Part shown: positions 1-64,000 of the stretch, piece by piece
Layout of the letters: the number at the start of each line of letters is the position of its first letter
How positions within the stretch are numbered: position 1 is the first letter of the stretch
Assembly: GCA_965243355.1 (NCBI GenBank)
Contig: OZ251547.1
Span: forward strand, 2,596,479 to 2,660,478
From: Dehalococcoidia bacterium
Lineage (GTDB): Bacteria; Chloroflexota; Dehalococcoidia; Lucifugimonadales; JADFKI01
Reading direction: 5' to 3'
DNA: 64,000 nt
Notes under the pieces: model-generated
The model's input: the letters and a program-made list of their open reading frames with translations, nothing else
Database searches by the model: none
What the model was told of the DNA's origin: nothing
Translations under genes and position numbers: made by a program

Positions 1-447
1 CAAATGCGGCAGCAGCCCAAGACTCGCCGCCAGCTCGTCGCCGCCCTGATTCAGATTGCTCACCAGCCCCACGACCAGCCCTCGCTCGCGGCATGCTTGC
101 AGCGCGGGAATAGCGTCGTCAAACGCCGCCAGCCCGTACTCCACCCGCCGCACGCGCCGCCAGATAGCGCCCGCTCGCTCGCTTGACACCTCCACGCCCG
201 CGCCTTGCAGCACGCGCCGCTCATACTCCGCGAAAAACGCGTCCCGCTCCACGCGCCCAAGCCGCCGCACCGGGCGCGTGGCGTTCTGCTCCGACATAAA
301 CGCGTCCGCCAGATGATACCCGCGCAAAATCCCCTCCGGCGCAACGCTTATCCCAAAATCCGCCAGCGCCTCCGACTGTATCTCATAGCGCGACGGCCTA
401 AACCCCGCCAGCGTGTTGTACAAATCAAAAAAAACCGCCGTAATCAT
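1..447 (-). CDS. HAD-superfamily hydrolase (partial; 3' end lies beyond the window edge)
   Basis: Not in the ORF track because it is open at the window edge. My minus-strand translation from ATG at 447 reads MITAVFFDLYNTLAGFRPSRYEIQSEALADFGI...RGLVVGLVSNLNQGGDELA. This shows a HAD motif I-like FFDLYNTL and a motif II-like GLVSN. Confidence 0.55.
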   Translation of the reverse strand, partial: MITAVFFDLYNTLAGFRPSRYEIQSEALADFGISVAPEGILRGYHLADAFMSEQNATRPVRRLGRVERDAFFAEYERRVLQGAGVEVSSERAGAIWRRVRRVEYGLAAFDDAIPALQACRERGLVVGLVSNLNQGGDELAASLGLLPHL

Positions 448-594
448 AGCCGCCCCAATCGCTAATCCCGCCGCCAAGCCCGCCAACCGCCGCCGCCTAT
501 CCTACCACAACCGCCCCAATCTTATCCCGCAAACGCCCATCTATGTGCTATAATACCCCTTGTACAATCCCCTTTGTACTAGGAGGCATCCCTA

Positions 595-1467
595 ATGACC
601 ACTCAGACCGCAACAACCCAAACCGCCATCATCTACCCAGAATCGGACGGTCAGCCCATGCCCGACGGAGAATATCAATTCCCCATACACTCAAGCGCAT
701 ACTCCACGCTCCGCGTTCACTTCCGCCACTCCCCCGATGTTCGCGTCAACGGCAACACCTTTCTCTACTATGTAGAGGGCAACCCTCATATATCCGTATC
801 CCCCGACTGTTATGTAGCTACGGGCTTGTCCCCCGAGCAGCAGGAAAACATAAACCGCAACAACACCTACCGCCTGTGGGAAGTGGGCAAGCCGCCCGAC
901 TTCGTGATGGAGGTAGCGTCCTACAGCACAAAAAACGCCGACCTTGTGGCTAAGCGCGAGCTGTACGCAAGCTTGGGCATAAGCGAGTATTGGCGCTACG
1001 ACCACAGCGGCGGCGACCACTACGGCGAGCCATTGGTAGGCGAGCACCTAGTCGATGGCGAGTATCAGCCCTTGCGGATGAATGAGGACGACGACGGTCG
1101 CATCTGGGCGCGCAGCGACGCGCTGAACCTAGACCTATACTGGGACGACGGCGCTCTGCGCTTCTGGGATCCCGTCGCCCAAAAGTGGCTACGCAACCAC
1201 GAAGAGGATCACGACGGGCGGCTAGAGGAACGCGCCGGCCGCCTAGCAGCCGAATCACGCGCCAACCAAGAGCAAGCCGCCCGCGTAGCGGAACAGACCG
1301 CGCGTGAGATAGCCGAATCCCGCGCCGAGCAAGAGCAAGCCGGCCGCTTGGCAGAGCAAGCCGCGCGTGAAGTCGCCGAATCCCGCGCCCAAGCCGCCGA
1401 GGCCCGCGCCGCCGCTCTCGAAGCCCAACTTCGCCAACTCCGCGGCAACACCAACCCCTCGCCCTAG
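595..1467 (+). CDS. Uma2-family endonuclease (DUF820, PD-(D/E)xK-like) with Ala/Arg/Glu-rich coiled-coil tail
   Basis: 290-aa ORF with an AGGAGG RBS 8 nt upstream. Family hallmarks: YPESDGQPMPDGEYQ, SPDCYV, PDFVMEVASYST, EYWRYD. The last ~90 aa are AESRA/EQAAR-type low-complexity repeats. Confidence 0.8.
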   Translation: MTTQTATTQTAIIYPESDGQPMPDGEYQFPIHSSAYSTLRVHFRHSPDVRVNGNTFLYYVEGNPHISVSPDCYVATGLSPEQQENINRNNTYRLWEVGKPPDFVMEVASYSTKNADLVAKRELYASLGISEYWRYDHSGGDHYGEPLVGEHLVDGEYQPLRMNEDDDGRIWARSDALNLDLYWDDGALRFWDPVAQKWLRNHEEDHDGRLEERAGRLAAESRANQEQAARVAEQTAREIAESRAEQEQAGRLAEQAAREVAESRAQAAEARAAALEAQLRQLRGNTNPSP

Positions 1468-1478
1468 GAGCCACCACT

Positions 1479-2195
1479 ATGCCCGCTCACTCCGCCCCCA
1501 AGTCCATTGCGAAACCCACCATCTACTACCCCGACACCGACCACCAACCAATCCCCGACGGCGAATATCAAGCGCCCATTTACAGAAAAGTCGTAACCAC
1601 GCTGGAAACCCACTTCAACAAAACCCCCGGCGCGCATGTCAACGGCAACGTATTCATATACTACGAGGAGGGCAATCCCCGAAAAACAATAGCCCCTGAC
1701 TGCTACGTCGTCTTCAATCTCACCGATAAGGCAGTTCAATCCCTATCCCCGCAGGGCTACAACACCTACCTAATCTGGGAAGTCGGCAAACCCCCCGAAT
1801 TCGTCTTGGAAATAGGCTCGCCCAGCACAAAGCGATCCGACCTCACCACCAAACGCGCCATCTACGCAAGCATCGGCGTATCCGAATACTGGCGCTACGA
1901 CCAGACCGGCGGCTCATTCTACGGCGAACCGCTTGTAGGCGAGCGCCTAGTCAACGGCGAGTATCAGCGCCTTCCCCTAATCCAAGACGAGGACGGCGTA
2001 TGGGCATACAGCCCCGCGCTGAACCTACTCCTGTACTGGGATAATGGCGAACTGCGCTACTGGGATCCCGTCTCCAAAGAACGGCTACTCAACTACAAAG
2101 AGGCACACGCCGCCCGATTAGCGGCAGAAAGCCGCGCCGCCAAACTCCGCGCCGCCCGCCTTGCCGCCGAAACCCGCGTCCAAGCCGCCCGCTAA
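1479..2195 (+). CDS. Uma2-family endonuclease (DUF820) with short Ala/Arg-rich tail
   Basis: 238-aa paralog of the preceding gene: YPDTDHQPIPDGEYQ, APDCYVV, PEFVLEIGSPST, EYWRYD. AGGAG RBS upstream. Confidence 0.8.
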   Translation: MPAHSAPKSIAKPTIYYPDTDHQPIPDGEYQAPIYRKVVTTLETHFNKTPGAHVNGNVFIYYEEGNPRKTIAPDCYVVFNLTDKAVQSLSPQGYNTYLIWEVGKPPEFVLEIGSPSTKRSDLTTKRAIYASIGVSEYWRYDQTGGSFYGEPLVGERLVNGEYQRLPLIQDEDGVWAYSPALNLLLYWDNGELRYWDPVSKERLLNYKEAHAARLAAESRAAKLRAARLAAETRVQAAR

Positions 2196-2205
2196 CCCCC
2201 TGCAT

Positions 2206-3204
2206 ATGCTCCCCGGCAAGCTCCCCCCAGACCTCCTCTCCCGCATGCTCAGCGGCATCCCCGCGCATGACCCGCGCGTCATCCTAGGCGCCCGCCCCGG
2301 CGAAGACGCCGCAATCATAGACATCGGCGACCGATACCTCGTCGCCAAAACCGACCCAGTCACATTCGCCACCGACCTAATCGGCTGGTATATGGTGCAA
2401 GTCAACGCCAACGACCTCGCCGCTATGGGCGCAACCCCCCGCTGGCTCTTGGCGACCCTGCTGCTGCCGGAGCGCGCATCCCCCGACCACGCCCAAGCCA
2501 TCTTCGCCCAAATACTGGACGCCTGCGCCGAGCTGGACATTACCCTAATCGGCGGCCACACCGAAATCACCTACGACCTGCCTCGCCCCATCGCCGTTGG
2601 CGCGATGCTCGGCGAGGCGGCGAAAGACCGCGTAGTCCTCACATCCGGCGCAACGCCCGGCGACGCAATCATCCTAACGCAAGGCATCGCCATTGAGGGC
2701 TCATCCATACTCGCCCGCGAGGCCGCCGCCGCGCTCGCCGCCGCAGGCCTATCCCCCGACCTAATGCGCCGCGCCCAAGACCTGCTATTCGCGCCAGGCA
2801 TCAGCGTAGCCAAAGCCGCCGCCATCGCCTGCGACATCGGCGTCAACTCTATGCACGACCCCACCGAGGGCGGCCTAGCCACCGCCATCCGCGAGCTGGC
2901 TACCGCCGCCAACATAGGCGTCGCCATCCGCGCCGAAAGCATACCCGTCCTGCCCGAATGTCGCGCCATCTGCAACGCCCTAAACCTAGACCCGCTTGGC
3001 TTAATCGCATCCGGCGCCCTGCTCGCAACCCTGCCGCAAGATCGCGCCGCCAACCTCATAGCCGCCCTGCGACAAGCCGGCATCCCCGCCGCCCAAATCG
3101 GCAGCGCAACACATCCCGCCGACGGCCTAACCCTCACACGCGGCAGCGCCAGCCACCCCCTCCCCGAATTCGCCCGCGACGAACTAGCCCGCTACTTCGC
3201 CTAA
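2206..3204 (+). CDS. AIR synthase-related (PurM/HypE-like superfamily) protein
   Basis: The track ORF 2161..3204 overlaps the upstream gene, so I place the start at the internal ATG 2206 (MLPGKLPPDLL). PurM-fold motifs present: GEDAAIIDIG, AKTDPVTF, VNANDLAAMGATP, LIGGHTEI. There is no SelD GxGC/UK motif and no HypE C-terminal Cys. Confidence 0.65.
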   Translation: MLPGKLPPDLLSRMLSGIPAHDPRVILGARPGEDAAIIDIGDRYLVAKTDPVTFATDLIGWYMVQVNANDLAAMGATPRWLLATLLLPERASPDHAQAIFAQILDACAELDITLIGGHTEITYDLPRPIAVGAMLGEAAKDRVVLTSGATPGDAIILTQGIAIEGSSILAREAAAALAAAGLSPDLMRRAQDLLFAPGISVAKAAAIACDIGVNSMHDPTEGGLATAIRELATAANIGVAIRAESIPVLPECRAICNALNLDPLGLIASGALLATLPQDRAANLIAALRQAGIPAAQIGSATHPADGLTLTRGSASHPLPEFARDELARYFA

Positions 3205-3443
3205 CCCTGCCTTAATGCTAACCCCCGCCTTGCCGCCAACCTAACCTTTCGCGCCAACCCGCGTTGTATGACGCATAGCCATCCAACACAAATATCTATC
3301 GCGCCGAACCCGTTGTATCCCACACGACTATCGCAACACAGCCATCACGCACAGCCAGCGCGCAACCCCGTTGCCGCCCGCATATGTGTTATCCTTGACG
3401 CAACCAACTTTGCCTGCCCCCAACCTCAGGAGCCAAAAATCCC

Positions 3444-4940
3444 ATGCGCCTCAAATCCCGCCGCGCCCTCAGCCCCGCCATCCTGCCAACCCTGCTAAGC
3501 CTGATTGCAATCGCCGCCCTGCTAATCGCCTGCTCCGGCAATGCGCCCGCCGCCGCGCCCACCGCGCAACCCGCCGCGGCTCCTCAGACATCCGCGCCCA
3601 CACAAGCGCCGCCCCCGCCTACTGCCGCGCCCGCGCAACCCGCGCCCACCACTGCGCCCGCTCCCACGCAACCACCGCCTACGCCCGTTCCCACATCCGC
3701 GCCCGCCGCTCAGCCTGCTCAGCCCACGCCTACGCAAGCGCCGACTGCCGCTGCCACTACCGCGCCCGCTACTCAGCCCGCTCCCACTCAGCCGCCGCCA
3801 TCTGCGCCCGCTGCATCCACTAGCGGCCCCGCCATATTCACCCTAGGCGAAGGAACTATCGCCCGCTACAAAGTAGAAGAAGTTCTAGCCCGCACCGGCT
3901 CCTGGACTGCCACCGGCGAAACCACAGAGGTAGCCGGCCAACTCGCCTTTGACGCCGACGGCGCGCTAATCCCCGCCGAAAGCCGCGTCATCGTGCAGGC
4001 TGGCACGCTAGCAACCGACAGCGATAGGCGCGATAGATATGTGCGCGAGCGAACCCTCAACGCCTCGCAATACCCCGAAATCGTCTTCAGCCCAACCGCC
4101 ATAGACGGCTTGCCCGCGCCCCTAACCGCCGCGCAGGGCAGCATCGACTTCACAATCACCGGCGACCTAACCATCCGCGACCAAACTCGCCCTGTCACAT
4201 GGAGCGCCACCGCCGACTTCGCCGCCGCCACAATCAGCGGCGCTGCCAGCGTGGAATTCACCTTCGCCGATTTCGCTATGGACAAGCCCAGCGTCCCCAT
4301 CGTCCTCAGCGTAGAAGACACCATCCGCCTTGAAATAGACTTCACCGGCAGCCTATCCCAACCCTCGGCGGACGCAGACGCAACTCAGCCCTCCGACGCC
4401 GATGACACCACAAACGCCGCCGCATTCGTCAACACGCTCGGCGACGAAAACGCGCCCGTAACCATCATAGAATTCTCCGACTTCCAGTGAATCCACTGCC
4501 GCAACTTCGCCCTCGGGCCAGGGCGACAAATCATTGACGACTATGTCCACACCGGCAAAGCGCGATTCGTCTATCGCCACTTCATCGTAGTCGGCGAAGA
4601 ATCCATAATCGCCGCAATGGGCGCCGAATGCGCCGCCGAGCAGGGCAACTTCTGGCAATTCCACGACGCCCTGTTCGAAAACTGGCAAGGCGCGAACCAG
4701 GGCCACTTCCGCTTCGCCGCCCTGCAAGGCTTCGCCGACGAGCTCGGAATGGACGCCGCCCAATTCGAATCCTGCATGATAAGCGGTCGCGCATTCGAGC
4801 GCGTCCGCGCCGAACACCTAGACGCCGAAAGCCGCGGCGTCAACGGCACCCCCACCGTCCTAATCAACGGCGAGCGCGTAGGCGGCCCCTACGAGGCATA
4901 CCAACAAGCCATAGACGCCGCCCTAGCCGCAACGCAATGA
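3444..4940 (+). CDS. Lipoprotein with YceI-like domain fused to DsbA-like thioredoxin domain; in-frame TGA (4488..4490) at first CxxC position, candidate selenocysteine
   Basis: Track ORFs 3444..4490 and 4617..4940 are in the same frame (both starts are divisible by 3), and 4491..4616 has no stop. N-terminal part: signal peptide plus lipobox LIAC, then a P/A/T-rich linker. Middle: YceI-like block (GTIARYKVEEV...DSDRRDRYVRERTLNASQYPEIVF...FTITGDLTIRDQTRPV). C-terminal part: APVTIIEFSDFQ-TGA-IHCRNF...GKARFVYRHF...AECAAEQGNFWQFHDALF...GVNGTPTVLINGE, which is DsbA/BdbD-like. Confidence 0.7.
4507..4526 (+). promoter_or_regulatory. Candidate bacterial SECIS hairpin downstream of the in-frame UGA
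   Basis: 7-bp stem TCGCCCT/AGGGCGA with a 6-nt G-rich loop CGGGCC. It begins 17 nt after TGA 4488..4490. Confidence 0.5.
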
Positions 4941-5007
4941 GCGCATCCCCGCGCGCCCGCGCCAAATTTCCATTGACATAACGCCCAAAGTTTAGTAGCA
5001 TTGCGTT

Positions 5008-5041
5008 GGGCGGTTAAGACGTGCCGCTGTCTTAACCGCCC
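5008..5041 (+). terminator. Strong hairpin after the YceI-DsbA gene (terminator-like)
   Basis: Perfect 13-bp stem GGGCGGTTAAGAC / GTCTTAACCGCCC with an 8-nt loop, 68 nt after the stop at 4940. It is followed by a C/T-rich tract, not a clean U-run. Confidence 0.5.
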
Positions 5042-5266
5042 TCTCTTACCCCGTTGCCCTTGCAACCCTTACGTCGCGCCCCAGCCGATCAGCGGCCCTG
5101 CTGTCTATTCGCGCCCTGCCCGCGATAAGCGACGCCGCGGTTTGCATCAAAGCAACCTAATCAGGAGGTAACCCTATGCCCTGCCGATAGCCGCGCAATT
5201 CAATGCCCAAGCGTCAACCCATACAAGCGCAAAGCCCTAAACACGCGCATCAATCAAGGAGCGAAA

Positions 5267-5602
5267 TTGAACACGCAAATGTCATCGCGCAACCCAAACT
5301 CAGGCGAGAACGAAATGCCAACAATACACTCCCGGCTCACCAAACACGCGGCGCAACGCTACCAACAGCGCGGCAACATCCCGACCGAAGTGATCGGCCT
5401 ATATTTACGATACGCAAGCTGGACATACTCCAACGGCGCGAAATCATACTCTTTTGACAAGAAATCGCGCCGCCGCCTCAAAGCCGTCCTCAGCCGCCGC
5501 GACTACTGCCGCTGCGAAAAATGGCTTGACCGCTACATCGTGGCAGCCGACGACGGCGCGATAATCACCATCGCCCACCGCGCAAAGCGCTACCGCAACT
5601 AG
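5267..5602 (+). CDS. Hypothetical small protein (possibly DUF4258-like)
   Basis: 111-aa ORF with an AAGGAG RBS just upstream of the TTG at 5267. Alternative starts are 5279 and 5315. The HAAQRYQQRGNIPTEVI segment resembles small toxin-like families, but that is a weak call. The locus looks more A/T-rich than its surroundings. Confidence 0.4.
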   Translation: MNTQMSSRNPNSGENEMPTIHSRLTKHAAQRYQQRGNIPTEVIGLYLRYASWTYSNGAKSYSFDKKSRRRLKAVLSRRDYCRCEKWLDRYIVAADDGAIITIAHRAKRYRN

Positions 5603-5687
5603 CCCAATTCCCCACAGGGCGGCGGCTTTCATATACGCAGAGCCGCCGCCTGCCAAGCCCGATTACCCCCCATCCTCCCCCTAGCCC

Positions 5688-5716
5688 TTGCAACCCGCAA
5701 GCCCCCACCTTATACT
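5688..5716 (+). promoter_or_regulatory. Sigma70-like promoter giving a probable leaderless mRNA for the LON-domain gene
   Basis: TTGCAA (5688..5693), 17-nt spacer, TATACT (5711..5716). The ATG at 5723 is only 6 nt after the -10 box, and no RBS is present. Confidence 0.5.
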
Positions 5717-5722
5717 CTATCT

Positions 5723-6379
5723 ATGCTGCACGAACCGCCAAACACCCGCGAACTACCCATCTTCCCGCTCAACACGGTGCTATTCCCCGGCGCCGCGCTG
5801 CCGCTCCAGATATTCGAAGAGCGCTACAAGCAAATGCTGGAAGACTGCATGGAAGACGACGAGCGCTTCGGCATCGCGCTCATCAAATCCGGCAAAGAAA
5901 CCGGCGCGCCCGCCATACCCTACACAATCGGCACCGTGGCGCGCATAACCCAAGTCAACGAAGTGCGCGGCGGCCGCTTCTTCATCGCCATAGAGGGCGA
6001 GCGCCGCTTCCAAATCAACCGCATCACAAGCTACCGCCCCTATATGATAGGCGACGTCCGCCTTATGCCCGACCCGCCCGGCGACGACGCGCCCGACCAG
6101 ATCCAAGCCGTCAAGCGCGCCCTCAACCGCTACATCAGCCTAGTCAACGGCTTGCAGGGCGGCTGGTCCCGCGAAGTCCGCGCATCCTCAGACCCGGTGG
6201 ATCTCTCATACTACATAGCCGAAGTCCTGCGCCTAGACCTAACCGAAAAGCAAACCCTCCTAGAGGCGTCCACCGTCGCCGAGCGCCTAATCGCCGAGCG
6301 CGAGCTCCTAGAACGCGACCTAGACATCCTCCGCCAGCGCGTCCAAGAAGAGCTCCGCGGCAAATTCAGCCGGCAATAG
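5723..6379 (+). CDS. LON N-terminal substrate-binding domain protein (peptidase S16 lon domain)
   Basis: LPIFPLNTVLFPGAALPLQIFEERYKQML...RFGIALI is typical of stand-alone Lon N-terminal/PUA-like proteins. Confidence 0.75.
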   Translation: MLHEPPNTRELPIFPLNTVLFPGAALPLQIFEERYKQMLEDCMEDDERFGIALIKSGKETGAPAIPYTIGTVARITQVNEVRGGRFFIAIEGERRFQINRITSYRPYMIGDVRLMPDPPGDDAPDQIQAVKRALNRYISLVNGLQGGWSREVRASSDPVDLSYYIAEVLRLDLTEKQTLLEASTVAERLIAERELLERDLDILRQRVQEELRGKFSRQ

Positions 6380-6390
6380 CGGCCGCCTAC

Positions 6391-6421
6391 GCCCGCCAGG
6401 TGCTTGCGCGCAAGAGCGGGC
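6391..6421. terminator. GC-rich hairpin between convergent genes
   Basis: GCCCGC...GCGGGC stem enclosing the 12-nt palindrome CTTGCGCGCAAG. There is no U-tract. Confidence 0.35.
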
Positions 6422-6500
6422 GGGGGGGTTGCTGTAGGCTTTCGGATTATCTGCGTACAGGCGGTTAGGCAGGATCCGCTTTGCGCGAGCCAGGCAAGCG

Positions 6501-6752
6501 CTATCCGCCAAACAAATCGCGCCGAACCTGTCCGCTAGTAATCCCATTGTGCGCCGCTACATACCCCAAAATATCGCTCAATGTGCCGACGCGCACGCTG
6601 CGATGGCGCGGTATCAGCACTCTGCGCCGCGCGCCTTGAACATCCAAACCCATCGTTATATGGCTGCCGCGCTGACGAACAAAGCGGTAGCCGTAATGAC
6701 GACGCAGCAACGCTGCCAATTCGTCGCCCGATAAGTCGCGCGGCAGACTCAT
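6501..6752 (-). CDS. hicA: HicA-family mRNA interferase toxin
   Basis: LSGDELAALLRRHYGYRFVRQRGSHITM...IPRH..VRVGTLSDIL matches the HicA/YcfA pattern. It overlaps the upstream antitoxin gene by 4 bp. Confidence 0.8.
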   Translation of the reverse strand: MSLPRDLSGDELAALLRRHYGYRFVRQRGSHITMGLDVQGARRRVLIPRHRSVRVGTLSDILGYVAAHNGITSGQVRRDLFGG

Positions 6753-6964
6753 ACGGCGGTTACTTCTTCCTTGACCAGCTTCAGCAGCTGCAGCCGTATG
6801 GTTTCGGGCTTCTCTTCGTCATCGTCAAAGTAGCACAGCACGGCATCCCGCACCATATATTCCAGATCCGCCCAGTCATCCCCCTGCGTGAATATCCCAT
6901 ACCCCACTGCCCTGGCGTTGTAGCCGCCCTCCTCAGCCTCCGTAACCTCAAACACCATCTCCAT
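6749..6964 (-). CDS. hicB: HicB-like antitoxin
   Basis: I place the start at the internal ATG 6964 (MEMVFEVTEAEEGGYNARAVGYGIFTQGDDWADLEYMVRDAV), which has an AAGGAGAG RBS upstream. This is a HicB N-terminal fold-type sequence. Confidence 0.65.
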   Translation of the reverse strand: MEMVFEVTEAEEGGYNARAVGYGIFTQGDDWADLEYMVRDAVLCYFDDDEEKPETIRLQLLKLVKEEVTAV

Positions 6965-7216
6965 AAAACTCTCTCCTTGTGTCTTTGTTTGCTTTTCTAT
7001 TATATGCGCTACAAGCCCCCTTGCCAACACCCCCACAACCCCCTCCTCGCCCCTAACGCTTGACAATCCCCGCTCTGCTACATTACCATTCGCTACAATT
7101 ATCACAATCGGGTGATAGTGCCGCGCGTTAGGCAGACATATTCGCCTTGCCTGCGCCTATGCGTTATCCGAAACACGGCGTACAGCGCGCCGAAATCAGC
7201 GAGAGAGGTTGGTGAA

Positions 7217-9373
7217 ATGAAAAGGTCAGCGTTGCTACTCGCAGCGGTGTTCGCGCTCGCCGCAGTCTTTGCGGCAGCCTGCGGCTCTCAGCCCGCCGCC
7301 GAACCTGAAGTCATCACCGTCGTGGAGACGGTCGTGGTGACCGAAGAAGTGGTTAAAGAAGTCGAAGTCGAAAAAGTGGTGGAGAAAGAAGTGGAAGTGG
7401 AGGTGGTGAAAGAGGTAGAGGTGGAGGTGGAGAAAGAAGTCGTCAAGGTGGAGCGCATCGAAGTTCCCGTTGACAGGGTGGTCGAGGTGGAGAAGATCGT
7501 TGAGAAAGAGGTGGTCATCACCAACTTCAACGAATCCCCCGACCTGGCGGCCGAAGTAGCCGCCGGCAACCTGCCGCCCGTCTATGAGCGCCTGCCCTCG
7601 CAGCCGATGATAATCCCGCCCATTGGCGACATCGGCCAGTACGGCGGCGAAGTGCGCCGGTTCTACCTAGGCCCAGCGGACGGCTGCAACTTCTTCCGCC
7701 TGTCCCGCGCGTCCCTAGTGCGCTTTTCCCAGAACGGCCTGTCGTTCATTCCCTCCGTCGCCAGGGGCTGGGAAGTCTCCGACGACGGGATGGAGTGGAC
7801 ATTCTTCCTGCGCGAGGGCATGAAGTGGTCGGACGGCAACGATTTCAACGCCGACGACTTTATCTGGCAGTACGAAAATGTCATCCTCAACGAAGACCTC
7901 AACCCCAACCCGCCTTTCTTCTTGAAGATTGGCGCTAAGGTCGGATCCATATCCAAAGTGGACGACACCACCGTCCGGTTCAGTTTCCCCGTGCCGAACT
8001 TCCTGTTCCTGGAGATAGTGGCGCAGGCGGACGAGGCATGCTACGGCTCTACCCGCAATGTGCCTTACGCGCCCTCCCACTACATGCAGCAGTTCCACCC
8101 GGACTTCAACCCGGACGTGGTCGCTGAGGCCGAGGCTGAGGGTTTCCCCAGCTGGACGGCGTACTACGACGCGCAGACGCAGTACAACCTGAACCCCGAC
8201 AAGCCCACCCTAGCGCCGTGGCGGTTCACAAACCCGCTCGGCGACCAGGTTGTCAACACCGAGCGCAACCCGTATTTCTGGGCGGTTGACCCGGCGGGCA
8301 ACCAGCTCCCCTACCTGGACGGCATCCAACTGACGCTGGTTGAAAACACCGAGCTCGGCTCCATTCGCGCCATTCAGGGCGAGATTGATATGCAGGGCAG
8401 GCACATCCAGCTCGACCAGTTCACCACGCTCAAGGACGGCGAGGGCGCGGGCGGCTACACCGTCAAGACTTGGCCCACATTCGCCGGCTCCGACATAGCG
8501 TTCTTCTTCAATATGAGCCTGCCGGGTCCCACCGGCGGCGCGATACGCACCAAAGAGTTCCGCCAGGCGCTCTCGCTGGCGATTGACCGCCCGTCAATAC
8601 AGCAGAGCCAGTTCCTGGGGCTTGGGCAGATACGCCAGGGCGTTCCCTCGCCCGCGCATCCGCACTATCCGGGCGACGACATCGCCCAGTTGCGGACCGA
8701 GTACGACCCCGACGCGGCAAGGGCGATGCTTGACGCGCTGCCCGCGCCTTTCGGCATGGACGACTCCAGCGACTGCGACGGCGGGCCCTGCCGCACATAC
8801 GACGGCGAGCGCATTGACATGACCATCACGGTCACCGACGCATTCGGCACATGGCCGGACGCCGCGCTAGTGGTTGGGCGCGCGTGGGACGCGGTGGGCG
8901 TCAAGGCTACCGTCAACCAGACCTCGCGCACGGTTCACTTCAACCGCTGGCAGACCAACGAATGGGCGGTTATGGTCTGGAACGAAGACACCGCCGGCTT
9001 TACATTCAGCTCCATCAGCAAGCGCGCGCCTGAGGGCATAGGCACATTCCACGGGCCCGGCTGCGCCGCGTGGCTGATAGACACCGAAAACCCGATAGCC
9101 TTCGAATGCCCGCAGGAATCCCTGGACCTGCTTGAAATGCACAAGCGCGGCCCCGGCTTGCCTGAGGCTGAGCGCAACGCGCTGGGCAAGGAAATCTACA
9201 AGACAATCGTGGAAAACCAGTACAACATCGGCATCGTCGGCCTATCCCCGATGGTTCAGGGCGTCATCGTGGTCAACAACGACCTGAAGAACGTCCCCGA
9301 CACGGCCGGCAACGACTGGCCGCTCCGCACCCCCAACACCGGGTTCCCGGAGCAGTGGTACTACGACAGGTAA
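7217..9373 (+). CDS. ABC transporter substrate-binding lipoprotein, family 5 (peptide/nickel, DppA/OppA-like)
   Basis: Start at ATG 7217 (MKRSALLLAAVFALAAVFAACGS, with lipobox). A long V/E/K linker is followed by a family-5 SBP body. Two permease and two ATPase genes lie immediately downstream. Confidence 0.85.
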   Translation: MKRSALLLAAVFALAAVFAAACGSQPAAEPEVITVVETVVVTEEVVKEVEVEKVVEKEVEVEVVKEVEVEVEKEVVKVERIEVPVDRVVEVEKIVEKEVVITNFNESPDLAAEVAAGNLPPVYERLPSQPMIIPPIGDIGQYGGEVRRFYLGPADGCNFFRLSRASLVRFSQNGLSFIPSVARGWEVSDDGMEWTFFLREGMKWSDGNDFNADDFIWQYENVILNEDLNPNPPFFLKIGAKVGSISKVDDTTVRFSFPVPNFLFLEIVAQADEACYGSTRNVPYAPSHYMQQFHPDFNPDVVAEAEAEGFPSWTAYYDAQTQYNLNPDKPTLAPWRFTNPLGDQVVNTERNPYFWAVDPAGNQLPYLDGIQLTLVENTELGSIRAIQGEIDMQGRHIQLDQFTTLKDGEGAGGYTVKTWPTFAGSDIAFFFNMSLPGPTGGAIRTKEFRQALSLAIDRPSIQQSQFLGLGQIRQGVPSPAHPHYPGDDIAQLRTEYDPDAARAMLDALPAPFGMDDSSDCDGGPCRTYDGERIDMTITVTDAFGTWPDAALVVGRAWDAVGVKATVNQTSRTVHFNRWQTNEWAVMVWNEDTAGFTFSSISKRAPEGIGTFHGPGCAAWLIDTENPIAFECPQESLDLLEMHKRGPGLPEAERNALGKEIYKTIVENQYNIGIVGLSPMVQGVIVVNNDLKNVPDTAGNDWPLRTPNTGFPEQWYYDR
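7301..7522 (+). repeat. Purine-rich coding low-complexity repeat (V/E/K linker)
   Basis: 74 aa made almost only of V, E and K: VVKEVEVEKVVEKEVEVEVVKEVEVEVEKEVVKVERIEV... Confidence 0.9.
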
Positions 9374-9573
9374 AACCTAATCGGTCAGCCCGCCATATCT
9401 AGGCGCATCCTAGCGGCGGGCTGACCACATCTACATCTACCCTTAACGCAACTATCCGAACACGCAAATAGGGCAGGCGGCGGGAAACGGCAATGTTGCC
9501 ATAATCCTAGCCTGCCCCTAGCGACATCCAAAGCCCAAAACCCCCTGAACACAAGGGTTCCCGGTGAGCGCAT

Positions 9574-10560
9574 ATGCTCCAGTTCATCATAAGACGGCTG
9601 CTCATATTCATCCCAATGATGGCGCTTATGTCGGTGGTGGCGTTTGCCATCATCCAGGCGCCGCCGGGCGACTTCCTGTCCGACCTGATAGCGCAGCTGC
9701 AGGCTACCGGCGAACTCGCCGACGAGAGCGAAGTTGAGGCGCTGCGTACTCAGTACGGGCTGGATCAGCCCGTCTATGTGCAATACCTCAAATGGGTGTG
9801 GGGCGTCGTCCGCTGGGATCTGGGCATATCGCTTGAATGGCGCAGGCCCGTAGTGGATCTTGTCAACGAGCGGTTAGCGATGACCGTGGTGTTAGGCTTG
9901 TCCACAATCATATTCACATGGACGCTCGCCGTCCCCATAGGCATCCTGTCCGCCGTCAAGAAGTACAGCGCGATAGACTACTTCTTCACATTCCTGTCAT
10001 ATCTAGGCGTGGGAACGCCCAACTTTATGATAGCCCTTGTGGTGATGTGGTTCGCGTTCACCTGGTTTGACATCAGGGTAACCGGGCTGTTCTCCGAAGA
10101 GTATATCGCCGCGCCATGGAGCGGCGGCAAGATAGTGGATATGCTGTCCAACCTATGGGTGCCGATGCTGATACTCGGCTTGGACGGCACGGCGCGCTTT
10201 ACGCGCATTGTGCGCGCCAACCTGCTTGACGAAATGAGCAAGCCCTATGTGGAAACCGCGCGCGCCAAGGGCTTGCCCGAATGGAAAGTCGTGCTGAAAT
10301 ACCCCGTCCGCATCGCGCTAAACCCATTCGTCAGCACGGCGGGCTTGGAACTCCCCCGCCTCATATCCGGCCAGCTCATAGTGGCGACCGTTATGAGCCT
10401 GCCCACGATAGGGCCGCTGCTGCTGCGCGCGCTGCTGTCCCAAGATATGTTTATGGCGGGATCAATCGTGCTTATCCTAACCACGCTCACGCTAATCGGC
10501 GTGCTAATATCGGACATCATCCTAGCGATGATGGATCCGCGCATCCGGATTGGAGCGTAG
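9574..10560 (+). CDS. ABC transporter permease (DppB/OppB-like)
   Basis: MLQFIIRRLL N-terminus, multiple TM segments, and an EAA-type loop (YVETARAKGL). Confidence 0.85.
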   Translation: MLQFIIRRLLIFIPMMALMSVVAFAIIQAPPGDFLSDLIAQLQATGELADESEVEALRTQYGLDQPVYVQYLKWVWGVVRWDLGISLEWRRPVVDLVNERLAMTVVLGLSTIIFTWTLAVPIGILSAVKKYSAIDYFFTFLSYLGVGTPNFMIALVVMWFAFTWFDIRVTGLFSEEYIAAPWSGGKIVDMLSNLWVPMLILGLDGTARFTRIVRANLLDEMSKPYVETARAKGLPEWKVVLKYPVRIALNPFVSTAGLELPRLISGQLIVATVMSLPTIGPLLLRALLSQDMFMAGSIVLILTTLTLIGVLISDIILAMMDPRIRIGA

Positions 10561-10563
10561 CCA

Positions 10564-11712
10564 ATGGCTACCAGAACCGAATCGCTGCCCATACAGCGCC
10601 CGTCCGAAGACGAGCAGATATACATCGCCTCGCAGTGGAAACTGATCTGGTGGCGCTTTATCCGCCATCGCGTAGCCGTCGTATCCGCCATTGTGGTGCT
10701 GTGTTTCTATGTCATAGCGCTGTTCCCCGAATTCTTCGCCATACACGACCCGCGCGCCGAATTCGCCCAGCGCACATTCATTCCCCCGCAGCGCGTACAC
10801 TTCTTCGACGGCTTTGCGCCCCAACTGCCCTACGTCCATGGGCTAAAAGGCGAGCGCAATCCCGTCAACCTCGGCATGGAGTGGCAAACCGACGAAGAGA
10901 CGCGCCACACCATCCAGTACTTCGTGCGCGGCCACGAATACGAACTATTCGGGCTGATACGCACTGATTGGCATCTGCTGGGCTTGGATGTTGACACCAG
11001 CGCCGCGCCGCAGCCGTTCTACCCGCTCGGCACAGACCGGATGGGCAGGGATATGTTCTCGCGCCTGATGTACGCAACGCGCGTGTCAATGTCCATAGGC
11101 TTGGTGGGCGTTGCGCTAAACATATTCTTGGGATCGATGCTTGGGGGGCTGTCCGGGCTGCGCGGCGGCGCTACCGACGCGGTGATACAGCGCATCATAG
11201 AGTTCGTGCGCGCCATCCCCACTATACCGCTGTGGCTGGCGCTGTCCGCCGCCGTGCCGCGCGACTGGTCTATCCTGCGCGTCTATTTCGCCATAACCAT
11301 AATCATCTCGCTGATAGAATGGACGCGCCTGGCGCGCGAAGTGCGCGGGCGCTTTCTGGCTATGCGCGAAGAAGACTTCGTGCTGGCGGCGCGGCTCTAC
11401 GGCACAAACGAAATACGCATCGTATTCCGCCATATGCTGCCCTCGTTCCTAAGCCACATAATCGCCGCCACCACGTTGGCTATCCCCGGCATCATCATCG
11501 CCGAAACATCGCTCAGTTTCCTGGGGCTTGGCTTGCGCGAACCCGCGATAAGCTGGGGCGTGCTGCTCTTTGAGGCGCAAACGCTGCAAGCGGTGGCGGA
11601 GGCGTCCTGGCTGCTAATCCCCGGCGTATTCGTGCTGATAGCCGTTATGGCGTTCAACTTCATGGGCGACGGCCTCCGCGACGCCGCCGACCCCTACGCC
11701 GTCAGGACTTAG
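10564..11712 (+). CDS. ABC transporter permease (DppC/OppC-like)
   Basis: Has the PLGTDRMGRDMFSRL motif typical of OppC/DppC N-terminal regions, with TM segments. Lies 3 nt after the previous gene. Confidence 0.85.
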   Translation: MATRTESLPIQRPSEDEQIYIASQWKLIWWRFIRHRVAVVSAIVVLCFYVIALFPEFFAIHDPRAEFAQRTFIPPQRVHFFDGFAPQLPYVHGLKGERNPVNLGMEWQTDEETRHTIQYFVRGHEYELFGLIRTDWHLLGLDVDTSAAPQPFYPLGTDRMGRDMFSRLMYATRVSMSIGLVGVALNIFLGSMLGGLSGLRGGATDAVIQRIIEFVRAIPTIPLWLALSAAVPRDWSILRVYFAITIIISLIEWTRLAREVRGRFLAMREEDFVLAARLYGTNEIRIVFRHMLPSFLSHIIAATTLAIPGIIIAETSLSFLGLGLREPAISWGVLLFEAQTLQAVAEASWLLIPGVFVLIAVMAFNFMGDGLRDAADPYAVRT

Positions 11713-11753
11713 CCGGCATAACCTAGACAAACGCAAGCGCGGCGCGGCAATCG

Positions 11754-12902
11754 GTGAACAACCGAAAACCCGCCGCCTGCAATACCGCAAATACCCAACA
11801 AACCTATAAGGTGAACCCCTTGCAGGCGAACAACTCAACGCTGCTGGACATAAAGAACCTGAAAACCTACTTCTACCTGGACGAGGGCGAAGTGCGGGCG
11901 GTGGACGATGTGAACCTGCGTATAGAGCGCGGCAAAGTGCTTGGCGTGGTGGGCGAGAGCGGCTGCGGCAAGAGCGTCCTGGCGCGCTCCATTATGCGTA
12001 TCGTGCGCCCGCCGGGCCGAACCGTCGACGGCGAACTCATCTACCATCGCCAAGCCCCGGACGGCGGCGAGTGGGAAACGCTAGACCTGCAGTCGCTGCC
12101 CCAAGACGGCGCCGAAATGCGGCGCATCCGCGGCTCCGACATCACGATGGTGTTCCAAGAGCCTATGGTCTCGTTCAGCCCCGTCCACACCATCGGCGAC
12201 CAAATCGTTGAGGGCATCCTGCTGCATCAAGACGTGGACAGGGACGGCGCGCGCGCGATAGCCGCCGATATGCTGGGCAAAGTGGGCATACCCGACCCGG
12301 ATACGCGCGTGGACGCCTACCCGTTCAACCTGAGCGGCGGCATGCGCCAGCGCGCTATGATCGCAATGGCGCTGTCCTGCAATCCCACCCTGCTCATAGC
12401 CGACGAGCCGACCACAGCCCTGGACGTCACCACCCAGGCGCAGATCCTGGAGCTTATGGCGCAGCTGCAGCGCGAACTCGGCATGGCGATGATGCTCATC
12501 ACCCACAACCTCGGCGTGGTCGCGCAGATGGCTGAAGAGATAATCGTGATGTATCTCGGCAAAATCGTAGAGCGCGCCGATACCGCCAAGCTTTTCAGCG
12601 AACCCAAGCATCCCTACACTCAGGAACTGCTCAAGTCCATACCGCAGTTGCGCCGCCGCCGCCAAACCGAGCGCCTAACCGCCATCAGCGGCACTGTGCC
12701 GCCCCCGTTCATCCGGCCGCCCGGCTGCCCATTCCACCCGCGCTGCCCCCAGGCTATGCCCGGCGTCTGCGACGTGATCGAGCCGCCCCAAATCAACATA
12801 GACGGCGAACACACCGTCCGCTGCCTGCTCTACGACGACGAAACCGTCAACGCCGCGCGGCAGCAAGCGCAAGCCCAGCCATCCGCCGCGGCGAGCGATT
12901 AG
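11754..12902 (+). CDS. ABC transporter ATP-binding protein (DppD/OppD-like)
   Basis: Walker A GESGCGKS, signature [12 protein letters not shown], Walker [13 protein letters not shown], and the oligopeptide C-terminal motif PKHPYT. The start is uncertain: GTG 11811 or TTG 11820 sit closer to an AAGGTGA RBS. Confidence 0.85.
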
Positions 12903-12975
12903 CCGCCCGATGCGCCCTATACCCAATCCCTATTCACCCGCGTAATCTTACCCGCATACTCAACGGGGTTTCACG

Positions 12976-13998
12976 ATGCAAGCAAACGGCAGCGAAAAGA
13001 TACTGGATGTGGACGGGCTGAAAGTCTATTTCCCCATCTATTCGGGAATGTGGCGGCGCGCGTCCGGCTTTGTCAAGGCGGTTGACGACATCAGCTTTGA
13101 GCTCTCCGCCGGCGAGACGTTCGGGCTTGTGGGCGAGAGCGGCTGCGGCAAGACCACGACCGGCCGCGCTGTCTTGCGCGCGATAGAACCCACCGGCGGC
13201 AACGTGGCCTTTCGGATGAGCAACGGCGAGCAGGTTGACATAGCCGCCGCCGACCGCGAAACGCTGCGCCTGCTGCGCCAAGAGATGCAGCTCATATTCC
13301 AAGACCCATTCGCATCGCTAAACCCGCGCATGACCGTCTTTGACGTCGTAGCCGACCCGCTGCGCGTGAACCGCATCGCCAGGGGCCAGGAATTGGAAGA
13401 CCGCGTAGCCCAGATGCTGATGCGCGTGGGCTTGTCGGTGGACTACGCGCGCCGCTACCCGCACGCATTCAGCGGCGGCCAGCGCCAGCGCATCGGCATA
13501 GCGCGAGCGCTCGTCGTCAACCCGCGCCTGGTAATCGCCGACGAACCCGTATCGGCGCTTGACGTCTCAGTGCAGGCGCAGATCCTCAACCTAATGCAGG
13601 ACTTGCAGGAAGAGCTGCGGCTCACCTACCTATTCATCAGCCACGACCTCAGCGTAGTGCAGTACATCTGCCACCGCGTAGCCGTGATGTATGTGGGCAA
13701 AATCGTGGAAGTGGCGTCAACCGAAGACCTATTCACGCAGCCGCGCCACCCGTACACGCAGGCGCTGCTGTCGTCAGTCCCCGTCCCCAATCCCGAGATC
13801 CAGTCGCGCGGCATGGTCTTGGAGGGCGAGGTCGCCGACCCCGCCAATCCGCCGCCCGGTTGCTACTTCCACCCGCGCTGCCCATTCGCCAAAGACATCT
13901 GCCGCGAACAAGAGCCGCCCCTGGTAGAAGTATCCCCCGGCCGCTACGCCAGCTGCCACTTCGCGGATGAGATAGAACTGCCTGGGGTGCCGGGCTAG
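12976..13998 (+). CDS. ABC transporter ATP-binding protein (DppF/OppF-like)
   Basis: Walker A GESGCGKTT, signature FSGGQRQRIGIARAL, Walker B VIADEPVSALD, and PRHPYT. Confidence 0.85.
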   Translation: MQANGSEKILDVDGLKVYFPIYSGMWRRASGFVKAVDDISFELSAGETFGLVGESGCGKTTTGRAVLRAIEPTGGNVAFRMSNGEQVDIAAADRETLRLLRQEMQLIFQDPFASLNPRMTVFDVVADPLRVNRIARGQELEDRVAQMLMRVGLSVDYARRYPHAFSGGQRQRIGIARALVVNPRLVIADEPVSALDVSVQAQILNLMQDLQEELRLTYLFISHDLSVVQYICHRVAVMYVGKIVEVASTEDLFTQPRHPYTQALLSSVPVPNPEIQSRGMVLEGEVADPANPPPGCYFHPRCPFAKDICREQEPPLVEVSPGRYASCHFADEIELPGVPG

Positions 13999-14271
13999 AC
14001 TGCCCTAAGCGCGCCAGTTCCTCGCCGCCGCTTTATCGCTCTATCAATTAGCGATACATCCCCGCTATGCGCCGCATACGCGCTAATCATCCGCCGACGT
14101 GCGCCGTGTTCACTGCCGCATACCGCTTGGGGGATTTTAAGGTCGGGTTGTCAGGTTGGCGCGCGTTGAAAATGGAATTGGGATTGTCCCTGAGCGGGCG
14201 GTAGCCTTGAACGAAAGCGGCTTGTTCGCTACTATACTGACACAATATCATAGCAATAAGGAGGGGACAGA

Positions 14272-14628
14272 ATGGCGACGGTAGCGTTTCATACAGACAC
14301 AAGCCGGATGATGATGGAGCAGGCGGCGCCTGAGCTTGCCAAAGGCGATAGCCTACAAGCGTCTGAGAAGGGATGGGGGGCGGCGTCGCATGCGGTTAAG
14401 GCGATTGCGGAGGCGCGCGGGTGGCGGCACAACACCCATCGCGATCTGTTCGGCGTCGCGCGTCGGTTGGCGAATGAAACGGAGCAGCCAGAGATACTGG
14501 ATATCTTCAACACGGCAAGCGCGTTGCATACCAACTTCTATGAGGGTTGGCTGGATGATGATGTAATAGCGCAAAACTTGACGAGAGTTCGCAGGCTACT
14601 GGCTATGCTGGATGAACTGCCGCGCTAG
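14272..14628 (+). CDS. PaREP1-like (HEPN-superfamily-like) small helical protein, copy 1
   Basis: 118 aa with an AAGGAGG RBS. The pattern KGDSLQASEKGWGAASHAVKAIAEARGW.H...LF...RRLA......L...FNTA.ALHTNFYEGW matches my recollection of the PaREP1 family. Tentative. Confidence 0.45.
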   Translation: MATVAFHTDTSRMMMEQAAPELAKGDSLQASEKGWGAASHAVKAIAEARGWRHNTHRDLFGVARRLANETEQPEILDIFNTASALHTNFYEGWLDDDVIAQNLTRVRRLLAMLDELPR

Positions 14629-14671
14629 GGTTGGCGCAACTATGCTGACGCGGCAATAAAAGAGGGCTAAA

Positions 14672-15028
14672 ATGGCGACAGTACCCTTTCACGCGGACAC
14701 AAGCCGGCGGTTGATGCGACAAGCGGCGGCCTATCTTGCCAAAGGGGACGGCTTGCAAGCGTCTGACAAGGGCTGGAGCGCGGCGGCTCACGCTGTCAAG
14801 GCGATCGCCGAGGCGCGCGGTTGGCGGCATGCGGACATCGCCGACCTGTTTAAGGTTGCGCTCAGATTAGCCGACGAAATGGAGCAGCCTGATCTATTTG
14901 TTCTCTTCAACACGGCAATCGCGCTGCATACCAACTTCTATGAGGGATGGTTCGACGATGAGGTAATAGCGCATAGCTTGGCGAGCGTCCGCAGGCTGCT
15001 TGATATGCTGGATGAGGCGCCGCGCTAA
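14672..15028 (+). CDS. PaREP1-like small helical protein, copy 2 (tandem paralog)
   Basis: 118 aa, colinear with copy 1 (MATV.FH.DTSR...KGD.LQAS.KGW.AA.HAVKAIAEARGWRH...LHTNFYEGW.DD.VIA). Confidence 0.45.
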   Translation: MATVPFHADTSRRLMRQAAAYLAKGDGLQASDKGWSAAAHAVKAIAEARGWRHADIADLFKVALRLADEMEQPDLFVLFNTAIALHTNFYEGWFDDEVIAHSLASVRRLLDMLDEAPR

Positions 15029-15087
15029 CGCCGCCATCCCGCTAACGCCCCGTGAAACTAGCCCGCGCTAATCCCATTTTCAACCCC

Positions 15088-16461
15088 CTAATCCCCACCT
15101 CCCGCCGCCGCGCCTCCCACCGCCGCCCCCGGCCTCGCATCCTCCGGCAGCGTCGCCTCCCAATCGTCTATTATCACCCGCGAGGTCGGCTCCAGCATCA
15201 TCGTTACCACCGCGCCGCCCACGCTCATCGCCACCGACAGCGCGATTACCGGATTGTATGAACCCGTCAGGTCGACCATCCAGCCCGCTACCCAGCTCAC
15301 GAATGCGTGGCCCAGCAGCGCCCCCGACATCTGCCAGCCATATACCCCGCCCATAGGCCCATTGCCGAAATACTGCCGGTTGATGACCAGATACCCCGTC
15401 CATTCGCCGCCGAACCCGATGCCGAACAGCGCCGCGAACAGGTAAAACTCCCACGCGCTCTGCGCGAAAAACAGGTATATGACCGTCAAGCCCTGTATCA
15501 TCAGGCAGGTCGCCATTATCGTCTTTGTGCCGTAGCGCTCCGCCAGTATCGGCGTCAGAAAGCGGCTTGGGATGCTCACCAGCGATATGATGGTGAGTAT
15601 CCACGCGCCGTTCACCAGCGTCATGCCCTGGTTGACCGCGATTGACACCACGAACACAAGCACAATGCCATGCCCCGCGCAGCCAAGCCCGTGTATCGCG
15701 GGCAGATTCCAGAACGCCTTTGTGCGCCGCACATGCTTGTTGAATACCTTCGTCCGCAACTTCGCCATATCAACCGACACGGCGCTCCGCGTTTCTTCCC
15801 CGCGCCGCGCGCCGTAGGGCAGTATCCCCATATCCGCGGGCGCGCTGCGGAAGAATATGGCGAGCAGCAATATGAGCGCGCCCGCTATCGCGCCAATGCC
15901 CATAAACGTGGCTTGCCAGCCGACATCCTGCACAAGGCTGCCCAGCAGCGGCGACATCACGCCCGGCCCAATGCCCGACGCCGCCCAAAGTATGCCCGTC
16001 CCAAGCCCAAGCCTGCGCCTGAACCATGTTGACACCGCCGCCATAAGCGGCACCATAAAGATAGCCTGCACCATCCCGCGCAATATGCCGAATGACACAA
16101 ACAGATGCCAAGGCGCGCTGATGAACGCCACCAGTACCAGCACGCAGCCGTAAGATACCGCGCCCAGCAGCATCATATTGCGCGCGCCGTATCTATCGCC
16201 CAGCCAGCCCGCCACCGGCGCGAACAGCGCCGCGACGAGATAATACAGCCCCAGCGAGCCGCCTATGTCCGCGAAACTAAACCCGAACTCCCCCTCGCCG
16301 TCCGCCAGCGGCTCCACCAGCACGCCGCCCGCGAAATTGATCGACAGCGCCACCATCTGAACCAGCGCCAGTATCCCCACTATCACCCAGGCATAGTGAA
16401 ACCCCGCGTTGTTCAGCATCCGCGAGGGCGCGTTGACAATGTTCAGCATATCGGCAATCAA
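15088..16461 (-). CDS. MFS transporter
   Basis: 457 aa with about 12 predicted TM helices and a GD/RxGxR-type loop (GWLGDRYGARN). Confidence 0.75.
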   Translation of the reverse strand: MIADMLNIVNAPSRMLNNAGFHYAWVIVGILALVQMVALSINFAGGVLVEPLADGEGEFGFSFADIGGSLGLYYLVAALFAPVAGWLGDRYGARNMMLLGAVSYGCVLVLVAFISAPWHLFVSFGILRGMVQAIFMVPLMAAVSTWFRRRLGLGTGILWAASGIGPGVMSPLLGSLVQDVGWQATFMGIGAIAGALILLLAIFFRSAPADMGILPYGARRGEETRSAVSVDMAKLRTKVFNKHVRRTKAFWNLPAIHGLGCAGHGIVLVFVVSIAVNQGMTLVNGAWILTIISLVSIPSRFLTPILAERYGTKTIMATCLMIQGLTVIYLFFAQSAWEFYLFAALFGIGFGGEWTGYLVINRQYFGNGPMGGVYGWQMSGALLGHAFVSWVAGWMVDLTGSYNPVIALSVAMSVGGAVVTMMLEPTSRVIIDDWEATLPEDARPGAAVGGAAAGGGD

Positions 16462-16816
16462 ACTCCCATGCGCGGCTATGGATGGCTATGGCTTTGCGTT
16501 ATCTTTGGTTTTGCGTTATCTTTTCGGCGATCCGCGCCGCGAAATAGGATAACATATTTGCGCCGGCCATTCTCAGTTGAAAGCCACAAAATCTTGGATT
16601 GGCTATCTCGCATCTACATTGCCGCCGTATCTATCTATCCCCCGCGCTGCGCCCTAAGATTGCGCCGACGTTCACGAACTAGCCATCAATCCCACTTGGA
16701 TTTAGCCGTTGCGCCCGCGTATCATAAGCCTACAATCTGAGCAAAACGCGGGGTGAAATCGGTATGGCGACAACCTTTCAAGAAATAAAAGCGGCATATC
16801 AACAACCTTTCAAGAT

Positions 16817-17968
16817 GTGGCGCAAATGCGATTAGACGCCGATGCCCAAGCCACGCAACAGCCGCCCCTAGCCGAATCCCCCGCCTACCTCACGCGCCAG
16901 CTCATCACCTACATCGGCAACAAGCGCCGCCTGCTGCCGCACATAGGCAAGGCAATCGCCCACGCCAAACGCCGCCTCGCCAAACCCCAATTGCGAACCC
17001 TAGACGCCTTCAGCGGATCAGGCGTCGTATCCCGCTACCTCAAAGCCCACTCATCCCTAGTCGTCAGCAACGACTTCGAAGACTACGCCGCCGTCATAGC
17101 CCGCTGCTTTCTAACCAACCGCGGCGAGATAGACGCCGCCGCCCTATCCGACATCGTAGCCGACCTCAACCGCCGCGCCCCAACCGCCGACCTGCCCGCG
17201 GGTTTCATCCAAGACCTCTACGCGCCCTCCGACGAAAACAACATCGCCCCAACCGACCGCGTCTTCTACACCAAGCGCAACGCCCGCCTGCTAGACAACT
17301 ACCGCCGCCTCATAGACGACTGCCCGCCCCGATACCGCGATCTGCTGCTAGGCCCCCTGCTCAGCGAGGCGTCCGTCCACTCCAACACCGCCGGCGTCTT
17401 CAAGGGCTTTTACAAAAACCGCGCCACCGGCATAGGTCAATTCGGCGGCACAGGCAAAGACGCGCTAACCCGCATCACCGACGAAATACGCCTAGCCCCT
17501 CCCGTCCTCAGCCGCTTTGACTGCGACTACCGCGCACTGCAATGCCACGCCAACGATATGGCGCGCATTGTGCGGGACATCGACTTCGCCTATGTGGATC
17601 CCCCGTACAACCAACACCCCTACGGCTCAAACTACTTTATGCTAAACCTGCTGGCGAACTACCGCCGCCCCCGCCGCGTCAGCCGCGTATCCGGCATCCC
17701 CCCCGACTGGCGGCGCTCCGGCTACAATGTCAAAGCCAAATCCCTCTCCCTGCTGCTGGACTTGCTAGAACGATTGGATGCGCCTTTCGTGTTGCTATCA
17801 TTCAACAGCGAGGGCTTCATCCCGCGCGAGGAGTTGGAGGCGGCGTTGTCGCGGCTAGGCGCAGTGCAGTCGTATGCAATACCCTATAATACGTTTCGCG
17901 GCTCGCGGAACTTGCGCGCCCGCGATATTCATGTAGCGGAGCATATGTTTCTGCTAGAAAAGAGATAG
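16817..17968 (+). CDS. DNA adenine methyltransferase, D12-class (N6-adenine)
   Basis: TYIGNKRRLLPHI, then FSGSGVVS (AdoMet motif I), then YVDPPYNQHPYGSNYF (motif IV, DPPY). The start is GTG 16817 or ATG 16826. Confidence 0.75.
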   Translation: MAQMRLDADAQATQQPPLAESPAYLTRQLITYIGNKRRLLPHIGKAIAHAKRRLAKPQLRTLDAFSGSGVVSRYLKAHSSLVVSNDFEDYAAVIARCFLTNRGEIDAAALSDIVADLNRRAPTADLPAGFIQDLYAPSDENNIAPTDRVFYTKRNARLLDNYRRLIDDCPPRYRDLLLGPLLSEASVHSNTAGVFKGFYKNRATGIGQFGGTGKDALTRITDEIRLAPPVLSRFDCDYRALQCHANDMARIVRDIDFAYVDPPYNQHPYGSNYFMLNLLANYRRPRRVSRVSGIPPDWRRSGYNVKAKSLSLLLDLLERLDAPFVLLSFNSEGFIPREELEAALSRLGAVQSYAIPYNTFRGSRNLRARDIHVAEHMFLLEKR

Positions 17969-18201
17969 CGTAGATGGCAGGGTAGCGTTTCTTTTTAGAT
18001 GGTTTTGAGAGTTTGGAAAGTTGTTCCCCAACTGATAAAGCAGAGGGCTATGGCAATGCTGTCCAATCGGCTGCGGTGATAAACATACTCGACCACCTGA
18101 ATGGAAACGCTACCCGCCCCCAATCGCGCTATACACGCCGCCCCCAAACCGCTATACTTGCAACCAAAACCCGCCTTACAAGAACCGACGAGAGGTTCGC
18201 T

Positions 18202-19140
18202 ATGGTCAACCAATCCCTCACGATCGCAAAGCCAAAGCCCCAAACCGACGTCGACGAACCCACGCAATTCCCCGACTTTCCGCCGAGAGAGGATATGCAG
18301 AACTGGCAATTTCTCTACGACCGCTCCGTCCCTGAATCCCTCGCGACATACCTCGGCGACCGCCCGAACACGCTGGTAGGCAGTGAAATCCCGCTTGGCC
18401 CCAACGTCAGCGACCGCGACGACATCTGCATCCCCGACCTAATAGTAGCGTTCAACTGCGACGTGAATCGTGTCAAAGCGGATGGCGGCTATTCGCTTGA
18501 CACGCATGGCAAGCCGCCCGATTTGGCGCTGGAGGTGGCGTCCAAAAGCACCGGCGCGATTGACTACACATCCAAGCGCGTGGACTACGCCCGCTACGGC
18601 GTCCGCGAGTACTGGCGCTTTGACAACAGCGGCGGCGGCTACCACGACGCAGCCCTTGCGGGCGATGCTCTTGTGGACGGCGATTATGAGCCTATCCCAA
18701 TAGAGTGGCTGGACGATGAGCGCGCTCGCGGATACAGCGAGGTCTTGGGCGCGTATGTCTGCTGGGAATACGGGAACCTGCGCTTTTACATCCCTGAGCG
18801 CGACCTCTACATACGCACCTTCGGAGAGAGCGAGGCGCGCGGCGACCTATTCGAGGCCCGCGCCGCCAGATCCGAGGCCCGCGCCGCTCGATCCGACGCC
18901 CGCGCTGAGGCTGAGGCCGAGGCGCGCCGCCAAGCCGACGCCCGAGCTGAGGCTGAGGCTGAGGCCCGCCGCCAAGCCGACGCCCGCGCTGAGGCTGAGG
19001 CCGAGGCGCGCCGCCAAGCCCAAGCCCGCGCTGAAGAAGAGGCTGCCCGCGCCGACGCCGAGGCCGCCGCCCGCCGCCAAATCGCCGCCGAAAACCTCCG
19101 CCTCATCCAACTCATCCGCGAACTAAGCGGCGAAGAATAA
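18202..19140 (+). CDS. Uma2-family endonuclease (DUF820) with long repetitive coiled-coil tail
   Basis: I place the start at the internal ATG 18202, which has a GAGAGG RBS. Core motifs: IPDLIVAF, PPDLALEVASKST, EYWRFD. The tail contains three copies of ARAEAEAEARRQAD. Confidence 0.75.
   Translation: MVNQSLTIAKPKPQTDVDEPTQFPDFPPREDMQNWQFLYDRSVPESLATYLGDRPNTLVGSEIPLGPNVSDRDDICIPDLIVAFNCDVNRVKADGGYSLDTHGKPPDLALEVASKSTGAIDYTSKRVDYARYGVREYWRFDNSGGGYHDAALAGDALVDGDYEPIPIEWLDDERARGYSEVLGAYVCWEYGNLRFYIPERDLYIRTFGESEARGDLFEARAARSEARAARSDARAEAEAEARRQADARAEAEAEARRQADARAEAEAEARRQAQARAEEEAARADAEAAARRQIAAENLRLIQLIRELSGEE
18895..19020 (+). repeat. 3 x 42-bp tandem coding repeat
   Basis: The unit gacgcccgcgctgaggctgaggccgaggcgcgccgccaagcc is repeated three times with a few substitutions. 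It encodes DARAEAEAEARRQA. Confidence 0.9.
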
Positions 19141-19236
19141 CCGCCCTTGTCTGCCTGTCTGCCCGTCCCCTCGCTACTCCCGCTACCCGGCAGGCGAACC
19201 AAGCCCAAGCCTACACGGAGGGACACCATCCCGCGC

Positions 19237-21570
19237 CTACTCCGGCGCCGCCGGCTCCACCACATCCACCACCCGATTCACCCCCACATCCGCGATAACC
19301 TGCCGTATCCCGCTCGGCCAGAATATCGTTACCTCGTCCGCGACCGCCGCGTCCCCAAGCCCGAAATGCACATCAGGACTGCTCATAGACAGAAAGCTTG
19401 AGCTGCCCAGCGCCTCGCCGAGTTGCGTCCGCCGCTCGCCGCCTATGCGCGCCGTCACGAATACCCGCGCGCCTATCGCGTCCGCGTTGCTGCCCGTGCC
19501 GTCCACCGCCATGCGCCCGCGCAGCCGCAGCGTCAGCCAGTTGTTCGGGCCGGCCTCGCTCAGCCACACGAACGTCGGCCCCTCCTCATATCCAAGCTCA
19601 GCCCCCGCGCCCTCGCCTACAAAGATACTGCCCGCGCTGTTCGTGGCTATCAGATCCACATAGCCGTCGCCGTTCAGATCCCCCTTTGCCAAGCCCTTGC
19701 CGTTTTCGTGATACGCGGCGTCTATGCGCTGCGCCGCGCGGTCAAAGGCAGCGGCGGCGGGGTCTAGCAGCCCGTAATCAACCCCCTTGATGTTCAGCAG
19801 CCGCGCCTCAACCGTGATGTCCTGAAACTCGCCCTGCCCGTTGCCGCGCAGCATCCGCCCGGCGGCTGGGAATATCATCCCATCCGGCGATTCCCCGCGC
19901 CCAAGCGCCGATCCCGTCCAGTACAAGTCGGCATCCCCGTCGTTCTCATAGTCAAAGAACGCCGCGCCAAAGCCGAAATCGTAGGCGGCCAGCCCCGTGG
20001 GAACCCGCCAGTCAAGCGTAATCTTCGCCGGATCTATGGAATCGGGCGGCATAACCCGGCTAGGCTCTACCGGCAGCGCCGCCGCCACATCCGGGAAAAA
20101 GCCCACCTCGCCGAAACTGGATACCCACCTCGTCCCGCCGTTGCTCAGCAAGTAGTGAGCGCAGGTTGAAAGCTCAAACCGCTGCTCCACGCTGCAATCG
20201 CCGCTCGCGCCGCTCAGCGCCAGCGGGCGCGTCTTCGGGTGATAGCCAATGTTCGTTACGAACACATCCAAGTCCACATCCCCGTCATAATCCCCCAGCG
20301 CGAACCCCATCCAGTTGCCGCGCGTCTCCAGCCCCATCGCCCGCTCCACCGCCGTAAAGCGCGCCGCGCCGTCCGCCGTATCGCCGGTATCGTTGCGATA
20401 CACCCGCACCGGCCCCCCGTCGTCCGCCGTCCACAAGTCCGGATCCCCGTCATCGTCGTAGTCAAAAAACATCGTCGCCCAGGTAACCACCTGCTCCCCG
20501 CGCACTCCCGCCTCAGCGCCGATTTCGCTGAATGTCAAGTCCCCGTTGTTGCGATACAAGACATTCAGATTGCCGAAAGTAGGCGCGCCCGGATGCACAT
20601 TGTCCAAATCCGAGCGGTTGCCTACGAATATGTCTATCCACCCATCCCTGTCAATGTCCGCGCAGGCGGGGCTTGTGCCGGTGCGCGTGTTCGCGTCATC
20701 CCCGAAAGCCGCCGCCGTGATGTCCGTGAAACCGCCCGCCGCGTTGTTCAGCAGCAGCCTATCGCTGATAGCCGCCCGCAGCTCGGCGTCATCCGCCGCC
20801 GCTTGGAAGTCCTTGCCATCCCCCACTATCCCCTGCGCGCTCACATACAAATCCTGATAGCCGTCGTTGTTCACATCGCAGGCGACAACGCCCGTGCTGT
20901 TGCTCGCGGTGGCGTCAGCGCCCGCCTGTACGCCCACCTCGCTGAACGCGGGCGCATCGCCGCCGCCTTCATTGCCCTCATTGCGAAACAGCAGGTTCGG
21001 ATTGCCCATAGATTGCGTGATGTAAAAGTCCATATCCCCGTCGCGGTCGTAGTCAAAGATAACCACGCCCGGCAGATCGTTGGCGACCGACGCCTCATCC
21101 CCCAGCGCCCGCTCCGCGATATTCCTGAACGGAACCACATCCCCCACGCCCGCGAAACCCGCCTGCCGATACCGCCGCGTATCCACGCCCGCCCTGCCAG
21201 ACGACGCCTGTCCCGCCGCGCCCTGTTGCGCCGAAACCTGCCCCTGCTTGCTCGCCTGCCCCTGCCCTTGCCCGCCGCCTGCCGGCTCCTCGTCGCCCTT
21301 AGCCCCCTCCACCACAACGCCGCGCTGCGCCACGACCGGCTGCGGCATCTGCGCCAGCGTAGGCGTCGCAGTGGGAATGATAACCGACGCCGACTCAACC
21401 TGCCTTGCGCCGCCCTGTCCCGCGCCGCCTTGCCCATCCCCCGAATCCCCGCACGCTATCGCGCCAAGCGAAACAAAGACGGCAACCAGCGCCGCGACAA
21501 GCCCGCGCAACGGCGGCGCAAGACGCGGCTTGCGAGAAATCGGCGTGAGGGCGCGCGGCGTATATCTCAC
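19237..21570 (-). CDS. CRTAC1-like secreted lipoprotein (FG-GAP/VCBS repeats plus ASPIC/UnbV C-terminal domain)
   Basis: Signal peptide plus lipobox (GAIACG). About 7 Ca-binding FG-GAP-type repeats (DYDRDGDMDFY, DVNNDGYQDLY, DIDRDGWIDIF, DYDDDGDPDLW, DYDGDVDLDVF, DYENDGDADLY, DLNGDGYVDLI). C-terminal GARVFVTA..GERRTQ....GSSFLS...P.VHFGLG is ASPIC/UnbV-like. Confidence 0.8.
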   Translation of the reverse strand: MRYTPRALTPISRKPRLAPPLRGLVAALVAVFVSLGAIACGDSGDGQGGAGQGGARQVESASVIIPTATPTLAQMPQPVVAQRGVVVEGAKGDEEPAGGGQGQGQASKQGQVSAQQGAAGQASSGRAGVDTRRYRQAGFAGVGDVVPFRNIAERALGDEASVANDLPGVVIFDYDRDGDMDFYITQSMGNPNLLFRNEGNEGGGDAPAFSEVGVQAGADATASNSTGVVACDVNNDGYQDLYVSAQGIVGDGKDFQAAADDAELRAAISDRLLLNNAAGGFTDITAAAFGDDANTRTGTSPACADIDRDGWIDIFVGNRSDLDNVHPGAPTFGNLNVLYRNNGDLTFSEIGAEAGVRGEQVVTWATMFFDYDDDGDPDLWTADDGGPVRVYRNDTGDTADGAARFTAVERAMGLETRGNWMGFALGDYDGDVDLDVFVTNIGYHPKTRPLALSGASGDCSVEQRFELSTCAHYLLSNGGTRWVSSFGEVGFFPDVAAALPVEPSRVMPPDSIDPAKITLDWRVPTGLAAYDFGFGAAFFDYENDGDADLYWTGSALGRGESPDGMIFPAAGRMLRGNGQGEFQDITVEARLLNIKGVDYGLLDPAAAAFDRAAQRIDAAYHENGKGLAKGDLNGDGYVDLIATNSAGSIFVGEGAGAELGYEEGPTFVWLSEAGPNNWLTLRLRGRMAVDGTGSNADAIGARVFVTARIGGERRTQLGEALGSSSFLSMSSPDVHFGLGDAAVADEVTIFWPSGIRQVIADVGVNRVVDVVEPAAPE

Positions 21571-21571
21571 C

Positions 21572-22387
21572 CTAGCCCAGCCTGAACCTTGACAGAAACT
21601 CTATCGGCCCAACCAGCGCGAACACGAACACCGCGCCGCCAACCCCGACCGCGATAATCCAAGGCGCCGCAGCCGACAGCCAAGACGCCGCCGCCGCAAC
21701 CCGCCGCTTGACGACCGGCATCCAATCCCCAAGCGCCTCAACCCACGGATCCGGCTGCTGATAGGGATACGCCATCCGGTTGAACATATCTATCGCCCAT
21801 CCGCCAACGCCGTAGATTATGCCGACCACAAACGCCGAATACAGCGCCAAAACGCCGTACTGAAACGCGCTCAGCGGCGCGCGAAACAGCGAATCTATCA
21901 GGTCGTCTATCAGCGTCCCAAGCGAATTGAAACCCGCCATATTGATGCTAATCGCCGCGCTCATAGGCAGTATCGCACCCGTCAGAAACGCTGTCCCAAT
22001 CCCGAAAGCCAGCCCGAAAAACAGCCACAAAACCAGGATGCGCGACTCTTCGGCGCGACTGCCAATCCAGTGCGTCAGCGGCCGCATCACAAGCGCCGTG
22101 GACACGCCCGCGCCGAGTATCTGAAACAGCGCCGCGCTGCCCGACAGCCGCTGCGGATCCTGATCTATCCCCGGCGAATAGATGCTGCTCACCACCGCCG
22201 CGCCCGCCGCCAGCAGCGCCGCGAACAGCGTCAAACTCCACGAAAAGCGCTTTTGCATAACCCGCATCAGCGTCCTGCGCTCTTCAATGGACGCCATTGA
22301 TGTAGCCGATGTACTGCTCATGCCCCATTCCCGCGCGCTATCGCCATCGCCGCCAAGCAAGCGCCCTTGCGCCGCCCACCCTATCAA
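21572..22387 (-). CDS. Hypothetical integral membrane protein
   Basis: Several hydrophobic segments and no recognisable motif. The start may be ATG 22321. It ends 1 nt before the CRTAC1-like gene start. Confidence 0.45.
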   Translation of the reverse strand: MIGWAAQGRLLGGDGDSAREWGMSSTSATSMASIEERRTLMRVMQKRFSWSLTLFAALLAAGAAVVSSIYSPGIDQDPQRLSGSAALFQILGAGVSTALVMRPLTHWIGSRAEESRILVLWLFFGLAFGIGTAFLTGAILPMSAAISINMAGFNSLGTLIDDLIDSLFRAPLSAFQYGVLALYSAFVVGIIYGVGGWAIDMFNRMAYPYQQPDPWVEALGDWMPVVKRRVAAAASWLSAAAPWIIAVGVGGAVFVFALVGPIEFLSRFRLG

Positions 22388-22518
22388 GTGTAGCGATTGC
22401 GCCCACAGGTAGCAAGATTAAAGGCGGCAAAATCAAAACGCGCGGCAAACGCAAGCGCGGGAACAGGCGTCAGGTTAGCCGCGCCCATTCCCGCTTGCGC
22501 CGCCGCGGATGTTTGGCA

Positions 22519-24534
22519 TTAAGGTTGCGCTATCTCCAACTCAAGCGTGAAATCGCCGACTGCCTTGGAATACCACGTCGTTGCCTCTATCGTATAAGCC
22601 CCCGCCCCCAAACTCCCGCTTATCGCGGCCGAGTACGCGGTAGCCGCGCCCGCTTGCCGGTTGACCGCCCCGCCCCTTCCTGCGCCCTCCAGCAGATACA
22701 GATACGGCGCAACGTCCGCGGACGACAGCGTAATGCTCACATCAGACGCAGCCGCCAGCGTGAATGTATAGAACCGAGCATAGTAATCGTCATCATTAGG
22801 CGGATTGGCGCTAATGCAACCCGCCGCCCACCTGCCACTCACGCTGCCACTGCCCGCAAGCCGCTCAGTGCAAGCGTCGTCTGATGTTCCCGCAACGCTC
22901 GTAGGCGTAGGCGACAGCGTTGCCGTCGGCTCTATCGCCATCACCGGCGTTGCCGTCGGCGTGTGCGTAGGCGTAGCCGTTGCCGCGCCTCCATCCCCGC
23001 CCTCAAGCTCCGCCACCCTAGCCACCAGCGCCGCCACGAGCCTGACTATCTCAGCGACCAGTCCACTCAGCTCCGCATCTTCGCCAACCCGCCGCTCAAG
23101 CTCATCCAACTTGCCCAGCACTTCGCCGCCCGCCCCCGGCGTCGCGGTAGCCGTAGCCGTCGCCCCCGGCACGGATGTGGCAGTCGGCGTCAGCGTCGCC
23201 ACAGGCGTTGCGCCCGGCACAGACGTAGCAGTCGGCGTCAGCGTAGTCACAGGCGTTGCGCTCGGCGTGGATGTAGCCGTTGCCGTTGCGCTCGGCGTGG
23301 ATGTAGCCGTAGCCGTTGGCGTCGGCGTTGCGGCGCTTATATCATCGCAAAACGCCAACTCTATCCGCTGCCGCTCCCAAGGCGTCATATGCGCCCGCAG
23401 AGATTCGGGAACGCACCCCGTCAACTGGTTGCCGTGCAGAAACACATAAGTGAGATTGGCGAGATTGCCCAACTCCACGGGTATCTCGCCCGTCAATTGA
23501 TTGTCCGAGAGACTCAAAAGATCGAGCCGAGTAAGGCTGCCCAACCACGCCGGTATCTCGCCCGTCAGTTGGTTGCTACTGAGATACAGCCACTCAATCT
23601 TGGAAAGGTCGCTCAACTCCGAGGGTATATCGCCCGTCAGCCGATTGACTGAGAGAATCAACTTCCTGAGATTGGCAAGCTTGCCCAACCCGGCCGGTAT
23701 ATCGCCCGTCAGTTGATTGTACGAGAGCCACAATTCCTCGAGATTGGCGAGGCTGCCCAACTCCGATGGTATATCGCCCGTCAGTTGATTCTCGGAGAGG
23801 ATCAACTTCAGGAGGCTGTCAAGATTGCCCAACTCAGCGGGTATATCGCCCGTCAGCCGGTTGTCGTGCAAATCCAACCTCACAAGGTTGGAAAGGTTGC
23901 CCAACTCCGCCGGTATTTCGCCCGTCAGTTCATTCTCATAGAGTTCCAATAACCTGAGCTTGTCAAGGTTGCCCAACTCAGCCGGTATTTCGCCCGTCAG
24001 CTCATTCGCCCAGAGCCTCACCCACTTAAGGTTGTCAAGATTGCCCAACTCCGCCGGTATCGCGCCCGTCAAGTCATTCTGGTAGAGATATAGCATCTCC
24101 AGCTTGTCAAGGTTGCCCAACTCAGCCGGTATAACGCCGTTCAAAGACTTATTCGACGGCGTCAAGCCCGTAACGCGCCCGCCCGTTATCCTTACCCCAT
24201 CGCGCCAATAAGCAATGTTTCGATCCGCCGACCAACTCAGGCTGCCCGTCGTCCCCACAAGCGCATCCTTCGCCGCGAGCAATACCGCGCAGTCCGCCAC
24301 CAACCCTGCATTATCCCCAGGGTTCGGCACGGCGACCCCATTAGAGCATTGCTCAGTGTATTGCGCCGGTATAGGCATATCCCCCACCGACGCCCCCACG
24401 TCAAACGCCCTCGCGCCGCCGCCGCCCGCCATCAGCAGCGAAACCGCTATCACACCCGTCAGCGCCACCAACGCCAGTGCGGTTGCCATCCTGACTGCGC
24501 GTTTGGACATAGACATCTTAATGCTCACTTGCAC
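22519..24534 (-). CDS. Secreted plant-type leucine-rich-repeat protein with T/P/A-rich linkers and pre-peptidase C-terminal (PPC)-like domain
   Basis: N-terminal signal/TM segment. A cap (CAVLLAAKDAL...WSADRNIAYWRDGVRI) is followed by about 11 units of the 24-aa repeat L..L..L.L..N.LTG.IP.ELG.L. After T/P/A tracts comes a C-terminal DDDYYARFYTFTL...YLYLL...YTIEATT block, which is PPC-like. Confidence 0.75.
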   Translation of the reverse strand: MQVSIKMSMSKRAVRMATALALVALTGVIAVSLLMAGGGGARAFDVGASVGDMPIPAQYTEQCSNGVAVPNPGDNAGLVADCAVLLAAKDALVGTTGSLSWSADRNIAYWRDGVRITGGRVTGLTPSNKSLNGVIPAELGNLDKLEMLYLYQNDLTGAIPAELGNLDNLKWVRLWANELTGEIPAELGNLDKLRLLELYENELTGEIPAELGNLSNLVRLDLHDNRLTGDIPAELGNLDSLLKLILSENQLTGDIPSELGSLANLEELWLSYNQLTGDIPAGLGKLANLRKLILSVNRLTGDIPSELSDLSKIEWLYLSSNQLTGEIPAWLGSLTRLDLLSLSDNQLTGEIPVELGNLANLTYVFLHGNQLTGCVPESLRAHMTPWERQRIELAFCDDISAATPTPTATATSTPSATATATSTPSATPVTTLTPTATSVPGATPVATLTPTATSVPGATATATATPGAGGEVLGKLDELERRVGEDAELSGLVAEIVRLVAALVARVAELEGGDGGAATATPTHTPTATPVMAIEPTATLSPTPTSVAGTSDDACTERLAGSGSVSGRWAAGCISANPPNDDDYYARFYTFTLAAASDVSITLSSADVAPYLYLLEGAGRGGAVNRQAGAATAYSAAISGSLGAGAYTIEATTWYSKAVGDFTLELEIAQP

Positions 24535-24602
24535 ACCCTCTTAATGCTCACTTGCACACCCTCCCGCGCCTATATGCGCCCGCCCGCAACCACGCCCCCC
24601 CA

Positions 24603-25382
24603 TCAAAATATCTCTATCCGCTTAAACGCCTCCGCATAAGTCGCCCCTATCTTCTTCCCCACCTCCGCATACCGCGTCCGCGCCCGCACCTCGCGCAGCT
24701 CCCAGCCCTGCCCCACCTGGCTGCGATGCCGGCTCAGCGCCTCCAGCTTTGCATCGAACGTATCCGTCACATCCAAGAACGTATCCGGATCCGGCGAACC
24801 CCACAGGTATATTTCCCGAACCTTGTGCGGCTGCAGCCCCTCCGCGATATGCTCCGGAAACGCCAGCCTGTCCCGCGAGTACGGGAACACGCAGTTTATC
24901 GTAACCCGCCCGCAGACATAATGATCCTCGTGGCGGATGTACGGCCGGTTCGGATCTATCGTCAGCACGGTCTCCGGAGTATGGATGCGTATCTGCCGCG
25001 AAATCTGCTCCCGCAGCGCATAGGTGTCCGCCAAATTCTGGTCGGGGTGGCGCAGAAACACTACCTCCGCCACGCCCAGCGCCTCCGCCGCGTCCAGCTG
25101 CTCCGCCTCCCGTATCGCCGCCAGTTTGGGGGATGTCATATCCGGATCCGAGCTGCCCTTGTCCCCGTTTGTGCAGACCACCAGCACAATCTTGCGCCCC
25201 TGCGCCGCCCACTTCACTATCGTCGCCCCCGCGCCCGACTCGGCGTCGTCCGGATGCGGCGTAACCACCAAAACCGGCGACAGGCTGCGCGATGTGGCGT
25301 CCGCCTCGTCCGGATTGGGATACGCTTGAGCCGCCGCCTGCGCCCCGCGCGCCGCGTATGAACTGGATCGGGATTGCGTCAT
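24603..25382 (-). CDS. PIG-L/LmbE-family deacetylase
   Basis: VLVVTPHPDDAESGAGATI...VVCTNGDKGS is the signature of the LmbE/PIG-L zinc deacetylase family. Confidence 0.8.
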   Translation of the reverse strand: MTQSRSSSYAARGAQAAAQAYPNPDEADATSRSLSPVLVVTPHPDDAESGAGATIVKWAAQGRKIVLVVCTNGDKGSSDPDMTSPKLAAIREAEQLDAAEALGVAEVVFLRHPDQNLADTYALREQISRQIRIHTPETVLTIDPNRPYIRHEDHYVCGRVTINCVFPYSRDRLAFPEHIAEGLQPHKVREIYLWGSPDPDTFLDVTDTFDAKLEALSRHRSQVGQGWELREVRARTRYAEVGKKIGATYAEAFKRIEIF

Positions 25383-25480
25383 AGAAACCTCTCACCTCGC
25401 ATAATTCGCGCCCGCAGGCACACGTTTATCTGTTGCCGGGCCGCCGGCGGTTTCGCTAATCGCCTTTATCGCCCCTTGCT

Positions 25481-26248
25481 TTATCGCCCCTTGAACACCG
25501 GCGTCCGCTTTTCCTGAAACGCCTTGATGCCCTCAATCGCGTCATCCGTGCGCTGCAGCCGCCGGTTCACGATCCCCGCCAGCCGAACCCTATCCTCCAG
25601 CCGCATATTCTGCCCGCGCACCGCCACCTCTTTGATAGCCCGCATCGGCAGCGGCGCATTCCGCAGCAACTTCTGCACGATTTCGTCAGTCTTCGCCATA
25701 AGCTCGTCATGCGGCACGACCATATTCACGATGCCAAGCTCCGCCGCGCGCTCAGCGTCGATCATATCCCCCGTGAACAGAAACTCCAGCGCGAAATTCA
25801 GCGGCACGCGCTGCGCCAGCATGCACGGCCCGCTCACCGACCCAATCCCCCGCTTAGCCTGCGGCCACCCGAACTGCGCCTTATCGGATGCGATGCGGAT
25901 GTCCGACGCCAGCGCGATGCCGCCGCCCTGCGCCAGGCAGAACCCGTTCACCGCCGCGATAATCGGCTTGAAAATCTCCGACTGGTACACATACAGATCC
26001 TCGGTGGAAATCTCAGGATCATACAGCGCGTCGCTCCTGCCCGACATAGACACCAGGTCATGCCCCACCGAAAACGCGCGCCCGTTCCCCGTAATCACCG
26101 CCAGCCAAATATCCGGATCATCATTGACCTCATGCAGCCTCCGCCACAGCTCATCCCGCATCTCCACATCAATCGCATTCAGCTTATCCGGCCTATTCAG
26201 CCGAATATAAGCCGCCCGCTCCCTAACCTCAAACTCCACGACCGCCAT
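25481..26248 (-). CDS. Enoyl-CoA hydratase/isomerase (crotonase) family protein
   Basis: ITGNGRAFSVGHDL and AAVNGFCLAQGGGIALASDIRIAS are crotonase oxyanion-hole motifs. Confidence 0.85.
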   Translation of the reverse strand: MAVVEFEVRERAAYIRLNRPDKLNAIDVEMRDELWRRLHEVNDDPDIWLAVITGNGRAFSVGHDLVSMSGRSDALYDPEISTEDLYVYQSEIFKPIIAAVNGFCLAQGGGIALASDIRIASDKAQFGWPQAKRGIGSVSGPCMLAQRVPLNFALEFLFTGDMIDAERAAELGIVNMVVPHDELMAKTDEIVQKLLRNAPLPMRAIKEVAVRGQNMRLEDRVRLAGIVNRRLQRTDDAIEGIKAFQEKRTPVFKGR

Positions 26249-26430
26249 ATGCCTTACTCTCCTAACCCGCGTAACCGCGCTTGCCTAACCGATTTTCAAC
26301 GCGGCAACCCAATCGCCGCGCCCCCGAAAATATAGCATAGCCCCGTTTAGATTTACAATTTTAACGCCCTAGCGCCGCCGTCTAAACGAAAACGCCCGCG
26401 CAACGCCGCGCCGCTACGAGGCGAAACGAA

Positions 26431-26457
26431 AAGCCCCCGGCATTCGCCGGAGGCTTT
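26431..26457 (-). terminator. Rho-independent terminator of gene 26478..26993
   Basis: On the minus strand this reads AAAGCCTCCGGCGAATGCCGGGGGCTTTTCGTTTCG: a GC stem followed by a T-rich tail, 21 nt after the stop. Confidence 0.65.
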
Positions 26458-26477
26458 AATCTCTGCGGATTAGATGC

Positions 26478-26993
26478 CTAAAAGGACATCAATCCAAGCC
26501 GCGCCGCGAGAACGGTCAACGAGACCGTAATGCCGGAGCCAATAATCGCCGCAAGCAACGTCATCAGCCAACCTTTGCGAGTGTCGGAGCGAGCGCGCTC
26601 CTCTTTGTACGCCGCGATGACATCGCCCTTGATGCCAATGCGAACCTCCATCAATTTATTTGACAGAGATTCAATCGCTTTCGCATTCGCGGCGATCGCA
26701 ATTTGATTGCCTTTCACAACCTCTGAAAGCGCCGCTATCGCCGCTAGATTAGCCGCAATGCCGTTGGCATTCTCGCCAATCATCTCAGACAGCCTCGTCT
26801 CCATGCGACCAATCCTATCGTTAGTAAGCCTATTGGCCTCGCGAAAATCAATCCGCAAGCTCTCAATCTGCTGGGCGATAATCCATCGCTCGCCAATAGG
26901 GAGCGTCTCGCCGCCAAGCTCATCCGGACTCATCGCCCGCATGCGCTCCGCCACGCTAACGCTCTCTTCCCGCCGTTCAGCCTCAGTAGTCAC
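26478..26993 (-). CDS. Hypothetical C-terminally membrane-anchored coiled-coil protein
   Basis: 171 aa with heptad-like IAANLAAIAAL/AIAANAKAIESL segments and one C-terminal TM helix. The locus looks more A/T-rich than its neighbours. Confidence 0.45.
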   Translation of the reverse strand: MTTEAERREESVSVAERMRAMSPDELGGETLPIGERWIIAQQIESLRIDFREANRLTNDRIGRMETRLSEMIGENANGIAANLAAIAALSEVVKGNQIAIAANAKAIESLSNKLMEVRIGIKGDVIAAYKEERARSDTRKGWLMTLLAAIIGSGITVSLTVLAARLGLMSF

Positions 26994-27240
26994 ATTCCAA
27001 TCCTTTCTTCATTATCAGCATTATGAACCTTTTCCCTACGCCTGTAAAGCGCGCGCCGGCCGCTAAAAGAACCGCATCGCCCTTGCCACAACCCGCGGCA
27101 TCCGCGGATATACTCAGCCGCCCAAACCAAAACGCCCCCCAACAATCCCGCGAATACTGACACGCAACCCCCCCATATGATAGCCTTAACCACCAACATC
27201 ACAGGCGCTACCCGCGCCCCAACGAAAGGCAACATCAGCC

Positions 27241-27609
27241 ATGACAATGGACAAATTCCAAACAGGCAACCGATTCCAACAAGAAATAGAAGTCGCGATG
27301 GAACACACCACCAACCGAATGGGCAAGCCCGGCGCCGACGTCCTGTCAACCCCCGCGCTGCTAGGCCTAATGGAGGGCGCCTGCATCCAGCAATCTCAGC
27401 CCTTTATGCCCGACGGCCACACCACAGTGGGCTACGCGGTTGACGGCTTGCGCCACCTAGCCCCCACGCCAATCGGCAACAAAGTCACCATCAGCGTTGA
27501 GCTCACCGAAATCGACCGCAACCGCCTCACCTACGCCATAGAGGCGCATGAGGGCGACAAGCGCGTAGCCGTAGCCACCCACAAGCGCGCCGTCATACCC
27601 GTACAATAG
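27241..27609 (+). CDS. Hotdog-fold thioesterase (fluoroacetyl-CoA thioesterase-like family)
   Basis: 122 aa. VLSTPALLGLMEGA...GHTTVGYAV.GLRHLAPTPIG..V pattern. Confidence 0.65.
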   Translation: MTMDKFQTGNRFQQEIEVAMEHTTNRMGKPGADVLSTPALLGLMEGACIQQSQPFMPDGHTTVGYAVDGLRHLAPTPIGNKVTISVELTEIDRNRLTYAIEAHEGDKRVAVATHKRAVIPVQ

Positions 27610-27658
27610 CCCGCCGCCGCTATCGCCGCCAACGCAACACACCCGCCGGAGTACGCCC

Positions 27659-27997
27659 TTGGACGCCGAACTAATCTGGAAATGGCTGGTCAGATCCCTG
27701 CTCGCGCTGCTGCTGCTGCTCGCCAACGCGCTGCTTGTCATCGCCATCCTGAACGCGCCCCGCATGTTCAGCGCCGCCGACGAGCTGCGCCAAACCGCCC
27801 GCTCGCTCCAGTACAACGCCAACGCGCTCGGCGACGCCGCCGACAGCGTCAGCAGCCAAGTCGGACACGCCCGCATCACCTTAGACCAAGCCGGCGAAGA
27901 CTTCACCCGCGCGTCACGCGCCCTAGAACGCGCCGGCGCCGACATCAAGCGCTTCGCCGACGGCATCGAAACCATTTCAAGCGCAGTCGGCAGATGA
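27659..27997 (+). CDS. Hypothetical membrane-anchored protein
   Basis: TTG start, an N-terminal TM helix (LLALLLLLANALLVIAIL), then a helical region. No recognisable motif. Confidence 0.35.
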   Translation: MDAELIWKWLVRSLLALLLLLANALLVIAILNAPRMFSAADELRQTARSLQYNANALGDAADSVSSQVGHARITLDQAGEDFTRASRALERAGADIKRFADGIETISSAVGR

Positions 27998-28040
27998 CCA
28001 TCCAAACCAAGCCCCCACAGCGCGGAGGCATATCAACCGA

Positions 28041-29252
28041 ATGAACCACAACCCCAACGCAGGCTTTCTTGACGGGCTAAAAGTCCTAGACCTCACCCGC
28101 TATGTCGCCGGCCCCTACGCCACCCGCCTTATGGCGACGCAGGGCGCGCAGGTCATCAAGATAGAGCGCCCCGCGCTCGGCGATCCCGCCCGCCGCATCG
28201 GCCCATTCCCCCACGACGAGCCGCATCCCGAAAAGAGCGCCCTATTCCTATACCTCAACGCATCCAAAAAATCGGTTACGCTTAACCTGAAACACTCCGC
28301 CGCCAAGCCCATACTGCGCCGCCTTGTGCAGTGGGCGGATGCGCTGGTGGAAAACTTCAGCCCCCGCGTTATGCCCGCGCTCGGACTTGACTACCCCAGC
28401 CTAGCCGCCATCAACCCCGGCTTGGTGATGACCTCCATATCCAACTTCGGGCAAACCGGCCCCTACCGCGACTACCGCGCGCGCGAAATCAACCTGTACG
28501 CGCTCGGCGGCTTGATGTACATCACCGGCGACCCCGACCGCGAACCCCTCGCTATGGCAGCCCGCCTAGCCCAGTACGGCGCAGGCCAAAACGCCTTCGT
28601 GGGCAGCCTTGCCGCCCTATGGCACAGAGATTCCACCGGCGAGGGCCAACACGTAGACGTCGCCATATCCGAATACCTAGCCACCATCCTGGAAAACGCG
28701 CTCAGCCAATTTAGCTACACCGGCAGCAACTTCCGGCGCACCGGCAATCGCGGCTACGGACGCGCCGCGTGGGGACCCTATCCCTGCGCCGACGGCTACG
28801 TCGGCGTCATCGCCGGCCCCGACCACAAGTGGCCCGCAATGGCTGAGCTGATGAACATCCCCGAACTCGCCCACCCGCGCTTTGCCGACCGCGCCGGCCG
28901 CGCCGCCAACGCCGACGAGCTTGACGCGCTAATGCTCCCCTGGCTAATGAAACACGGCCGCCACGAAATCTTCGAGCGCGCCCAGCGCCTAGGCCTAGCA
29001 TTCGCCTACGTCGCAACCCCCCAAGACATCCTATCCTGGCGCCACCTCCAAGCCCGCGACTTCTTCACCCACATAACCCACCCCGCCGCCGGCGATCTCA
29101 CATACCCCACAGGCCCCTACATCCCCAACAACGCAGCTTGGACGCTAACGCCCGCCCCCTTGCTCGGCGAACACAACGCCGCCATCTACACCGACCTGCT
29201 AGGCTACTCCAAATCCGACCTCGCGCGCTTGCGCCAATTGGGGGCAATTTAA
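28041..29252 (+). CDS. CoA transferase, family III (CaiB/BaiF)
   Basis: GLKVLDLTRYVAGPYATRLMATQGAQVIKIERP..GDP.R is the typical N-terminal signature. Confidence 0.85.
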   Translation: MNHNPNAGFLDGLKVLDLTRYVAGPYATRLMATQGAQVIKIERPALGDPARRIGPFPHDEPHPEKSALFLYLNASKKSVTLNLKHSAAKPILRRLVQWADALVENFSPRVMPALGLDYPSLAAINPGLVMTSISNFGQTGPYRDYRAREINLYALGGLMYITGDPDREPLAMAARLAQYGAGQNAFVGSLAALWHRDSTGEGQHVDVAISEYLATILENALSQFSYTGSNFRRTGNRGYGRAAWGPYPCADGYVGVIAGPDHKWPAMAELMNIPELAHPRFADRAGRAANADELDALMLPWLMKHGRHEIFERAQRLGLAFAYVATPQDILSWRHLQARDFFTHITHPAAGDLTYPTGPYIPNNAAWTLTPAPLLGEHNAAIYTDLLGYSKSDLARLRQLGAI

Positions 29253-29413
29253 GATGAACGCTATCCGGCGCGCGCTATCTTGCCCCTTAATAATGAGATA
29301 GGCTACCCGCGCGGCTACGTCAGCGCAGCGTGGCTATATCTCAGCATAAAAGAGATGCTACCCGCCCGCCTTTGCGTCAACGAAACAATGCTACCCACGC
29401 CGCTCGCCTTGCG

Positions 29414-30427
29414 CTATCGCAACGATGCACAAGCCACGCCGTCCCTATCCCCGTCCAACCGATGCCGATCCTTATCCGGCCCGCCCGCCGCCTCAAAGAA
29501 CGCCTGCGCCTCCGCCTGCGTATCAAAATCCCCGCAATCGCGGTCAGGCCCACGTGGATCATACCGCAACCCATCCGCTGCCGTCCCGCTACTGCCCCCG
29601 CCCGACGGCGTCTGCCCACCAGGCCCAGCCGGCGCCTGCGTCGGCGCAACCGGCAGCGCCACCCCCTCCACCCGCGTTATCTCTAAGATAACCGGCGCAT
29701 CGCACCCCGCCAGCATCTCGCGCAGCGCCTCCGCCTCTCGCGGCGTAACCGTCAGCCCCCACCGCTGCTTAATATCAACCCAATCGGCGGCGTATTGGCA
29801 ATGATATTCCTGACGCGGCGGCATCCAATCCTCCGGCCCCTTATCGCTCTTGGCGCGATTAGCCGCCGCCTTAACCGCAATCAGATGATTGCCGTGCGCC
29901 AGATAATTCGCGTACTCCCGCCTGCGCGCGTCATCCCACTGCCACGCGCCCGACCTATGCGCGTTGGCGAGCGGAACCATATGGTCAACATCCAAATCCC
30001 CCGGATCGCTAAACCGCTCGCCCGTATAAGCCCCAACCCAATCCCCGCTCGCCACGCGGCATTCATCCGCCCGCTCATACCGCACCGCCCCCACCGACTC
30101 CGCGACCAGTACTTCTTGTCTAGCGTCCTGGCAATCCCCGTCATCATCAACCCAATGCCGCCAATCCCCCCTGTCATACTTAGGCAGATTAGGCGGGATG
30201 GTAGCCACGCGAACAGCGAGATTGTTTGCGTTATCGGGCGCAGCCGACGTCGTCGTATGCGCCACCAACGGCAATGGCGACACCGGCAGCGGCGGATCCG
30301 TCGCCGCGCAACCCACTGCGCCAAGCCCAACCAGGCTAAGCGCGCATACCGCCACGACCGCGAGCGCTTTCACGCGCAATCGCCCAGCGCCGCTTGCCCT
30401 ACCGAAAAGAGCGGATATGATAGGCAT
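29414..30427 (-). CDS. Secreted HNH/DUF1524-type nuclease with C-terminal Excalibur Ca-binding domain
   Basis: Signal peptide/lipobox (LGAVGCA). DVDHMVPLANAHRSGA...HGNHLIAVKAAANRAKSDKGPEDWMP matches DUF1524/GmrSD C-terminal HNH. DRDCGDFDTQAEAQAFFEAAGGPDKDRHRLDGDRDGVACASL is Excalibur-like. Confidence 0.7.
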   Translation of the reverse strand: MPIISALFGRASGAGRLRVKALAVVAVCALSLVGLGAVGCAATDPPLPVSPLPLVAHTTTSAAPDNANNLAVRVATIPPNLPKYDRGDWRHWVDDDGDCQDARQEVLVAESVGAVRYERADECRVASGDWVGAYTGERFSDPGDLDVDHMVPLANAHRSGAWQWDDARRREYANYLAHGNHLIAVKAAANRAKSDKGPEDWMPPRQEYHCQYAADWVDIKQRWGLTVTPREAEALREMLAGCDAPVILEITRVEGVALPVAPTQAPAGPGGQTPSGGGSSGTAADGLRYDPRGPDRDCGDFDTQAEAQAFFEAAGGPDKDRHRLDGDRDGVACASLR

Positions 30428-30442
30428 CGCCGAACCGCCGCC

Positions 30443-31075
30443 CTAAATCATCCGCATTTGCTCAGCCCGCGTTTCATCCGCGGCCTGAGCGCCGTCGGCA
30501 ACCCCACCATCTGCATCCGCCAAGGCAATCACCTCCTCCACCATCACCGGCAGATTGCGAAAATCGCTCTCCAGCGCCGGCCGCAGGCGCGGGTTGTGCA
30601 GCGTAGCCGCCGGATGATACATCGGATATATCATCCGCCCGTTCCACATTCGCGGCTTGCCCCGCTCGCGGCTAATCGACCGCCCCGGAAAGAACTTGCC
30701 GAAAGAAAACCTGCCCAGCGTAACGATAACCTTAGGGTCGATAAGCGCGATCTGCTCATCCAGATAATCCGCGCAGGCGCTCATCTCGGCGGGCTGAGGG
30801 TCGCGATTGCTGGGCGGGCGGCACTTCACCATATTCGTGATATACACATCCTCGCGCCGCAGCCCGATGCCCGCCAGCAGATCCGTCAGCACGCCGCCCG
30901 CCGCGCCCACAAACGGCAAGCCCTGCTTGTCTTCGTTATAGCCCGGCGCCTCCCCGATGATCATAATATCCGCGTCCGCCGCCCCGCTGCCCGGCACCGT
31001 GCGCCCCCGCTGCTCCGCCAGCCCGCACCGCGTACAAGCCGCTACCCGCTCCGCAATCGCCTCTAATCCTGACAT
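30443..31075 (-). CDS. Uracil-DNA glycosylase, family 4
   Basis: CTRCGLAE.R...VPGSG..DADIMIIGEAPGYNEDKQGLPFVGAAG. Confidence 0.85.
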   Translation of the reverse strand: MSGLEAIAERVAACTRCGLAEQRGRTVPGSGAADADIMIIGEAPGYNEDKQGLPFVGAAGGVLTDLLAGIGLRREDVYITNMVKCRPPSNRDPQPAEMSACADYLDEQIALIDPKVIVTLGRFSFGKFFPGRSISRERGKPRMWNGRMIYPMYHPAATLHNPRLRPALESDFRNLPVMVEEVIALADADGGVADGAQAADETRAEQMRMI

Positions 31076-31353
31076 CTATCGCGCCCCCTACCTGTATCGC
31101 CTATCGCCCACGCCGCGCATCCGCGGCTTAAAGTCTATCGCAACCAGCGTAACTATCCCCAACCCGTATAAGCAAGGCAGATAAAGTTGTCAGTTCCAAG
31201 TTTTCACTACCCGCAACCATCCGATAAACTTGTTGAACCCGCGTCCTCTTATCTCATAACTGACAACCGCGCCGCGCGTTGTTATACTTGTATAAGCATT
31301 TGTTAATTCCAAACGCTAATTACGGGAAAGACGCAGGGAAGAAGAGGTGAGAC

Positions 31354-32211
31354 ATGACACGACTCGCAGGCATATTCGGCTACCCGCTGGCGCATTCGCT
31401 ATCGCCCGCGTTCCAGCAGGCGGCATTCAACCACTACGGCATGGACGCGCGCTATCTCGCGTGGGAAACGCCCCCGGACGCGCTGGAGGCTGAGGTCGCC
31501 AAGCTGCGCGGCGGCGATTTCATAGGCGCGAACGTCACCATCCCCCACAAGCGCCGCGTAATGGACTTCCTAGACGAAATCGACCCGCTGGCGCAAGCGA
31601 TAGGTGCTGTCAACACAATCGTCAAGAGCGAGGGCAAGCTCATAGGGCGCAACACAGACGCGCAGGGCTTTCTGCGCCCGCTGAAAGAGGACGCCGGCTT
31701 TGACCCTGAGGGCAAGCGGGCGCTGCTGTTGGGCGCGGGCGGCGCGGCGCGAGCGGCGGCATTCGCGCTATGCCAAGAGCGCGTGGCCACGCTCGCCATA
31801 GCCAACCGAACCCCGCAGCGCGCCGAGGCGCTCGCCGCCGAACTGCGCGGCAACGCCGCCACCACGCTATCCGCCCTATCCCTCGCAGACCCCGCCCTAG
31901 AAGACATCGCCCTCCAGTCCGACCTAATCGTCAACTCCACCTCAGTCGGAATGAGACACGGCGACGCCGAAGGCCAAACCCCCCTCTCCGGCGGCGCGAT
32001 CCCCCACGACGCCGTAGTTCTGGACATGGTCTACAACCCGCAGCACACCCCCCTGCTCGCCGCCGCCCGCAGCGCCGGCGCTCGCGCGGTCGGGGGCATG
32101 CCCATGCTCATCTACCAGGGCGCCGCCGCCTTCGAGATGTGGACCGCCAAGCCCGCGCCGGTGGAGGCGATGTTCGCGGCGGGCAACGTGGCGCTGATGC
32201 GGATGGGGTGA
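31354..32211 (+). CDS. aroE: Shikimate dehydrogenase
   Basis: GYPLAHSLSPAFQQAAF, GANVTIPHK, GAVNT, LLGAGGAARA. Confidence 0.9.
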   Translation: MTRLAGIFGYPLAHSLSPAFQQAAFNHYGMDARYLAWETPPDALEAEVAKLRGGDFIGANVTIPHKRRVMDFLDEIDPLAQAIGAVNTIVKSEGKLIGRNTDAQGFLRPLKEDAGFDPEGKRALLLGAGGAARAAAFALCQERVATLAIANRTPQRAEALAAELRGNAATTLSALSLADPALEDIALQSDLIVNSTSVGMRHGDAEGQTPLSGGAIPHDAVVLDMVYNPQHTPLLAAARSAGARAVGGMPMLIYQGAAAFEMWTAKPAPVEAMFAAGNVALMRMG

Positions 32212-32405
32212 GGAGCGATGGCGCGCCCGCTATTAGCATACTTGCGCGGCGCGGCAGGAAAACATCAAGGCGCCGAGCGCTACAATCGCCCGACGCCCTT
32301 CTGTCGTAGAATACTCTTCTCTCCATCTACCAGCAGATGGTCTATATGATAGCGCCCACCACGCCCCCACGCAACACCAACCCGCACGGACAGACTAACC
32401 TTGTC

Positions 32406-32882
32406 CTAACCCCGCCGCGTTGTGCGCCCCAGCCCAAAGCCGCCCGCAAAGCCCAGCAAAGCAACTAGGACAGTGGTCAGCATTTCGCGGTCATTCGTAA
32501 CCGAGAAGAAGACCAAAAGACCAATCGCGGCAATAAGCCCAATCACGAAATACAGAAAGCGATACCTTCGCTCGGACGCCTCCGACGTGTGCGCCCGCTC
32601 GCTGTCCCTCTCTGAGTTAGCGATTAGTTGCCCAATATGCTCAGAAGTAACCCGTTGCTGTATTGGATTAGGACGGGGGATGCTTATCGATGTGAACCTC
32701 GCAATAAAATTGGCGACAACATCACCATTTGCAGAGTCGTGCGATTCCAGCGATATGCCCTCCCCATCTATAAGTTCTGCCAATGCGTCATCTTCGGCAG
32801 ATGCCGCCCCCTGTGAATCTGACGCTGATCGCGCGATTTCTTCTTCACGCGCGTCCTTGGGAGTATCGTCTGATGCGCTCAA
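32406..32882 (-). CDS. Hypothetical membrane protein (DUF2335-like architecture)
   Basis: Acidic N-terminal region, a helical middle and two C-terminal TM helices. Composition looks lower in GC than the flanks. Weak call. Confidence 0.35.
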   Translation of the reverse strand: MSASDDTPKDAREEEIARSASDSQGAASAEDDALAELIDGEGISLESHDSANGDVVANFIARFTSISIPRPNPIQQRVTSEHIGQLIANSERDSERAHTSEASERRYRFLYFVIGLIAAIGLLVFFSVTNDREMLTTVLVALLGFAGGFGLGRTTRRG

Positions 32883-32899
32883 TTTCTTGCCCGCCTTCT

Positions 32900-33169
32900 T
32901 TAACTACGCTTTGCCCCGCTCACCGCGTCAATGAGCATCCGCTCAAGCTCATCCGAGTATTCGTCAACCATCGAATTGATCTCGCTTGCAACGAACATTC
33001 CCAGATACGCGGACAATATCACATCCGCGTTTTTCTGCGACATCTTGCCTTGTTTAAGCAGATCAACAACCTGCTTCACATCCCCGTCAAAATCTTCCTT
33101 TGCATAGCCCCCGCTATGCTTGCTCGCCGCCGCCTTGGTTGAGCGCGGATCTCTTCTGTCAGTCAGCAT
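32900..33169 (-). CDS. Hypothetical small protein
   Basis: 89-aa ORF co-oriented with and 17 nt upstream of 32406..32882. No recognisable motif. Confidence 0.35.
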   Translation of the reverse strand: MLTDRRDPRSTKAAASKHSGGYAKEDFDGDVKQVVDLLKQGKMSQKNADVILSAYLGMFVASEINSMVDEYSDELERMLIDAVSGAKRS

Positions 33170-33375
33170 ATCCTAATCCCCGCCTTTGGTTCTTTGCGTA
33201 TTAACCGCGATTATAACCGCTTACCCCCAGTATATCAAACTTGCCCCTATGCGCTATGATTATGCGGTATCATAACAAACGCAATCTAACTTCGGCGCAA
33301 ACCGCAAACCAAGCGCAAATACATCTCATTACAGCATCACACCAACCCCAACCCCCAGCGAGGCATCTCCCCCCA

Positions 33376-35136
33376 ATGAAACCCAACATCTTCCTAACCG
33401 GATTCTCAGGCGCCGGCAAAACCACCGTCGGCCGCGAGGCCGCCCGCCTGCTCGGCTGGCGGTTCGTCGACCTGGACGAGCGCATAGAGTCCGCCGCCGA
33501 AATGCCCATTGACGCCATCTTCGCCCAGTATGGCGAGCCGCGATTTCGGGCTATGGAAACCCAAGCGCTGCTCGACGCATGCCAGGGCGAGCGGCAGGTC
33601 GTGTCAACCGGCGGCGGCATTATTACGGCGGACGCCAACCGCGAGGCTATGGCGGCAAATGGCGCGGTGGTCTGCCTTGAGGCGGCGCCCGAAACGATAT
33701 ATGAGCGCGTGCGGGCGCAGAGCGAGGGTGATGAGGCGCTCGTCCGCCCTATGCTCGCCCACTCCGACCCGATGCGGCGCATCCGCGTGTTGAAAGCCCA
33801 GCGCCAATTCCACTATACTCTTGCCCACTGGACGGTTCACACCGACCGCCTATCCCCCGCGCAGGCGGCGCGCGAAGTCGTCCGCGCTTTTGACATACTT
33901 AACGATGACGGCGATACCGACGAAATATGCTACCGGGCGTATCCCAAATGGATGGAGGCGAGAGCGCAAGAAATGGCTAATTCCAACGGCGACCAAGCCA
34001 CCAATGCAACGGCGCAACAGCCCGCCAACGACCAGCCCTACGCCGCCGACCTCGCCGCGACCGTCCGCACATCTCAGGGCGACTATCCCGTATGGGTCGG
34101 ATGGGGCATCCTGGACGAGCTGGGCGAGCGCGTCAAGTCCGTCTTAGATGCGTCAGTGGCTTATGTCATCACCGACGAGGGCGTCCAATCACAGGCGCGC
34201 CGCGCGCAGTTCGCGCTGGAATCCGCCGGCATCGCCGCCCATATGTTCATTATGCCCGCCGGCGAAACGCACAAGACGCTGGAAACCGCCCAGTTCATCT
34301 ATCGCTGGCTGGCGGAGCGCAAGGCGGAGCGCGGCCATCTCGTTGTCGCGGTGGGCGGCGGCGTTGTGGGCGACCTAGCGGGCTTTGCCGCCGCAACCTA
34401 TCTGCGCGGCATGCCCCTTGCCCAAATCCCAACCAGCCTGCTCGCTATGATGGACGCATCCATCGGCGGCAAAGTCGCCGTGGATCTGCCGCAGGGCAAG
34501 AACCTAGTTGGCGCTTTCTACCAGCCCAAATTCGTGCTTGCCGATGTCAGCGCGCTCCAAACGCTGCCCCCCCGCGAGCTCACATCCGGCTGGGCGGAGG
34601 CTATCAAGCACGGCCTAATCATGGACGCCGACCTGCTCGCCGACTTCGAGCGCCGCAGCCAGCCCATACTCGCGCTTGAGCGGGACATCGCCACGAACAT
34701 CATCCGCCGCAGCGTGGCGGTCAAGGCGAACGTGGTATCCCAAGACGAGCGCGAAACGCTCGGCATACGCATCCTGCTGAACTATGGCCACACAATCGGC
34801 CACGCCATAGAATCGTCCACCGGCTACTCCCGCCTGCTGCACGGCGAGGCGGTCAGCATCGGCATGATGGGCGCGGCGTACATCGGCGAATCGCTCGGCA
34901 TGCTATCCCCCGCCGAAGTGGATCGCCAGCGCGGATTGCTCGCCGAATACGGCTTGCCCCTGTCGTTCCCCGATATGGATATTCCCGCCGTCAACGCCGC
35001 TATGCTGTCCGACAAGAAAACCGCCGGACGATCCATCCGCTGGGTGATGCTTGACGGCATTAGCAACGCCGTAACCCGCAGCGATATTCCCACAAACCTT
35101 GTGCAGGACGCGCTAAACCGACTGGCGGCGGAATAG
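33376..35136 (+). CDS. aroKB: Bifunctional shikimate kinase / 3-dehydroquinate synthase
   Basis: I place the start at the internal ATG 33376. The AroK part has IFLTGFSGAGKTTVGR and DLD. After a ~90-aa linker comes the AroB part: GGGVVGDLAGFAAATYLRG, GGKVAVDL, NYGHTIGHAIE, HGEAVSIGM. Confidence 0.85.
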   Translation: MKPNIFLTGFSGAGKTTVGREAARLLGWRFVDLDERIESAAEMPIDAIFAQYGEPRFRAMETQALLDACQGERQVVSTGGGIITADANREAMAANGAVVCLEAAPETIYERVRAQSEGDEALVRPMLAHSDPMRRIRVLKAQRQFHYTLAHWTVHTDRLSPAQAAREVVRAFDILNDDGDTDEICYRAYPKWMEARAQEMANSNGDQATNATAQQPANDQPYAADLAATVRTSQGDYPVWVGWGILDELGERVKSVLDASVAYVITDEGVQSQARRAQFALESAGIAAHMFIMPAGETHKTLETAQFIYRWLAERKAERGHLVVAVGGGVVGDLAGFAAATYLRGMPLAQIPTSLLAMMDASIGGKVAVDLPQGKNLVGAFYQPKFVLADVSALQTLPPRELTSGWAEAIKHGLIMDADLLADFERRSQPILALERDIATNIIRRSVAVKANVVSQDERETLGIRILLNYGHTIGHAIESSTGYSRLLHGEAVSIGMMGAAYIGESLGMLSPAEVDRQRGLLAEYGLPLSFPDMDIPAVNAAMLSDKKTAGRSIRWVMLDGISNAVTRSDIPTNLVQDALNRLAAE

Positions 35137-36045
35137 ATGCCGGGCGCGGACTGGCTGCCCGAAAGCGCGCTGTCGGCACTGGACTGGGCGCAGATCCTAG
35201 AGTGGCTGACATTCGCCCTTATGGGCTTAGCCACGGGCGTGTTCGGCGTGCTTGTGGGCGCGGGCGGCGGCTTTATCCTAGTCCCCGTCCTGCGGATATT
35301 CTTTGACAAAGATCCCATCATAGTGGCGGGAACCGTGCTTGCGCTCGTAGCCGTCAACAGCATATCGGGCGCATTCGCCTACCGCTGGATGCGCGTGGTG
35401 GATAGGCGCAGCGCATACCTATTCGCCGCCGCCGCCATACCCGGCTCGGTGATAGCGCCCTTTGCCCTCAAAGAGATCCTCGCCGGCCTGCCCGGCATCT
35501 TTGACGCGCTGTTCGGCTTGCTGCTGCTCGCGCTCGCCGCCCGCATAGCCGCGCAGCCGTTTGAGCGCCGCCGCGCGTCCTCGGTAGCCCGCGCCCGCCA
35601 CCTGCATTTCGTTACCCCGCGCTGGCTGCATCGCCGCCGCATCACCACCGAGAGCGGCGAGACCCACCGCTACCGCTTTCACGAGGCTTACGCCGTCGCC
35701 GTCAACTTCGTACTCGGATTCATATCCAGTTTCTTCGGCGTGGGCGGCGGCTTTCTGCGAACCCCCATACTCGTCTATGTATTCGGCTTTCCCGTGCAGG
35801 TAGCGGTCGCCACATCCATATTCGCGCTGTCCTTTTACACAACCGCCGGCGCCGCCGCCCACTTCTACCTCGGCAATATAGAATGGTTCCCCACATTCGT
35901 GTTCACCGGCATAGGGCTAGTCGTGGGCGGGCAAATCGGCGCGCGCCTATCCGCCAAAGTCCGCAGCGTCTGGATAATCCGCCTGCTTATGCTGCTTATC
36001 CTAGCGATGGGCGTCCAACTCATAATGCAAGGCATCCGCGGCTAA
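35137..36045 (+). CDS. TauE/SafE-family sulfite/anion exporter membrane protein
   Basis: About 8 TM helices, with GVLVGAGGGFILVPVL and FFGVGGGFLRTPIL repeats. Confidence 0.7.
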   Translation: MPGADWLPESALSALDWAQILEWLTFALMGLATGVFGVLVGAGGGFILVPVLRIFFDKDPIIVAGTVLALVAVNSISGAFAYRWMRVVDRRSAYLFAAAAIPGSVIAPFALKEILAGLPGIFDALFGLLLLALAARIAAQPFERRRASSVARARHLHFVTPRWLHRRRITTESGETHRYRFHEAYAVAVNFVLGFISSFFGVGGGFLRTPILVYVFGFPVQVAVATSIFALSFYTTAGAAAHFYLGNIEWFPTFVFTGIGLVVGGQIGARLSAKVRSVWIIRLLMLLILAMGVQLIMQGIRG

Positions 36046-36140
36046 CCCCCGGATAAACCCATCCGCGCAGCCGCAAATTGATTTCTTACAAATAACAATC
36101 CGATAAACCCGCTTGAACCCACCCACTCAAAAGTTTTTTG

Positions 36141-36164
36141 GCTACTTTTTTCTAAAAAAGTAGC
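36141..36164. terminator. A/T-rich perfect palindrome (bidirectional terminator-like)
   Basis: GCTACTTTTTT-CT-AAAAAAGTAGC, between the TauE-family gene and tgt. Confidence 0.5.
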
Positions 36165-36233
36165 ATCCCCGCTTTCCCCAAATATGCGATATGCTACAAC
36201 AACCCGACGCCAACATCCCGAAAGCCCTCTATC

Positions 36234-37430
36234 ATGACAGCAAGCCAGCGCTTGACAGACGCCCCCCCATTCTTCGCCCTCCAAGCAACCGACGGCACCG
36301 CCCGCGCCGCCACGCTCAGCACGCCCCACGGCAGCGCCCCCACGCCCGCCTTTATGCCCGTCGCCACGCAGGGCAGCGTCAAAGCGGTGGACGCCGCCGA
36401 CCTGCGAGCCGCCGGCGCCCGCGTCCTGCTTTCCAACACATACCACCTCTACCTGCGCCCGGGCGCCCAAGCCGTCCAAGCGCTCGGCGGCCTGCATCGC
36501 TTTATGCGCTGGCAAGGCCCAACCCTCACCGACAGCGGCGGCTTTCAGGGGTTCAGCCTAGAAAGCCTGCGCCGCGTTACCGATGACGCCATCATATTCA
36601 AATCCCACGTCGACGGCAGCGTCCACGCATTCACCCCTGAGGCGGCGATTAGCCACCAAGAGGCGATAGGCGCGGACATCATTATGCCCCTGGACATCTG
36701 CGTCCCATCCGACAGCGAGCGCCCCGCCGTGGACGCCGCCGTGGACAAGACCAACCGCTGGCTGCTGCGCTGCCGAGAGGCGCAATCCCGCCCGGATCAG
36801 CGAATGTTCGGCATTGTGCAGGGCGGCTTATTCCCCGACCTGCGCCGCAAATCCGCCGAATTCATCACCGCGCTAGACCTGCCCGGCTACGCCATAGGCG
36901 GCCTAAGCGTGGGCGAATCCAAGCGCCAGATGTACGACGCCGTGGGCATAACCGCCCCCCTGTTGCCCGAAAGCGCCCCGCGCTACCTTATGGGCGTGGG
37001 CGCGCCCGAAGACCTGGTGGAATGCGTGGCGCGCGGCATTGATATGTTTGATTGCGTATTGCCCACCCGCATCGCCCGCAACGGCTCGCTCTACACGCGC
37101 GCGGGCAGGCTCAATATCGCCGCCGCCCGCTACAAAGCGCAAGACGCGCCCATAGAGCCGCGCTGCGACTGCTACGCCTGCCGCGAGTACTCCGCCGCCT
37201 ACATCCACCACCTATTTCGCGCGAAAGAACTGCTCGCCTATCGCCTAGCCACCATCCACAACCTGCGCTTTATCCTGCGCCTTATGGAAGAAATGCGCGC
37301 CGCCATCCTGCGCGGCGAATTCGCCCAATACCGCGCCGACTTCCACCGCCAATTCACGCCCCCCGACGAAAACGTCCGCCGCGCCCAAAGACAAAAATGG
37401 CTGCAATCCCAAGCCGCCCGCAACCGCTAA
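36234..37430 (+). CDS. tgt: Queuine tRNA-ribosyltransferase (tRNA-guanine transglycosylase)
   Basis: TPAFMPVATQGSVKAV, LSNTYHL, TDSGGFQ, GGLSVGE and the Zn site CDCYAC...H. Confidence 0.9.
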   Translation: MTASQRLTDAPPFFALQATDGTARAATLSTPHGSAPTPAFMPVATQGSVKAVDAADLRAAGARVLLSNTYHLYLRPGAQAVQALGGLHRFMRWQGPTLTDSGGFQGFSLESLRRVTDDAIIFKSHVDGSVHAFTPEAAISHQEAIGADIIMPLDICVPSDSERPAVDAAVDKTNRWLLRCREAQSRPDQRMFGIVQGGLFPDLRRKSAEFITALDLPGYAIGGLSVGESKRQMYDAVGITAPLLPESAPRYLMGVGAPEDLVECVARGIDMFDCVLPTRIARNGSLYTRAGRLNIAAARYKAQDAPIEPRCDCYACREYSAAYIHHLFRAKELLAYRLATIHNLRFILRLMEEMRAAILRGEFAQYRADFHRQFTPPDENVRRAQRQKWLQSQAARNR

Positions 37431-37617
37431 TCGCCGCCTGAAGACGCTGAGGGAACGCCAAGCATACGCGCCTAGACGACGCAGGAAAACGCCGCAACCT
37501 CGCAGTGAGACAGCGCTAATCCCAACGCGCCCTCGCCGCTAACCGCCGCTTGCCAATCGCCGCTTGAAGACGCGGCAATGCCGAACCCTGCTTTGCGACT
37601 TCGCCGCAGATTGCCGC

Positions 37618-37896
37618 CTACTTGCCGCCCGCAACCGCCGGCACTATGCTAACCTCATCCCCGCTCTTCGTCGCAGTGCCAAGCCCCTGCAGAAACCGCA
37701 CATCCTCCCCGTTCACATACACATTCACGAAGTTTCGCAGCTCCCCATCCTCATCGCACAGCCGCCCCTTGATCCCGGGATGCTGGCTCTCCAGCGAATC
37801 AATTATCTGGGCAAGCGTATCCCCCTCCGCCGCTACCCTATCCGCGCCATTGGTCACCCGCCTAAGGGGCGTCGGTATCCGCACCGATATGCTCAT
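37618..37896 (-). CDS. MoaD/ThiS-family sulfur-carrier protein, CysO-like, ending AGG-K
   Basis: MSISVRIPTPLRRVTNGADRVAAEGDTL...FVNVYVNGEDVRFLQGL.T....GDEVSIVPAVAGGK. By my recollection this is colinear with mycobacterial CysO. One extra residue follows the GG. Confidence 0.75.
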   Translation of the reverse strand: MSISVRIPTPLRRVTNGADRVAAEGDTLAQIIDSLESQHPGIKGRLCDEDGELRNFVNVYVNGEDVRFLQGLGTATKSGDEVSIVPAVAGGK

Positions 37897-38099
37897 CGCG
37901 TCTCATCCTCCGAGGTTAGTAAGAGATTGTGGTTATCAATAGGCGGCAAATCGCAAATTCGCCGCAAATCAGTTGTAGTCATTAGATAGTAATCCGCAAG
38001 CCGAAACGGGCGTCGCCAAATCCCAACTGCGCCGCATCCCGCTTGCCCTTGCGCCGCATCCCGCTTGCCCCCGCGCCTTAGCCGCCCTTGCCGCCCGCG

Positions 38100-38354
38100 C
38101 TACCCCTCTATCAGATCCCCCGTTATCGGGTCAACGCGCACGCCCGAACCGCGCATCCACTCCAAGCCGCGCGCTATCTCATCCTCATCCCCCTCCAACT
38201 CCAGCAGCACCCAGCCCATATTATCCCGCACATCCGCCCGCCGTATGTTCGTTACAATCTCAAACTTGCGCCCCAGATTGTATATCAGCGGCTCGGTTAT
38301 CAGCGACTGCGGAAATGTGAACCGTACCCGTCGTTTTGCCATTATCCTTGCCAT
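38100..38354 (-). CDS. NIL-domain protein
   Basis: 84 aa. RVRFTFPQSLITEPLIYNLGRKFEIVTNIRRADV...GWVLLELEGDEDEI is a NIL (MetN C-terminal-like) domain pattern. Confidence 0.65.
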   Translation of the reverse strand: MARIMAKRRVRFTFPQSLITEPLIYNLGRKFEIVTNIRRADVRDNMGWVLLELEGDEDEIARGLEWMRGSGVRVDPITGDLIEG

Positions 38355-38443
38355 TTCTTTCTCGCGCCGCGGCGTTGCCCCTATATGATATGCCCTAATA
38401 TGACATGACTATGTATGACGCGCCCGCCCGTTAGCCGCCCGCC

Positions 38444-39691
38444 TTAGCCGCGCTTGCCGTTGCGCTCTTCCCGCGTGGCGAGGCTGCTCATAAAATCATC
38501 GTAATCCGGCGTCGTGAACACCGGATCCACCACCGACTCCACCACCTCTTGCGTCTTCAGCCCGTTGCCCGTGATGTACGCCACCGTCAGGTCGTCCGGC
38601 TTAATCTTGCCCTGCCGCGCCAGCGCCCGCAGCCCCGAAATCACCACGCCGCCAGCCGTCTCGGTGAAAATCCCCTCGGTCTCAGCCAGCAGCCGTATCC
38701 CCTCAACTATCTCATCCTCCGGCGCCGCCACCGCGCTGCCGCCCGACGCCTCTATCGTCTTGATGGAATAAAACCCGTCCGCCGGATTGCCGATGGCGAG
38801 CGACTTGGCGATAGTGTCCGGCGTAACCGGCCGCACATGCGGCGTATCCTCGTCATACGCCGACACGATGGGCGAGCAGCCCTCCGCCTGCGCTATGTGC
38901 ATCTTGGTATGCGCCGAATCTATCAGATCCAGATCCGCCAGCTCGTTCAAGCCCTTCCATATCTTAGTGAACAGCGAACCCGACGCGCCCGGCACGACGC
39001 AAACATCCGGCGCGCGCCAGCCCAGCTGCTCCGCCACCTCATACGCCAGCGTCTTGCTGCCCTCCGAATAGAACGGCCGCATATTGATGTTCACGAAAGC
39101 CCAGCGGTGATTATCCGCCAGCTCGCTGCACAGCCGGTTCACCTGGTCGTAAGTGCCGTCCACAGCCACAAGCGTAGCGCCGTAGATCCCCGCCCCCAGT
39201 ATCTTCCCCCGCTCCAGATCCGACGGGAAAAACACCATCGTCTTCATCCCCGCCTTAGCGCCGTGCGCCGAAACCGACCCTGCTAGGTTCCCCGTAGAGG
39301 CGCACGCCAGCGTATCGAACTCAAACTCCAGCGCCTTAGCCGACGCCACCGACACGACCCTATCTTTGAACGAAAACGTCGGATTAACGCTGTCATTCTT
39401 GATATACAGCCGATTAAGCCCCAGCAGCCTGCCCAGATTCTTGGCGCGCACGAGGGGGGTAAAGCCGGTATTCATATCCAGCGCGGTATCGGCGTCCACC
39501 GGCAGCAAATCGTGATAGCGCCACATCGTCAGGGGCCCCTTGGCGATGCGCTCGCGGCTAATGCTGCGCGCTATGCCGTCGTAATCGTAGCTAACCTCAA
39601 GCGGCCCAAAGCAGAAATCGCACACATAAAGCGGCTCCACCGCATACTCGCTGCCGCACTCCCGGCAACTCAGGCATTTCACATAAGACAA
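38444..39691 (-). CDS. Threonine synthase-family PLP enzyme with N-terminal zinc ribbon
   Basis: CLSCRECG...CDFCFGPLEV zinc ribbon, a PLP lysine motif NPTFSFKDR, then ASTGNLAGS and GNGLK. The start is uncertain: TTG 39691 or GTG 39682, both after a GGGGGA RBS. The track start at 39799 looks like an upstream extension. Confidence 0.8.
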   Translation of the reverse strand: MSYVKCLSCRECGSEYAVEPLYVCDFCFGPLEVSYDYDGIARSISRERIAKGPLTMWRYHDLLPVDADTALDMNTGFTPLVRAKNLGRLLGLNRLYIKNDSVNPTFSFKDRVVSVASAKALEFEFDTLACASTGNLAGSVSAHGAKAGMKTMVFFPSDLERGKILGAGIYGATLVAVDGTYDQVNRLCSELADNHRWAFVNINMRPFYSEGSKTLAYEVAEQLGWRAPDVCVVPGASGSLFTKIWKGLNELADLDLIDSAHTKMHIAQAEGCSPIVSAYDEDTPHVRPVTPDTIAKSLAIGNPADGFYSIKTIEASGGSAVAAPEDEIVEGIRLLAETEGIFTETAGGVVISGLRALARQGKIKPDDLTVAYITGNGLKTQEVVESVVDPVFTTPDYDDFMSSLATREERNGKRG

Positions 39692-39965
39692 GGCTAAACA
39701 ATCCCCCTGCGAATAGTGGCGCACATAAACGCCGCGCCCCTCGCGCCGCCCTAGGCATTCCCCGGCGCGGGGCAATAGTAGCATTCCCAATAGTAGCAAC
39801 GCATAAGCGGGATTGTCAATTAAAGCCCGCCGGCCGGGTATTCTCAGTGCGCAGCGCCAATAGATTTGAGGGGCTGGTTTAGGCGCTCTTCAAGCGCTAT
39901 CGCCAGCGGATGATTCAGCATTTCCACGCGCTTTGTGTAGCCCTTTGTTCGCCTCACAAGCCTGT

Positions 39966-40340
39966 TCAGATTGCTCCGCAACTTGGAGCGCAGCCCCTTA
40001 TCCGGTTCACCGCTCCGCCCTTGCCTACGATGTGCCGGTCACGAGGCAGCCACTCGTACACCCCATAAGCGTTGGTTTCGTGCCTGTCAGCGCCCGGCAG
40101 TCTATCCAACAAGCGCAAGAACGCCGACTCGTCTTTGCTCCCAACCTGATACATCCGCCAGCGGACGCCGTCCGGCTCTTCCACTACCGCAGTCCATATC
40201 CACAGGTCTTGACGACGCTCGCCGCGCCGTATCCCCAAGTATGTCCACATCTCATCAAACGCCACAATAGACGCGCGGACGCTATCCCGCCGACCGCTTG
40301 TCCGCCACTCCAGAAAGCGCGTCAGGCGCTCGGTAGCCAA
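39966..40340 (-). pseudogene. insB: IS1 InsB-like transposase fragment (frame-disrupted)
   Basis: DEMWTYLG...WIWTAVVE...YEWLPRDRHIVGKGG is the InsB catalytic region. The expected continuation EGLRSKLRSNLNRLVRRTKGYTK is found only in another frame, down to about 39850. Confidence 0.65.
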
Positions 40341-40611
40341 CGCCCCCTTTTTTGACCCACTTGCTTGCTGTGGTTGCGCTCGCGCCCATCACGCGCGCCG
40401 TCGCCGATAGGCTCATTCCCTCCGCGCGCATCTTCACCGCTTGTTCCTTCTGTTCATTGGTGAACCGATGCTTTGCGCCCTCTTGATGCTTGCGGCCGCA
40501 CTGGTTGCACTTAAATATCTGCTTGCCGCGCGAATGCCCGTCTTTCTTGACCCAATTCGAGCCGCATTTCGGGCATAACGCATCGTGTCTGTACACTCTC
40601 GGCTTTGCCAT
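40282..40611 (-). CDS. insA: IS1 InsA-like protein (zinc finger plus HTH)
   Basis: CPKCGS...CNQCGR zinc finger, then an HTH-like region EQAVKMRAEGMSLSATARVMG. An A6G run (TCAAAAAAGGG) lies in the overlap with the next ORF. Confidence 0.7.
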   Translation of the reverse strand: MAKPRVYRHDALCPKCGSNWVKKDGHSRGKQIFKCNQCGRKHQEGAKHRFTNEQKEQAVKMRAEGMSLSATARVMGASATTASKWVKKGGVGYRAPDALSGVADKRSAG

Positions 40612-40683
40612 AAGTTCACCCGTCTTTCAGTGATTTAGGGCAAGCATATCATATTAACACTGCAGAGTGGGAATACCGGGTGG

Positions 40684-41007
40684 CCGGGTATTCTTACCTT
40701 GCAGTGTTCATTGATTTGAGGGACTGATTTAGGCATTCCTCGAACACTATCGCCAGCATGTGTTTCAGCATCTCCACGCTCTTTGTGTAGCCCTTTGTCC
40801 GCCTCACAAGCCGGTTCAGCTTGCTTCGCAACTTGGAGCGCAGCCCCTCATCCGGTTCACCGCTCCGCCTTTGCCTATCACATGCCTGTCCCGAGGCAGC
40901 CACTCGTACACCCCATAAGCGTTGGTTTCGTGCCTGTCAGCGCCCGGCAGTCTATCCAACAAGCGCAAGAACGCCTCAGGGCGGGATAGGGCGCGGGCGT
41001 CAAGCAT
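40684..41007 (-). mobile_element. Truncated second copy of the same IS1-family element (3' ~320 bp only)
   Basis: Starts with CCGGGTATTCTTACCTTGCAGTG, 3 bp after copy 1 ends. Positions 40783..40980 are near-identical to 39933..40130 and carry the same frame break. Confidence 0.7.
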
Positions 41008-41114
41008 AGCCGCGTCAATCGTATCGGATGCAATGCCCGTGTAGTTGGGCGCAGCGAGGGATTGCGGGCGGCGCTATTCCTATACGCGCCATACGCGGGC
41101 GAAAGTTGACGCGG

Positions 41115-42167
41115 CTATTCGGCGGGGAACGCCAGGAACGGGTTGTCGTGAACGCGCGTGAGTTCAACCGAGGCGCCGGGCGATAGGCTTGGGTAGCCGC
41201 GCCGGACGCAACGCACAATCGCGCCGCCGGGTGTTGCGACGAAAGCCATCGTTTCGCCGCCGCGGAACTCTAGGGATTCCACGCGGCAATCGCCGGACTG
41301 CGTCGCCGCCACTCCCAGATCTTGCGGGCGGATCATCACGAGCAGCGCGTCGCCGTCGGATATGGCGGCGCTGTGGCAGATGAACGGCAGATCGCCGATG
41401 GCGGTTGCGGCGAATACGCCATTCGCCACGCCGGGCAGGAAGTCGCAGTCGCCCACCATCCGGGCTACGGCGGGATTGACGGGCGCGCGGTAGAGGTCGG
41501 CGGGCGCGCCGAGCTGCTCTAGGCGGCCGGCGACCATAACGCCCGCGCGGTCTGCTACGGCGAATGCCTCTTCGCGGTCGTGGGTGACCAGGATGGCGCT
41601 GATGTTTTCGCGGCGCAGTATCTCCACCACTTCCAGGCGCAGGCTGTGGCGCAGGCCGGCGTCTAGGTTGCTGAACGGCTCGTCAAGCAGCATAGCGATG
41701 GGATGCGGCGCCAGGGTTCGGGCGAGCGCGACGCGCTGCTGCTGGCCGCCGGAGAGTTCGTGCGGGTAGCGGCTTTCAAGGTCGGCTAGGCGCACTAGCT
41801 CCAGCGCCTCGCGCGCGCGGCGGCGGCGGTCGGCGGGGGATGCGTTATGCAGCCCGAAAGCCACGTTTTGCGCCACGCTCATATGCGGGAATAGCGCGTA
41901 CTCCTGGAATACCATCCCGATGTTGCGGCGCTCAGGCGGCAGATGCAGCGTTTCGGATGATACGGGTTCGGAGCGTATGGCGATTGCGCCGCCGTTCACC
42001 GCCTCAAAGCCGGCTATGAGCCGCAGCAGCGTGGTCTTGCCGCAGCCGCTTTCGCCCAGTATGGACACGATTTCGCCGGGCATCAGGCCGAAACTGACGG
42101 CGTCGACCGCAAGCGTGTCGGCGTAGCGCTTGCTTGCTTGGATGCACTCAATCAGGGGGGTAGTCAT
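41115..42167 (-). CDS. Fe(3+)/polyamine-type ABC importer ATP-binding protein (FbpC-like)
   Basis: I place the start at ATG 42167 (MTTPLIECIQASKRY), overlapping the permease stop by 4 bp. Walker A GESGCGKTT, signature LSGGQQQRVALAR, Walker B LLDEPFSNLD, plus a C-terminal TOBE-like region. Confidence 0.85.
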   Translation of the reverse strand: MTTPLIECIQASKRYADTLAVDAVSFGLMPGEIVSILGESGCGKTTLLRLIAGFEAVNGGAIAIRSEPVSSETLHLPPERRNIGMVFQEYALFPHMSVAQNVAFGLHNASPADRRRRAREALELVRLADLESRYPHELSGGQQQRVALARTLAPHPIAMLLDEPFSNLDAGLRHSLRLEVVEILRRENISAILVTHDREEAFAVADRAGVMVAGRLEQLGAPADLYRAPVNPAVARMVGDCDFLPGVANGVFAATAIGDLPFICHSAAISDGDALLVMIRPQDLGVAATQSGDCRVESLEFRGGETMAFVATPGGAIVRCVRRGYPSLSPGASVELTRVHDNPFLAFPAE

Positions 42168-43813
42168 GCCAGCGCCCTCTTTTCGCGCAGCACTAGCAGC
42201 GTCATTGGGACGGACGACATCAGGATGAGCAGCAGCGCGGGGGCGGCGGCGCGCGCGAAGAACGCCTCGGCGGAGGCCGACCATACCTCAGTGGCGAGCG
42301 TGTCAAAGTCAAGAGGGCCTAGTATCAGGGTGGCGGGCAGCTCTTTCATCGTTAGCAGGAACACAAGCGCGCCGCCCATTAGGACGCCGGGCATCATAAG
42401 CGGGGCGGTTATGCGGAGCATCACCCTGAGCGGGCTGTGGCCTAGGCTGCGCGCGGCGTCTTCAAGGCGGGGGCTGATTTGCAGCAGCGACGCCTTGACC
42501 GCGCCAAGCGCCACAGGGAAGAATAGGATGGCGTATCCGAATATGAGCAGGTAGTGGGTCTGGTAGAGCAGGCGGAAGTAGTTCGCGCCGAAGAAGATGA
42601 GCGCCAGGGCGACCACTACGCCCGGCAGCGCGTAGCCGGTGTAGCTCAGGGATTCGAGGATGCGGTTGAGGCGCGTGGGATAGCGCACAAGCAGGGTTGC
42701 CATGGCAATCGCCATCGCGGCCGTTATGACGGCGGCGGCGAGCGATACGATAAGCGAGTTTTGGGTGGCAGTCCATAGCAATAGCAGCGGCTCGCCGTTT
42801 GAGACGCCGCGAACCAGCCAGAACGCCAACACGCCCGCGGGCAGCGCGAGCGCGAGGGCGAGCGTCCCGATTATCGCCGCGATAGCCGCCCATTTCCAAG
42901 CGCCGAGCTTGGCGGCCCGCGGCTGGCGCGCCGAACCCGCGCCCGCGCGATAGTAGCGCTGACGCCCGCGCGTGTAGCTTTCCATAAGCAGTATGGCTAT
43001 CGCCAGCGCCACAAGCGCAAACGAAAGCAGCGCCGCTATGGAGCGGTCAATGGACGACTGGTATTGCTGGTATATCGTGAATGTGAATGTGTTGTAGCGC
43101 ATCAGGGATACCGCGCCGAAATCGCTGAGCGTGTAGAGCGCCACAAGCAGCGCGCCCGCCGCTATGGACGGGTTGAGCTGCGGCAGCGTCACGCGAAAGA
43201 ACGCGCTCCAAGCGCCGTGACCAAGGCTGCGCGCCGATTCGTCGGTGGCAGGGTCAAGATTGGCTACCGCCGCGCGCACGGTCAGGAACATATACGGGTA
43301 GCTGAGCAGCGTCAGAACCAGGGTCGCGCCCGCAAGCCCGTAGAAGTCGGGGATGCGCTGCACGCCAAACGCCGCCTCCAGCAGCGATTGCAGCATCCCG
43401 CGGGGGCCTAGCGCCGAGGCGTACAGGAACGCGCCCACGAAACTGGGTATTACCAGGGGCAACGCGAGTAGCACCGTCCAAGCGCGGCGCAGGGGCAGAT
43501 CCGAGCGCGCGGTCAGCCACGCGAATGGCACGGCGAGGACGGCGGACAGTGAGGTTACGCAGACCGCTAGCAGCAATGTCCTGCCAAGCGTTTCCAGCGT
43601 GCGGACGCGAAAGAACAGATCCCACGCCTGGTCGCTCGCGCTCGCGCCGCGTATCACAAGGTAGAGCGCGGGCAGGAACATAGCCGCGCCGACCAGCAGC
43701 GCGGGCAGCAATACGACCGGCGGGGGCAGAGCGGCGAGGGTAAGCCGCCGGCCTGGTAGCAGGGCAAGGCCGGCGGCTGTGAACTTGTTGGGTATGTGGC
43801 TGATTTCTACCAT
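42164..43813 (-). CDS. Iron(III) ABC transporter permease (two-module, FbpB-like)
   Basis: 549 aa with about 12 TM helices and two EAA-like loops (DESARSLG, EDAARSLG). Confidence 0.8.
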   Translation of the reverse strand: MVEISHIPNKFTAAGLALLPGRRLTLAALPPPVVLLPALLVGAAMFLPALYLVIRGASASDQAWDLFFRVRTLETLGRTLLLAVCVTSLSAVLAVPFAWLTARSDLPLRRAWTVLLALPLVIPSFVGAFLYASALGPRGMLQSLLEAAFGVQRIPDFYGLAGATLVLTLLSYPYMFLTVRAAVANLDPATDESARSLGHGAWSAFFRVTLPQLNPSIAAGALLVALYTLSDFGAVSLMRYNTFTFTIYQQYQSSIDRSIAALLSFALVALAIAILLMESYTRGRQRYYRAGAGSARQPRAAKLGAWKWAAIAAIIGTLALALALPAGVLAFWLVRGVSNGEPLLLLWTATQNSLIVSLAAAVITAAMAIAMATLLVRYPTRLNRILESLSYTGYALPGVVVALALIFFGANYFRLLYQTHYLLIFGYAILFFPVALGAVKASLLQISPRLEDAARSLGHSPLRVMLRITAPLMMPGVLMGGALVFLLTMKELPATLILGPLDFDTLATEVWSASAEAFFARAAAPALLLILMSSVPMTLLVLREKRALA

Positions 43814-43859
43814 ATTGGGTATGTTTGGATAGCCGATTAGCCGATTGGCGAGCGGCGGG

Positions 43860-45032
43860 CTAGTTCAGTATGCCTAGATCGCGCAGCAGCGCTTGCGTGC
43901 CGGCGAGATCCTCTAGGGTAGCCATATCTATGTGCGGGTTGTTGATCTCTTCGAGCGGCGTGAGTATCCTGTTCGTCCTGACGCCCTCTACTAGGGGATA
44001 CTCAAAGGTTTGCCCGGCGAAGTACTGCTGCGCCACGGTGGACAGCAGGAAGTTGAAGAACCGCTCGGCGTTGTCCTTGTTTTCGGCGGTGTTCAGGATG
44101 CCGCCGCCCGCTACTAGGATGACGCCGCCGGGGCCGCCGCCGGGGATGTGGTAGTTGCGGGCGGCAAAGCCCTCGCCCTCTTCGGCGATAAAGCGATGCA
44201 GATAGTAGTGGTTGACGAACCCGACGTCCACCTCGCCCGCGGCGGTCGCCGCCACGGTAGGCGTGTTCTTGGGATAGACATTCGGCTCGTTGGCTTGGAT
44301 GCCCAGCAGCCATTCGCGCGTCTTGTCCTCGCCCCACACTACGCGCATCGCGGTGACCATCGCTTGGAACGACCCGTTTGTGGGCGCCCAGCCGATGCGG
44401 CCCTTCCATTCGGGCGCGGTGAACGCCTCCATATTGTCGGGCAGGTCGGCGGGCGTCAGGTTGTCGGTGTTGTACACCACTACCCTCGCGCGGCCGGATA
44501 TGCCTACCCAGAGATTGTCGGGGGAGCGCGCCCATTCAGGCGCTTTGTTGGTGATGGAGGACGGCAGCGTTGCGAACATTCCGGCGCTCGCTACCTCGCC
44601 AAGCCCGCCCGGATCCTGGGCGAAGAACACGTCGGCGGGGGAGTTGTCGCCCTCTTCAAGCAAGGTAGCGGCGATTTCGCCCGTGCCGCCGTACTTGACT
44701 GCCACGTTTATGCCGGTAACCTCTTCGAACTGCGCGATGATTGGGCCCACGAGAGATTCGCTCCTGCCCGAATAGACGACCAGTTCGCCGGGGTCGGCTT
44801 GAACTACCCGTTCCACCACTTCCACGACCTTTTCGCCGGGGACTTCGACTACGCGCTCTACCTCGATTATCTGAGCCGTAGGCGCGGGTCCGGGGACTTC
44901 CACTATGCGCTCCACTTCGATTATCTGAGGCGCAGGCGCGACGGCGGCGGGGGTTGCGCCGCATGCGATAAGCCCAAACGCTGCCGTTATCAGCGCGGCG
45001 AGCGCCAACCATAGCGGCTTGGATGCTGACAT
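43860..45032 (-). CDS. Iron(III) ABC transporter substrate-binding lipoprotein (FbpA/AfuA-like)
   Basis: Lipobox LIACG, a repeated QIIEVER(I/V)VEVPG linker, then an FbpA-like body (VVYSGRSE, YGGTGE, VFFAQD). Confidence 0.8.
   Translation of the reverse strand: MSASKPLWLALAALITAAFGLIACGATPAAVAPAPQIIEVERIVEVPGPAPTAQIIEVERVVEVPGEKVVEVVERVVQADPGELVVYSGRSESLVGPIIAQFEEVTGINVAVKYGGTGEIAATLLEEGDNSPADVFFAQDPGGLGEVASAGMFATLPSSITNKAPEWARSPDNLWVGISGRARVVVYNTDNLTPADLPDNMEAFTAPEWKGRIGWAPTNGSFQAMVTAMRVVWGEDKTREWLLGIQANEPNVYPKNTPTVAATAAGEVDVGFVNHYYLHRFIAEEGEGFAARNYHIPGGGPGGVILVAGGGILNTAENKDNAERFFNFLLSTVAQQYFAGQTFEYPLVEGVRTNRILTPLEEINNPHIDMATLEDLAGTQALLRDLGILN
44799..44927 (-). repeat. Coding V/E-rich linker with duplicated QIIEVER.VEVPG unit
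   Basis: QIIEVERIVEVPGPAPTAQIIEVERVVEVPGEKVVEVVERVVQ. Confidence 0.85.
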
Positions 45033-45102
45033 TTGCGTTCACTCCTTGCGTCGCTATGCTTAACATTCGCTCATTCGTATGTTGAGCAAGGCAAAGCATA
45101 GC

Positions 45103-45165
45103 AACTAATCGCGTTAGTTAATATGGATTAAGTTGAAGATTTTGTCAACAGATAAGCGCATTATC
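45103..45165 (-). promoter_or_regulatory. Promoter of the iron ABC operon bracketed by two palindromic operator candidates
   Basis: Reading the minus strand: GATAATGCGCTTATC (45151..45165), then -35 TTGACA (45143..45148), a 17-nt spacer, -10 CATATT (45120..45125), then AACTAACGCGATTAGTT (45103..45119). Confidence 0.55.
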
Positions 45166-45694
45166 CGCTGGGTATGAGTTCTGCGCTGATGTTGTCTTTT
45201 GGGCCGACCCCTCTATATGGGAGGGTAAGAGGGGCCGGCCTGCGAGAAAGGAGGGAAGGAATTACGATATTTGGGGGAACGCGCTAGGCGCTCCGGCGGG
45301 ATGTGTTGGCGGTTCGCGGCAGTTGGCGGGTATGAAAGCGCTGTGGCTATTTGCCGCCGCAAGCGCCGCCGCGCCTATAATCCGCGTTTCGCTCGCTGTC
45401 ATTCGCTAATCCTTGACGGCGCGTTTCAGTTATTAGAAACATACGCATATAATTAGTATGTATTAAGTGTTACAGATAGATTAGCGGCATAAAATCGGTA
45501 TGTCAATAGATTTATTGTAAATTCGCGCATATTCTCAAAATTGCTATTGCAGGCGGCTAGTTCGCGGGGAAAATGCCGATGGAGCGCGGCGTGTGGGAGA
45601 TTTGGGCGGGTGAGGCGAGCAGATGGCAAGGGGCAAGGGGCAATGGGAGTGAATCGGCGAGCCGTAGGGGATTAGGGGTGTATGGCGAAAGGAG

Positions 45695-45729
45695 AGCCGC
45701 GCCCCCCGTGATTGGCGGGGAGCGCGGCT
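45695..45729 (-). terminator. Terminator-like GC hairpin after ferritin
   Basis: AGCCGCGCCCCC...GGGGAGCGCGGCT stem about 55 nt after the ferritin stop. On the minus strand a TCTCCTTTCG tract follows. Confidence 0.5.
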
Positions 45730-45783
45730 GTTGGATGCGTTGGCGTTGGCGCTAGGTTAGCGCCGCTTGCGGTTGGACGCGGG

Positions 45784-46275
45784 CTAGGCGCGGGCGGCTA
45801 GGCGGGCGTCTATGAGCAGAAGGCCGCTGCCGTCGCCGTCTATCAGCCGGAGCTGGTCGACTATCTCTTCGGCGCTCTTCTCTTCTTCCACCTGCTCGTT
45901 GATGAGCTCGTGCAGCATCACTTGGGCGGCGTAGTCGCTCTCTTCTATGGCGAGCTGGTACATCCGGTTGATGAGGCCGGTTATCTTGCGCTCGTGATCC
46001 AGGGTGCGCTCCATCGCGTCCAGGGCGCTCTGGAAGTCGGCGGGCGGCTGAGGGATAGCCTGCAGCGTGGCGCGGCCGCCGCGGTCGTGGACATAGTCGA
46101 AGAACCGCATCGCATGCGCGGTCTCTTCGGCGTTCTGCAGCCGCATCCAGTGGGCGAAACCGGGCAGGTTCCTGTCCTCAAAGTAGGACGCCATTGACAG
46201 GTAGATGAACGCCGACTCGAACTCGGCGGTTATCTGGTTGTTGAACGACTCTTGCAGTCTGGGACTCAGGTTCAT
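45784..46275 (-). CDS. ftn: Ferritin (non-heme, Ftn-like)
   Basis: LNNQITAEFESAFIYLSMASYF......GFAHWMRLQNAEETAHAMRFFDY contains the ferroxidase-centre residues. Confidence 0.85.
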   Translation of the reverse strand: MNLSPRLQESFNNQITAEFESAFIYLSMASYFEDRNLPGFAHWMRLQNAEETAHAMRFFDYVHDRGGRATLQAIPQPPADFQSALDAMERTLDHERKITGLINRMYQLAIEESDYAAQVMLHELINEQVEEEKSAEEIVDQLRLIDGDGSGLLLIDARLAARA

Positions 46276-46412
46276 CGCGTACTCGTCCTCCTCTTTGTAG
46301 TTGCTTATGGTTATCGCAAGGTTTGGTTATCGCCGCTGAATGTTGCCAAGCGCAACGCGGCTAACATCTATATTTACACCGATTTTGGGGCTAGTCCAGA
46401 TTGAATTAAAAA

Positions 46413-46432
46413 ATTGCGCCATATAGCGCAAT
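46413..46432. promoter_or_regulatory. Palindrome upstream of ferritin (operator candidate)
   Basis: ATTGCGC-catata-GCGCAAT, located 138..157 nt upstream of the ferritin start in an A/T-rich spacer. Confidence 0.3.
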
Positions 46433-46675
46433 CTATGTTTATTGGCGTCATATGAGCGGTTGCGTTGCGCGTAGCGCGATTGGCGGCGATGATGCAAGCG
46501 CGGCTAATAGTTGACATAGGCGGCGTTAAGCGTATATTTAGTTTGCGGCATAGCATTGATTAGCCGATTTTCGCAGCCTGAGACGCGCCGAATTCGGGCG
46601 GTTTTGGGCCGCCGCAATCGGGCGTTATAGGCGCGAATTAGCGGCGCGAATTAGCAGGATAAACAAGGAGAGGCA

Positions 46676-47299
46676 ATGACCACAGAGGCAACGATAAAAA
46701 GCGACGAGGTAGCCATACCGCAGACGGGGACGTCGGTATATGAGGCGATATTCGGGCGGCGGATGACGAAAGAGTTCACGGGCGCGGATGTGCCGCGCGA
46801 GGCGCTGCGGCGCATGCTGGACGCGGCGATATGGGCGCCCAATCACCGCTTGACCAACCCGTGGCGGTTTTTCGCGCTTGAAAGGGGCGGCGCTATGCGC
46901 GAGCGCGTGGCGGATCTGGCGTGGCAAACCGCGTATGAGGCGGTGGCGAACCCGAACCCTGAGCAGAAAAGGTCGTCGGCGGACGCCAGCAAAGCGCGCG
47001 TGCTGAACGCGCCGGCGGCGGTGTATGTGTACAGCGTTCCCGGCCGGGACGACGAGACCACGCAAGAGAACTACGCGTCGGTGTGCTGCGCGGTTCAAAA
47101 TATGGCGCTGGCGGCGGTGGCGGAGGGGCTGGTGGTGGACTGGAGTACGGGCGGCGTGACGCGGCATCCGGACTTGGGCGCGACGCTGGGCGCGGATGCG
47201 GATTGGACGCTGGTGGGGGCGCTGTTCATCGGCGAGCCGCTGAACGCGCCGACTACGCGGCGGAGCGCGACGTCTGAGATAGTGTCTTGGCTGAGCTGA
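46676..47299 (+). CDS. Nitroreductase-family protein
   Basis: RRMTKEF.........L..MLDAAIWAPNHRLTNPWRF is a nitroreductase signature. AAGGAGAGG RBS upstream. Confidence 0.8.
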   Translation: MTTEATIKSDEVAIPQTGTSVYEAIFGRRMTKEFTGADVPREALRRMLDAAIWAPNHRLTNPWRFFALERGGAMRERVADLAWQTAYEAVANPNPEQKRSSADASKARVLNAPAAVYVYSVPGRDDETTQENYASVCCAVQNMALAAVAEGLVVDWSTGGVTRHPDLGATLGADADWTLVGALFIGEPLNAPTTRRSATSEIVSWLS

Positions 47300-47422
47300 G
47301 CGGGTTATGGCGAGTGGGCAAGCAAAGCGAGTGGGCAAGCGCAATGCCCATATCTCATAATCCTGCCATAAGCCCGCAAGGGGAATTAGGCGAGCGAAAC
47401 TAGCGAAACCATAAAGAGGGGA

Positions 47423-47498
47423 TGGTACCCCTGCCCGGACTCGAACCGGGGCACACGGTTTAGGAAACCGTTGCTCTATCCTCCTGAGCTACAGGGGC
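47423..47498 (-). tRNA. tRNA-Arg (anticodon CCT)
   Basis: Manual cloverleaf: acceptor GCCCCTG/CAGGGGT, D stem GCTC/GAGC, anticodon stem ACGGT/ACCGT with loop TTCCTAA, T arm CCCGG-TTCGAGT-CCGGG, and an encoded CCA. Confidence 0.85.
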
Positions 47499-47716
47499 GC
47501 CTGAGGCTATTATACCCTAACGCGGCGCTGGGTTGCACTATTCGCGGCGCGGGTTTCGGGGCAATTGCGGGGGATTTTCGGGCGCGGGATGCCGCGTTTG
47601 GCTGGCGTATTGCCGGGGATATGCGGCGAATTTGGGGAATATGGTTTTCACGGCGCGGTTTATCTGCTATAATCACTTTGTTCGCTGGAGTGGCGATGGC
47701 GCTGAGCGCCGCGTCA

Positions 47717-47793
47717 GGGCGGTTAGCTCAGTTGGTTAGAGCGCTTGCTTCACACGCAAGAGGTCCCAGGTTCAAGTCCTGGACCGCCCACCA
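47717..47793 (+). tRNA. tRNA-Val (anticodon CAC)
   Basis: Acceptor GGGCGGT/ACCGCCC, anticodon stem CTTGC/GCAAG with loop TTCACAC, T loop TTCAAGT, and an encoded CCA. Confidence 0.85.
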
Positions 47794-47845
47794 TAAGGCG
47801 GGCGGCGCGGCTGGGTAATCTGGCCGCGCGAACAAACGGGAATGT

Positions 47846-47932
47846 GCCGAAGTGGCGGAACGGAAGACGCGCTACGTTCAGGGCGTAGTATCCTTTACGG
47901 ATGTGTGGGTTCAAATCCCTCCTTCGGCACCA
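47846..47932 (+). tRNA. tRNA-Leu (anticodon CAG)
   Basis: Acceptor GCCGAAG/CCTTCGGC region, anticodon stem CTACG/CGTAG with loop TTCAGGG, a long variable arm (TATCCTTTACGGATGT), and an encoded CCA. Confidence 0.85.
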
Positions 47933-47962
47933 ACGCAATCGCAATGCCGCCAACCGAAACGT

Positions 47963-48038
47963 GCGCTTGTAGCTCAGTGGATAGAGCGCAGCCCTGCGGA
48001 GGCTGAGGCCGTGGGTTCGAGTCCCGCCAAGCGCGCCA
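47963..48038 (+). tRNA. tRNA-Arg (anticodon GCG by manual fold)
   Basis: Acceptor GCGCTTG/CAAGCGC, D arm GCTC-AGTGGATA-GAGC, anticodon stem CAGCC/GGCTG with loop CTGCGGA, T arm GTGGG-TTCGAGT-CCCGC, and an encoded CCA. Confidence 0.75.
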
Positions 48039-48144
48039 TATGTTTATATCCCCGTAAATCCGCATCGGGCGGCAATGCAACCCCTTAGCCGATCCCCAAA
48101 TCCGCGCATCCAATATCCCGCATGCGCCCGTCGCGTTGCGGCGC

Positions 48145-48221
48145 GGGCGATTAGCTCAGATGGTTAGAGCGTCTGCTTTACACGCAGAAGGTCAGAGGTT
48201 CGAGTCCTCTATCGCCCACCA
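48145..48221 (+). tRNA. tRNA-Val (anticodon TAC)
   Basis: Acceptor GGGCGAT/ATCGCCC, anticodon stem TCTGC/GCAGA with loop TTTACAC, T loop TTCGAGT, and an encoded CCA. Confidence 0.85.
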
Positions 48222-48553
48222 TATTCCCCCGGCGGCGCTTGCGCGATAATCGCCCACCAATCCTATCGCTCACCATATTCCCCACCGGCATCCCCCGACA
48301 CCCCTTGCGCGATCCCCCCCGATTTCACCCGCGCTCGCCGCTCGCGCCCTCTCTATATCCCCTCTTATCTCAGCGTCTTGGCGCGTACATTAGCGCATTT
48401 CTCTTTTCGCATATCAGCGTATCTTAACCCCGCCGCTTATTGAATTCGCAGATGGCGGCTATGATACGATACGCCACGGCGCGTATTATTGCGTGGATTT
48501 GCCTTGCGCGGATGGCGCGCCCACGCCGCAGCGCGAAAGGAGCCTTAGCTAAG

Positions 48554-51040
48554 ATGCGATTTCATCCGACACTCCGCAAATCGCTGATAAACCCGGCGAC
48601 GTTCGCCTCGCTGATAGTCGCGGGGGTGGCGCTGGCGGCGCTGCTGGTCGGGCTGGCGAACATCAACGCGGCAAACGCGCAGGCGCCCGGTTCGTTCACG
48701 GCGATAAGCGGCGGCGTAACGCATACCTGCGCGCTTGACGCGGACGGCGCGGCGACCTGCTGGGGCAGCGACGCCGACGGCGAATCCACGCCGCCGCAGG
48801 GCGAAACTTTCGCGGCGATAAGCGCGGGCGACTCGTTCACCTGCGGCATCCGAAAGGAAGAGGATGGCGAGGCCGGCAAGGCGGTATGCTGGGGCAACGA
48901 CTCTCAGCGGCAGATATGGAATGTGCCGCAGCGGGAAGAGTTCACTGAGATAAGCGCGGGCGCGTTTCATGCGTGCGGCTTGCGCGAGGATGGCAAGGCG
49001 GTCTGCTGGGGCGATAACGACTTTGGGCAGTCCGAGCCGCCCGCGGATGGCGTCTATGTTGAGATAAGCGCGGGCGGCTATCACACATGCGGGCTTGACG
49101 CGGAGGGCAAGGTAACCTGCTGGGGCAGCAACGGCTATGGGCAGACTATCGCGCATCGGGGAGTTTTCAGGTCAATTGACGCGGGCGAGCATCACACCTG
49201 CGCGCTGCGCGATTCGGATATGTTCGCAATCTGCTGGGGCAGGGACAGCCAGGGCAGGACAAGCCCGATAGCGGAGCGGTTCGCGTCCATAAGCGCGGGC
49301 GTGGCGCACGGCTGCGGCTTGCGGTCGGACGGCTTGGTTGTGTGCTGGGGCGACGACAGCCTGGGCCAGTCTCAGCCGCCCGCCGGCGAGCGGTTCGCGG
49401 CGCTGACCGCCGGCGGCTACCACACATGCGGCTTGCGGCACGACGGCAGAGCGGTCTGCTGGGGCTGGAACGGGTCGGGGCAGGCAAGCCCGCCCGCGTC
49501 TATGGCAACGCCTACGCCCACCGCCACATCCGTGCCGACGGTGGGCCTTCCCACCGCAACGCCCACAATCACGCCAATCGCAACATCCACGCCGATAATG
49601 ATAGGGATGCCGAGCGCCGGCGCCAGCATAAGCATCGGCGCGAGCCACGCATGCGGGCTGCGGCAGGACGGCACAATCGTGTGCTGGGGCAGCGATTCGC
49701 AGGGGCAGACAACGCCGCCCGGCGGCAAGTTCGCAACCGTCAGCGGCGGCGATTCCCACGCCTGCGCGCTGCGCGATGACGGCTCTCTAATCTGCTGGGG
49801 CGATAACACATACGGGCAGGCAACGCCGCCCGCAAGCGGCAGATACATCGCCATCAGCAGCCACTCCAACCACACCTGCGGGCTGCGGGATGACGGCTCT
49901 ATAACCTGCTGGGGCGATGACAGATATGGGCAAACCGCGCCGCCTGAAAACGGCAGGTACACGGCGATAAGCAGCGGCGAAACGCTGTCCTGCGCGCTGC
50001 GATATGACGGCGAGCTGGTGTGCTGGGGGACGCGGCAGGACGGCGGGGACATAGCGCCGCCGCCGCCAACGCCGGTTCCCAGCGCAACGCCGCCGCCGAC
50101 CGCCACTCCGGCGCCCGTCGCCACGCCCGCGCCCGCCGCTACCATACCGCAGCGGTTCATCAGCGACTGCTCCAACGGCATAGCGGTCATCTACCCGCTG
50201 GACAACCCGCGATCGGCGCGCGACTGCGCGGCGCTGCTGGCGTCCAAGGCCGTCTTGGAGGGAACCCTGCCCGGCGCGCTGAACTGGTCGCCGTGGATCC
50301 GGATTGACGCTTGGGATGGCGTAACCGTAGCCAGCGTGGACGGATCGCCCAGGATTGTTGAGCTAAACCTAAGCGGCTACGGGCTGGTTGGGCAGGTTCC
50401 TGAGCAGATTAGCCATATGAGCGCGCTCAGGCGGCTTATCCTGGACGACAACGACCTGCATGGCGCGTTGCCGCCGCAGCTGGGCAATATGGGCAGCCTG
50501 GAACGGCTGTCGGTTCAGAACAACGAATTGACGGGCGCATTGCCGCCGCAGCTGGGCAACCTCGCCAACCTGATGTACATATACTTGGGCGGCAACGACC
50601 TGCACGGCGCGCTGCCGCCGCAATTGGGCAACCTGACGGGCTTGCAGACGCTGTCCATCCCGGACAACGGCATAAGCGGCGCGATCCCGCCGCAGCTGGG
50701 CAGGCTGGGCAACCTGGATGTGCTGTCGCTTGGCGGCAACAGCCTGAGCGGGCAGATACCCGCGCAGCTGGGCAACCTGACGAGCCTGCAATGGCTGGGG
50801 CTTGCGAACAACAGCTTGAGCGGGAGCATCCCGCCGGAGCTGGGCGCGCTGAGAAACCTGACGCATCTGTACTTGGATCGCAACGCCCTGAGCGGCGAGA
50901 TACCCGCGCGGCTGAGCAGCCTGGTCAGCCTGCGGCTGCTGCGGCTCGCGGGCAACGACTTCGCGGGCTGCGTTCCGAGCGCGCTGGGGGATGTGGCGGA
51001 TAACGACCTGGCGGAGGTGGGGCTGCCGCTGTGCAACTAG
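48554..51040 (+). CDS. Secreted RCC1-repeat (beta-propeller) protein fused to plant-type LRR domain
   Basis: I place the start at ATG 48554, after a GAAAGGAG RBS. A signal/TM segment is followed by two blocks of about 7 and about 5 RCC1-like repeats (HTCGL..DG...CWG.N..GQ..PP) separated by a T/P linker. After a P-rich linker comes the cap CAALLASKAVLEG...NWSPW....W.GVTV, then about 9 copies of the 24-aa LRR L..L.L..N.L.G.(I/L)PP.LG.L. Confidence 0.8.
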   Translation: MRFHPTLRKSLINPATFASLIVAGVALAALLVGLANINAANAQAPGSFTAISGGVTHTCALDADGAATCWGSDADGESTPPQGETFAAISAGDSFTCGIRKEEDGEAGKAVCWGNDSQRQIWNVPQREEFTEISAGAFHACGLREDGKAVCWGDNDFGQSEPPADGVYVEISAGGYHTCGLDAEGKVTCWGSNGYGQTIAHRGVFRSIDAGEHHTCALRDSDMFAICWGRDSQGRTSPIAERFASISAGVAHGCGLRSDGLVVCWGDDSLGQSQPPAGERFAALTAGGYHTCGLRHDGRAVCWGWNGSGQASPPASMATPTPTATSVPTVGLPTATPTITPIATSTPIMIGMPSAGASISIGASHACGLRQDGTIVCWGSDSQGQTTPPGGKFATVSGGDSHACALRDDGSLICWGDNTYGQATPPASGRYIAISSHSNHTCGLRDDGSITCWGDDRYGQTAPPENGRYTAISSGETLSCALRYDGELVCWGTRQDGGDIAPPPPTPVPSATPPPTATPAPVATPAPAATIPQRFISDCSNGIAVIYPLDNPRSARDCAALLASKAVLEGTLPGALNWSPWIRIDAWDGVTVASVDGSPRIVELNLSGYGLVGQVPEQISHMSALRRLILDDNDLHGALPPQLGNMGSLERLSVQNNELTGALPPQLGNLANLMYIYLGGNDLHGALPPQLGNLTGLQTLSIPDNGISGAIPPQLGRLGNLDVLSLGGNSLSGQIPAQLGNLTSLQWLGLANNSLSGSIPPELGALRNLTHLYLDRNALSGEIPARLSSLVSLRLLRLAGNDFAGCVPSALGDVADNDLAEVGLPLCN

Positions 51041-51197
51041 CGATAGCCTAGCGGCCCGCCGAAAGCCAAACGCAAGCGCTCGCGCAATTTCACGCGGGCG
51101 CTTGTGTGCGTGATGCGCTATTGTGTGCTACAATAACCTCATCGGCGCGGCGGGCCGCCCTCGCCGCGGATAGCATAGCCCAAAGGACGGCATTCCA

Positions 51198-52673
51198 ATG
51201 GCAAGCCCAAACTTCCAAAACCGAACTTTGTTCAAGGGCGATAACCTAGACTTTCTGCGCGGGATGAATAGCGAAACCGTTGATCTTATCGCCACAGATC
51301 CGCCGTTCAACAAGGGCAAGGACTTTCACGCAACGCCGGAGAGCCTGGCGGCGGGGGCGCGCTTTCAAGACAGGTGGACTTGGGATGATGATGTGCAACC
51401 CGAATGGGTTGACGACATTAAAGACGACGAGCCGCGCGTGTATTCGCTGATAAACCACGTGGTAGGCGGCATTGACAACGATCCCAAAACCCGCAAGCGG
51501 CTAGGCGGCCGCGAAGACCTCGCCGCGTTCTTGTGCTTTATGGGCGTAAGGCTGATTGAGATGCGCCGCGTTCTCAAAGACACGGGCAGCCTCTACCTGC
51601 ACTGCGATCCGACCGCCAGCCACTATCTCAAATCGCTGATGGACGCCATATTCGGCGATAAGAACTTTCGCAACGAGATTATCTGGCACTACGGCAAATG
51701 GAGCAACGCCGCCAGGTATTTCCAACGCAACCATGATGTGATCTTGTTCTATTCAAAGAACAACGGCTACACATTCTACAAGCAGTTCAGCGTTTCGGAC
51801 GACAAGCGCAAGAAGTTGGCGATTGGCTACCAAGTCAACCGCCCCAGCGGCGTCAAGCAACTTATCGTGTACGACCGCGATAAGGCGGCGGACAAAATCG
51901 CCGAGGGAAACTACGACGCCGTTGTGTACAGAGACGACGAAAACCCCGGCGCTTTGCTGCACGACACGTGGTCTGACATCAACATCATAAACAGCCAGTC
52001 TCGGGAGCGCATGGGCTACCCAACCCAAAAGCCGCTCGCCCTGTATGAGCGCATTATCAAGGCGTCGTCCAATGAGGGCGATATGGTTCTTGACCCATTC
52101 TGCGGTTGCGCCACCACGCCCATCGCCGCCGAAAGGCTAGGCCGTCAGTGGGTTGGAATGGATCTGTGGGACGGCGCATATGACATCGTTCAAAGGCGCA
52201 TGGAAGACAATCGCCAACTGCTCGCCAACCCTGACGCGCAAATACTCTACACCCAAGACGCGCCTGTTCGCACTGACGGGGGCGAAGACGCGCCCACATT
52301 TGAGTTGCGCCTGAGAAAGCAGCGCCCAAAAGAGCAGTGGCAGAAACTTTCGCACACGCAGATGCGCGAGATACTGATTGACGCGCAGGCGTCGGCAAAT
52401 GGCCTAGTTGATTGCGCCGGATGCGGCCGCAGCCTTGAGGCGGAGTTCATGGAACTTGACCATATCAACCCGCGCGCCCAGGGCGGCGAAAACTGGATTA
52501 CCAACCGCATCCTGCTATGCGGCCCCTGCAACCGCCGCAAGAGCGCGGACTTGACAATAATCGGCTTGCAGAGGCAGAATAAAAGAACGGGTTGGATGCA
52601 CAATCCGCAAATTGCGGACAGCGCGTTGATAAGAGCGAATAAGCGGGCGCAGGAGATTGCGCTAGAGGAATAA
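51198..52673 (+). CDS. DNA methyltransferase (beta-class N6A/N4C, PF01555-like) fused to C-terminal HNH nuclease domain
   Basis: Motif IV TDPPFNKG is N-terminal, and motif I VLDPFCGCATTPIAAERLGRQWVGMDL is C-terminal to it. The protein then continues with CAGCGR...ELDHINPRAQGGENWITNRILLCGPCNRRKS, an HNH His-Me finger with CxxC pairs. Confidence 0.8.
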   Translation: MASPNFQNRTLFKGDNLDFLRGMNSETVDLIATDPPFNKGKDFHATPESLAAGARFQDRWTWDDDVQPEWVDDIKDDEPRVYSLINHVVGGIDNDPKTRKRLGGREDLAAFLCFMGVRLIEMRRVLKDTGSLYLHCDPTASHYLKSLMDAIFGDKNFRNEIIWHYGKWSNAARYFQRNHDVILFYSKNNGYTFYKQFSVSDDKRKKLAIGYQVNRPSGVKQLIVYDRDKAADKIAEGNYDAVVYRDDENPGALLHDTWSDINIINSQSRERMGYPTQKPLALYERIIKASSNEGDMVLDPFCGCATTPIAAERLGRQWVGMDLWDGAYDIVQRRMEDNRQLLANPDAQILYTQDAPVRTDGGEDAPTFELRLRKQRPKEQWQKLSHTQMREILIDAQASANGLVDCAGCGRSLEAEFMELDHINPRAQGGENWITNRILLCGPCNRRKSADLTIIGLQRQNKRTGWMHNPQIADSALIRANKRAQEIALEE

Positions 52674-52687
52674 GTGAGGTTTGAACG

Positions 52688-53647
52688 ATGATGGATTTCT
52701 TTCGGCTTATCGGAAAGCCGTTTTCAGTTGCGGGTGACTTGTTGAGTGCTCGCGCAAAGCCGGGTCTGGCGGCAGCAGGGGATGATAGTGCTTTGAAGAG
52801 GCGAATTAAGTCGCTTATGGAAACCGGAGGTTTGGATTATAAAACAGCACGCCGTCTGGCTGTACAGGAATCATTTCGGGATACATTGCAAGAGAGCGTG
52901 GACCGCGTATTAGACGCCGCGGAGGAAGAGTCTATTTCGCCCGACGACTTTGCGGAACGGCTGAGTGACGGATTTCAAGAAAAGGATTCTGTATCCATGC
53001 ACGTGCTAGACGTGAGTAGATGCAGCACAGCAGATGAACTGCGGTCATTGCTTGGTAAGATACTCGCAAAAGACGTCGACAAGCGTGGTTTGATACATCC
53101 ATCGACGCTGGAAAGCGTTAGAAAGTTGGATGCAGATGCGCTACGATCACTTATCCAGTTGCGAATGATCGCGTGGATCGATACCGATGCCCCGTATTCA
53201 GTGCGATTTTTGGCGACTCCCGTTAAGGACGCATATATCGATGTCAGTCCTTATTCTTGGTTGACCAATTATGCTGGGTTGACCGATATAGAGTGTCTTC
53301 GACTTGAAAATTTGGGGCTAATCTATTTTCAGCCAAGACTTGGCCACATCATGGAAGTCAGCGATGGGGACGTTGAATACGACGAATCGGGCGAGTTGCT
53401 ACGATGCAAAACAGCGCGCCTAAGAAATGGACAGCGGACTCTTGTATTGGAAACGACCGAGACACGGCCGTTGCATATGGGGAATCGTCATTTGACTACT
53501 GAGGGGGCGGAGATACTCGGATTGTACATGGACGAACCTTATACGCCGAGAAGTGGCTACTTCGAGGCTATGTGCGAATTTTGGAAAGAAGAGGGATTTA
53601 TGATCTTAACCGATCCGCAAAGCCCGCAAGCCCCGCTCAAGGAATAG
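52688..53647 (+). CDS. Hypothetical protein, DUF2806-like (tentative)
   Basis: 319 aa, starting 14 nt after the MTase-HNH stop, and visibly A/T-richer than the genome. The segments ADELRSLLGKILAKDVDKRGLIHPSTLESVRKLDADALRSLIQL and GLTDIECLRLENLGLIYFQ resemble my recollection of DUF2806 motifs. Confidence 0.4.
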   Translation: MMDFFRLIGKPFSVAGDLLSARAKPGLAAAGDDSALKRRIKSLMETGGLDYKTARRLAVQESFRDTLQESVDRVLDAAEEESISPDDFAERLSDGFQEKDSVSMHVLDVSRCSTADELRSLLGKILAKDVDKRGLIHPSTLESVRKLDADALRSLIQLRMIAWIDTDAPYSVRFLATPVKDAYIDVSPYSWLTNYAGLTDIECLRLENLGLIYFQPRLGHIMEVSDGDVEYDESGELLRCKTARLRNGQRTLVLETTETRPLHMGNRHLTTEGAEILGLYMDEPYTPRSGYFEAMCEFWKEEGFMILTDPQSPQAPLKE

Positions 53648-53828
53648 CGGCCGAATGGCAACGTTTGACAACTCCAACTAATTCCAAGCCGCCGTTCCCA
53701 ATGCTCCCGATGATGCACGGCGCACCCGAATACATAACGCCCCCAAGCAATTCCCCCCGCGTTTGACTTGCCGCGCCCGCTAGTGGTAATCTCAATGCCA
53801 ACTTTTGGGCAGGCAGGGCAAACTCGCA

Positions 53829-54572
53829 ATGGCTAGAATGAACTCCAACCGGCGCAATACTTCTCCCTCGCGGCAGCGGCTTTCTATGACGGCGGAGAAC
53901 TATCTGCTGTCAATCTACCGGCTGCAGGAAGAGGCGATTACGGTTACGCTGACGCAGCTGGCGGAGCATCTGAAGATGCTGCCGAAGGGCGAGGGGCTTG
54001 GCACATCGCTGCCCACCGTGGGCGGGATGATACGGCGGCTGGAGCGCGAGGGGCTGATAGAGATGGACTCGCGCAAGCAGCTCACGCTGACGCGCAAGGG
54101 GACGCAGGACGCCGAGAGCATCGTGCGGCGGCACCGGCTGGCGGAGCGGATGGTGGTGGATATGTTTGACGTTGAACTCCACCGCGCGCACGTGGAGGCG
54201 CATCTGCTGGAGCATGCGATTTCGCCCTATCTGGAAACGCGCATTATGGACAAGCTCGGGATGCCCACCACATCGCCGTTTGGCTATCCCATACCCGGCA
54301 CCAACTATGCGCGCAAGAAAGGGCTGTTCCGGCTGAACGAGGCAAAGGCGGAGCAGCGGCTTGAGATTGACAAGATCCCCGTTGACGATGAGGCGCTGCT
54401 AAAGCATCTGGTTGACAACCGGGTAATTCCCGGCACGCCGATACGCATCAATGAGATAAACACATCCACCGGCATAATCTCGTTCACCTGCGCGGCGGAC
54501 GGCGCGGATGTGGATGTGGTGGTCGGGTATGAGGTGGGCAAGTTCATCTGGGTTCGGCTGCCCGCTGACTAG
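53829..54572 (+). CDS. DtxR/MntR-family metal-dependent transcriptional regulator with FeoA/SH3-like C-terminal domain
   Basis: SMTAENYLLSIYRL, then a wHTH (LAEHL......PTVGGMIRRLEREGLI), then RRHRLAERMVVDM.......H.EAHLLEHAIS (metal-site residues). Confidence 0.8.
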   Translation: MARMNSNRRNTSPSRQRLSMTAENYLLSIYRLQEEAITVTLTQLAEHLKMLPKGEGLGTSLPTVGGMIRRLEREGLIEMDSRKQLTLTRKGTQDAESIVRRHRLAERMVVDMFDVELHRAHVEAHLLEHAISPYLETRIMDKLGMPTTSPFGYPIPGTNYARKKGLFRLNEAKAEQRLEIDKIPVDDEALLKHLVDNRVIPGTPIRINEINTSTGIISFTCAADGADVDVVVGYEVGKFIWVRLPAD

Positions 54573-54577
54573 GCGGC

Positions 54578-55165
54578 TTATCGCGCGTTATCGTGCGCGG
54601 CGGCAACCCGCTCGGCGTCTAGCCGGCGCAAGGCTTGCATCTGCGGCGGCGTCAGGTAGATGAACGGGCGCGCTTTGCGTATGAGATCCAGCGCGGCGTC
54701 CATAGCGTAGCCTTGCCCTATCAGATATGCCGCCGCCATAGTGGGCGCTCTGCCCACGCCCGCCGAGCAGTGGATATAGACTTTGCCGCCGCCGCCGATA
54801 GCCTCGCGTATGAACGCCGCGCCCTGGGCTAGATGCGCGGGGGATGGAGCGCGGTCGTCGGTGGTGGGCAGGTGGCAGTAGCGGTCGGGCGCGTCTTGCG
54901 GCAATAGGCCGTGCGCCGCGTCGTCGAATTCGGAGCGCATATTGACGATGTGGGTGATGCCCGCGCGGGCGAGCGTGGGCTTGCCGCGAGCGCGGTATTG
55001 GGGGCCTACATAGAGCGCCGGCGCCACGCGGCTGTATGCGAGCAGGGGAACGCCGGTGATGTACGGGATGCCCCTGGCGTATGCCCACAGCGCGGTTGTG
55101 CGCCAGCCTTGCGTTTGCAGGCGGCGGCGGACGATGCGGCCGCCCTTGCGTAGCGCGCTCAGCAA
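54578..55165 (-). CDS. Dual-specificity/tyrosine protein phosphatase (CX5R)
   Basis: VYIHCSAGVGRAPTMAAAYLI is the P-loop signature HCxxGxxR(S/T). Confidence 0.75.
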   Translation of the reverse strand: MLSALRKGGRIVRRRLQTQGWRTTALWAYARGIPYITGVPLLAYSRVAPALYVGPQYRARGKPTLARAGITHIVNMRSEFDDAAHGLLPQDAPDRYCHLPTTDDRAPSPAHLAQGAAFIREAIGGGGKVYIHCSAGVGRAPTMAAAYLIGQGYAMDAALDLIRKARPFIYLTPPQMQALRRLDAERVAAAHDNAR

Positions 55166-55464
55166 GGATCCGTCTCATACGCGGCGCCGTCTTCGGCGAG
55201 AAAGCGCATCTGCTCGCCGTGCGCGGTTCGGATGCGGGTGATGCGGAGTTCGGCGGCGGCGAGCGTTTCGCTGCACATCCGCGCGAGCGCCATGCCCTCT
55301 TCGTACAGGCGCGTGGCGTCGTCAAGCGAAAGACCGCCCGATTCCAGCGCCTGGACGGTTTGGTCAAGCCGCTCCAGCGCCTGCTCAAAGGTGAGATCGC
55401 CGAAGTCCAGCGCCTCTTCATTGCCGCTATCGTATTTGCCGTTTTGCGCGTTAGCGTTGGTCAT
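55159..55464 (-). CDS. xseB: Exodeoxyribonuclease VII small subunit
   Basis: FEQALERLDQTVQALESGGLSLDDATRLYEEGMALARMC. Overlaps the xseA stop. Confidence 0.85.
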   Translation of the reverse strand: MTNANAQNGKYDSGNEEALDFGDLTFEQALERLDQTVQALESGGLSLDDATRLYEEGMALARMCSETLAAAELRITRIRTAHGEQMRFLAEDGAAYETDPC

Positions 55465-56656
55465 CGCCGCTCCTGCTTGCCGTGATTGTGGCGTCCAATA
55501 TGCCGTCGGCTAGGGTGATGTTGATGTCGTCGCCGTCCGCCGCCTGGTTGCGCGAGCCGACCACCTTGCCGTCGGTTGTGCGCTGCACTATGGCGTAGCC
55601 GCGCCGCAGGGTATCGCGCGGGCTGAGGGATTCAAGGCGGTATGTCAGCCCTCTGGATCGCTCAGTCTTGATAGCCAGGTCGTGGCGCACAAGGCTTGCG
55701 GCGGTTCTGAGCCGGTCGTCCACGCGCAGGCGCAGCGTATCCAGGTCGGGGACGGCGTTTTGCAGGCGTCTGTCCAGCTGCCGCCCAATGTCGCGCACGG
55801 TGGTTACGCGGCGAATGAGGCTTGCGGTCATGGCGTTGGCGCAGCCGACCGCGAACCCCATAAGCTCGGCGCTGTCGGGGACGACGAGTTCGGCGGCGGC
55901 GGATGGCGTGGGGGCGCGCCTGTCCGCCACGAGGTCGGCTAGGGTGTGGTCGGTTTCGTGTCCCACCGCGCTGACTACGGGGACGCCGCAGGCGTAGATC
56001 GCGCGGGCTACCGGCTCTTCGTTGAACGCCCACAGGTCTTCCAGCGAACCGCCGCCGCGCGCCAGGATGATGACATCCACGTCCGGCTCGCGGCTGGCGG
56101 CGTCAAGCGCCTCTGCGATAAGCGGCGCGGCGTCCTCGCCCTGCACGGGGGCGGGCGCGATTGCAAGCTCGGCGAGCGGGTAGCGGCGGCGTATGACATT
56201 CTGAATATCGTGCCACACCGAACCGCTGGGCGATGTTACCACTGCGATGCGCGAGGGGAACTTGGGCAGTTCGCGCTTGCGGGATGGGTCAAACAAGCCC
56301 TCTTGCTCAAGCTTGAACTTGAGCTGCTCCAGTTGCAGCTGCAGTTCGCCAACGCCTTCGGGCTGCGCGATGTCGGCGATGATTTGCAGGTCGCCGCGCT
56401 GCGCGTAGATGGTGACGCGCCCGTGCAGGATGACCGCCGCGCCGTCCCGCAGCAGCTCAGTGCCGCGCGAATTGCGAAACATTACGCAGCGCAGCGTGGA
56501 TGCGTCGTCTCGCAGGTTAAAGTAGGCGTGGCCCGACGCCGGGCGGCTGACGCGCGAAACCTCGCCGCTGACCCAGACGTCGCGCAAGTCGGCGTCGCGC
56601 TCCAGCGTGTCTTTGATGTGCTTTGCCAGCGTTGATACGGGATGTATTATCGGCAT
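55451..56656 (-). CDS. xseA: Exodeoxyribonuclease VII large subunit
   Basis: N-terminal OB fold (VWVSGEVSR.....SGHAYFNLRD) and catalytic region (IAVVTSPSGSV..D, RGGGS.EDLW.FN, VSAVGHETD). Confidence 0.9.
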   Translation of the reverse strand: MPIIHPVSTLAKHIKDTLERDADLRDVWVSGEVSRVSRPASGHAYFNLRDDASTLRCVMFRNSRGTELLRDGAAVILHGRVTIYAQRGDLQIIADIAQPEGVGELQLQLEQLKFKLEQEGLFDPSRKRELPKFPSRIAVVTSPSGSVWHDIQNVIRRRYPLAELAIAPAPVQGEDAAPLIAEALDAASREPDVDVIILARGGGSLEDLWAFNEEPVARAIYACGVPVVSAVGHETDHTLADLVADRRAPTPSAAAELVVPDSAELMGFAVGCANAMTASLIRRVTTVRDIGRQLDRRLQNAVPDLDTLRLRVDDRLRTAASLVRHDLAIKTERSRGLTYRLESLSPRDTLRRGYAIVQRTTDGKVVGSRNQAADGDDINITLADGILDATITASRSGDDQR

Positions 56657-56745
56657 TGCGCGAATGGGATGCGGGTGAATGAGATGCGGATGTTGCGCGA
56701 ATTAGGCGCGAATGATGCGCTAACCTATGCTAACCCATAAGGGCG

Positions 56746-57308
56746 CTATGCCCGCGAAAGATACTGCCCTGTGCGGGTATCCACCTTGATGAGCTCGCCC
56801 TGGTTGACGAACAGCGGCACTTGGACTACAAGCCCTGTTTGCAGCGTTGCGGGCTTTGTGCCGCCCTGAGCGGTATCGCCGCGCACGCCCGGCACGGTTT
56901 CGGCTACCTCAAGGTTGACCGTGATGGGCAGTTCAATCGCCACCGGCATATCGCGGTATAGCACTAGGTCGACGTTGATCTGCTCTACCAGGAACTGCAG
57001 CCCGTCGCCAATCTGCGCGTCGGAGAGCGGGAACTGCTCATAGGACGATGTGTCCATAAAGTAGTAGAGGTTTTCGTCCTGGTAGATGTACTCGGCCGAG
57101 CGGCGCTCTACGTCGGCTATCTTGAAGTCCACGTCGTAGCCGGAAAATGTGCGGTCGACGAGCCTGCCGGTGGTGAGTTCGCGGAACTTGATACGCATAA
57201 CGGGGGCGCGCTGCTGCATCTTGCGCTGTTCGTACTCCACCACGACATAGGGGCGTCGTCCATCTCGATTGCCATGCCTTTTCGCAGCTCGCCATAGTTG
57301 ACGGTCAT
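56746..57308 (-). pseudogene. efp: Elongation factor P, reading frame broken by an apparent 1-nt indel near 57250..57256
   Basis: From ATG 57308 the frame reads MTVNYGELRKGMAIEMDDAP and then nonsense. The rest of EF-P (PYVVVEYEQRKMQQRAPVMRIKF...KPATLQTGLVVQVPLFVNQGELIKVDTRTGQYLSRA) is in the track ORF 56746..57378, one frame off. The junction lies at a GCCCC run. The aroQ / pepP-like / efp gene order is the usual one. Confidence 0.8.
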
Positions 57309-57414
57309 AACGGGATGCCTCTCTGCTTGGGTTGGGGTTGGTCGGAGCGCCGCGCCGCCGCCGTATGCCATATGCCACATAAGGGCGGCGGCGCGGCGCG
57401 TAATGGGTGGGGGC

Positions 57415-58491
57415 TTAGAGTTTCTTTGCCTTGCTGATGACGCGGGCGCGGCCGTTTTCCATCACTACGATGTCTTCGATGCGGACGCCGCCCCATCCGG
57501 GCAGATAGATGCCCGGCTCTATGGTGAACACCATCCCGTCTTCCAGAGTATCTTCGGCGCGGGGGCCTAGGCGCGGGAATTCGTGTACGGCGAGGCCTAC
57601 GCCGTGTCCGAGGCTGTGGCCGAAGTCGTCGCCGTGGCCCGCCTCCGCGATAATGTCGCGCGCTATGGCGTCCGCCTCCTCGCCGGTCATGCCCGCGCGA
57701 ACTTGCTCTTCGGCGGCGAGCTGGGCTTGCAGCACGATGTCGTAGATGCGGCGAAACTTGGCGTCGGGCTCGCCCACGAATATCGTGCGCGTGAGGTCGC
57801 TGCAATAGCCCTCGTATTTCGCGCCCATATCTATGACGATGGCGTCGTTTGGCTTGATGACGGTGTCGTCGGCGCGGTGATGCGGCAGCGCGCCGTTGGC
57901 GCCGGCGCCCACGATTGTGTCAAACGAGATCATCTCAGCGCCGCGCTCGCGCATCGCCTTTTCAAGCTCCCACGCTACCCCCTCTTCGGTGATGCCCGGC
58001 TCTATGCGCGGCGCTACTTCGTCGATCGCCTCGTCGGCTATCTCAATCGCTTTGGCGAGCAGGGCAAGCTCGTCGGCGTCCTTGTACACGCGCAGCTGCT
58101 CAACGATGCCGGATGTGGGGATGAGTTCGGGATGGTTTGTGGTTTCGGATTCGTCCGCGGCTTTGCGAAAGGCGTTGTGCAGCGAGATGGTGACGTCGTC
58201 GCTCTCAAAGCCGATGCGCTTGACATTATGCTCCGCCGTCCATTCGGGAAACCAGCCCAAGCCGGGCGCCGTGCGGTGGATGCGGAAGTCGGGCGCCTGC
58301 TTGCCCGCCTGCTCCACATAGCGAAAGTCGGTGGCGAGCGTGGCGTCATCGCGCGATATGAGCAGCCAGCCGGCGGAGCCGGTAAAGCCGGACATATAGC
58401 GGCGGTTTTCGGGCGACGAAATCAGTATGGCGTCCAGCCCCAGGTCGTCTTGGTCGAATTTTTGGCGCAGATTATTGAGTTTTACGCTCAT
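57415..58491 (-). CDS. pepP: Xaa-Pro aminopeptidase/dipeptidase (M24B)
   Basis: Metal ligands in VIDMGAKYEGYCSDLTRT, HSLGHGVGLAVHE, FTIEPGIY and IEDIV. Confidence 0.85.
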   Translation of the reverse strand: MSVKLNNLRQKFDQDDLGLDAILISSPENRRYMSGFTGSAGWLLISRDDATLATDFRYVEQAGKQAPDFRIHRTAPGLGWFPEWTAEHNVKRIGFESDDVTISLHNAFRKAADESETTNHPELIPTSGIVEQLRVYKDADELALLAKAIEIADEAIDEVAPRIEPGITEEGVAWELEKAMRERGAEMISFDTIVGAGANGALPHHRADDTVIKPNDAIVIDMGAKYEGYCSDLTRTIFVGEPDAKFRRIYDIVLQAQLAAEEQVRAGMTGEEADAIARDIIAEAGHGDDFGHSLGHGVGLAVHEFPRLGPRAEDTLEDGMVFTIEPGIYLPGWGGVRIEDIVVMENGRARVISKAKKL

Positions 58492-58934
58492 GCGAGTCCC
58501 TCTTCTTTCAGATGCGTTGTGAGATATTCCAGGGCGAACAGGTAGCCCTGCCAGCCCAGCCCGGCTATTTGCCCCTGCGCGATGTCCGCGATGACGGAGC
58601 GGCGGCGAAAGTCTTCGCGGGCGTGTATGTTGGACAGATGCACTTCCACCACGGGCAGGCGCACGTCTATGAGCGCGTCCCGCAATGACAAGCCGTAGTG
58701 GGTGAGCGCGCCCGCGTTGACGATGATGCCAGCCACGTCGGGGGTAAGGCGCTGCAGATAGTCCACAAGCGCGCCCTCGTGGTTGGACTGGTAGAACTCG
58801 AGGTCAACGTCCATCCAGCTCGCTCGCTCGGCGACGAGTTCGGCGATGTCGTCCAGCGTCTTGACGCCGTAGTACACCTGCTCGCGCTTGCCCAGCATAT
58901 TCAGGTTTGGCCCATTCAGGATTAGGATTTTCAT
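58488..58934 (-). CDS. aroQ: 3-dehydroquinate dehydratase, type II
   Basis: ILILNGPNLNMLGKRE...YG, IVNAGALTHYG, EVHLSNIHAREDFRR. Confidence 0.9.
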   Translation of the reverse strand: MKILILNGPNLNMLGKREQVYYGVKTLDDIAELVAERASWMDVDLEFYQSNHEGALVDYLQRLTPDVAGIIVNAGALTHYGLSLRDALIDVRLPVVEVHLSNIHAREDFRRRSVIADIAQGQIAGLGWQGYLFALEYLTTHLKEEGLA

Positions 58935-58936
58935 TG

Positions 58937-59476
58937 CTAGAAAATATCGTCCACTTTGACGTTAAAGCCCGCAAGTACGCTTGAGGCTATCGTATCCCCC
59001 GGATGGCAGGTTTGCTGTATTTCCAAAACGCCGTTTGTGAGCAGCATCACCCACACGATTTTGTTGGCGGGATCGGCTATCCAGTACTCTTTGACGCCGT
59101 GCTTGGCGTATAGTTCGCGCTTGACGCCCCAATCGCGCCGCGCGGTGGAGGGCGATAGTATCTCTACCACCAGGTCGGGCGCGCCCTGGATGTTTCTCTC
59201 GCCGATGATGTGCTGCCGCTCTTTGGATATGAACATTATGTCAGGCTGGACTACATCCGTGTCTGACAGGACGACGTCCGTATCGGGGAGATAGACTATG
59301 CCGGCGTCGTTCCTTTCGACAAAATTCGTCATCCGGTTGCCCAGTTTCATCCGGTTGTTTTGGTGGACTATGATGGGGCTTTCCGACATAATCAGTTCTC
59401 CGTTTATGAGTTCGTATCGCTCATCTTCGGGGGTTTTGGCGTAGTCTTGGTATGTGAGGCGGACTGCGGTAACCAT
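58937..59476 (-). CDS. Uma2-family endonuclease (DUF820), tandem copy A
   Basis: YELINGELIM, VQPDIMFIS, APDLVVEILSPST, EYWIADP. The 3' half is about 90+% identical at DNA level to copy C, by eye. Confidence 0.8.
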   Translation of the reverse strand: MVTAVRLTYQDYAKTPEDERYELINGELIMSESPIIVHQNNRMKLGNRMTNFVERNDAGIVYLPDTDVVLSDTDVVQPDIMFISKERQHIIGERNIQGAPDLVVEILSPSTARRDWGVKRELYAKHGVKEYWIADPANKIVWVMLLTNGVLEIQQTCHPGDTIASSVLAGFNVKVDDIF

Positions 59477-59512
59477 TGCTTGCCTCCTGTTTGCTCTGTG
59501 CGATATTCGTCG

Positions 59513-60055
59513 CTATGCGAAAATATCGTCCACTTTGACCGTAAAGCCCGCAAGTACGCTTGAGGCTATCGTGTCTCCTAGGTAACAGGTTTGCTTGATT
59601 TCCAAGACGCCGTCTTTGATCGGCATCACCCACACGATTTTGTTGCCGGGATCCGTTATCCAGTATTCTTTGACGCCGTGTTTGGCGTAGAGTTCGCGCT
59701 TGACGCCCCAGTCGCGCCGTGCTGTGGAGGGCGAAATTATCTCTACCACAAGATCAGGTGCGCCCTGGATGTTAGCGTAAGTAATGATATGGTCGCGTTC
59801 TTTGGATACGAATAGTATGTCAGGCCTGACTACGTCGTTGTCTGACAGGACGACGTCCGTATTGGGGAGATAGACCTTGCCCGCGCCGTTTGTACTGACG
59901 AAGTGCATCATGCAGAAACCCAGCTCCGACTGGTTGGTTTGGTGCGCCATATTTTGGCTGGGCGTCAGAATCAGTTCCCCGTCTATGAGTTCCCAGCGCT
60001 CATCTTCCGGGGTTTTAGCGTAGTCTTCGTATGTGAGGCGGATGGCGGTAACCAT
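59513..60055 (-). CDS. Uma2-family endonuclease (DUF820), tandem copy B
   Basis: The track ORF runs up to 60292, but homology starts at ATG 60055 (MVTAIRLTYEDYAKTPEDERWELIDGELI). Motifs: RPDILFVS, APDLVVEIISPST, EYWITDP. Confidence 0.8.
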   Translation of the reverse strand: MVTAIRLTYEDYAKTPEDERWELIDGELILTPSQNMAHQTNQSELGFCMMHFVSTNGAGKVYLPNTDVVLSDNDVVRPDILFVSKERDHIITYANIQGAPDLVVEIISPSTARRDWGVKRELYAKHGVKEYWITDPGNKIVWVMPIKDGVLEIKQTCYLGDTIASSVLAGFTVKVDDIFA

Positions 60056-60093
60056 TGCTGTGCCTCCCCTTATGCGCTGTGCGGCATTCGCCG

Positions 60094-60636
60094 CTATGCG
60101 AAAATATCGTTCACTTCGACGGTAAAGCCCGCAAGAACGCTTGAGGCTATCGTATCGCCTGGATGGCAGGTTTGCTGAATTTCCAGAACGCCGTTTGTGA
60201 GCAGCATCACCCACACCATTTTGTTGGCGGGATCGGCTATCCAGTACTCTTTGACGCCGTGCCTGGCGTAGAGTTCGCGCTTGACGCCCCAATCGCGCCG
60301 CGCGGTGGAGGGGGATAGTATCTCTACCACAAGGTCGGGCGCGCCCTGGATGTTGGCGTAGGTAAGGATATGGGCGCGTTCTTTGGATACGAATGACAAG
60401 TCCGGCTTGAGTACATCCGTGTCTGACAGAACGATTTCGGCGGCGGAGTAGAAGACATCGCCCAAATCGTTCAGATCGACGAATTGCACCATTTTGAAGC
60501 CCAGTTTCGTCTGGTTCCTCAGGTGGGGCAGGTTGGGGCTTGCCGACATAATAAGCTCCCCGCCTATGAGTTCGTATCGCTCATCTTCGGGCGTGTTCGC
60601 GTAGTCTTGGTATGTGAGGCGGACGGCGGTGACCAT
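60094..60636 (-). CDS. Uma2-family endonuclease (DUF820), tandem copy C
   Basis: MVTAVRLTYQDYANTPEDERYELIGGELIM, KPDLSFVS, APDLVVEILSPST, EYWIADP. Confidence 0.8.
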   Translation of the reverse strand: MVTAVRLTYQDYANTPEDERYELIGGELIMSASPNLPHLRNQTKLGFKMVQFVDLNDLGDVFYSAAEIVLSDTDVLKPDLSFVSKERAHILTYANIQGAPDLVVEILSPSTARRDWGVKRELYARHGVKEYWIADPANKMVWVMLLTNGVLEIQQTCHPGDTIASSVLAGFTVEVNDIFA

Positions 60637-60700
60637 TGCTTGCCTCCCGTATATGCCGCGCGCGGGCGTAGTCGTGGCGTAGTCGTGACGCCGCGGCGCG

Positions 60701-61588
60701 CTATTTGCCGCTGATGGTGGTTTGCGCCATGTCCTCTATGAAGTTGGCGATGGCGGAGTGGTCGGCGTCGCCCTTGCCCGCGTTCATCAGCGAGCCGATT
60801 ATCTGCTGCGCCAGCGCGGTGAAGGGCAGCGGGACGTCGAGTTCGCGCGCCGTCTGCAAGGCGTTGTTGAGGTCTTTCTGATGCAGGCGCACCCGGAATC
60901 CGGGGTTGAAGTTGCCCTCGATCATCATCGGCGCTTTGGCGTTGAGCACCGTGCTGCCCGCCAAGCCGCCCTTGATGGCGTCCAAGACGATATTCGGGTC
61001 AAGCCCGGCTTTCTTCGCCAGCACAAGCGCCTCGCTCACGGCGGCTATGTTGATGGCGACGATTATCTGGTTGGCGAGCTTGGTTGTGTTGCCCGCGCCG
61101 TAGTCGCCGCAGTAGGTGGCGCTGCCCATCGGCTCGAACACGCCCACGTGCTTGTCGTACACATCTTGCTTGCCGCCCACCATAATGGCGAGCGTGCCGG
61201 CGATGGCGCCCGGCTCGCCGCCGCTGACGGGCGCGTCCAGGAAGTCCACGCCTTGCGACTCGCAGGCGGCGGCGATGCGCTGGGACGACGCCGGCGCGAT
61301 AGAACTCATATCTATCACCACCGCGCCCTCGGCCGCGCCCTCCAAGACGCCGTTTGCGCCCATTATGGCGGCCTCGGCGTCCGGCCCATCCGGCACCATC
61401 GTGATGATGAGCGAGTTCTTGGACGCCACCTCGCTGGAGGACGACGCCGGCGTCGCGCCCTCGGTCGCCATCTCTTCCACCGCCGTGCCAACGATGTCAT
61501 AGACGGTTACGCTGTTGCCCGCGTTCATCAGGTTTCTGACCATAGGCTTGCCCATAATGCCAAGCCCGACGAATCCAATGTCTGCCAT
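60701..61588 (-). CDS. NAD(P)-dependent beta-hydroxyacid dehydrogenase (2-hydroxy-3-oxopropionate/3-hydroxyisobutyrate reductase family)
   Basis: I place the start at ATG 61588 (MADIGFVGLGIMGKPMVRNL, Rossmann motif). Also DAPVSGGE.GA..GTL and a catalytic-Lys region GAGNTTKLANQ. Confidence 0.8.
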   Translation of the reverse strand: MADIGFVGLGIMGKPMVRNLMNAGNSVTVYDIVGTAVEEMATEGATPASSSSEVASKNSLIITMVPDGPDAEAAIMGANGVLEGAAEGAVVIDMSSIAPASSQRIAAACESQGVDFLDAPVSGGEPGAIAGTLAIMVGGKQDVYDKHVGVFEPMGSATYCGDYGAGNTTKLANQIIVAINIAAVSEALVLAKKAGLDPNIVLDAIKGGLAGSTVLNAKAPMMIEGNFNPGFRVRLHQKDLNNALQTARELDVPLPFTALAQQIIGSLMNAGKGDADHSAIANFIEDMAQTTISGK

Positions 61589-61911
61589 ATCCGCTTTGCT
61601 CCTTTCGGCGCGCGCCGCTGTCAGGGCGCTGCGAGTTAATGCGATTTTGTTACGCAACATTATCAAGCCAACATATGCGCGTGGTCAAGTGTTGGCGGGC
61701 AATTGGGCGGCGCGGATGGGCGCTATTAGGATAGGATTATCCGATTATTGCTCGCCGGAAACCCAAATGCGATTGTCCTAGGGCGAAAGCGGGCAAAACG
61801 CTCAATAATCTGGTATGTTATGCGTTGCCGCGTCACTTGAGGGCATGCAAGGGGCGCGGCAAGCGGCTTATCGGGATTGAAACGCGAGGGAAACGGCAAG
61901 GGGGCGCAGTT

Positions 61912-62307
61912 ATGGCATACTCAATCAACCATGTTCACATAAGGTCGGCTAACCCGCGCGCGTCCGCGGCGTGGTATGAGCGGCATTTCGGCGCGAAGAC
62001 GCTCTCGGAGCGCGAGGTGATGCCCGGCACGACGACCATCAGCATGGACGCGGGCGGGCCCGTGCGCCTGAACATATCCTCGCCGCCGGCGGGCTCCTCA
62101 GACGAAAGGGCGGTCGCCGAGCTGAACCGGCTGGGCTTGGAGCATTTCGGGTTCGACGTGGACGACATTGACGCGGATATGGCGCGGCTCACGGCGGCGG
62201 GCGTCCGCGTTGTGCTGCCCATAACCGAGGTCGCGGGCGGCACTCGGCTGTCGTACATAGAGGGCCCCGACAATGTGCTGATTGAGCTTGTGCAACCCGC
62301 CCGCTAA
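61912..62307 (+). CDS. VOC-family (glyoxalase/bleomycin-resistance/dioxygenase) protein
   Basis: I place the start at ATG 61912. INHVHIRSANPRASAAWYERHFG...GLEHFGFDVDDID...LIELVQ. Confidence 0.7.
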   Translation: MAYSINHVHIRSANPRASAAWYERHFGAKTLSEREVMPGTTTISMDAGGPVRLNISSPPAGSSDERAVAELNRLGLEHFGFDVDDIDADMARLTAAGVRVVLPITEVAGGTRLSYIEGPDNVLIELVQPAR

Positions 62308-62385
62308 CGCGCCAAGCGCCGGATGCGGGATGCCGCATACACAAACACATCCTAGAACACGCGAGGGGACAACAGAGGGACAGAT

Positions 62386-62706
62386 ATGAGCGACGAGATT
62401 GTGCGCTGGCAACAGGTGCGGCAGATCCTGGCGGACATAATGCAGCGGTGGGAGCGGCGCGAAAAACGGCGCGGGCTGCCGGGCATACACGGCTATTACT
62501 GGGATACGCCGCAAGAGCTCGCCAACGATGAGGCTATGGGAATGAAGTTCATAGAAGAGGGCGTCCCCGCCTCCGAAACGGCGCTGGTGATCTCTCTGCG
62601 GCAGGGGCTTGGCAGCATCCCCAAGATGCCGATGGGGGGGCCATTTCTCGCCGAAGAGGACATTCAGGCGATAGAAAACTGGATTGACAACGGGATGCCG
62701 GAGTGA
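62386..62706 (+). CDS. Hypothetical protein
   Basis: 106-aa ORF with normal-looking composition. No motif I can name. Confidence 0.4.
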   Translation: MSDEIVRWQQVRQILADIMQRWERREKRRGLPGIHGYYWDTPQELANDEAMGMKFIEEGVPASETALVISLRQGLGSIPKMPMGGPFLAEEDIQAIENWIDNGMPE

Positions 62707-62775
62707 GCGCGGCGCGTTGCGGGGCTACCGCGCATCCAACGGCAAAGCGGCGCGGCGCATACGCGGGAGGGCGCA

Positions 62776-63210
62776 ATGGCAGAACGACCTACTAGCAGCG
62801 TGCAAGTGGAATGGCAGGACGGGTTTAGGTTCGAGGCGCGGGATACGCACGGGCATAGCGTAATCGTGGACGCGCCGCAAAACGCGGGCGACGAGTTCGC
62901 GGGAATGATGCCCGGCGACCTGCTGCTGACAAGCCTCGCGGCATGCAGCGGCATAGACGTGGTCAACATACTGCGCCGCCAGCGCCAAGATGTTAGCGGC
63001 GTGGAAATCGGCGTTACGGGCGAGCAATTGCCGGACGCGCCATGGACTTGGGTTGCGATTCGGCTGCATTACACGATACGCGGGCGTGGCTTGCGCGAAT
63101 CGGCGGTGCGCCGCGCGATTGAACTCTCAGAAACTAAGTACTGCTCTATCGGCGCCACCATCGGCGGCCGCGCTGAGATAAGCAGCGGGTACACGATAGT
63201 TGAGGAGTAG
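62776..63210 (+). CDS. OsmC-family peroxiredoxin-like protein
   Basis: PGDLLLTSLAACSGIDVVNIL and the C-terminal ETKYCSIGATI (two conserved Cys). GGGAGGG RBS upstream. Confidence 0.75.
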   Translation: MAERPTSSVQVEWQDGFRFEARDTHGHSVIVDAPQNAGDEFAGMMPGDLLLTSLAACSGIDVVNILRRQRQDVSGVEIGVTGEQLPDAPWTWVAIRLHYTIRGRGLRESAVRRAIELSETKYCSIGATIGGRAEISSGYTIVEE

Positions 63211-63296
63211 CGGGATTGGCGGGATGGCCGATGCGTCAAATGCGCCATAAGATAGGCGGCGTCTTTTGATCTGCGTAATGTTGCGGGGCGGTTAGG

Positions 63297-63860
63297 ATGG
63301 CGCATTCGCCCATATTCTTGTCCAAGCGAGAGCGCCGCCTGTGGCTATGCGCGGTGGCGGTCGTGGTTGCTATCTACGCCACGCTCGGATTGGCGCCGGC
63401 GCTGGCAGGGGAGTTGCGGGAGCGCGGGTTGACGGAGGGCGCGTTTGCGCTCGGCATGCTGCTTGTGGGCGCGGCTATCGTGGCGAATGGGCTTAAAGCT
63501 CGCCCGCGCGGGATTGAGATAGCCGTGATTGTGGGCATAGCCGCCGCCTATCTGCTGATGTTCACGCGAATGGCGCTGCCCGAAGAGCGGACGCATCTCA
63601 TAGAGTACGGCGTGGTGAGCATGCTCATCTATGAGGCGCTGTCGGAGCGGGCGCGCTTTGGCGGGCGCGTATCGGGCTGGGCGCTGCCGGCGCTGGCGGC
63701 GTCAAGCGCGGCGGCGCTGGGATTGTTGGACGAGGGCATCCAAGCGCTGCTGCCCAACCGCGTATTTGACTGGCGCGACGTCCTCTTCAACGCGCTTGCG
63801 GGCGGGATGGCGGCAATCGCAAGCGCGGCGCTGGCTTGGGCGCGGCGGCGGCGAGCGTAG
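63297..63860 (+). CDS. VanZ-like membrane protein
   Basis: 4-5 TM helices and DEGIQALLPNRVFDWRDVLFNALAG, which is VanZ-like. Confidence 0.5.
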   Translation: MAHSPIFLSKRERRLWLCAVAVVVAIYATLGLAPALAGELRERGLTEGAFALGMLLVGAAIVANGLKARPRGIEIAVIVGIAAAYLLMFTRMALPEERTHLIEYGVVSMLIYEALSERARFGGRVSGWALPALAASSAAALGLLDEGIQALLPNRVFDWRDVLFNALAGGMAAIASAALAWARRRRA

Positions 63861-64000
63861 CGGCGGCGGGCAATGCGGGCGGGCGCGTGTGCGCGTAATG
63901 GCTTTGTGTGATATGATTGCGATGCGCCAACATCAGCGCCGCGCAAGGCTATGCGCGGCGATAGCCCTAAGGGGGATTTGCGCTATGGCAACCGAAACTC

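Follow-up and report, generated by a model that had tools for sequence, protein, structure and literature searches.

Does the TGA at positions 4488-4490 of this window (the whole 64,000-nucleotide stretch of DNA analysed here) end a gene, or is it read as a sense codon? Read directly, the ORF 3444..4490 begins at ATG 3444, runs to NAPVTIIEFSDFQ and is closed by this in-frame TGA, past which the same frame stays open for 149 codons, starting IHCRNFALGPGRQ, up to a further TGA at 4938-4940. The first-pass annotation, which had described this arrangement and proposed selenocysteine (Sec) at the first Cys of a DsbA-type CxxC motif, was reproduced on the sequence, and the pattern goes far beyond what chance would produce. 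On the evidence assembled below we consider it very likely that 3444..4940 is one gene encoding a 498-residue selenoprotein, composed of a lipoprotein signal, a Pro/Ala/Thr-rich linker, a YceI lipocalin and a U-x-x-C domain.

All features of the gene lie on the forward (+) strand. A Shine-Dalgarno-like AGGAG (3428..3432) can be read 11 nt 5' of the ATG, and the translation opens with a predicted lipoprotein signal peptide (3444..3533) ending in the lipobox L-I-A-C, whose Cys is residue 30. The lipoprotein call is a pattern match to the lipobox [LVI][ASTVI][GAS]C, which was found in 10/10 loci compared here, and either LIAC, LAAC, LIGC or LVAC is present in 102 of 103 complete homologue N-termini; on this pattern the product would be exported and lipidated. 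There follow in the translation a low-complexity Pro/Ala/Thr-rich linker (approximately aa 31-128; 3534..3827), whose length differs between homologues, the YceI-like lipocalin domain (approximately aa 129-305; 3828..4358), an acidic Asp/Ser/Thr-rich inter-domain linker that is variable among the aligned homologues (4359..4433), and finally a DsbA/BdbD-type thioredoxin-fold domain (4434..4919) that is split by the TGA.

Domain searches of the full-length product were made with U349 read as C. The lipocalin half matches the Pfam YceI model PF04264 over aa 153-301 (E 1e-20, 75 bits against a cut-off of 23.7, profile positions 20-149 of 150), as well as the PDB entries 1WUB TT1927b (E 3e-8) and 1Y0G YceI. 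Two Pfam models span the TGA, namely Thioredoxin_4 (PF13462; aa 331-492, E 2.5e-32, 112.8 bits, cut-off 23.2) and DSBA (PF01323; aa 340-481, E 5e-14, 52.9 bits, cut-off 25.6), and the thioredoxin half finds DsbA/BdbD structures in the PDB at E 1e-15 to 3e-12, including 4PWP (E 1e-15; deposited as 'DsbA', and which we take to be actinobacterial), 3F4R and 3EU3 BdbD. Scores above the Pfam gathering thresholds, a UxxC motif and the cis-Pro G-T-P-T loop together place the domain in the DsbA/BdbD group. Strand beta-1 and FSDFQ are encoded 5' of the TGA, and the xxC, the cis-Pro loop and a second Cys pair 3' of it, all of them conserved. The proposed Sec codon (U349; 4488..4490) stands at the nucleophilic position of U-I-H-C, and the codon of the resolving Cys352 of this UxxC (4497..4499) is TGC in 10/10 loci and specifies Cys in 16/16 aligned sequences. 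Cys396 (4629..4631) is Cys in 16/16 aligned members and Cys-type relatives, as is Cys444 (4773..4775) in 16/16 aligned sequences, and the two probably form a structural disulfide. Thr469-Pro470 (4848..4853), in the cis-proline loop of the thioredoxin fold, are invariant in the family alignment (T120 and P121) and kept in the Cys relatives; what is known of the DsbA family suggests that the bond between them would be in the cis conformation. The true terminator is the TGA at 4938..4940, the orthologue stops lying within one or two codons of the equivalent position (TGA in 5 loci, TAA or TAG in the other 5).

For comparison we read as DNA 10 independently assembled loci, with protein identities of 53-100% and a dS of ~1. 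All of them belong to one narrow family, in which they form about four subclades (two clusters at 50% identity), and the TGA occurs at the same codon in 10/10 loci and is never TGC; a scan of metagenome contigs returned a single locus (L083). A control set of Cys-type proteins came from a scan of genome contigs with the U-to-C thioredoxin domain, in which IEFSDFQC selects the Cys type by construction. In this set the TGA column coincides with the first Cys of FSDFQ-C-x-x-C in 6/6 aligned relatives and in 16 of 17 inspected, the relatives being at most 47% identical among the matches listed. By this alignment the conserved TGA evidently occupies the catalytic Cys position, as had been supposed from the motif in the window. 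The features by which selenoproteins are commonly recognized were thus found: a Cys/Sec pair, TGA-containing homologues elsewhere, and coding sequence conserved on both sides of the codon.

The hairpin to which the first-pass annotation had drawn attention occupies 4507..4526, with a 7-bp stem (4507-4513 paired with 4520-4526) and a 6-nt apical loop, CGGGCC (4514-4519). Its stem begins at the 17th nt after the UGA, leaving 16 nt between, and its loop lies 23 nt from the UGA. Published constraints for bacterial SECIS elements are an apical loop of 3-9 nt with G in the first two loop positions, an upper stem of 4-16 bp, a UGA-to-loop distance of 16-37 nt and a minimum free energy of -7.5 kcal/mol or lower (PMC13188914). 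All four hold in 10/10 loci, with G at loop position 2 and another G after it, so that the distance and loop type are indeed those of a bacterial SECIS; of the window's 1567 TGA triplets, 0.6-2% are followed by a hairpin of comparable geometry and quality, which is the chance rate. The energy of -11.8 kcal/mol is unexceptional against GC-matched shuffles (z -0.7 to -1.7), and thermodynamic stability was dropped as evidence for that reason. An Rfam search gave no match to a SECIS family. With respect to conservation, synonymous sites are nowhere in the gene more strongly kept than in the hairpin zone (0.86-0.90 versus 0.60), pS being 0.26 within it and 0.55-0.63 elsewhere in the gene, and the encoded peptide FALGPGRQ is frozen in the fusion family and variable in the Cys relatives. 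Within the consensus structure one pair has changed in a compensatory manner from C-G to U-A, and one U-A pair has become U-G, the covariation being a single evolutionary event (the loci L081 and L085 are near-identical). These substitution patterns show, by comparison of the loci, that a constraint at the RNA level acts on the hairpin.

Might the TGA nevertheless be mere damage, that is a TGC-to-TGA nonsense mutation in a pseudogene, or an error of sequencing or assembly? A single base turns TGC into TGA, and the window by itself is compatible with such an origin. However, ten independent assemblies that have diverged to a dS of ~1 share the TGA, 148-150 intact codons follow it without stop or frameshift in 10/10 loci, and dN/dS after it is ~0.26, as compared to 0.17 in the YceI domain and 0.23 in the Pro/Ala/Thr-rich linker. 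Moreover, in 120 of the best 120 database homologues the gene call ends at the residue before the TGA (...[FY]SDFQ), and none of these homologues aligns with more than 60% of the protein read through the TGA. We therefore hold a pseudogene or an error to be practically negligible as an explanation. A real stop would agree with the automatic gene calls, which at every related locus place a Thioredoxin_4 ORF of 122-131 residues behind a YceI gene; the locus would then yield a YceI-only lipoprotein and, from a start inside the frame, a separate thioredoxin remnant. Recoding to Sec tends to be inefficient, and a shortened YceI product is probably made beside the full-length one in any case. The first possible in-frame start is however unconserved, ranging from +19 to +43 codons across the loci (43 codons after the TGA in the window, which bears out the earlier remark that the downstream part has no sensible start of its own), and the codons before it, which include the invariant Cys of xxC and the strand RFVYRHFIV, are the most strongly constrained, with a pN/pS of 0.22 at codons +15..+42 past the TGA, the strongest purifying selection in the domain. 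A product begun internally would be without strand beta-1 and the active site, whereas beta-1 and FSDFQ, for which a YceI-only protein has no need, are conserved upstream of the TGA to the last residue. Purifying selection across the loci shows that the part 3' of the TGA is translated, and we regard its separate translation behind a real stop as highly improbable.

A further alternative accepts recoding of the UGA and questions only the residue, which could be Cys delivered by a UCA-anticodon tRNA, Trp or Cys from near-cognate read-through, or whatever a lineage-wide change of UGA would specify. Insertion of Cys by a UCA-anticodon tRNA via the SelB/SECIS route has been proposed for some bacteria, and TGA is oddly rare as a stop for a genome of 61.5% GC, closing only 7 of the 47 long ORFs in the window (TAG closes 23 and TAA 17). 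On the other hand, TGA does end genuine genes, as the first-pass annotation had stated for aroE (32209-32211) and as we also found for a permease (42164..43813) and for the 3' end of the gene itself, where either another stop follows closely or the coding signal falls off, and no other in-frame TGA was found within the real genes of the window. One in-frame pair considered as a second selenoprotein, 6581..7063 and 7112..9373, turned out to be non-coding in its first part, the second being a lipoprotein gene that has a start of its own. The conserved local hairpin argues for a site-specific recoding event, and the position, the UxxC motif and the SECIS geometry fit an established kind of selenoprotein. 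Insertion of an amino acid other than Sec is in our judgement improbable, and from these sequence features we infer that the residue is Sec. NCBIfam searches found no selA, selB or selD among 16 SelA/SelB/SelD-sized ORFs from the window and the loci, and tRNA scans and Rfam found no tRNA-Sec, either among the tRNAs of the window or in the short sequences flanking the relatives' loci. An upstream AIRS-family gene was considered as SelD and rejected; it scores below the cut-offs for SelD, ThiL and HypE alike, and is without the SelD N-terminal Cys/Sec. Judging from the gene itself, the host genome would carry the Sec-decoding trait.

If 3444..4940 is read as a selenoprotein gene, the following course of events can be proposed. 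The UGA at 4488-4490 would be decoded as Sec, with the hairpin at 4507-4526 acting as a bacterial SECIS that brings SelB and Sec-tRNA(Sec) to the ribosome, and failed recoding would release the YceI-only lipoprotein. The signal peptide would export the protein, and Cys30 would anchor it on the outer side of the cytoplasmic membrane, the Pro/Ala/Thr-rich linker bearing first the YceI barrel and then the BdbD/DsbA-type thioredoxin domain with its active site U349-I-H-C352. Outside the cytoplasm the protein would presumably function as a selenol/thiol oxidoreductase, whose U349 selenolate may attack substrate disulfides, sulfenates or peroxides and enter a selenenylsulfide with Cys352. The YceI domain might bind a lipid, for example an isoprenoid quinone, which serves the U-x-x-C centre either as redox partner or as substrate, and by analogy with other YceI proteins the oxidoreductase is possibly coupled to such a lipocalin-bound quinone. 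More speculative, and in our opinion doubtful, is the thought that the fusion works as a redox machine complete in itself and tethered to the membrane, whose YceI barrel hands a quinone or a peroxidised lipid to the Sec-Cys centre. The quinone might then re-oxidise the selenol/thiol pair, making a DsbA with no need of DsbB or VKOR; or the selenol might reduce the quinone or, where the membrane meets its surroundings, lipid hydroperoxides or peroxyl species, as a bacterial and extracytoplasmic analogue of GPx4 logic. Were this so, the missing Cys-form fusion would reflect a chemistry that needs selenium.

How much of this protein is new? DsbA-like UxxC selenoproteins have been in the literature since 2005, and a 2026 review lists the NCBIfam family NF041057, 'Rcas_1661 family thioredoxin-like (seleno)lipoprotein', as a DsbG-like UxxC protein and a high-confidence predicted selenoprotein; DsbA-like selenoproteins were thus already known, as the first-pass annotation had said. 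NF041057 is also the best NCBIfam match here, at 152.3 bits over profile positions 74-246 of 247. Its equivalog cut-off is 190 bits, and the Cys-type relatives reach 127-168 bits; with a score below the cut-off and ordinary Cys relatives scoring equally or higher, the fusion protein is best placed in a sister group and not as a member. Common to both are the BdbD-type Thioredoxin_4 fold, a U-x-x-C with Sec first (U-I-H-C, aa 349-352) and the lipoprotein signal (lipobox LIAC, aa 27-30), whereas the first 73 profile positions are here replaced by the ~100-residue Pro/Ala/Thr-rich linker and a complete YceI domain. The locus tag Rcas_1661 presumably belongs to a Chloroflexota member. The DsbA-like selenoprotein 'form 1' (PF01323/COG2761), known from the Sargasso Sea and genome surveys, also has a DsbA-type fold with UxxC and a bacterial SECIS within the ORF, with G in a small apical loop. 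It is nonetheless the FrnE/COG2761 branch, to whose structures the fusion protein is matched only distantly (5CNW, E 4e-4); the top Pfam model of the fusion protein is Thioredoxin_4 and not DSBA, unlike 'form 1', for which a lipocalin fusion is unreported. Finally, the Cys-type DsbA proteins of monoderms (BdbD 3EU3 of B. subtilis, 4PWP) and the stand-alone FSDFQ-C-P-[FY]-C proteins of other Chloroflexota have in common with it the fold, FSDFQ-x-x-x-C, the cis-Pro loop, the extra Cys pair and a place outside the membrane; they differ in having Cys, a transmembrane-helix anchor instead of a lipobox, no YceI domain, and at most 47% identity among the matches listed.

For the lipocalin half the nearest parallel is LcoA-BcnA, a system for the detoxification of lipid peroxyl radicals that pairs a YceI lipocalin with cytochrome b561, to which it is linked and in some bacteria fused; YceI lipocalins carry ubiquinone-8 or octaprenyl ligands, and the cytochrome is proposed to regenerate the barrel-bound quinone (PMC9113575). 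In both systems a YceI lipocalin would be tethered to the surface of the membrane and attached to a partner with redox activity, which in our case is a prediction. In the fusion a selenol/thiol thioredoxin-fold domain takes the place of the di-haem membrane cytochrome, and the lipocalin comes first in the chain, the reverse of the order in LcoA-BcnA; the protein is known from sequence alone. The first-pass annotation had regarded the YceI fusion as undescribed, and our searches agree: YceI is unmentioned in the 2026 selenoproteome review, NCBIfam has no model specific to a YceI-thioredoxin fusion, and the database homologues searched include no full-length annotated copy. Using the YceI-plus-junction piece as query against 1.84 billion representatives, we found no Cys-form YceI-thioredoxin fusion among the best 150 matches; long YceI-search matches considered as such were actually tandem YceI, YceI-HHH or YceI-dioxygenase proteins. 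The family appears to exist in the Sec form only. What is new is the architecture alone, as the Sec-DsbA part belongs to a known kind, and knowledge of Sec decoding itself is unchanged.

With such a selenoenzyme placed beyond the cytoplasmic membrane, envelope redox chemistry in this Chloroflexota lineage would by implication depend on selenium. The fusion also offers each half a candidate partner, in that the oxidoreductase is brought together with a possible lipid or quinone and the lipocalin with a redox centre, in parallel to the cytochrome b561-YceI proteins, and raises the hypothesis that the barrel ligand exchanges electrons with the U-x-x-C centre. Public gene calls, at least 120 in more than 100 genomes, split the gene into a shortened YceI protein and an orphan thioredoxin fragment, and no curated model would rescue the annotation because the match to NF041057 scores below its cut-off. 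One example of this split annotation is GenBank MYE53717.1, a 'hypothetical protein'.

The frame that opens at ATG 3444 (+), preceded by a Shine-Dalgarno-like AGGAG at 3428-3432 (+), begins in translation as MRLKSRRALSPAILPTLLSLIAIAALLIAC... and runs through a long Pro/Ala/Thr stretch into a folded region that ends ...NAPVTIIEFSDFQ at an in-frame TGA (4488-4490). Beyond this codon the same frame reads IHCRNFALGPGRQ... for 149 codons up to the TGA at 4938-4940, in agreement with the first-pass annotation, which had described ORF 3444..4490 as ending in TGA with its frame open to 4938..4940 and had proposed a selenoprotein. Translation with Cys at the TGA gives Pfam matches to YceI (aa 153-301, +, E 1e-20) and Thioredoxin_4 (aa 331-492, +, E 2.5e-32), the latter crossing the TGA, as does a match to DSBA. 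The proposal is supported by the conserved TGA, selection downstream of it, alignment to Cys-containing homologues and a hairpin, and we regard this as very probably a genuine and robust selenoprotein-gene prediction.

The read-through product was searched against 5.8 billion proteins. Each of the best 120 homologues (100% down to 53% identity) covers just 58-60% of the query, and all 120 end ...[FY]SDFQ, with FSDFQ in 113. DNA was fetched for nine homologues spanning this identity range (loci L081-L089), and each of them shares with the window a TGA, and not TGC, directly after ...SDFQ (10 of 10 loci). The frame beyond it is open for 148-150 codons in all ten loci, and its end points correspond to within one or two codons. 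In automatic gene calls each locus appears as two genes, 'YceI' and a 'Thioredoxin_4' truncated at its 5' end.

The sequence beyond the TGA could in principle be a pseudogene remnant or an independently translated protein. Pairwise dS among the loci is ~1, so their lineages are well separated, and dN/dS amounts to 0.17 for the YceI domain, 0.22 immediately ahead of the TGA and 0.26 beyond it; this downstream purifying selection, at such divergence and with an intact open frame in ten loci, rules out the pseudogene. The earliest possible in-frame start 3' of the TGA falls at codon +19 to +43, varying by locus, and the codons before it, which encode the RFVYRHFIV strand as well as the invariant resolving Cys, have the lowest pN/pS in the domain (0.22), while ahead of the TGA strand beta-1 of the thioredoxin fold and the FSDFQ motif are conserved right up to the final residue. 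The non-fixed start, the constrained codons preceding it and the conserved upstream strand rule out a separate downstream protein. A reassigned code had been discounted in the first-pass annotation, and rightly: TGA ends genuine genes, including aroE and the permease at 42164..43813 (second stop three codons on), and no in-frame TGA was found in other real genes of the window, so that recoding is local. TGA also ends the gene under study at 4938-4940, where orthologues have TAA or TAG (five of the ten loci end in TGA, the other five in TAA or TAG).

Of the three stop codons TGA is used least: among 47 long ORFs of the window it ends 7 (TAG 23, TAA 17), and among 47 gene calls from the flanks of L081-L089 it ends 9 (TAG 24, TAA 14). 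The genome is 61.5% GC, at which TGA is normally the commonest stop, and stop usage in the window and these flanks is unusual for that composition. ORF 6581..7063 (+), which ends in TGA in frame upstream of 7112..9373, looks non-coding.

Among matches listed in the genome scan, the closest relatives with Cys at the TGA column come from Anaerolineae, Chloroflexia and other groups. They are stand-alone proteins anchored in the membrane, are at most 47% identical and carry FSDFQ-C-P-[FY]-C. The TGA aligns with the first Cys of this motif, bearing out its assignment to the nucleophilic position. Conserved in both groups are also the second Cys of the motif, the G-T-P-T sequence of the cis-Pro loop and an additional pair of cysteines (C396/C444) that probably forms a structural disulfide.

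The 7-bp stem reported 3' of the UGA was found at 4507-4513/4520-4526 (+), with loop CGGGCC (G at position 2, then G). [quoted passage not shown] Of the window's 1567 TGA triplets, 9 are followed by a hairpin of the same geometry with a perfect 7-bp stem and 33 by one of equal stem energy. Folding energy was rejected as evidence (z -0.7 to -1.7 vs shuffles), and the hairpin has no Rfam match. The 14 codons 3' of the TGA form the gene's top peak of synonymous-codon identity (0.86-0.90 vs mean 0.60, sd 0.12), with a pooled pS of 0.26 vs 0.55-0.63 farther downstream. The hairpin is conserved in the orthologues, with a compensatory C-G to U-A change in L081 and L085 (TTGCCCT/AGGGCAA, not TCGCCCT/AGGGCGA) and a closing U-A to U-G change in L083. 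The encoded peptide FALGPGRQ is nearly invariant in the fusion family and variable in the Cys relatives, as expected if RNA constrains protein. Since the covariation is one event and the ten loci make up only ~four subclades, the substitution pattern is supportive rather than decisive.

Within the window we found no tRNA-Sec (five ordinary tRNAs are present) and no SelA, SelB or SelD among ORFs of matching size, which have other identities; nothing relevant to Sec machinery was found in the relatives' flanks. From the comparative signature, and because a related '(seleno)lipoprotein' family exists, we infer that the lineage has the Sec-decoding trait. An AIR-synthase-family protein (AIRS + AIRS_C) is encoded at 2206..3204 (+; ORF listed from TTG 2161), upstream of the fusion gene and on its strand, and the same arrangement is seen in 6 of 8 relatives with gene calls (L082 976..1992, L084 1822..2820 and L086-L089). 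In most cases the two genes are immediate neighbours; in L082, L086 and L087 one or two small ORF calls on the opposite strand separate them. A SelD-like gene beside a selenoprotein gene is suggestive, but the adjacency may be synteny by descent: L081 and L085 have an amidase in its place. The protein was rejected as SelD itself, being below the cut-offs for SelD (90 vs 125), ThiL (107 vs 184) and HypE (100 vs 251) and starting MLPGKLP... with no Cys/Sec at the SelD catalytic position. Tandem ORFs upstream of it (595..1467 and 1479..2195, +) have no NCBIfam match; in L084 the ORFs in this position (193..1038 and 1050..1811) are called Uma2-family (PF05685) endonuclease paralogues.

Predictions of DsbA-like (UxxC, COG2761/PF01323) and DsbG-like (UxxC) selenoproteins date from 2005-2006, so that the former had, as the first-pass annotation stated, already been reported; a 2026 review lists both, the DsbG-like under NCBIfam NF041057. 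This equivalog, 'Rcas_1661 family thioredoxin-like (seleno)lipoprotein', is the best NCBIfam match of the read-through product, whose score of 152 bits, over profile positions 74-246 only, lies below the 190-bit cut-off and outside the curated family. As six ordinary Cys-type relatives run as a control also score 127-168 bits, sequence similarity places the thioredoxin domain in the broader BdbD/'DsbG-like' Thioredoxin_4 group and not in NF041057 itself. The nearest solved structures are PDB 4PWP (deposited as DsbA), 3F4R and B. subtilis BdbD 3EU3 for this domain, and T. thermophilus TT1927b and E. coli YceI for the barrel.

The YceI domain plus junction was searched exhaustively with HMMER against 1.84 billion representatives. 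Among the best 150 of 2,926 matches just two 50%-identity clusters match through ...FSDFQ, both ending there, and all others are YceI alone, tandem YceI, YceI-HHH or YceI-dioxygenase. None of the best 120 from the 5.8-billion-protein search covers both halves of the query, and neither set contains a Cys-form YceI-thioredoxin fusion or an annotated full-length copy. A GenBank member, MYE53717.1 from a Chloroflexi MAG, is a 'hypothetical protein', and the 2026 review mentions neither YceI nor lipoproteins. The kind of selenoenzyme is already known; the lipocalin fusion, thought undescribed when first noticed, is new, as is its restriction to the Sec form among the best 150 of 2,926 matches.

Comparison of the loci shows a single reading frame that is recoded at one conserved UGA codon, which occupies the nucleophile's place in a DsbA-type active site, together with an RNA hairpin that is under selection at the SECIS position. 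From what is known of such families, SelB and Sec-tRNA(Sec) would bind the hairpin and Sec would be inserted; the protein would be exported and lipid-anchored by way of a signal peptide and lipobox that 102 of 103 homologues possess, and the extra Cys pair would fit an oxidising compartment. The selenolate would then attack substrate disulfides, sulfenates or peroxides, with Cys352 resolving. YceI lipocalins carry ubiquinone-8 or octaprenyl ligands, and cytochrome b561, genetically linked to them and fused in alpha-proteobacteria, has been proposed to regenerate the quinone they bind, as a protection against lipid peroxyl radicals (PMC9113575). By analogy with that system it is tempting, although speculative, to suggest that the U-x-x-C centre may receive a quinone or an oxidised lipid from the barrel. 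The molecule delivered would either oxidise a DsbA that works independently of DsbB or be the substrate of an antioxidant in the envelope.

A perfect 14-bp inverted repeat with a 6-nt loop (GGGCGGTTAAGACG / CGTCTTAACCGCCC; 5008..5041, +; stem 5008-5021/5028-5041; -25.3 kcal/mol, z -4.5) starts 68 nt 3' of the gene's stop, is followed by CUCUCUU and may be a local terminator. A promoter-like TTGACA-17-TAGCAT lies upstream of it (4973-5001); no second copy of the repeat was found in the window, and none like it after the gene in L081, L082, L084 or L088. A cluster of tRNA genes, Val(CAC)-Leu(CAG)-Arg(GCG)-Val(TAC), is 43 kb from the gene in the window (47423..48221) but immediately 3' of it in L081 (4882..5400) and L085 (4888..5408), which shows rearrangement between subclades. 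Two large leucine-rich-repeat proteins (22519..24534, -; 48440..51040, +) have as best NCBIfam matches the type III effector LRR families XopAC, XopAE and XopL, all far below cut-off, and such eukaryote-like repeat proteins hint at a host-associated lifestyle. The ORF at 7112..9373 (+; real start near 7220) encodes a peptide/nickel-type ABC substrate-binding lipoprotein (MKRSALLL...AACGS) with an unusual Glu/Val/Lys repeat linker of ~100 residues (VVETVVVTEEVVKEVEVEKVVEKEVEVEVVKEVEVEVEKEVV...) from lipobox to binding domain. Finally, 33241..35136 (+) encodes a bifunctional AroK-AroB of 631 residues, in which shikimate kinase (aa 47-219) is fused to 3-dehydroquinate synthase (aa 282-622, TIGR01357 367 bits).

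Follow-up and report, generated by a model that had tools for sequence, protein, structure and literature searches.

Type IIC/IIG restriction-modification (R-M) enzymes, such as MmeI, BpuSI, Eco57I and BtgZI, carry a methyltransferase (MTase) and a nuclease in one polypeptide chain, in which a single recognition module could serve both activities and exchange of that module diversifies specificity. The usual Type IIC enzyme joins an N-terminal PD-(D/E)XK nuclease to a gamma-class (NPPY) MTase (PMC4081073). BtgZI has an alpha-class MTase and the opposite order, its N-terminal MTase being followed by a C-terminal nuclease (PMC4081073). The beta-class MTases MboIIA, RsrI, CcrM and EcoP15I Mod, with the motif order DPPF, recognition region and FxGxG, are without a fused nuclease. 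Reviews do not describe a beta-class MTase-HNH enzyme of Type IIC, and in the literature we found neither a paper naming an MTase-HNH architecture nor a biochemical or methylome study of any member of such a family. Anti-phage defence can also be conferred by single genes, as for Abi-alpha (ef2833; Abi_alpha/DUF4393) of Enterococcus faecalis prophage 6 (PMC6356687) and for Belisama, a DUF2806 protein of Vibrio chromosomal integrons (bioRxiv 10.1101/2024.07.02.601686). Within the Abi_alpha family, ef2833 is the only gene known to cause abortive infection by itself. In defence islands and hot spots, cassettes turn over between conserved flanks.

Here we analyzed a locus with relatives of both kinds of system in a Dehalococcoidia bacterium, within a window of 64,000 nt (the whole stretch of DNA analyzed, to which all coordinates refer). 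Both open reading frames were found where the preliminary description had placed them. [quoted passage not shown] ORF2 (52688..53647, + strand; 319 aa), identified by ORF calling and homology searches, encodes a divergent protein of the DUF2806/Abi-alpha superfamily and begins 14 nt past the ORF1 stop codon. The spacer between them (52674..52687, + strand) contains the ORF2 ribosome-binding site (GTGAGGTTTGAACG), with the core GAGG, and the two genes share a strand with no terminator between them; promoter and terminator scans at the locus gave nothing above chance. The compositional gradient reported earlier also held: GC content was 0.48-0.51 (about 50%) across ORF2, 0.53-0.59 across ORF1 and 0.63-0.70 in the flanks, with a genome-wide mean of 0.61.

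The borders proposed for the pair fared less well. A hairpin is indeed present 3' of the RCC1/LRR gene (51070..51107, + strand), but with its 15-bp stem (-32 kcal/mol, z = -3.0) it is bigger than had been claimed; it is probably the terminator of the RCC1/LRR gene, and it lies outside the variable islet, in a conserved flank collinear with the related genomes L022 and G026. The pair had been described as bounded by this hairpin and as lying downstream of a tRNA/att-like region. Neither that region nor the LRR gene is an island border for it: positions 46000-51745 are collinear with a related genome, and the variable part therefore begins inside or after ORF1. A border at the tRNA cluster with its att-like repeat was accordingly rejected, since relatives are collinear up to 51745. 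On the other side, a genome-specific spacer (53648..53736, + strand) extends from the ORF2 cassette to the point upstream of the DtxR-family gene where homology resumes.

Between the same conserved flanks, three related Dehalococcoidia genomes hold three different cargos. ORF1 and ORF2 occupy the site in the genome studied here. L022 carries ORF1 with a different recognition domain and, in the ORF2 slot, an unrelated 443-aa gene. In G026, the closest relative, the interval at its largest extent (51372..53753) is replaced by a classical Type II R-M system (REase_II, E 5e-100; C5 MTase, E 5e-64), which has overwritten all of ORF1 except 58 codons. ORF1 has been vertically retained at the locus between G000 and L022. 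One cassette junction coincides exactly with the stop codon of ORF1 and another lies within the same gene. The site resembles defence islands and hot spots in this turnover between conserved flanks; unlike typical defence islands, its slot is very small, at only 1-2.4 kb, and showed neither an integrase nor attC-like signals.

The MTase domain of ORF1 (aa 28-332; 51279..52193, + strand) matched PF01555 (N6_N4_Mtase) with an E-value of 5e-47 and 161.2 bits, against a curated cut-off of 26.7. Its motifs follow the beta-class order: motif IV, TDPPF (aa 33-37, 51294-51308), then the recognition region (~aa 181-270), then motif I, DPFCGCATT (aa 299-307, 52092-52118). A linker of ~60 aa leads to the zinc HNH nuclease core (aa 406-450; 52413..52547, + strand), which matched PF01844 (E 1e-9, 38.9 bits, cut-off 21.4) and the HNH_5 profile (31.1 bits, cut-off 27.5). 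The profile matches and a residue check upheld the earlier reading of ORF1 as a beta-class MTase fused to a complete zinc HNH with intact motifs, including the catalytic residues on which that reading hinged: D421-H422, N436 and both CxxC zinc pairs, C406xxC409 and C441xxC444-N445, are all present. The solved structures nearest to ORF1 by sequence are beta-class MTases, and in PADLOC only the MTase_II and MTase_III models matched it. ORF1 shares fold and motif order with MboIIA, RsrI, CcrM and EcoP15I Mod, with identity limited to the catalytic motifs. Endonuclease and MTase are combined in one polypeptide, as in Type IIC enzymes, at the level of domains only, and their order is that of BtgZI. 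Unlike Type IIC enzymes, however, ORF1 consists of an N-terminal beta-class DPPF MTase, an internal target-recognition region (TRD) and a C-terminal zinc HNH, the last being of Mrr type in six paralogues.

DNA homology and paralogue identity delimited the variable TRD to 51738..52007 (+ strand; ~aa 181-270). DNA homology between ORF1 and its syntenic counterpart in L022 is interrupted at 51746-52004. Likewise, identity between ORF1 and paralogue 3314887 is 93-100% in aa 1-150 and 271-480 but only 13-26% in the TRD. The TRD of ORF1 is shared with the non-syntenic loci L019 and L020, is absent from syntenic L022 and has no second copy in the genome. In this mosaic pattern, paralogues and orthologues that otherwise differ very little have exchanged TRDs; specificity in the ORF1 family, as in Type IIC/IIG enzymes, would diversify through exchange of the recognition module.

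ORF1 belongs to a large family within its own genome. All 34 long beta-class (DPPF) MTases of the genome carry a C-terminal nuclease, which is HNH in 28 and Mrr-type (Mrr_cat) in 6. Their scaffolds are near-identical and their TRDs mostly different, such that only one of 25 extractable TRDs has a near-identical (94%) partner among the fusions of the genome. Although they have diverged by 40-60%, at least 21 of the 28 HNH-type paralogues have visibly kept their zinc ligands and catalytic residues, and the PD-(D/E)XK core (GxD ... QVK) is retained in all six Mrr-type copies. The presence, on every long DPPF MTase, of one of two nucleases with unrelated folds is an argument for DNA cleavage as the property under selection. 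At the same time, if all 34 were active in restriction, many motifs would have to be fully methylated across a 3.5-Mb genome; some copies may in practice act as MTases only. A check for switching by homopolymer tracts found none of at least 8 nt in any of the 34 copies or in the 200 nt preceding them. Low-GC neighbours are enriched ~3-fold beside the fusion genes (9/34 versus 8.5%, p about 0.002), and the neighbours include AbiJ_NTD4/HEPN proteins and the PADLOC candidates PDC-S32 and PDC-M24B. In 50,697 phage and 72,556 plasmid records, the fusion is all but missing.

The distribution of these genes bears on whether ORF1 might instead be mainly a selfish or mobile orphan MTase, whose HNH or Mrr domain would serve homing-like cleavage of empty sites, recombination or TRD exchange and not restriction. 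Other genomes carry copies 86-89% identical to ORF1 at sites that are not syntenic, matching pieces of the fusion family number from 2 to 54 in the genomes of a single genus, some copies form tandem pairs, mosaic recombination has taken place among them, and cargo cassettes abut the ORF1 stop codon exactly, all of which a mobile gene would explain; HNH is, moreover, a common fold of homing endonucleases (PMC4081073). However, terminal repeats, transposases and integrases were absent from the copies examined, with the exception of L057 (an IS1595 transposase upstream), and the gene has been retained vertically at this locus. Furthermore, that six paralogues have an Mrr-type restriction nuclease in place of HNH fits restriction better than homing. 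We consider a mainly selfish role unlikely, and roles in mobility and restriction are in any case not mutually exclusive.

ORF2 had been likened to DUF2806 from its motifs, and profile comparison confirmed the affinity at the level of its clade. HHalign of the ORF2 clade against DUF2806-positive proteins gave 99.7% probability (E 1.8e-25) over aa 45-306, and the region homologous to DUF2806/Abi-alpha corresponds to ~aa 45-306 (52820-53605). Among 27 members of the ORF2 family, 18 matched DUF2806 (PF10987; best 8.8e-40) and 17 matched Abi_alpha (PF14337), some relatives with 32-34 bits. ORF2 itself had no direct match to the DUF2806 profile and scored 13.7 bits (E 0.065) against Abi_alpha, below the cut-off of 29; PADLOC made no call (best PDC-S47, E 0.057), and NCBIfam and PHROGs gave nothing. 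ORF2, Abi-alpha and the DUF2806 protein have the central motif (E/D)ELRxLLGKILAxEV..PGS.S..T in common. ORF2 is of the same superfamily as Abi-alpha and Belisama; all three are single proteins with lengths of about 270-320 aa, and their genes lie on mobile or variable DNA. In contrast to these two, it is too divergent for either Pfam threshold and its clade is very rare. An AlphaFold model reached a pLDDT of 84 with an alignment of 27 sequences (an alignment of 5 gave an unusable 40). A Foldseek search of the PDB with this model returned no solved relative (best E 0.9), and no mechanism can therefore be read from the fold. For Abi-alpha itself, premature lysis is the putative mechanism, and little of it is transferable to ORF2.

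ORF2 is present in one copy in the genome. Its clade yielded 37 matches among 1.84 billion representatives; within the class, 14 of 401 genomes had a member. When 185,579 reference genomes were scanned with the clade alignment, no relative came up beyond its own genome, and annotated phages and plasmids contained no ORF2 match. One predicted phage protein shares its fold (E 1e-10). Homologues are conserved over their full length (48-76% identity) and are always compositionally foreign, with a GC content of about 0.49-0.50 in contexts of 0.62-0.65. The ORF2 cassette comprises a 16-nt leader, the ORF and a tail of about 10 nt. In L015, L016 and L018, where the homologue follows an unrelated gene, the leader sequence recurs in front of it; since the sequence there is identical, the 14-nt spacer with its ribosome-binding site is part of the ORF2 cassette and not of ORF1. 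We also considered ORF2 as the cognate restriction enzyme of ORF1, given that it is a low-GC ORFan and that in L022 both it and the TRD are replaced. This was rejected because homologues of ORF2 are found with no MTase in the surrounding 5-8 kb and because of its membership in the Abi-alpha/DUF2806 superfamily.

The preliminary description had regarded the two genes as a compact defence module, and part of that proposal stands: both are defence-type genes in a foreign, variable spot. A dedicated pair, however, was not supported, as the closest homologues are unpaired and the slot takes other cargo. The closest ORF2 homologues (67-76% identical), with the identical leader, lie behind an unrelated gene for a LON-substrate-binding-domain protein and have no MTase-HNH nearby. 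Conversely, a DUF2806-family neighbour is absent from the closest MTase-HNH relatives and from about 30 other external MTase-HNH loci, and a DUF2806-type neighbour occurs at only 1 of the 34 fusions in the genome itself. The recurrent adjacency that a conserved two-gene system would display is therefore lacking. Strictly, the two gene types do meet elsewhere, since, of about 19 other loci of the DUF2806 family that were examined, two have an adjacent MTase-HNH: in L057, where an ORF2 relative (35% identical) follows 59 nt behind it in the same orientation, and in L105, where the genes are convergent. This frequency exceeds random placement (roughly 1% by chance), and some functional or integrational link may underlie it; it fits loose clustering in defence islands rather than partnership.

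These two loci, together with the 14-nt spacing, the shared strand and the lack of an intervening terminator, are what speaks for a module in which ORF1 would modify and cleave DNA and the DUF2806-like protein would be an ORF1-dependent sensor, regulator or second effector. Yet the pair in L057 is split by a hairpin and its MTase-HNH is frameshifted, syntenic L022 has ORF1 with an unrelated gene in the slot, and Abi-alpha and Belisama act as single genes. With the pairing counts above, this makes a dedicated module improbable, and for the two-gene system as first proposed the outcome is mostly negative. The least probable reading takes ORF1 as an ordinary modification methylase with a regulatory or inactive nuclease domain and ORF2 as a non-defence accessory distantly sharing the Abi-alpha fold: orphans are common among Type II MTases (PMC4752239), and ORF2 lies below the curated family thresholds and has no structural analogue of established function, but against this stand the retained catalytic residues of both nuclease types, the full-length conservation and constant foreign composition of ORF2, the phage protein with the same fold and the Type II R-M system that holds its slot elsewhere.

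We favor, as reasonably probable, a small defence-exchange hot spot in this Dehalococcoidia (Chloroflexota) lineage, spanning the interval from the RCC1/LRR gene to the DtxR-family gene and occupied by two functionally independent genes. Judged from its domains, ORF1 would be a self-contained, single-chain R-M enzyme of Type IIC-like character. Its recognition region would choose the site, the MTase would mark host DNA, and the HNH domain would nick or cut unmarked DNA, probably after transient dimerization; the 34 fusions would then represent a repertoire of specificities built by recombination. By analogy with E. faecalis Abi-alpha and with Belisama, ORF2 would be a sole-acting defence gene of the abortive-infection type, which probably borrows its transcription from ORF1 through co-transcription. 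A more far-reaching reading, which we regard as speculative and rather doubtful, is that the beta-class MTase-nuclease fusions form a new class of single-chain R-M enzymes, whose shuffled TRDs provide a combinatorial repertoire in Chloroflexota and their community partners, and that the 3' ends of their genes are preferred landing sites, perhaps made by the HNH or Mrr nuclease, where defence cassettes without promoters, the DUF2806/Abi-alpha gene among them, would be captured and expressed.

The locus is a clean, minimal case of defence-gene turnover, with one slot and three contents in three close relatives. With ORF2, the little-understood superfamily of Abi-alpha/DUF2806 defence proteins extends into Chloroflexota, and a confident predicted structure, which has no solved relative, is now available for it. 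The broader finding is the genome-wide MTase-nuclease expansion, which is larger than the pair at this locus. If proteins of the ORF1 type both cut and methylate DNA, they would add an unstudied architecture to the single-chain restriction enzymes. In that case, the 34 natural variants, 25 of them with comparable and nearly all distinct TRDs, would offer a set from which to learn how the TRDs of beta-class enzymes read DNA, and the fusion family would be a source of new specificities.

The fusion gene ORF1 (51198-52673, 491 aa) and the DUF2806-like gene ORF2 downstream of it (52688-53647, 319 aa) were both found exactly where the preliminary description had placed them. ORF1 matched Pfam N6_N4_Mtase over aa 28-332 (E 5e-47) and Pfam HNH over aa 406-450 (38.9 bits, cut-off 21.4), and PADLOC, NCBIfam and PHROGs concordantly reported a Type II/III-like MTase together with HNH. 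In addition, the motifs stand in the beta-class order, with motif IV (TDPPF) at aa 33-37 and motif I (DPFCGCATT) at aa 299-307, and the HNH domain has two CxxC pairs, D421-H422, N436 and N445; the proposed fusion of a beta-class MTase to a complete HNH nuclease was thus borne out. The islet of low GC was also confirmed, with values of 0.48-0.51 over ORF2 and intermediate values of 0.53-0.59 over ORF1, compared to 0.63-0.70 in the flanks and a genome mean of 0.61, as was the hairpin past the upstream RCC1/LRR gene (51070-51107; 15-bp stem, -32 kcal/mol, z -3.0). The RCC1/LRR gene itself (48440-51040) encodes an 866-aa protein with an N-terminal hydrophobic segment, 11 RCC1 repeats and, after these, leucine-rich repeats; it is a eukaryote-like repeat protein, a type common in host-associated bacteria. 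Among reference genomes the closest is G026, a Dehalococcoidia MAG, and the protein is conserved there (96%).

ORF1 is one of many such genes in its genome. The 3.5-Mb genome (G000, contig C1) contains 57 ORFs with an ORF1-type MTase domain; 34 of these exceed 400 aa and carry DPPF, and all 34 have a C-terminal nuclease, either HNH (28) or a Mrr_cat-type PD-(D/E)XK domain (6). One MTase-nuclease copy is disrupted by a TGA or frameshift (2170799-2172353 of C1), and four head-to-tail tandem fusion pairs were observed on C1 (2176770-2180266, 3215587-3218847, 3314887-3317793 and 3383872-3386951). Within the genus, the number of matching pieces ranged from 2 to 54 per genome, with expansion in G000, G007 and G011. 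The paralogue at 3314887-3316302 shares 93-100% identity with ORF1 at aa 1-150 and 271-480, and 13-26% at about aa 181-270, the recognition region. ORF1's own recognition region is common to the non-syntenic loci L019 and L020 and not to the syntenic contig L022; among 25 extractable recognition regions there was only one near-identical pair, and that of ORF1 is unique in the genome. By sequence, then, the copies are mosaics. Homopolymer tracts for on/off switching of the family were sought in the same genome, and none of 8 nt or more was present within the 34 copies or the 200 nt ahead of them.

Two unrelated nuclease folds (HNH and Mrr_cat) are fused at one position of the same MTase scaffold, many copies retain the catalytic residues despite their divergence, the recognition regions are hypervariable, and copy number varies patchily from species to species. 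Taken as a whole, these features point to a predicted DNA cleavage activity coupled to methylation specificity. ORF1 would accordingly be a self-contained restriction-modification enzyme in the Type IIC sense, in which monomers would methylate and the assembled enzyme would cut (PMC12707154; PMC4081073), although its domain order and MTase class differ from those of known Type IIC enzymes. A literature search for the beta-class MTase-nuclease fusion architecture found no paper. A serious alternative is that the nuclease serves gene mobility or recombination between copies, a role that may coexist with restriction.

ORF2 by itself gave an Abi_alpha match below threshold (Pfam, E 0.065) and no significant match in PADLOC (best E 0.057), NCBIfam or PHROGs. 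Its clade is rare: there were 4 close homologues among 5.8 billion clustered proteins, 37 matches to a clade profile in 1.84 billion representatives, no relative outside its own genome in 185,579 reference genomes and no match in annotated phages and plasmids, and, within the class, 14 of 401 genomes contained the clade. Despite this rarity, the sequence homology of ORF2 to known families is solid. In a 27-member alignment, 18 members matched DUF2806 (best 9e-40) and 17 matched Abi_alpha, and profile-profile comparison of the clade with DUF2806-positive proteins gave 99.7% probability (E 2e-25, aa 45-306), so that the label DUF2806-like was right. Two members of the same superfamily, Abi-alpha, which brings about premature lysis and is encoded by a prophage of E. 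faecalis (PMC6356687), and Belisama, a DUF2806 protein of Vibrio chromosomal integron cassettes (bioRxiv 10.1101/2024.07.02.601686), have been described as single-gene anti-phage proteins. With a deeper alignment, AlphaFold gave a confident model (pLDDT 84, pTM 0.76) whose N-terminal half is helical and whose C-terminal half is beta-rich; it had no structural relative among solved structures and was matched by one predicted phage protein (E 1e-10). From homology and context, we infer that ORF2 probably has a stand-alone, abortive-infection-type function.

The interval between the RCC1/LRR gene and the downstream DtxR-family gene differs between relatives. The window (G000:C1:2596479-2660478) is collinear with the related metagenomic contig L022 at 83-90% DNA identity except for two breaks: 51746-52004, which is the recognition region of ORF1, and 52667-53736, which is exactly the ORF2 slot. 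In L022 this slot (7467-8798) holds an unrelated 443-aa protein, P0126, without Pfam or PADLOC match and, by position, an uncharacterised candidate defence gene. In G026, the flanks share about 94% identity with the window; homology ends at 51371 (ORF1 codon 58) and restarts at 53754. The interval contains, on the opposite strand, a Type II R-M system of the classical kind that is complete (L043:4068-6075; C5 MTase, E 5e-64; Type II REase, PADLOC REase_II, E 5e-100) and replaces ORF2 and all of the MTase-HNH gene beyond its first 58 codons, leaving a truncated remnant ORF. In twelve species of the genus that are more distantly related, all of these genes were absent from the region ahead of the DtxR-family gene. 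The locus between the conserved flanks is thus a very compact hot spot for defence genes.

The ORF2 cassette has tight boundaries, as homology to other ORF2 loci starts directly next to the ORF1 stop codon, about 16 nt ahead of the ATG (AAGTGAGGTTTGAACG), and stops about 10 nt past the ORF2 stop. Every ORF2 homologue has a GC content of about 0.49-0.50 within surroundings of 0.62-0.65. The nearest homologues (67-76% identical; L015, L016 and L018) sit behind a gene for a LON-substrate-binding-domain protein, where the cassette (L015:7252-8945 in the first contig) carries an identical 16-nt leader. Because this leader recurs in three contigs behind a different gene, one promoter-less cassette is joined to different upstream genes; no recombination signals were recognisable.

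The preliminary description regarded the two genes as a dedicated module. ORF2 starts 14 nt past the ORF1 stop with a GAGG ribosome-binding site ahead of it, and since the spacer is this short and a terminator scan found no terminator in it, their putative co-transcription is plausible. Co-occurrence elsewhere supported the module only in part. In L057, P0127, which shares 35% identity with ORF2, follows a frameshifted MTase-HNH gene at a distance of 59 nt, with a hairpin in the gap; this pairing was scored once, L057 and L058 being 100% identical in DNA. The frameshift splits the MTase-HNH gene at a G6...A5 run within the recognition region (L057:2280-2420), and an IS1595-type transposase lies upstream; L058 has the same split, the two contigs being likely one sequence recovered twice. 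Among 14 further DUF2806-family loci of the class, an adjacent ORF with MTase and HNH was present only in L105, in convergent orientation, and 10 had no MTase within 5 kb. A fourth near ORF2 homologue locus (L017) had no HNH upstream, and P0128 had no adjoining MTase-HNH gene, with a separate MTase/IceA system 1.8 kb off. Conversely, the MTase-HNH proteins nearest to ORF1 (86-89% identical; L019, L020 and L021) occur in unrelated contexts, none of about 30 MTase-HNH loci, drawn from named genomes and from metagenomes, had a DUF2806-family neighbour, and only one of the 34 fusion copies in the genome itself has one. Adjacency thus exceeds the chance expectation of roughly 1%, yet is far from obligatory, which fits clustering of the defence-island type rather than a fixed two-gene system.

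Low-GC neighbours are enriched beside the fusion copies (9/34 vs 8.5% background, p about 0.002, with crude gene calls). They include three AbiJ_NTD4/HEPN genes (2190880-2191839, 3056057-3056920 and 3425521-3426468 of C1) with 25-31% mutual identity and AbiJ_NTD4 and/or HEPN Pfam matches; the two that were scanned matched PADLOC PDC-S32. Each directly adjoins its own MTase-nuclease paralogue, lying upstream of it in two cases and downstream in one; in these genes the family has a second Abi-type neighbour that recurs. A DUF1828/DUF1829 protein (107580-108344 of C1; PADLOC PDC-M24B, E 8e-103) lies directly 3' of another MTase-HNH paralogue, and a free HNH protein and a small HEPN protein are further low-GC neighbours.

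Near relatives of ORF1 came from MAGs of Dehalococcoidia (many), Phototrophicaceae, Tepidiformaceae, Caldilineaceae, Candidatus Poribacteria, Rhodothermales, Salinispira and Gammaproteobacteria, and one from a "Chloroflexota bacterium"; judged by taxa alone, this set would be typical of marine-sponge microbiomes. Annotated phages and plasmids matched ORF1 in its MTase part only, the fused form being essentially absent. Altogether, three features are noteworthy here: an MTase-nuclease architecture that is uncharacterised, its mosaic expansion to 34 copies and a very compact defence hot spot.
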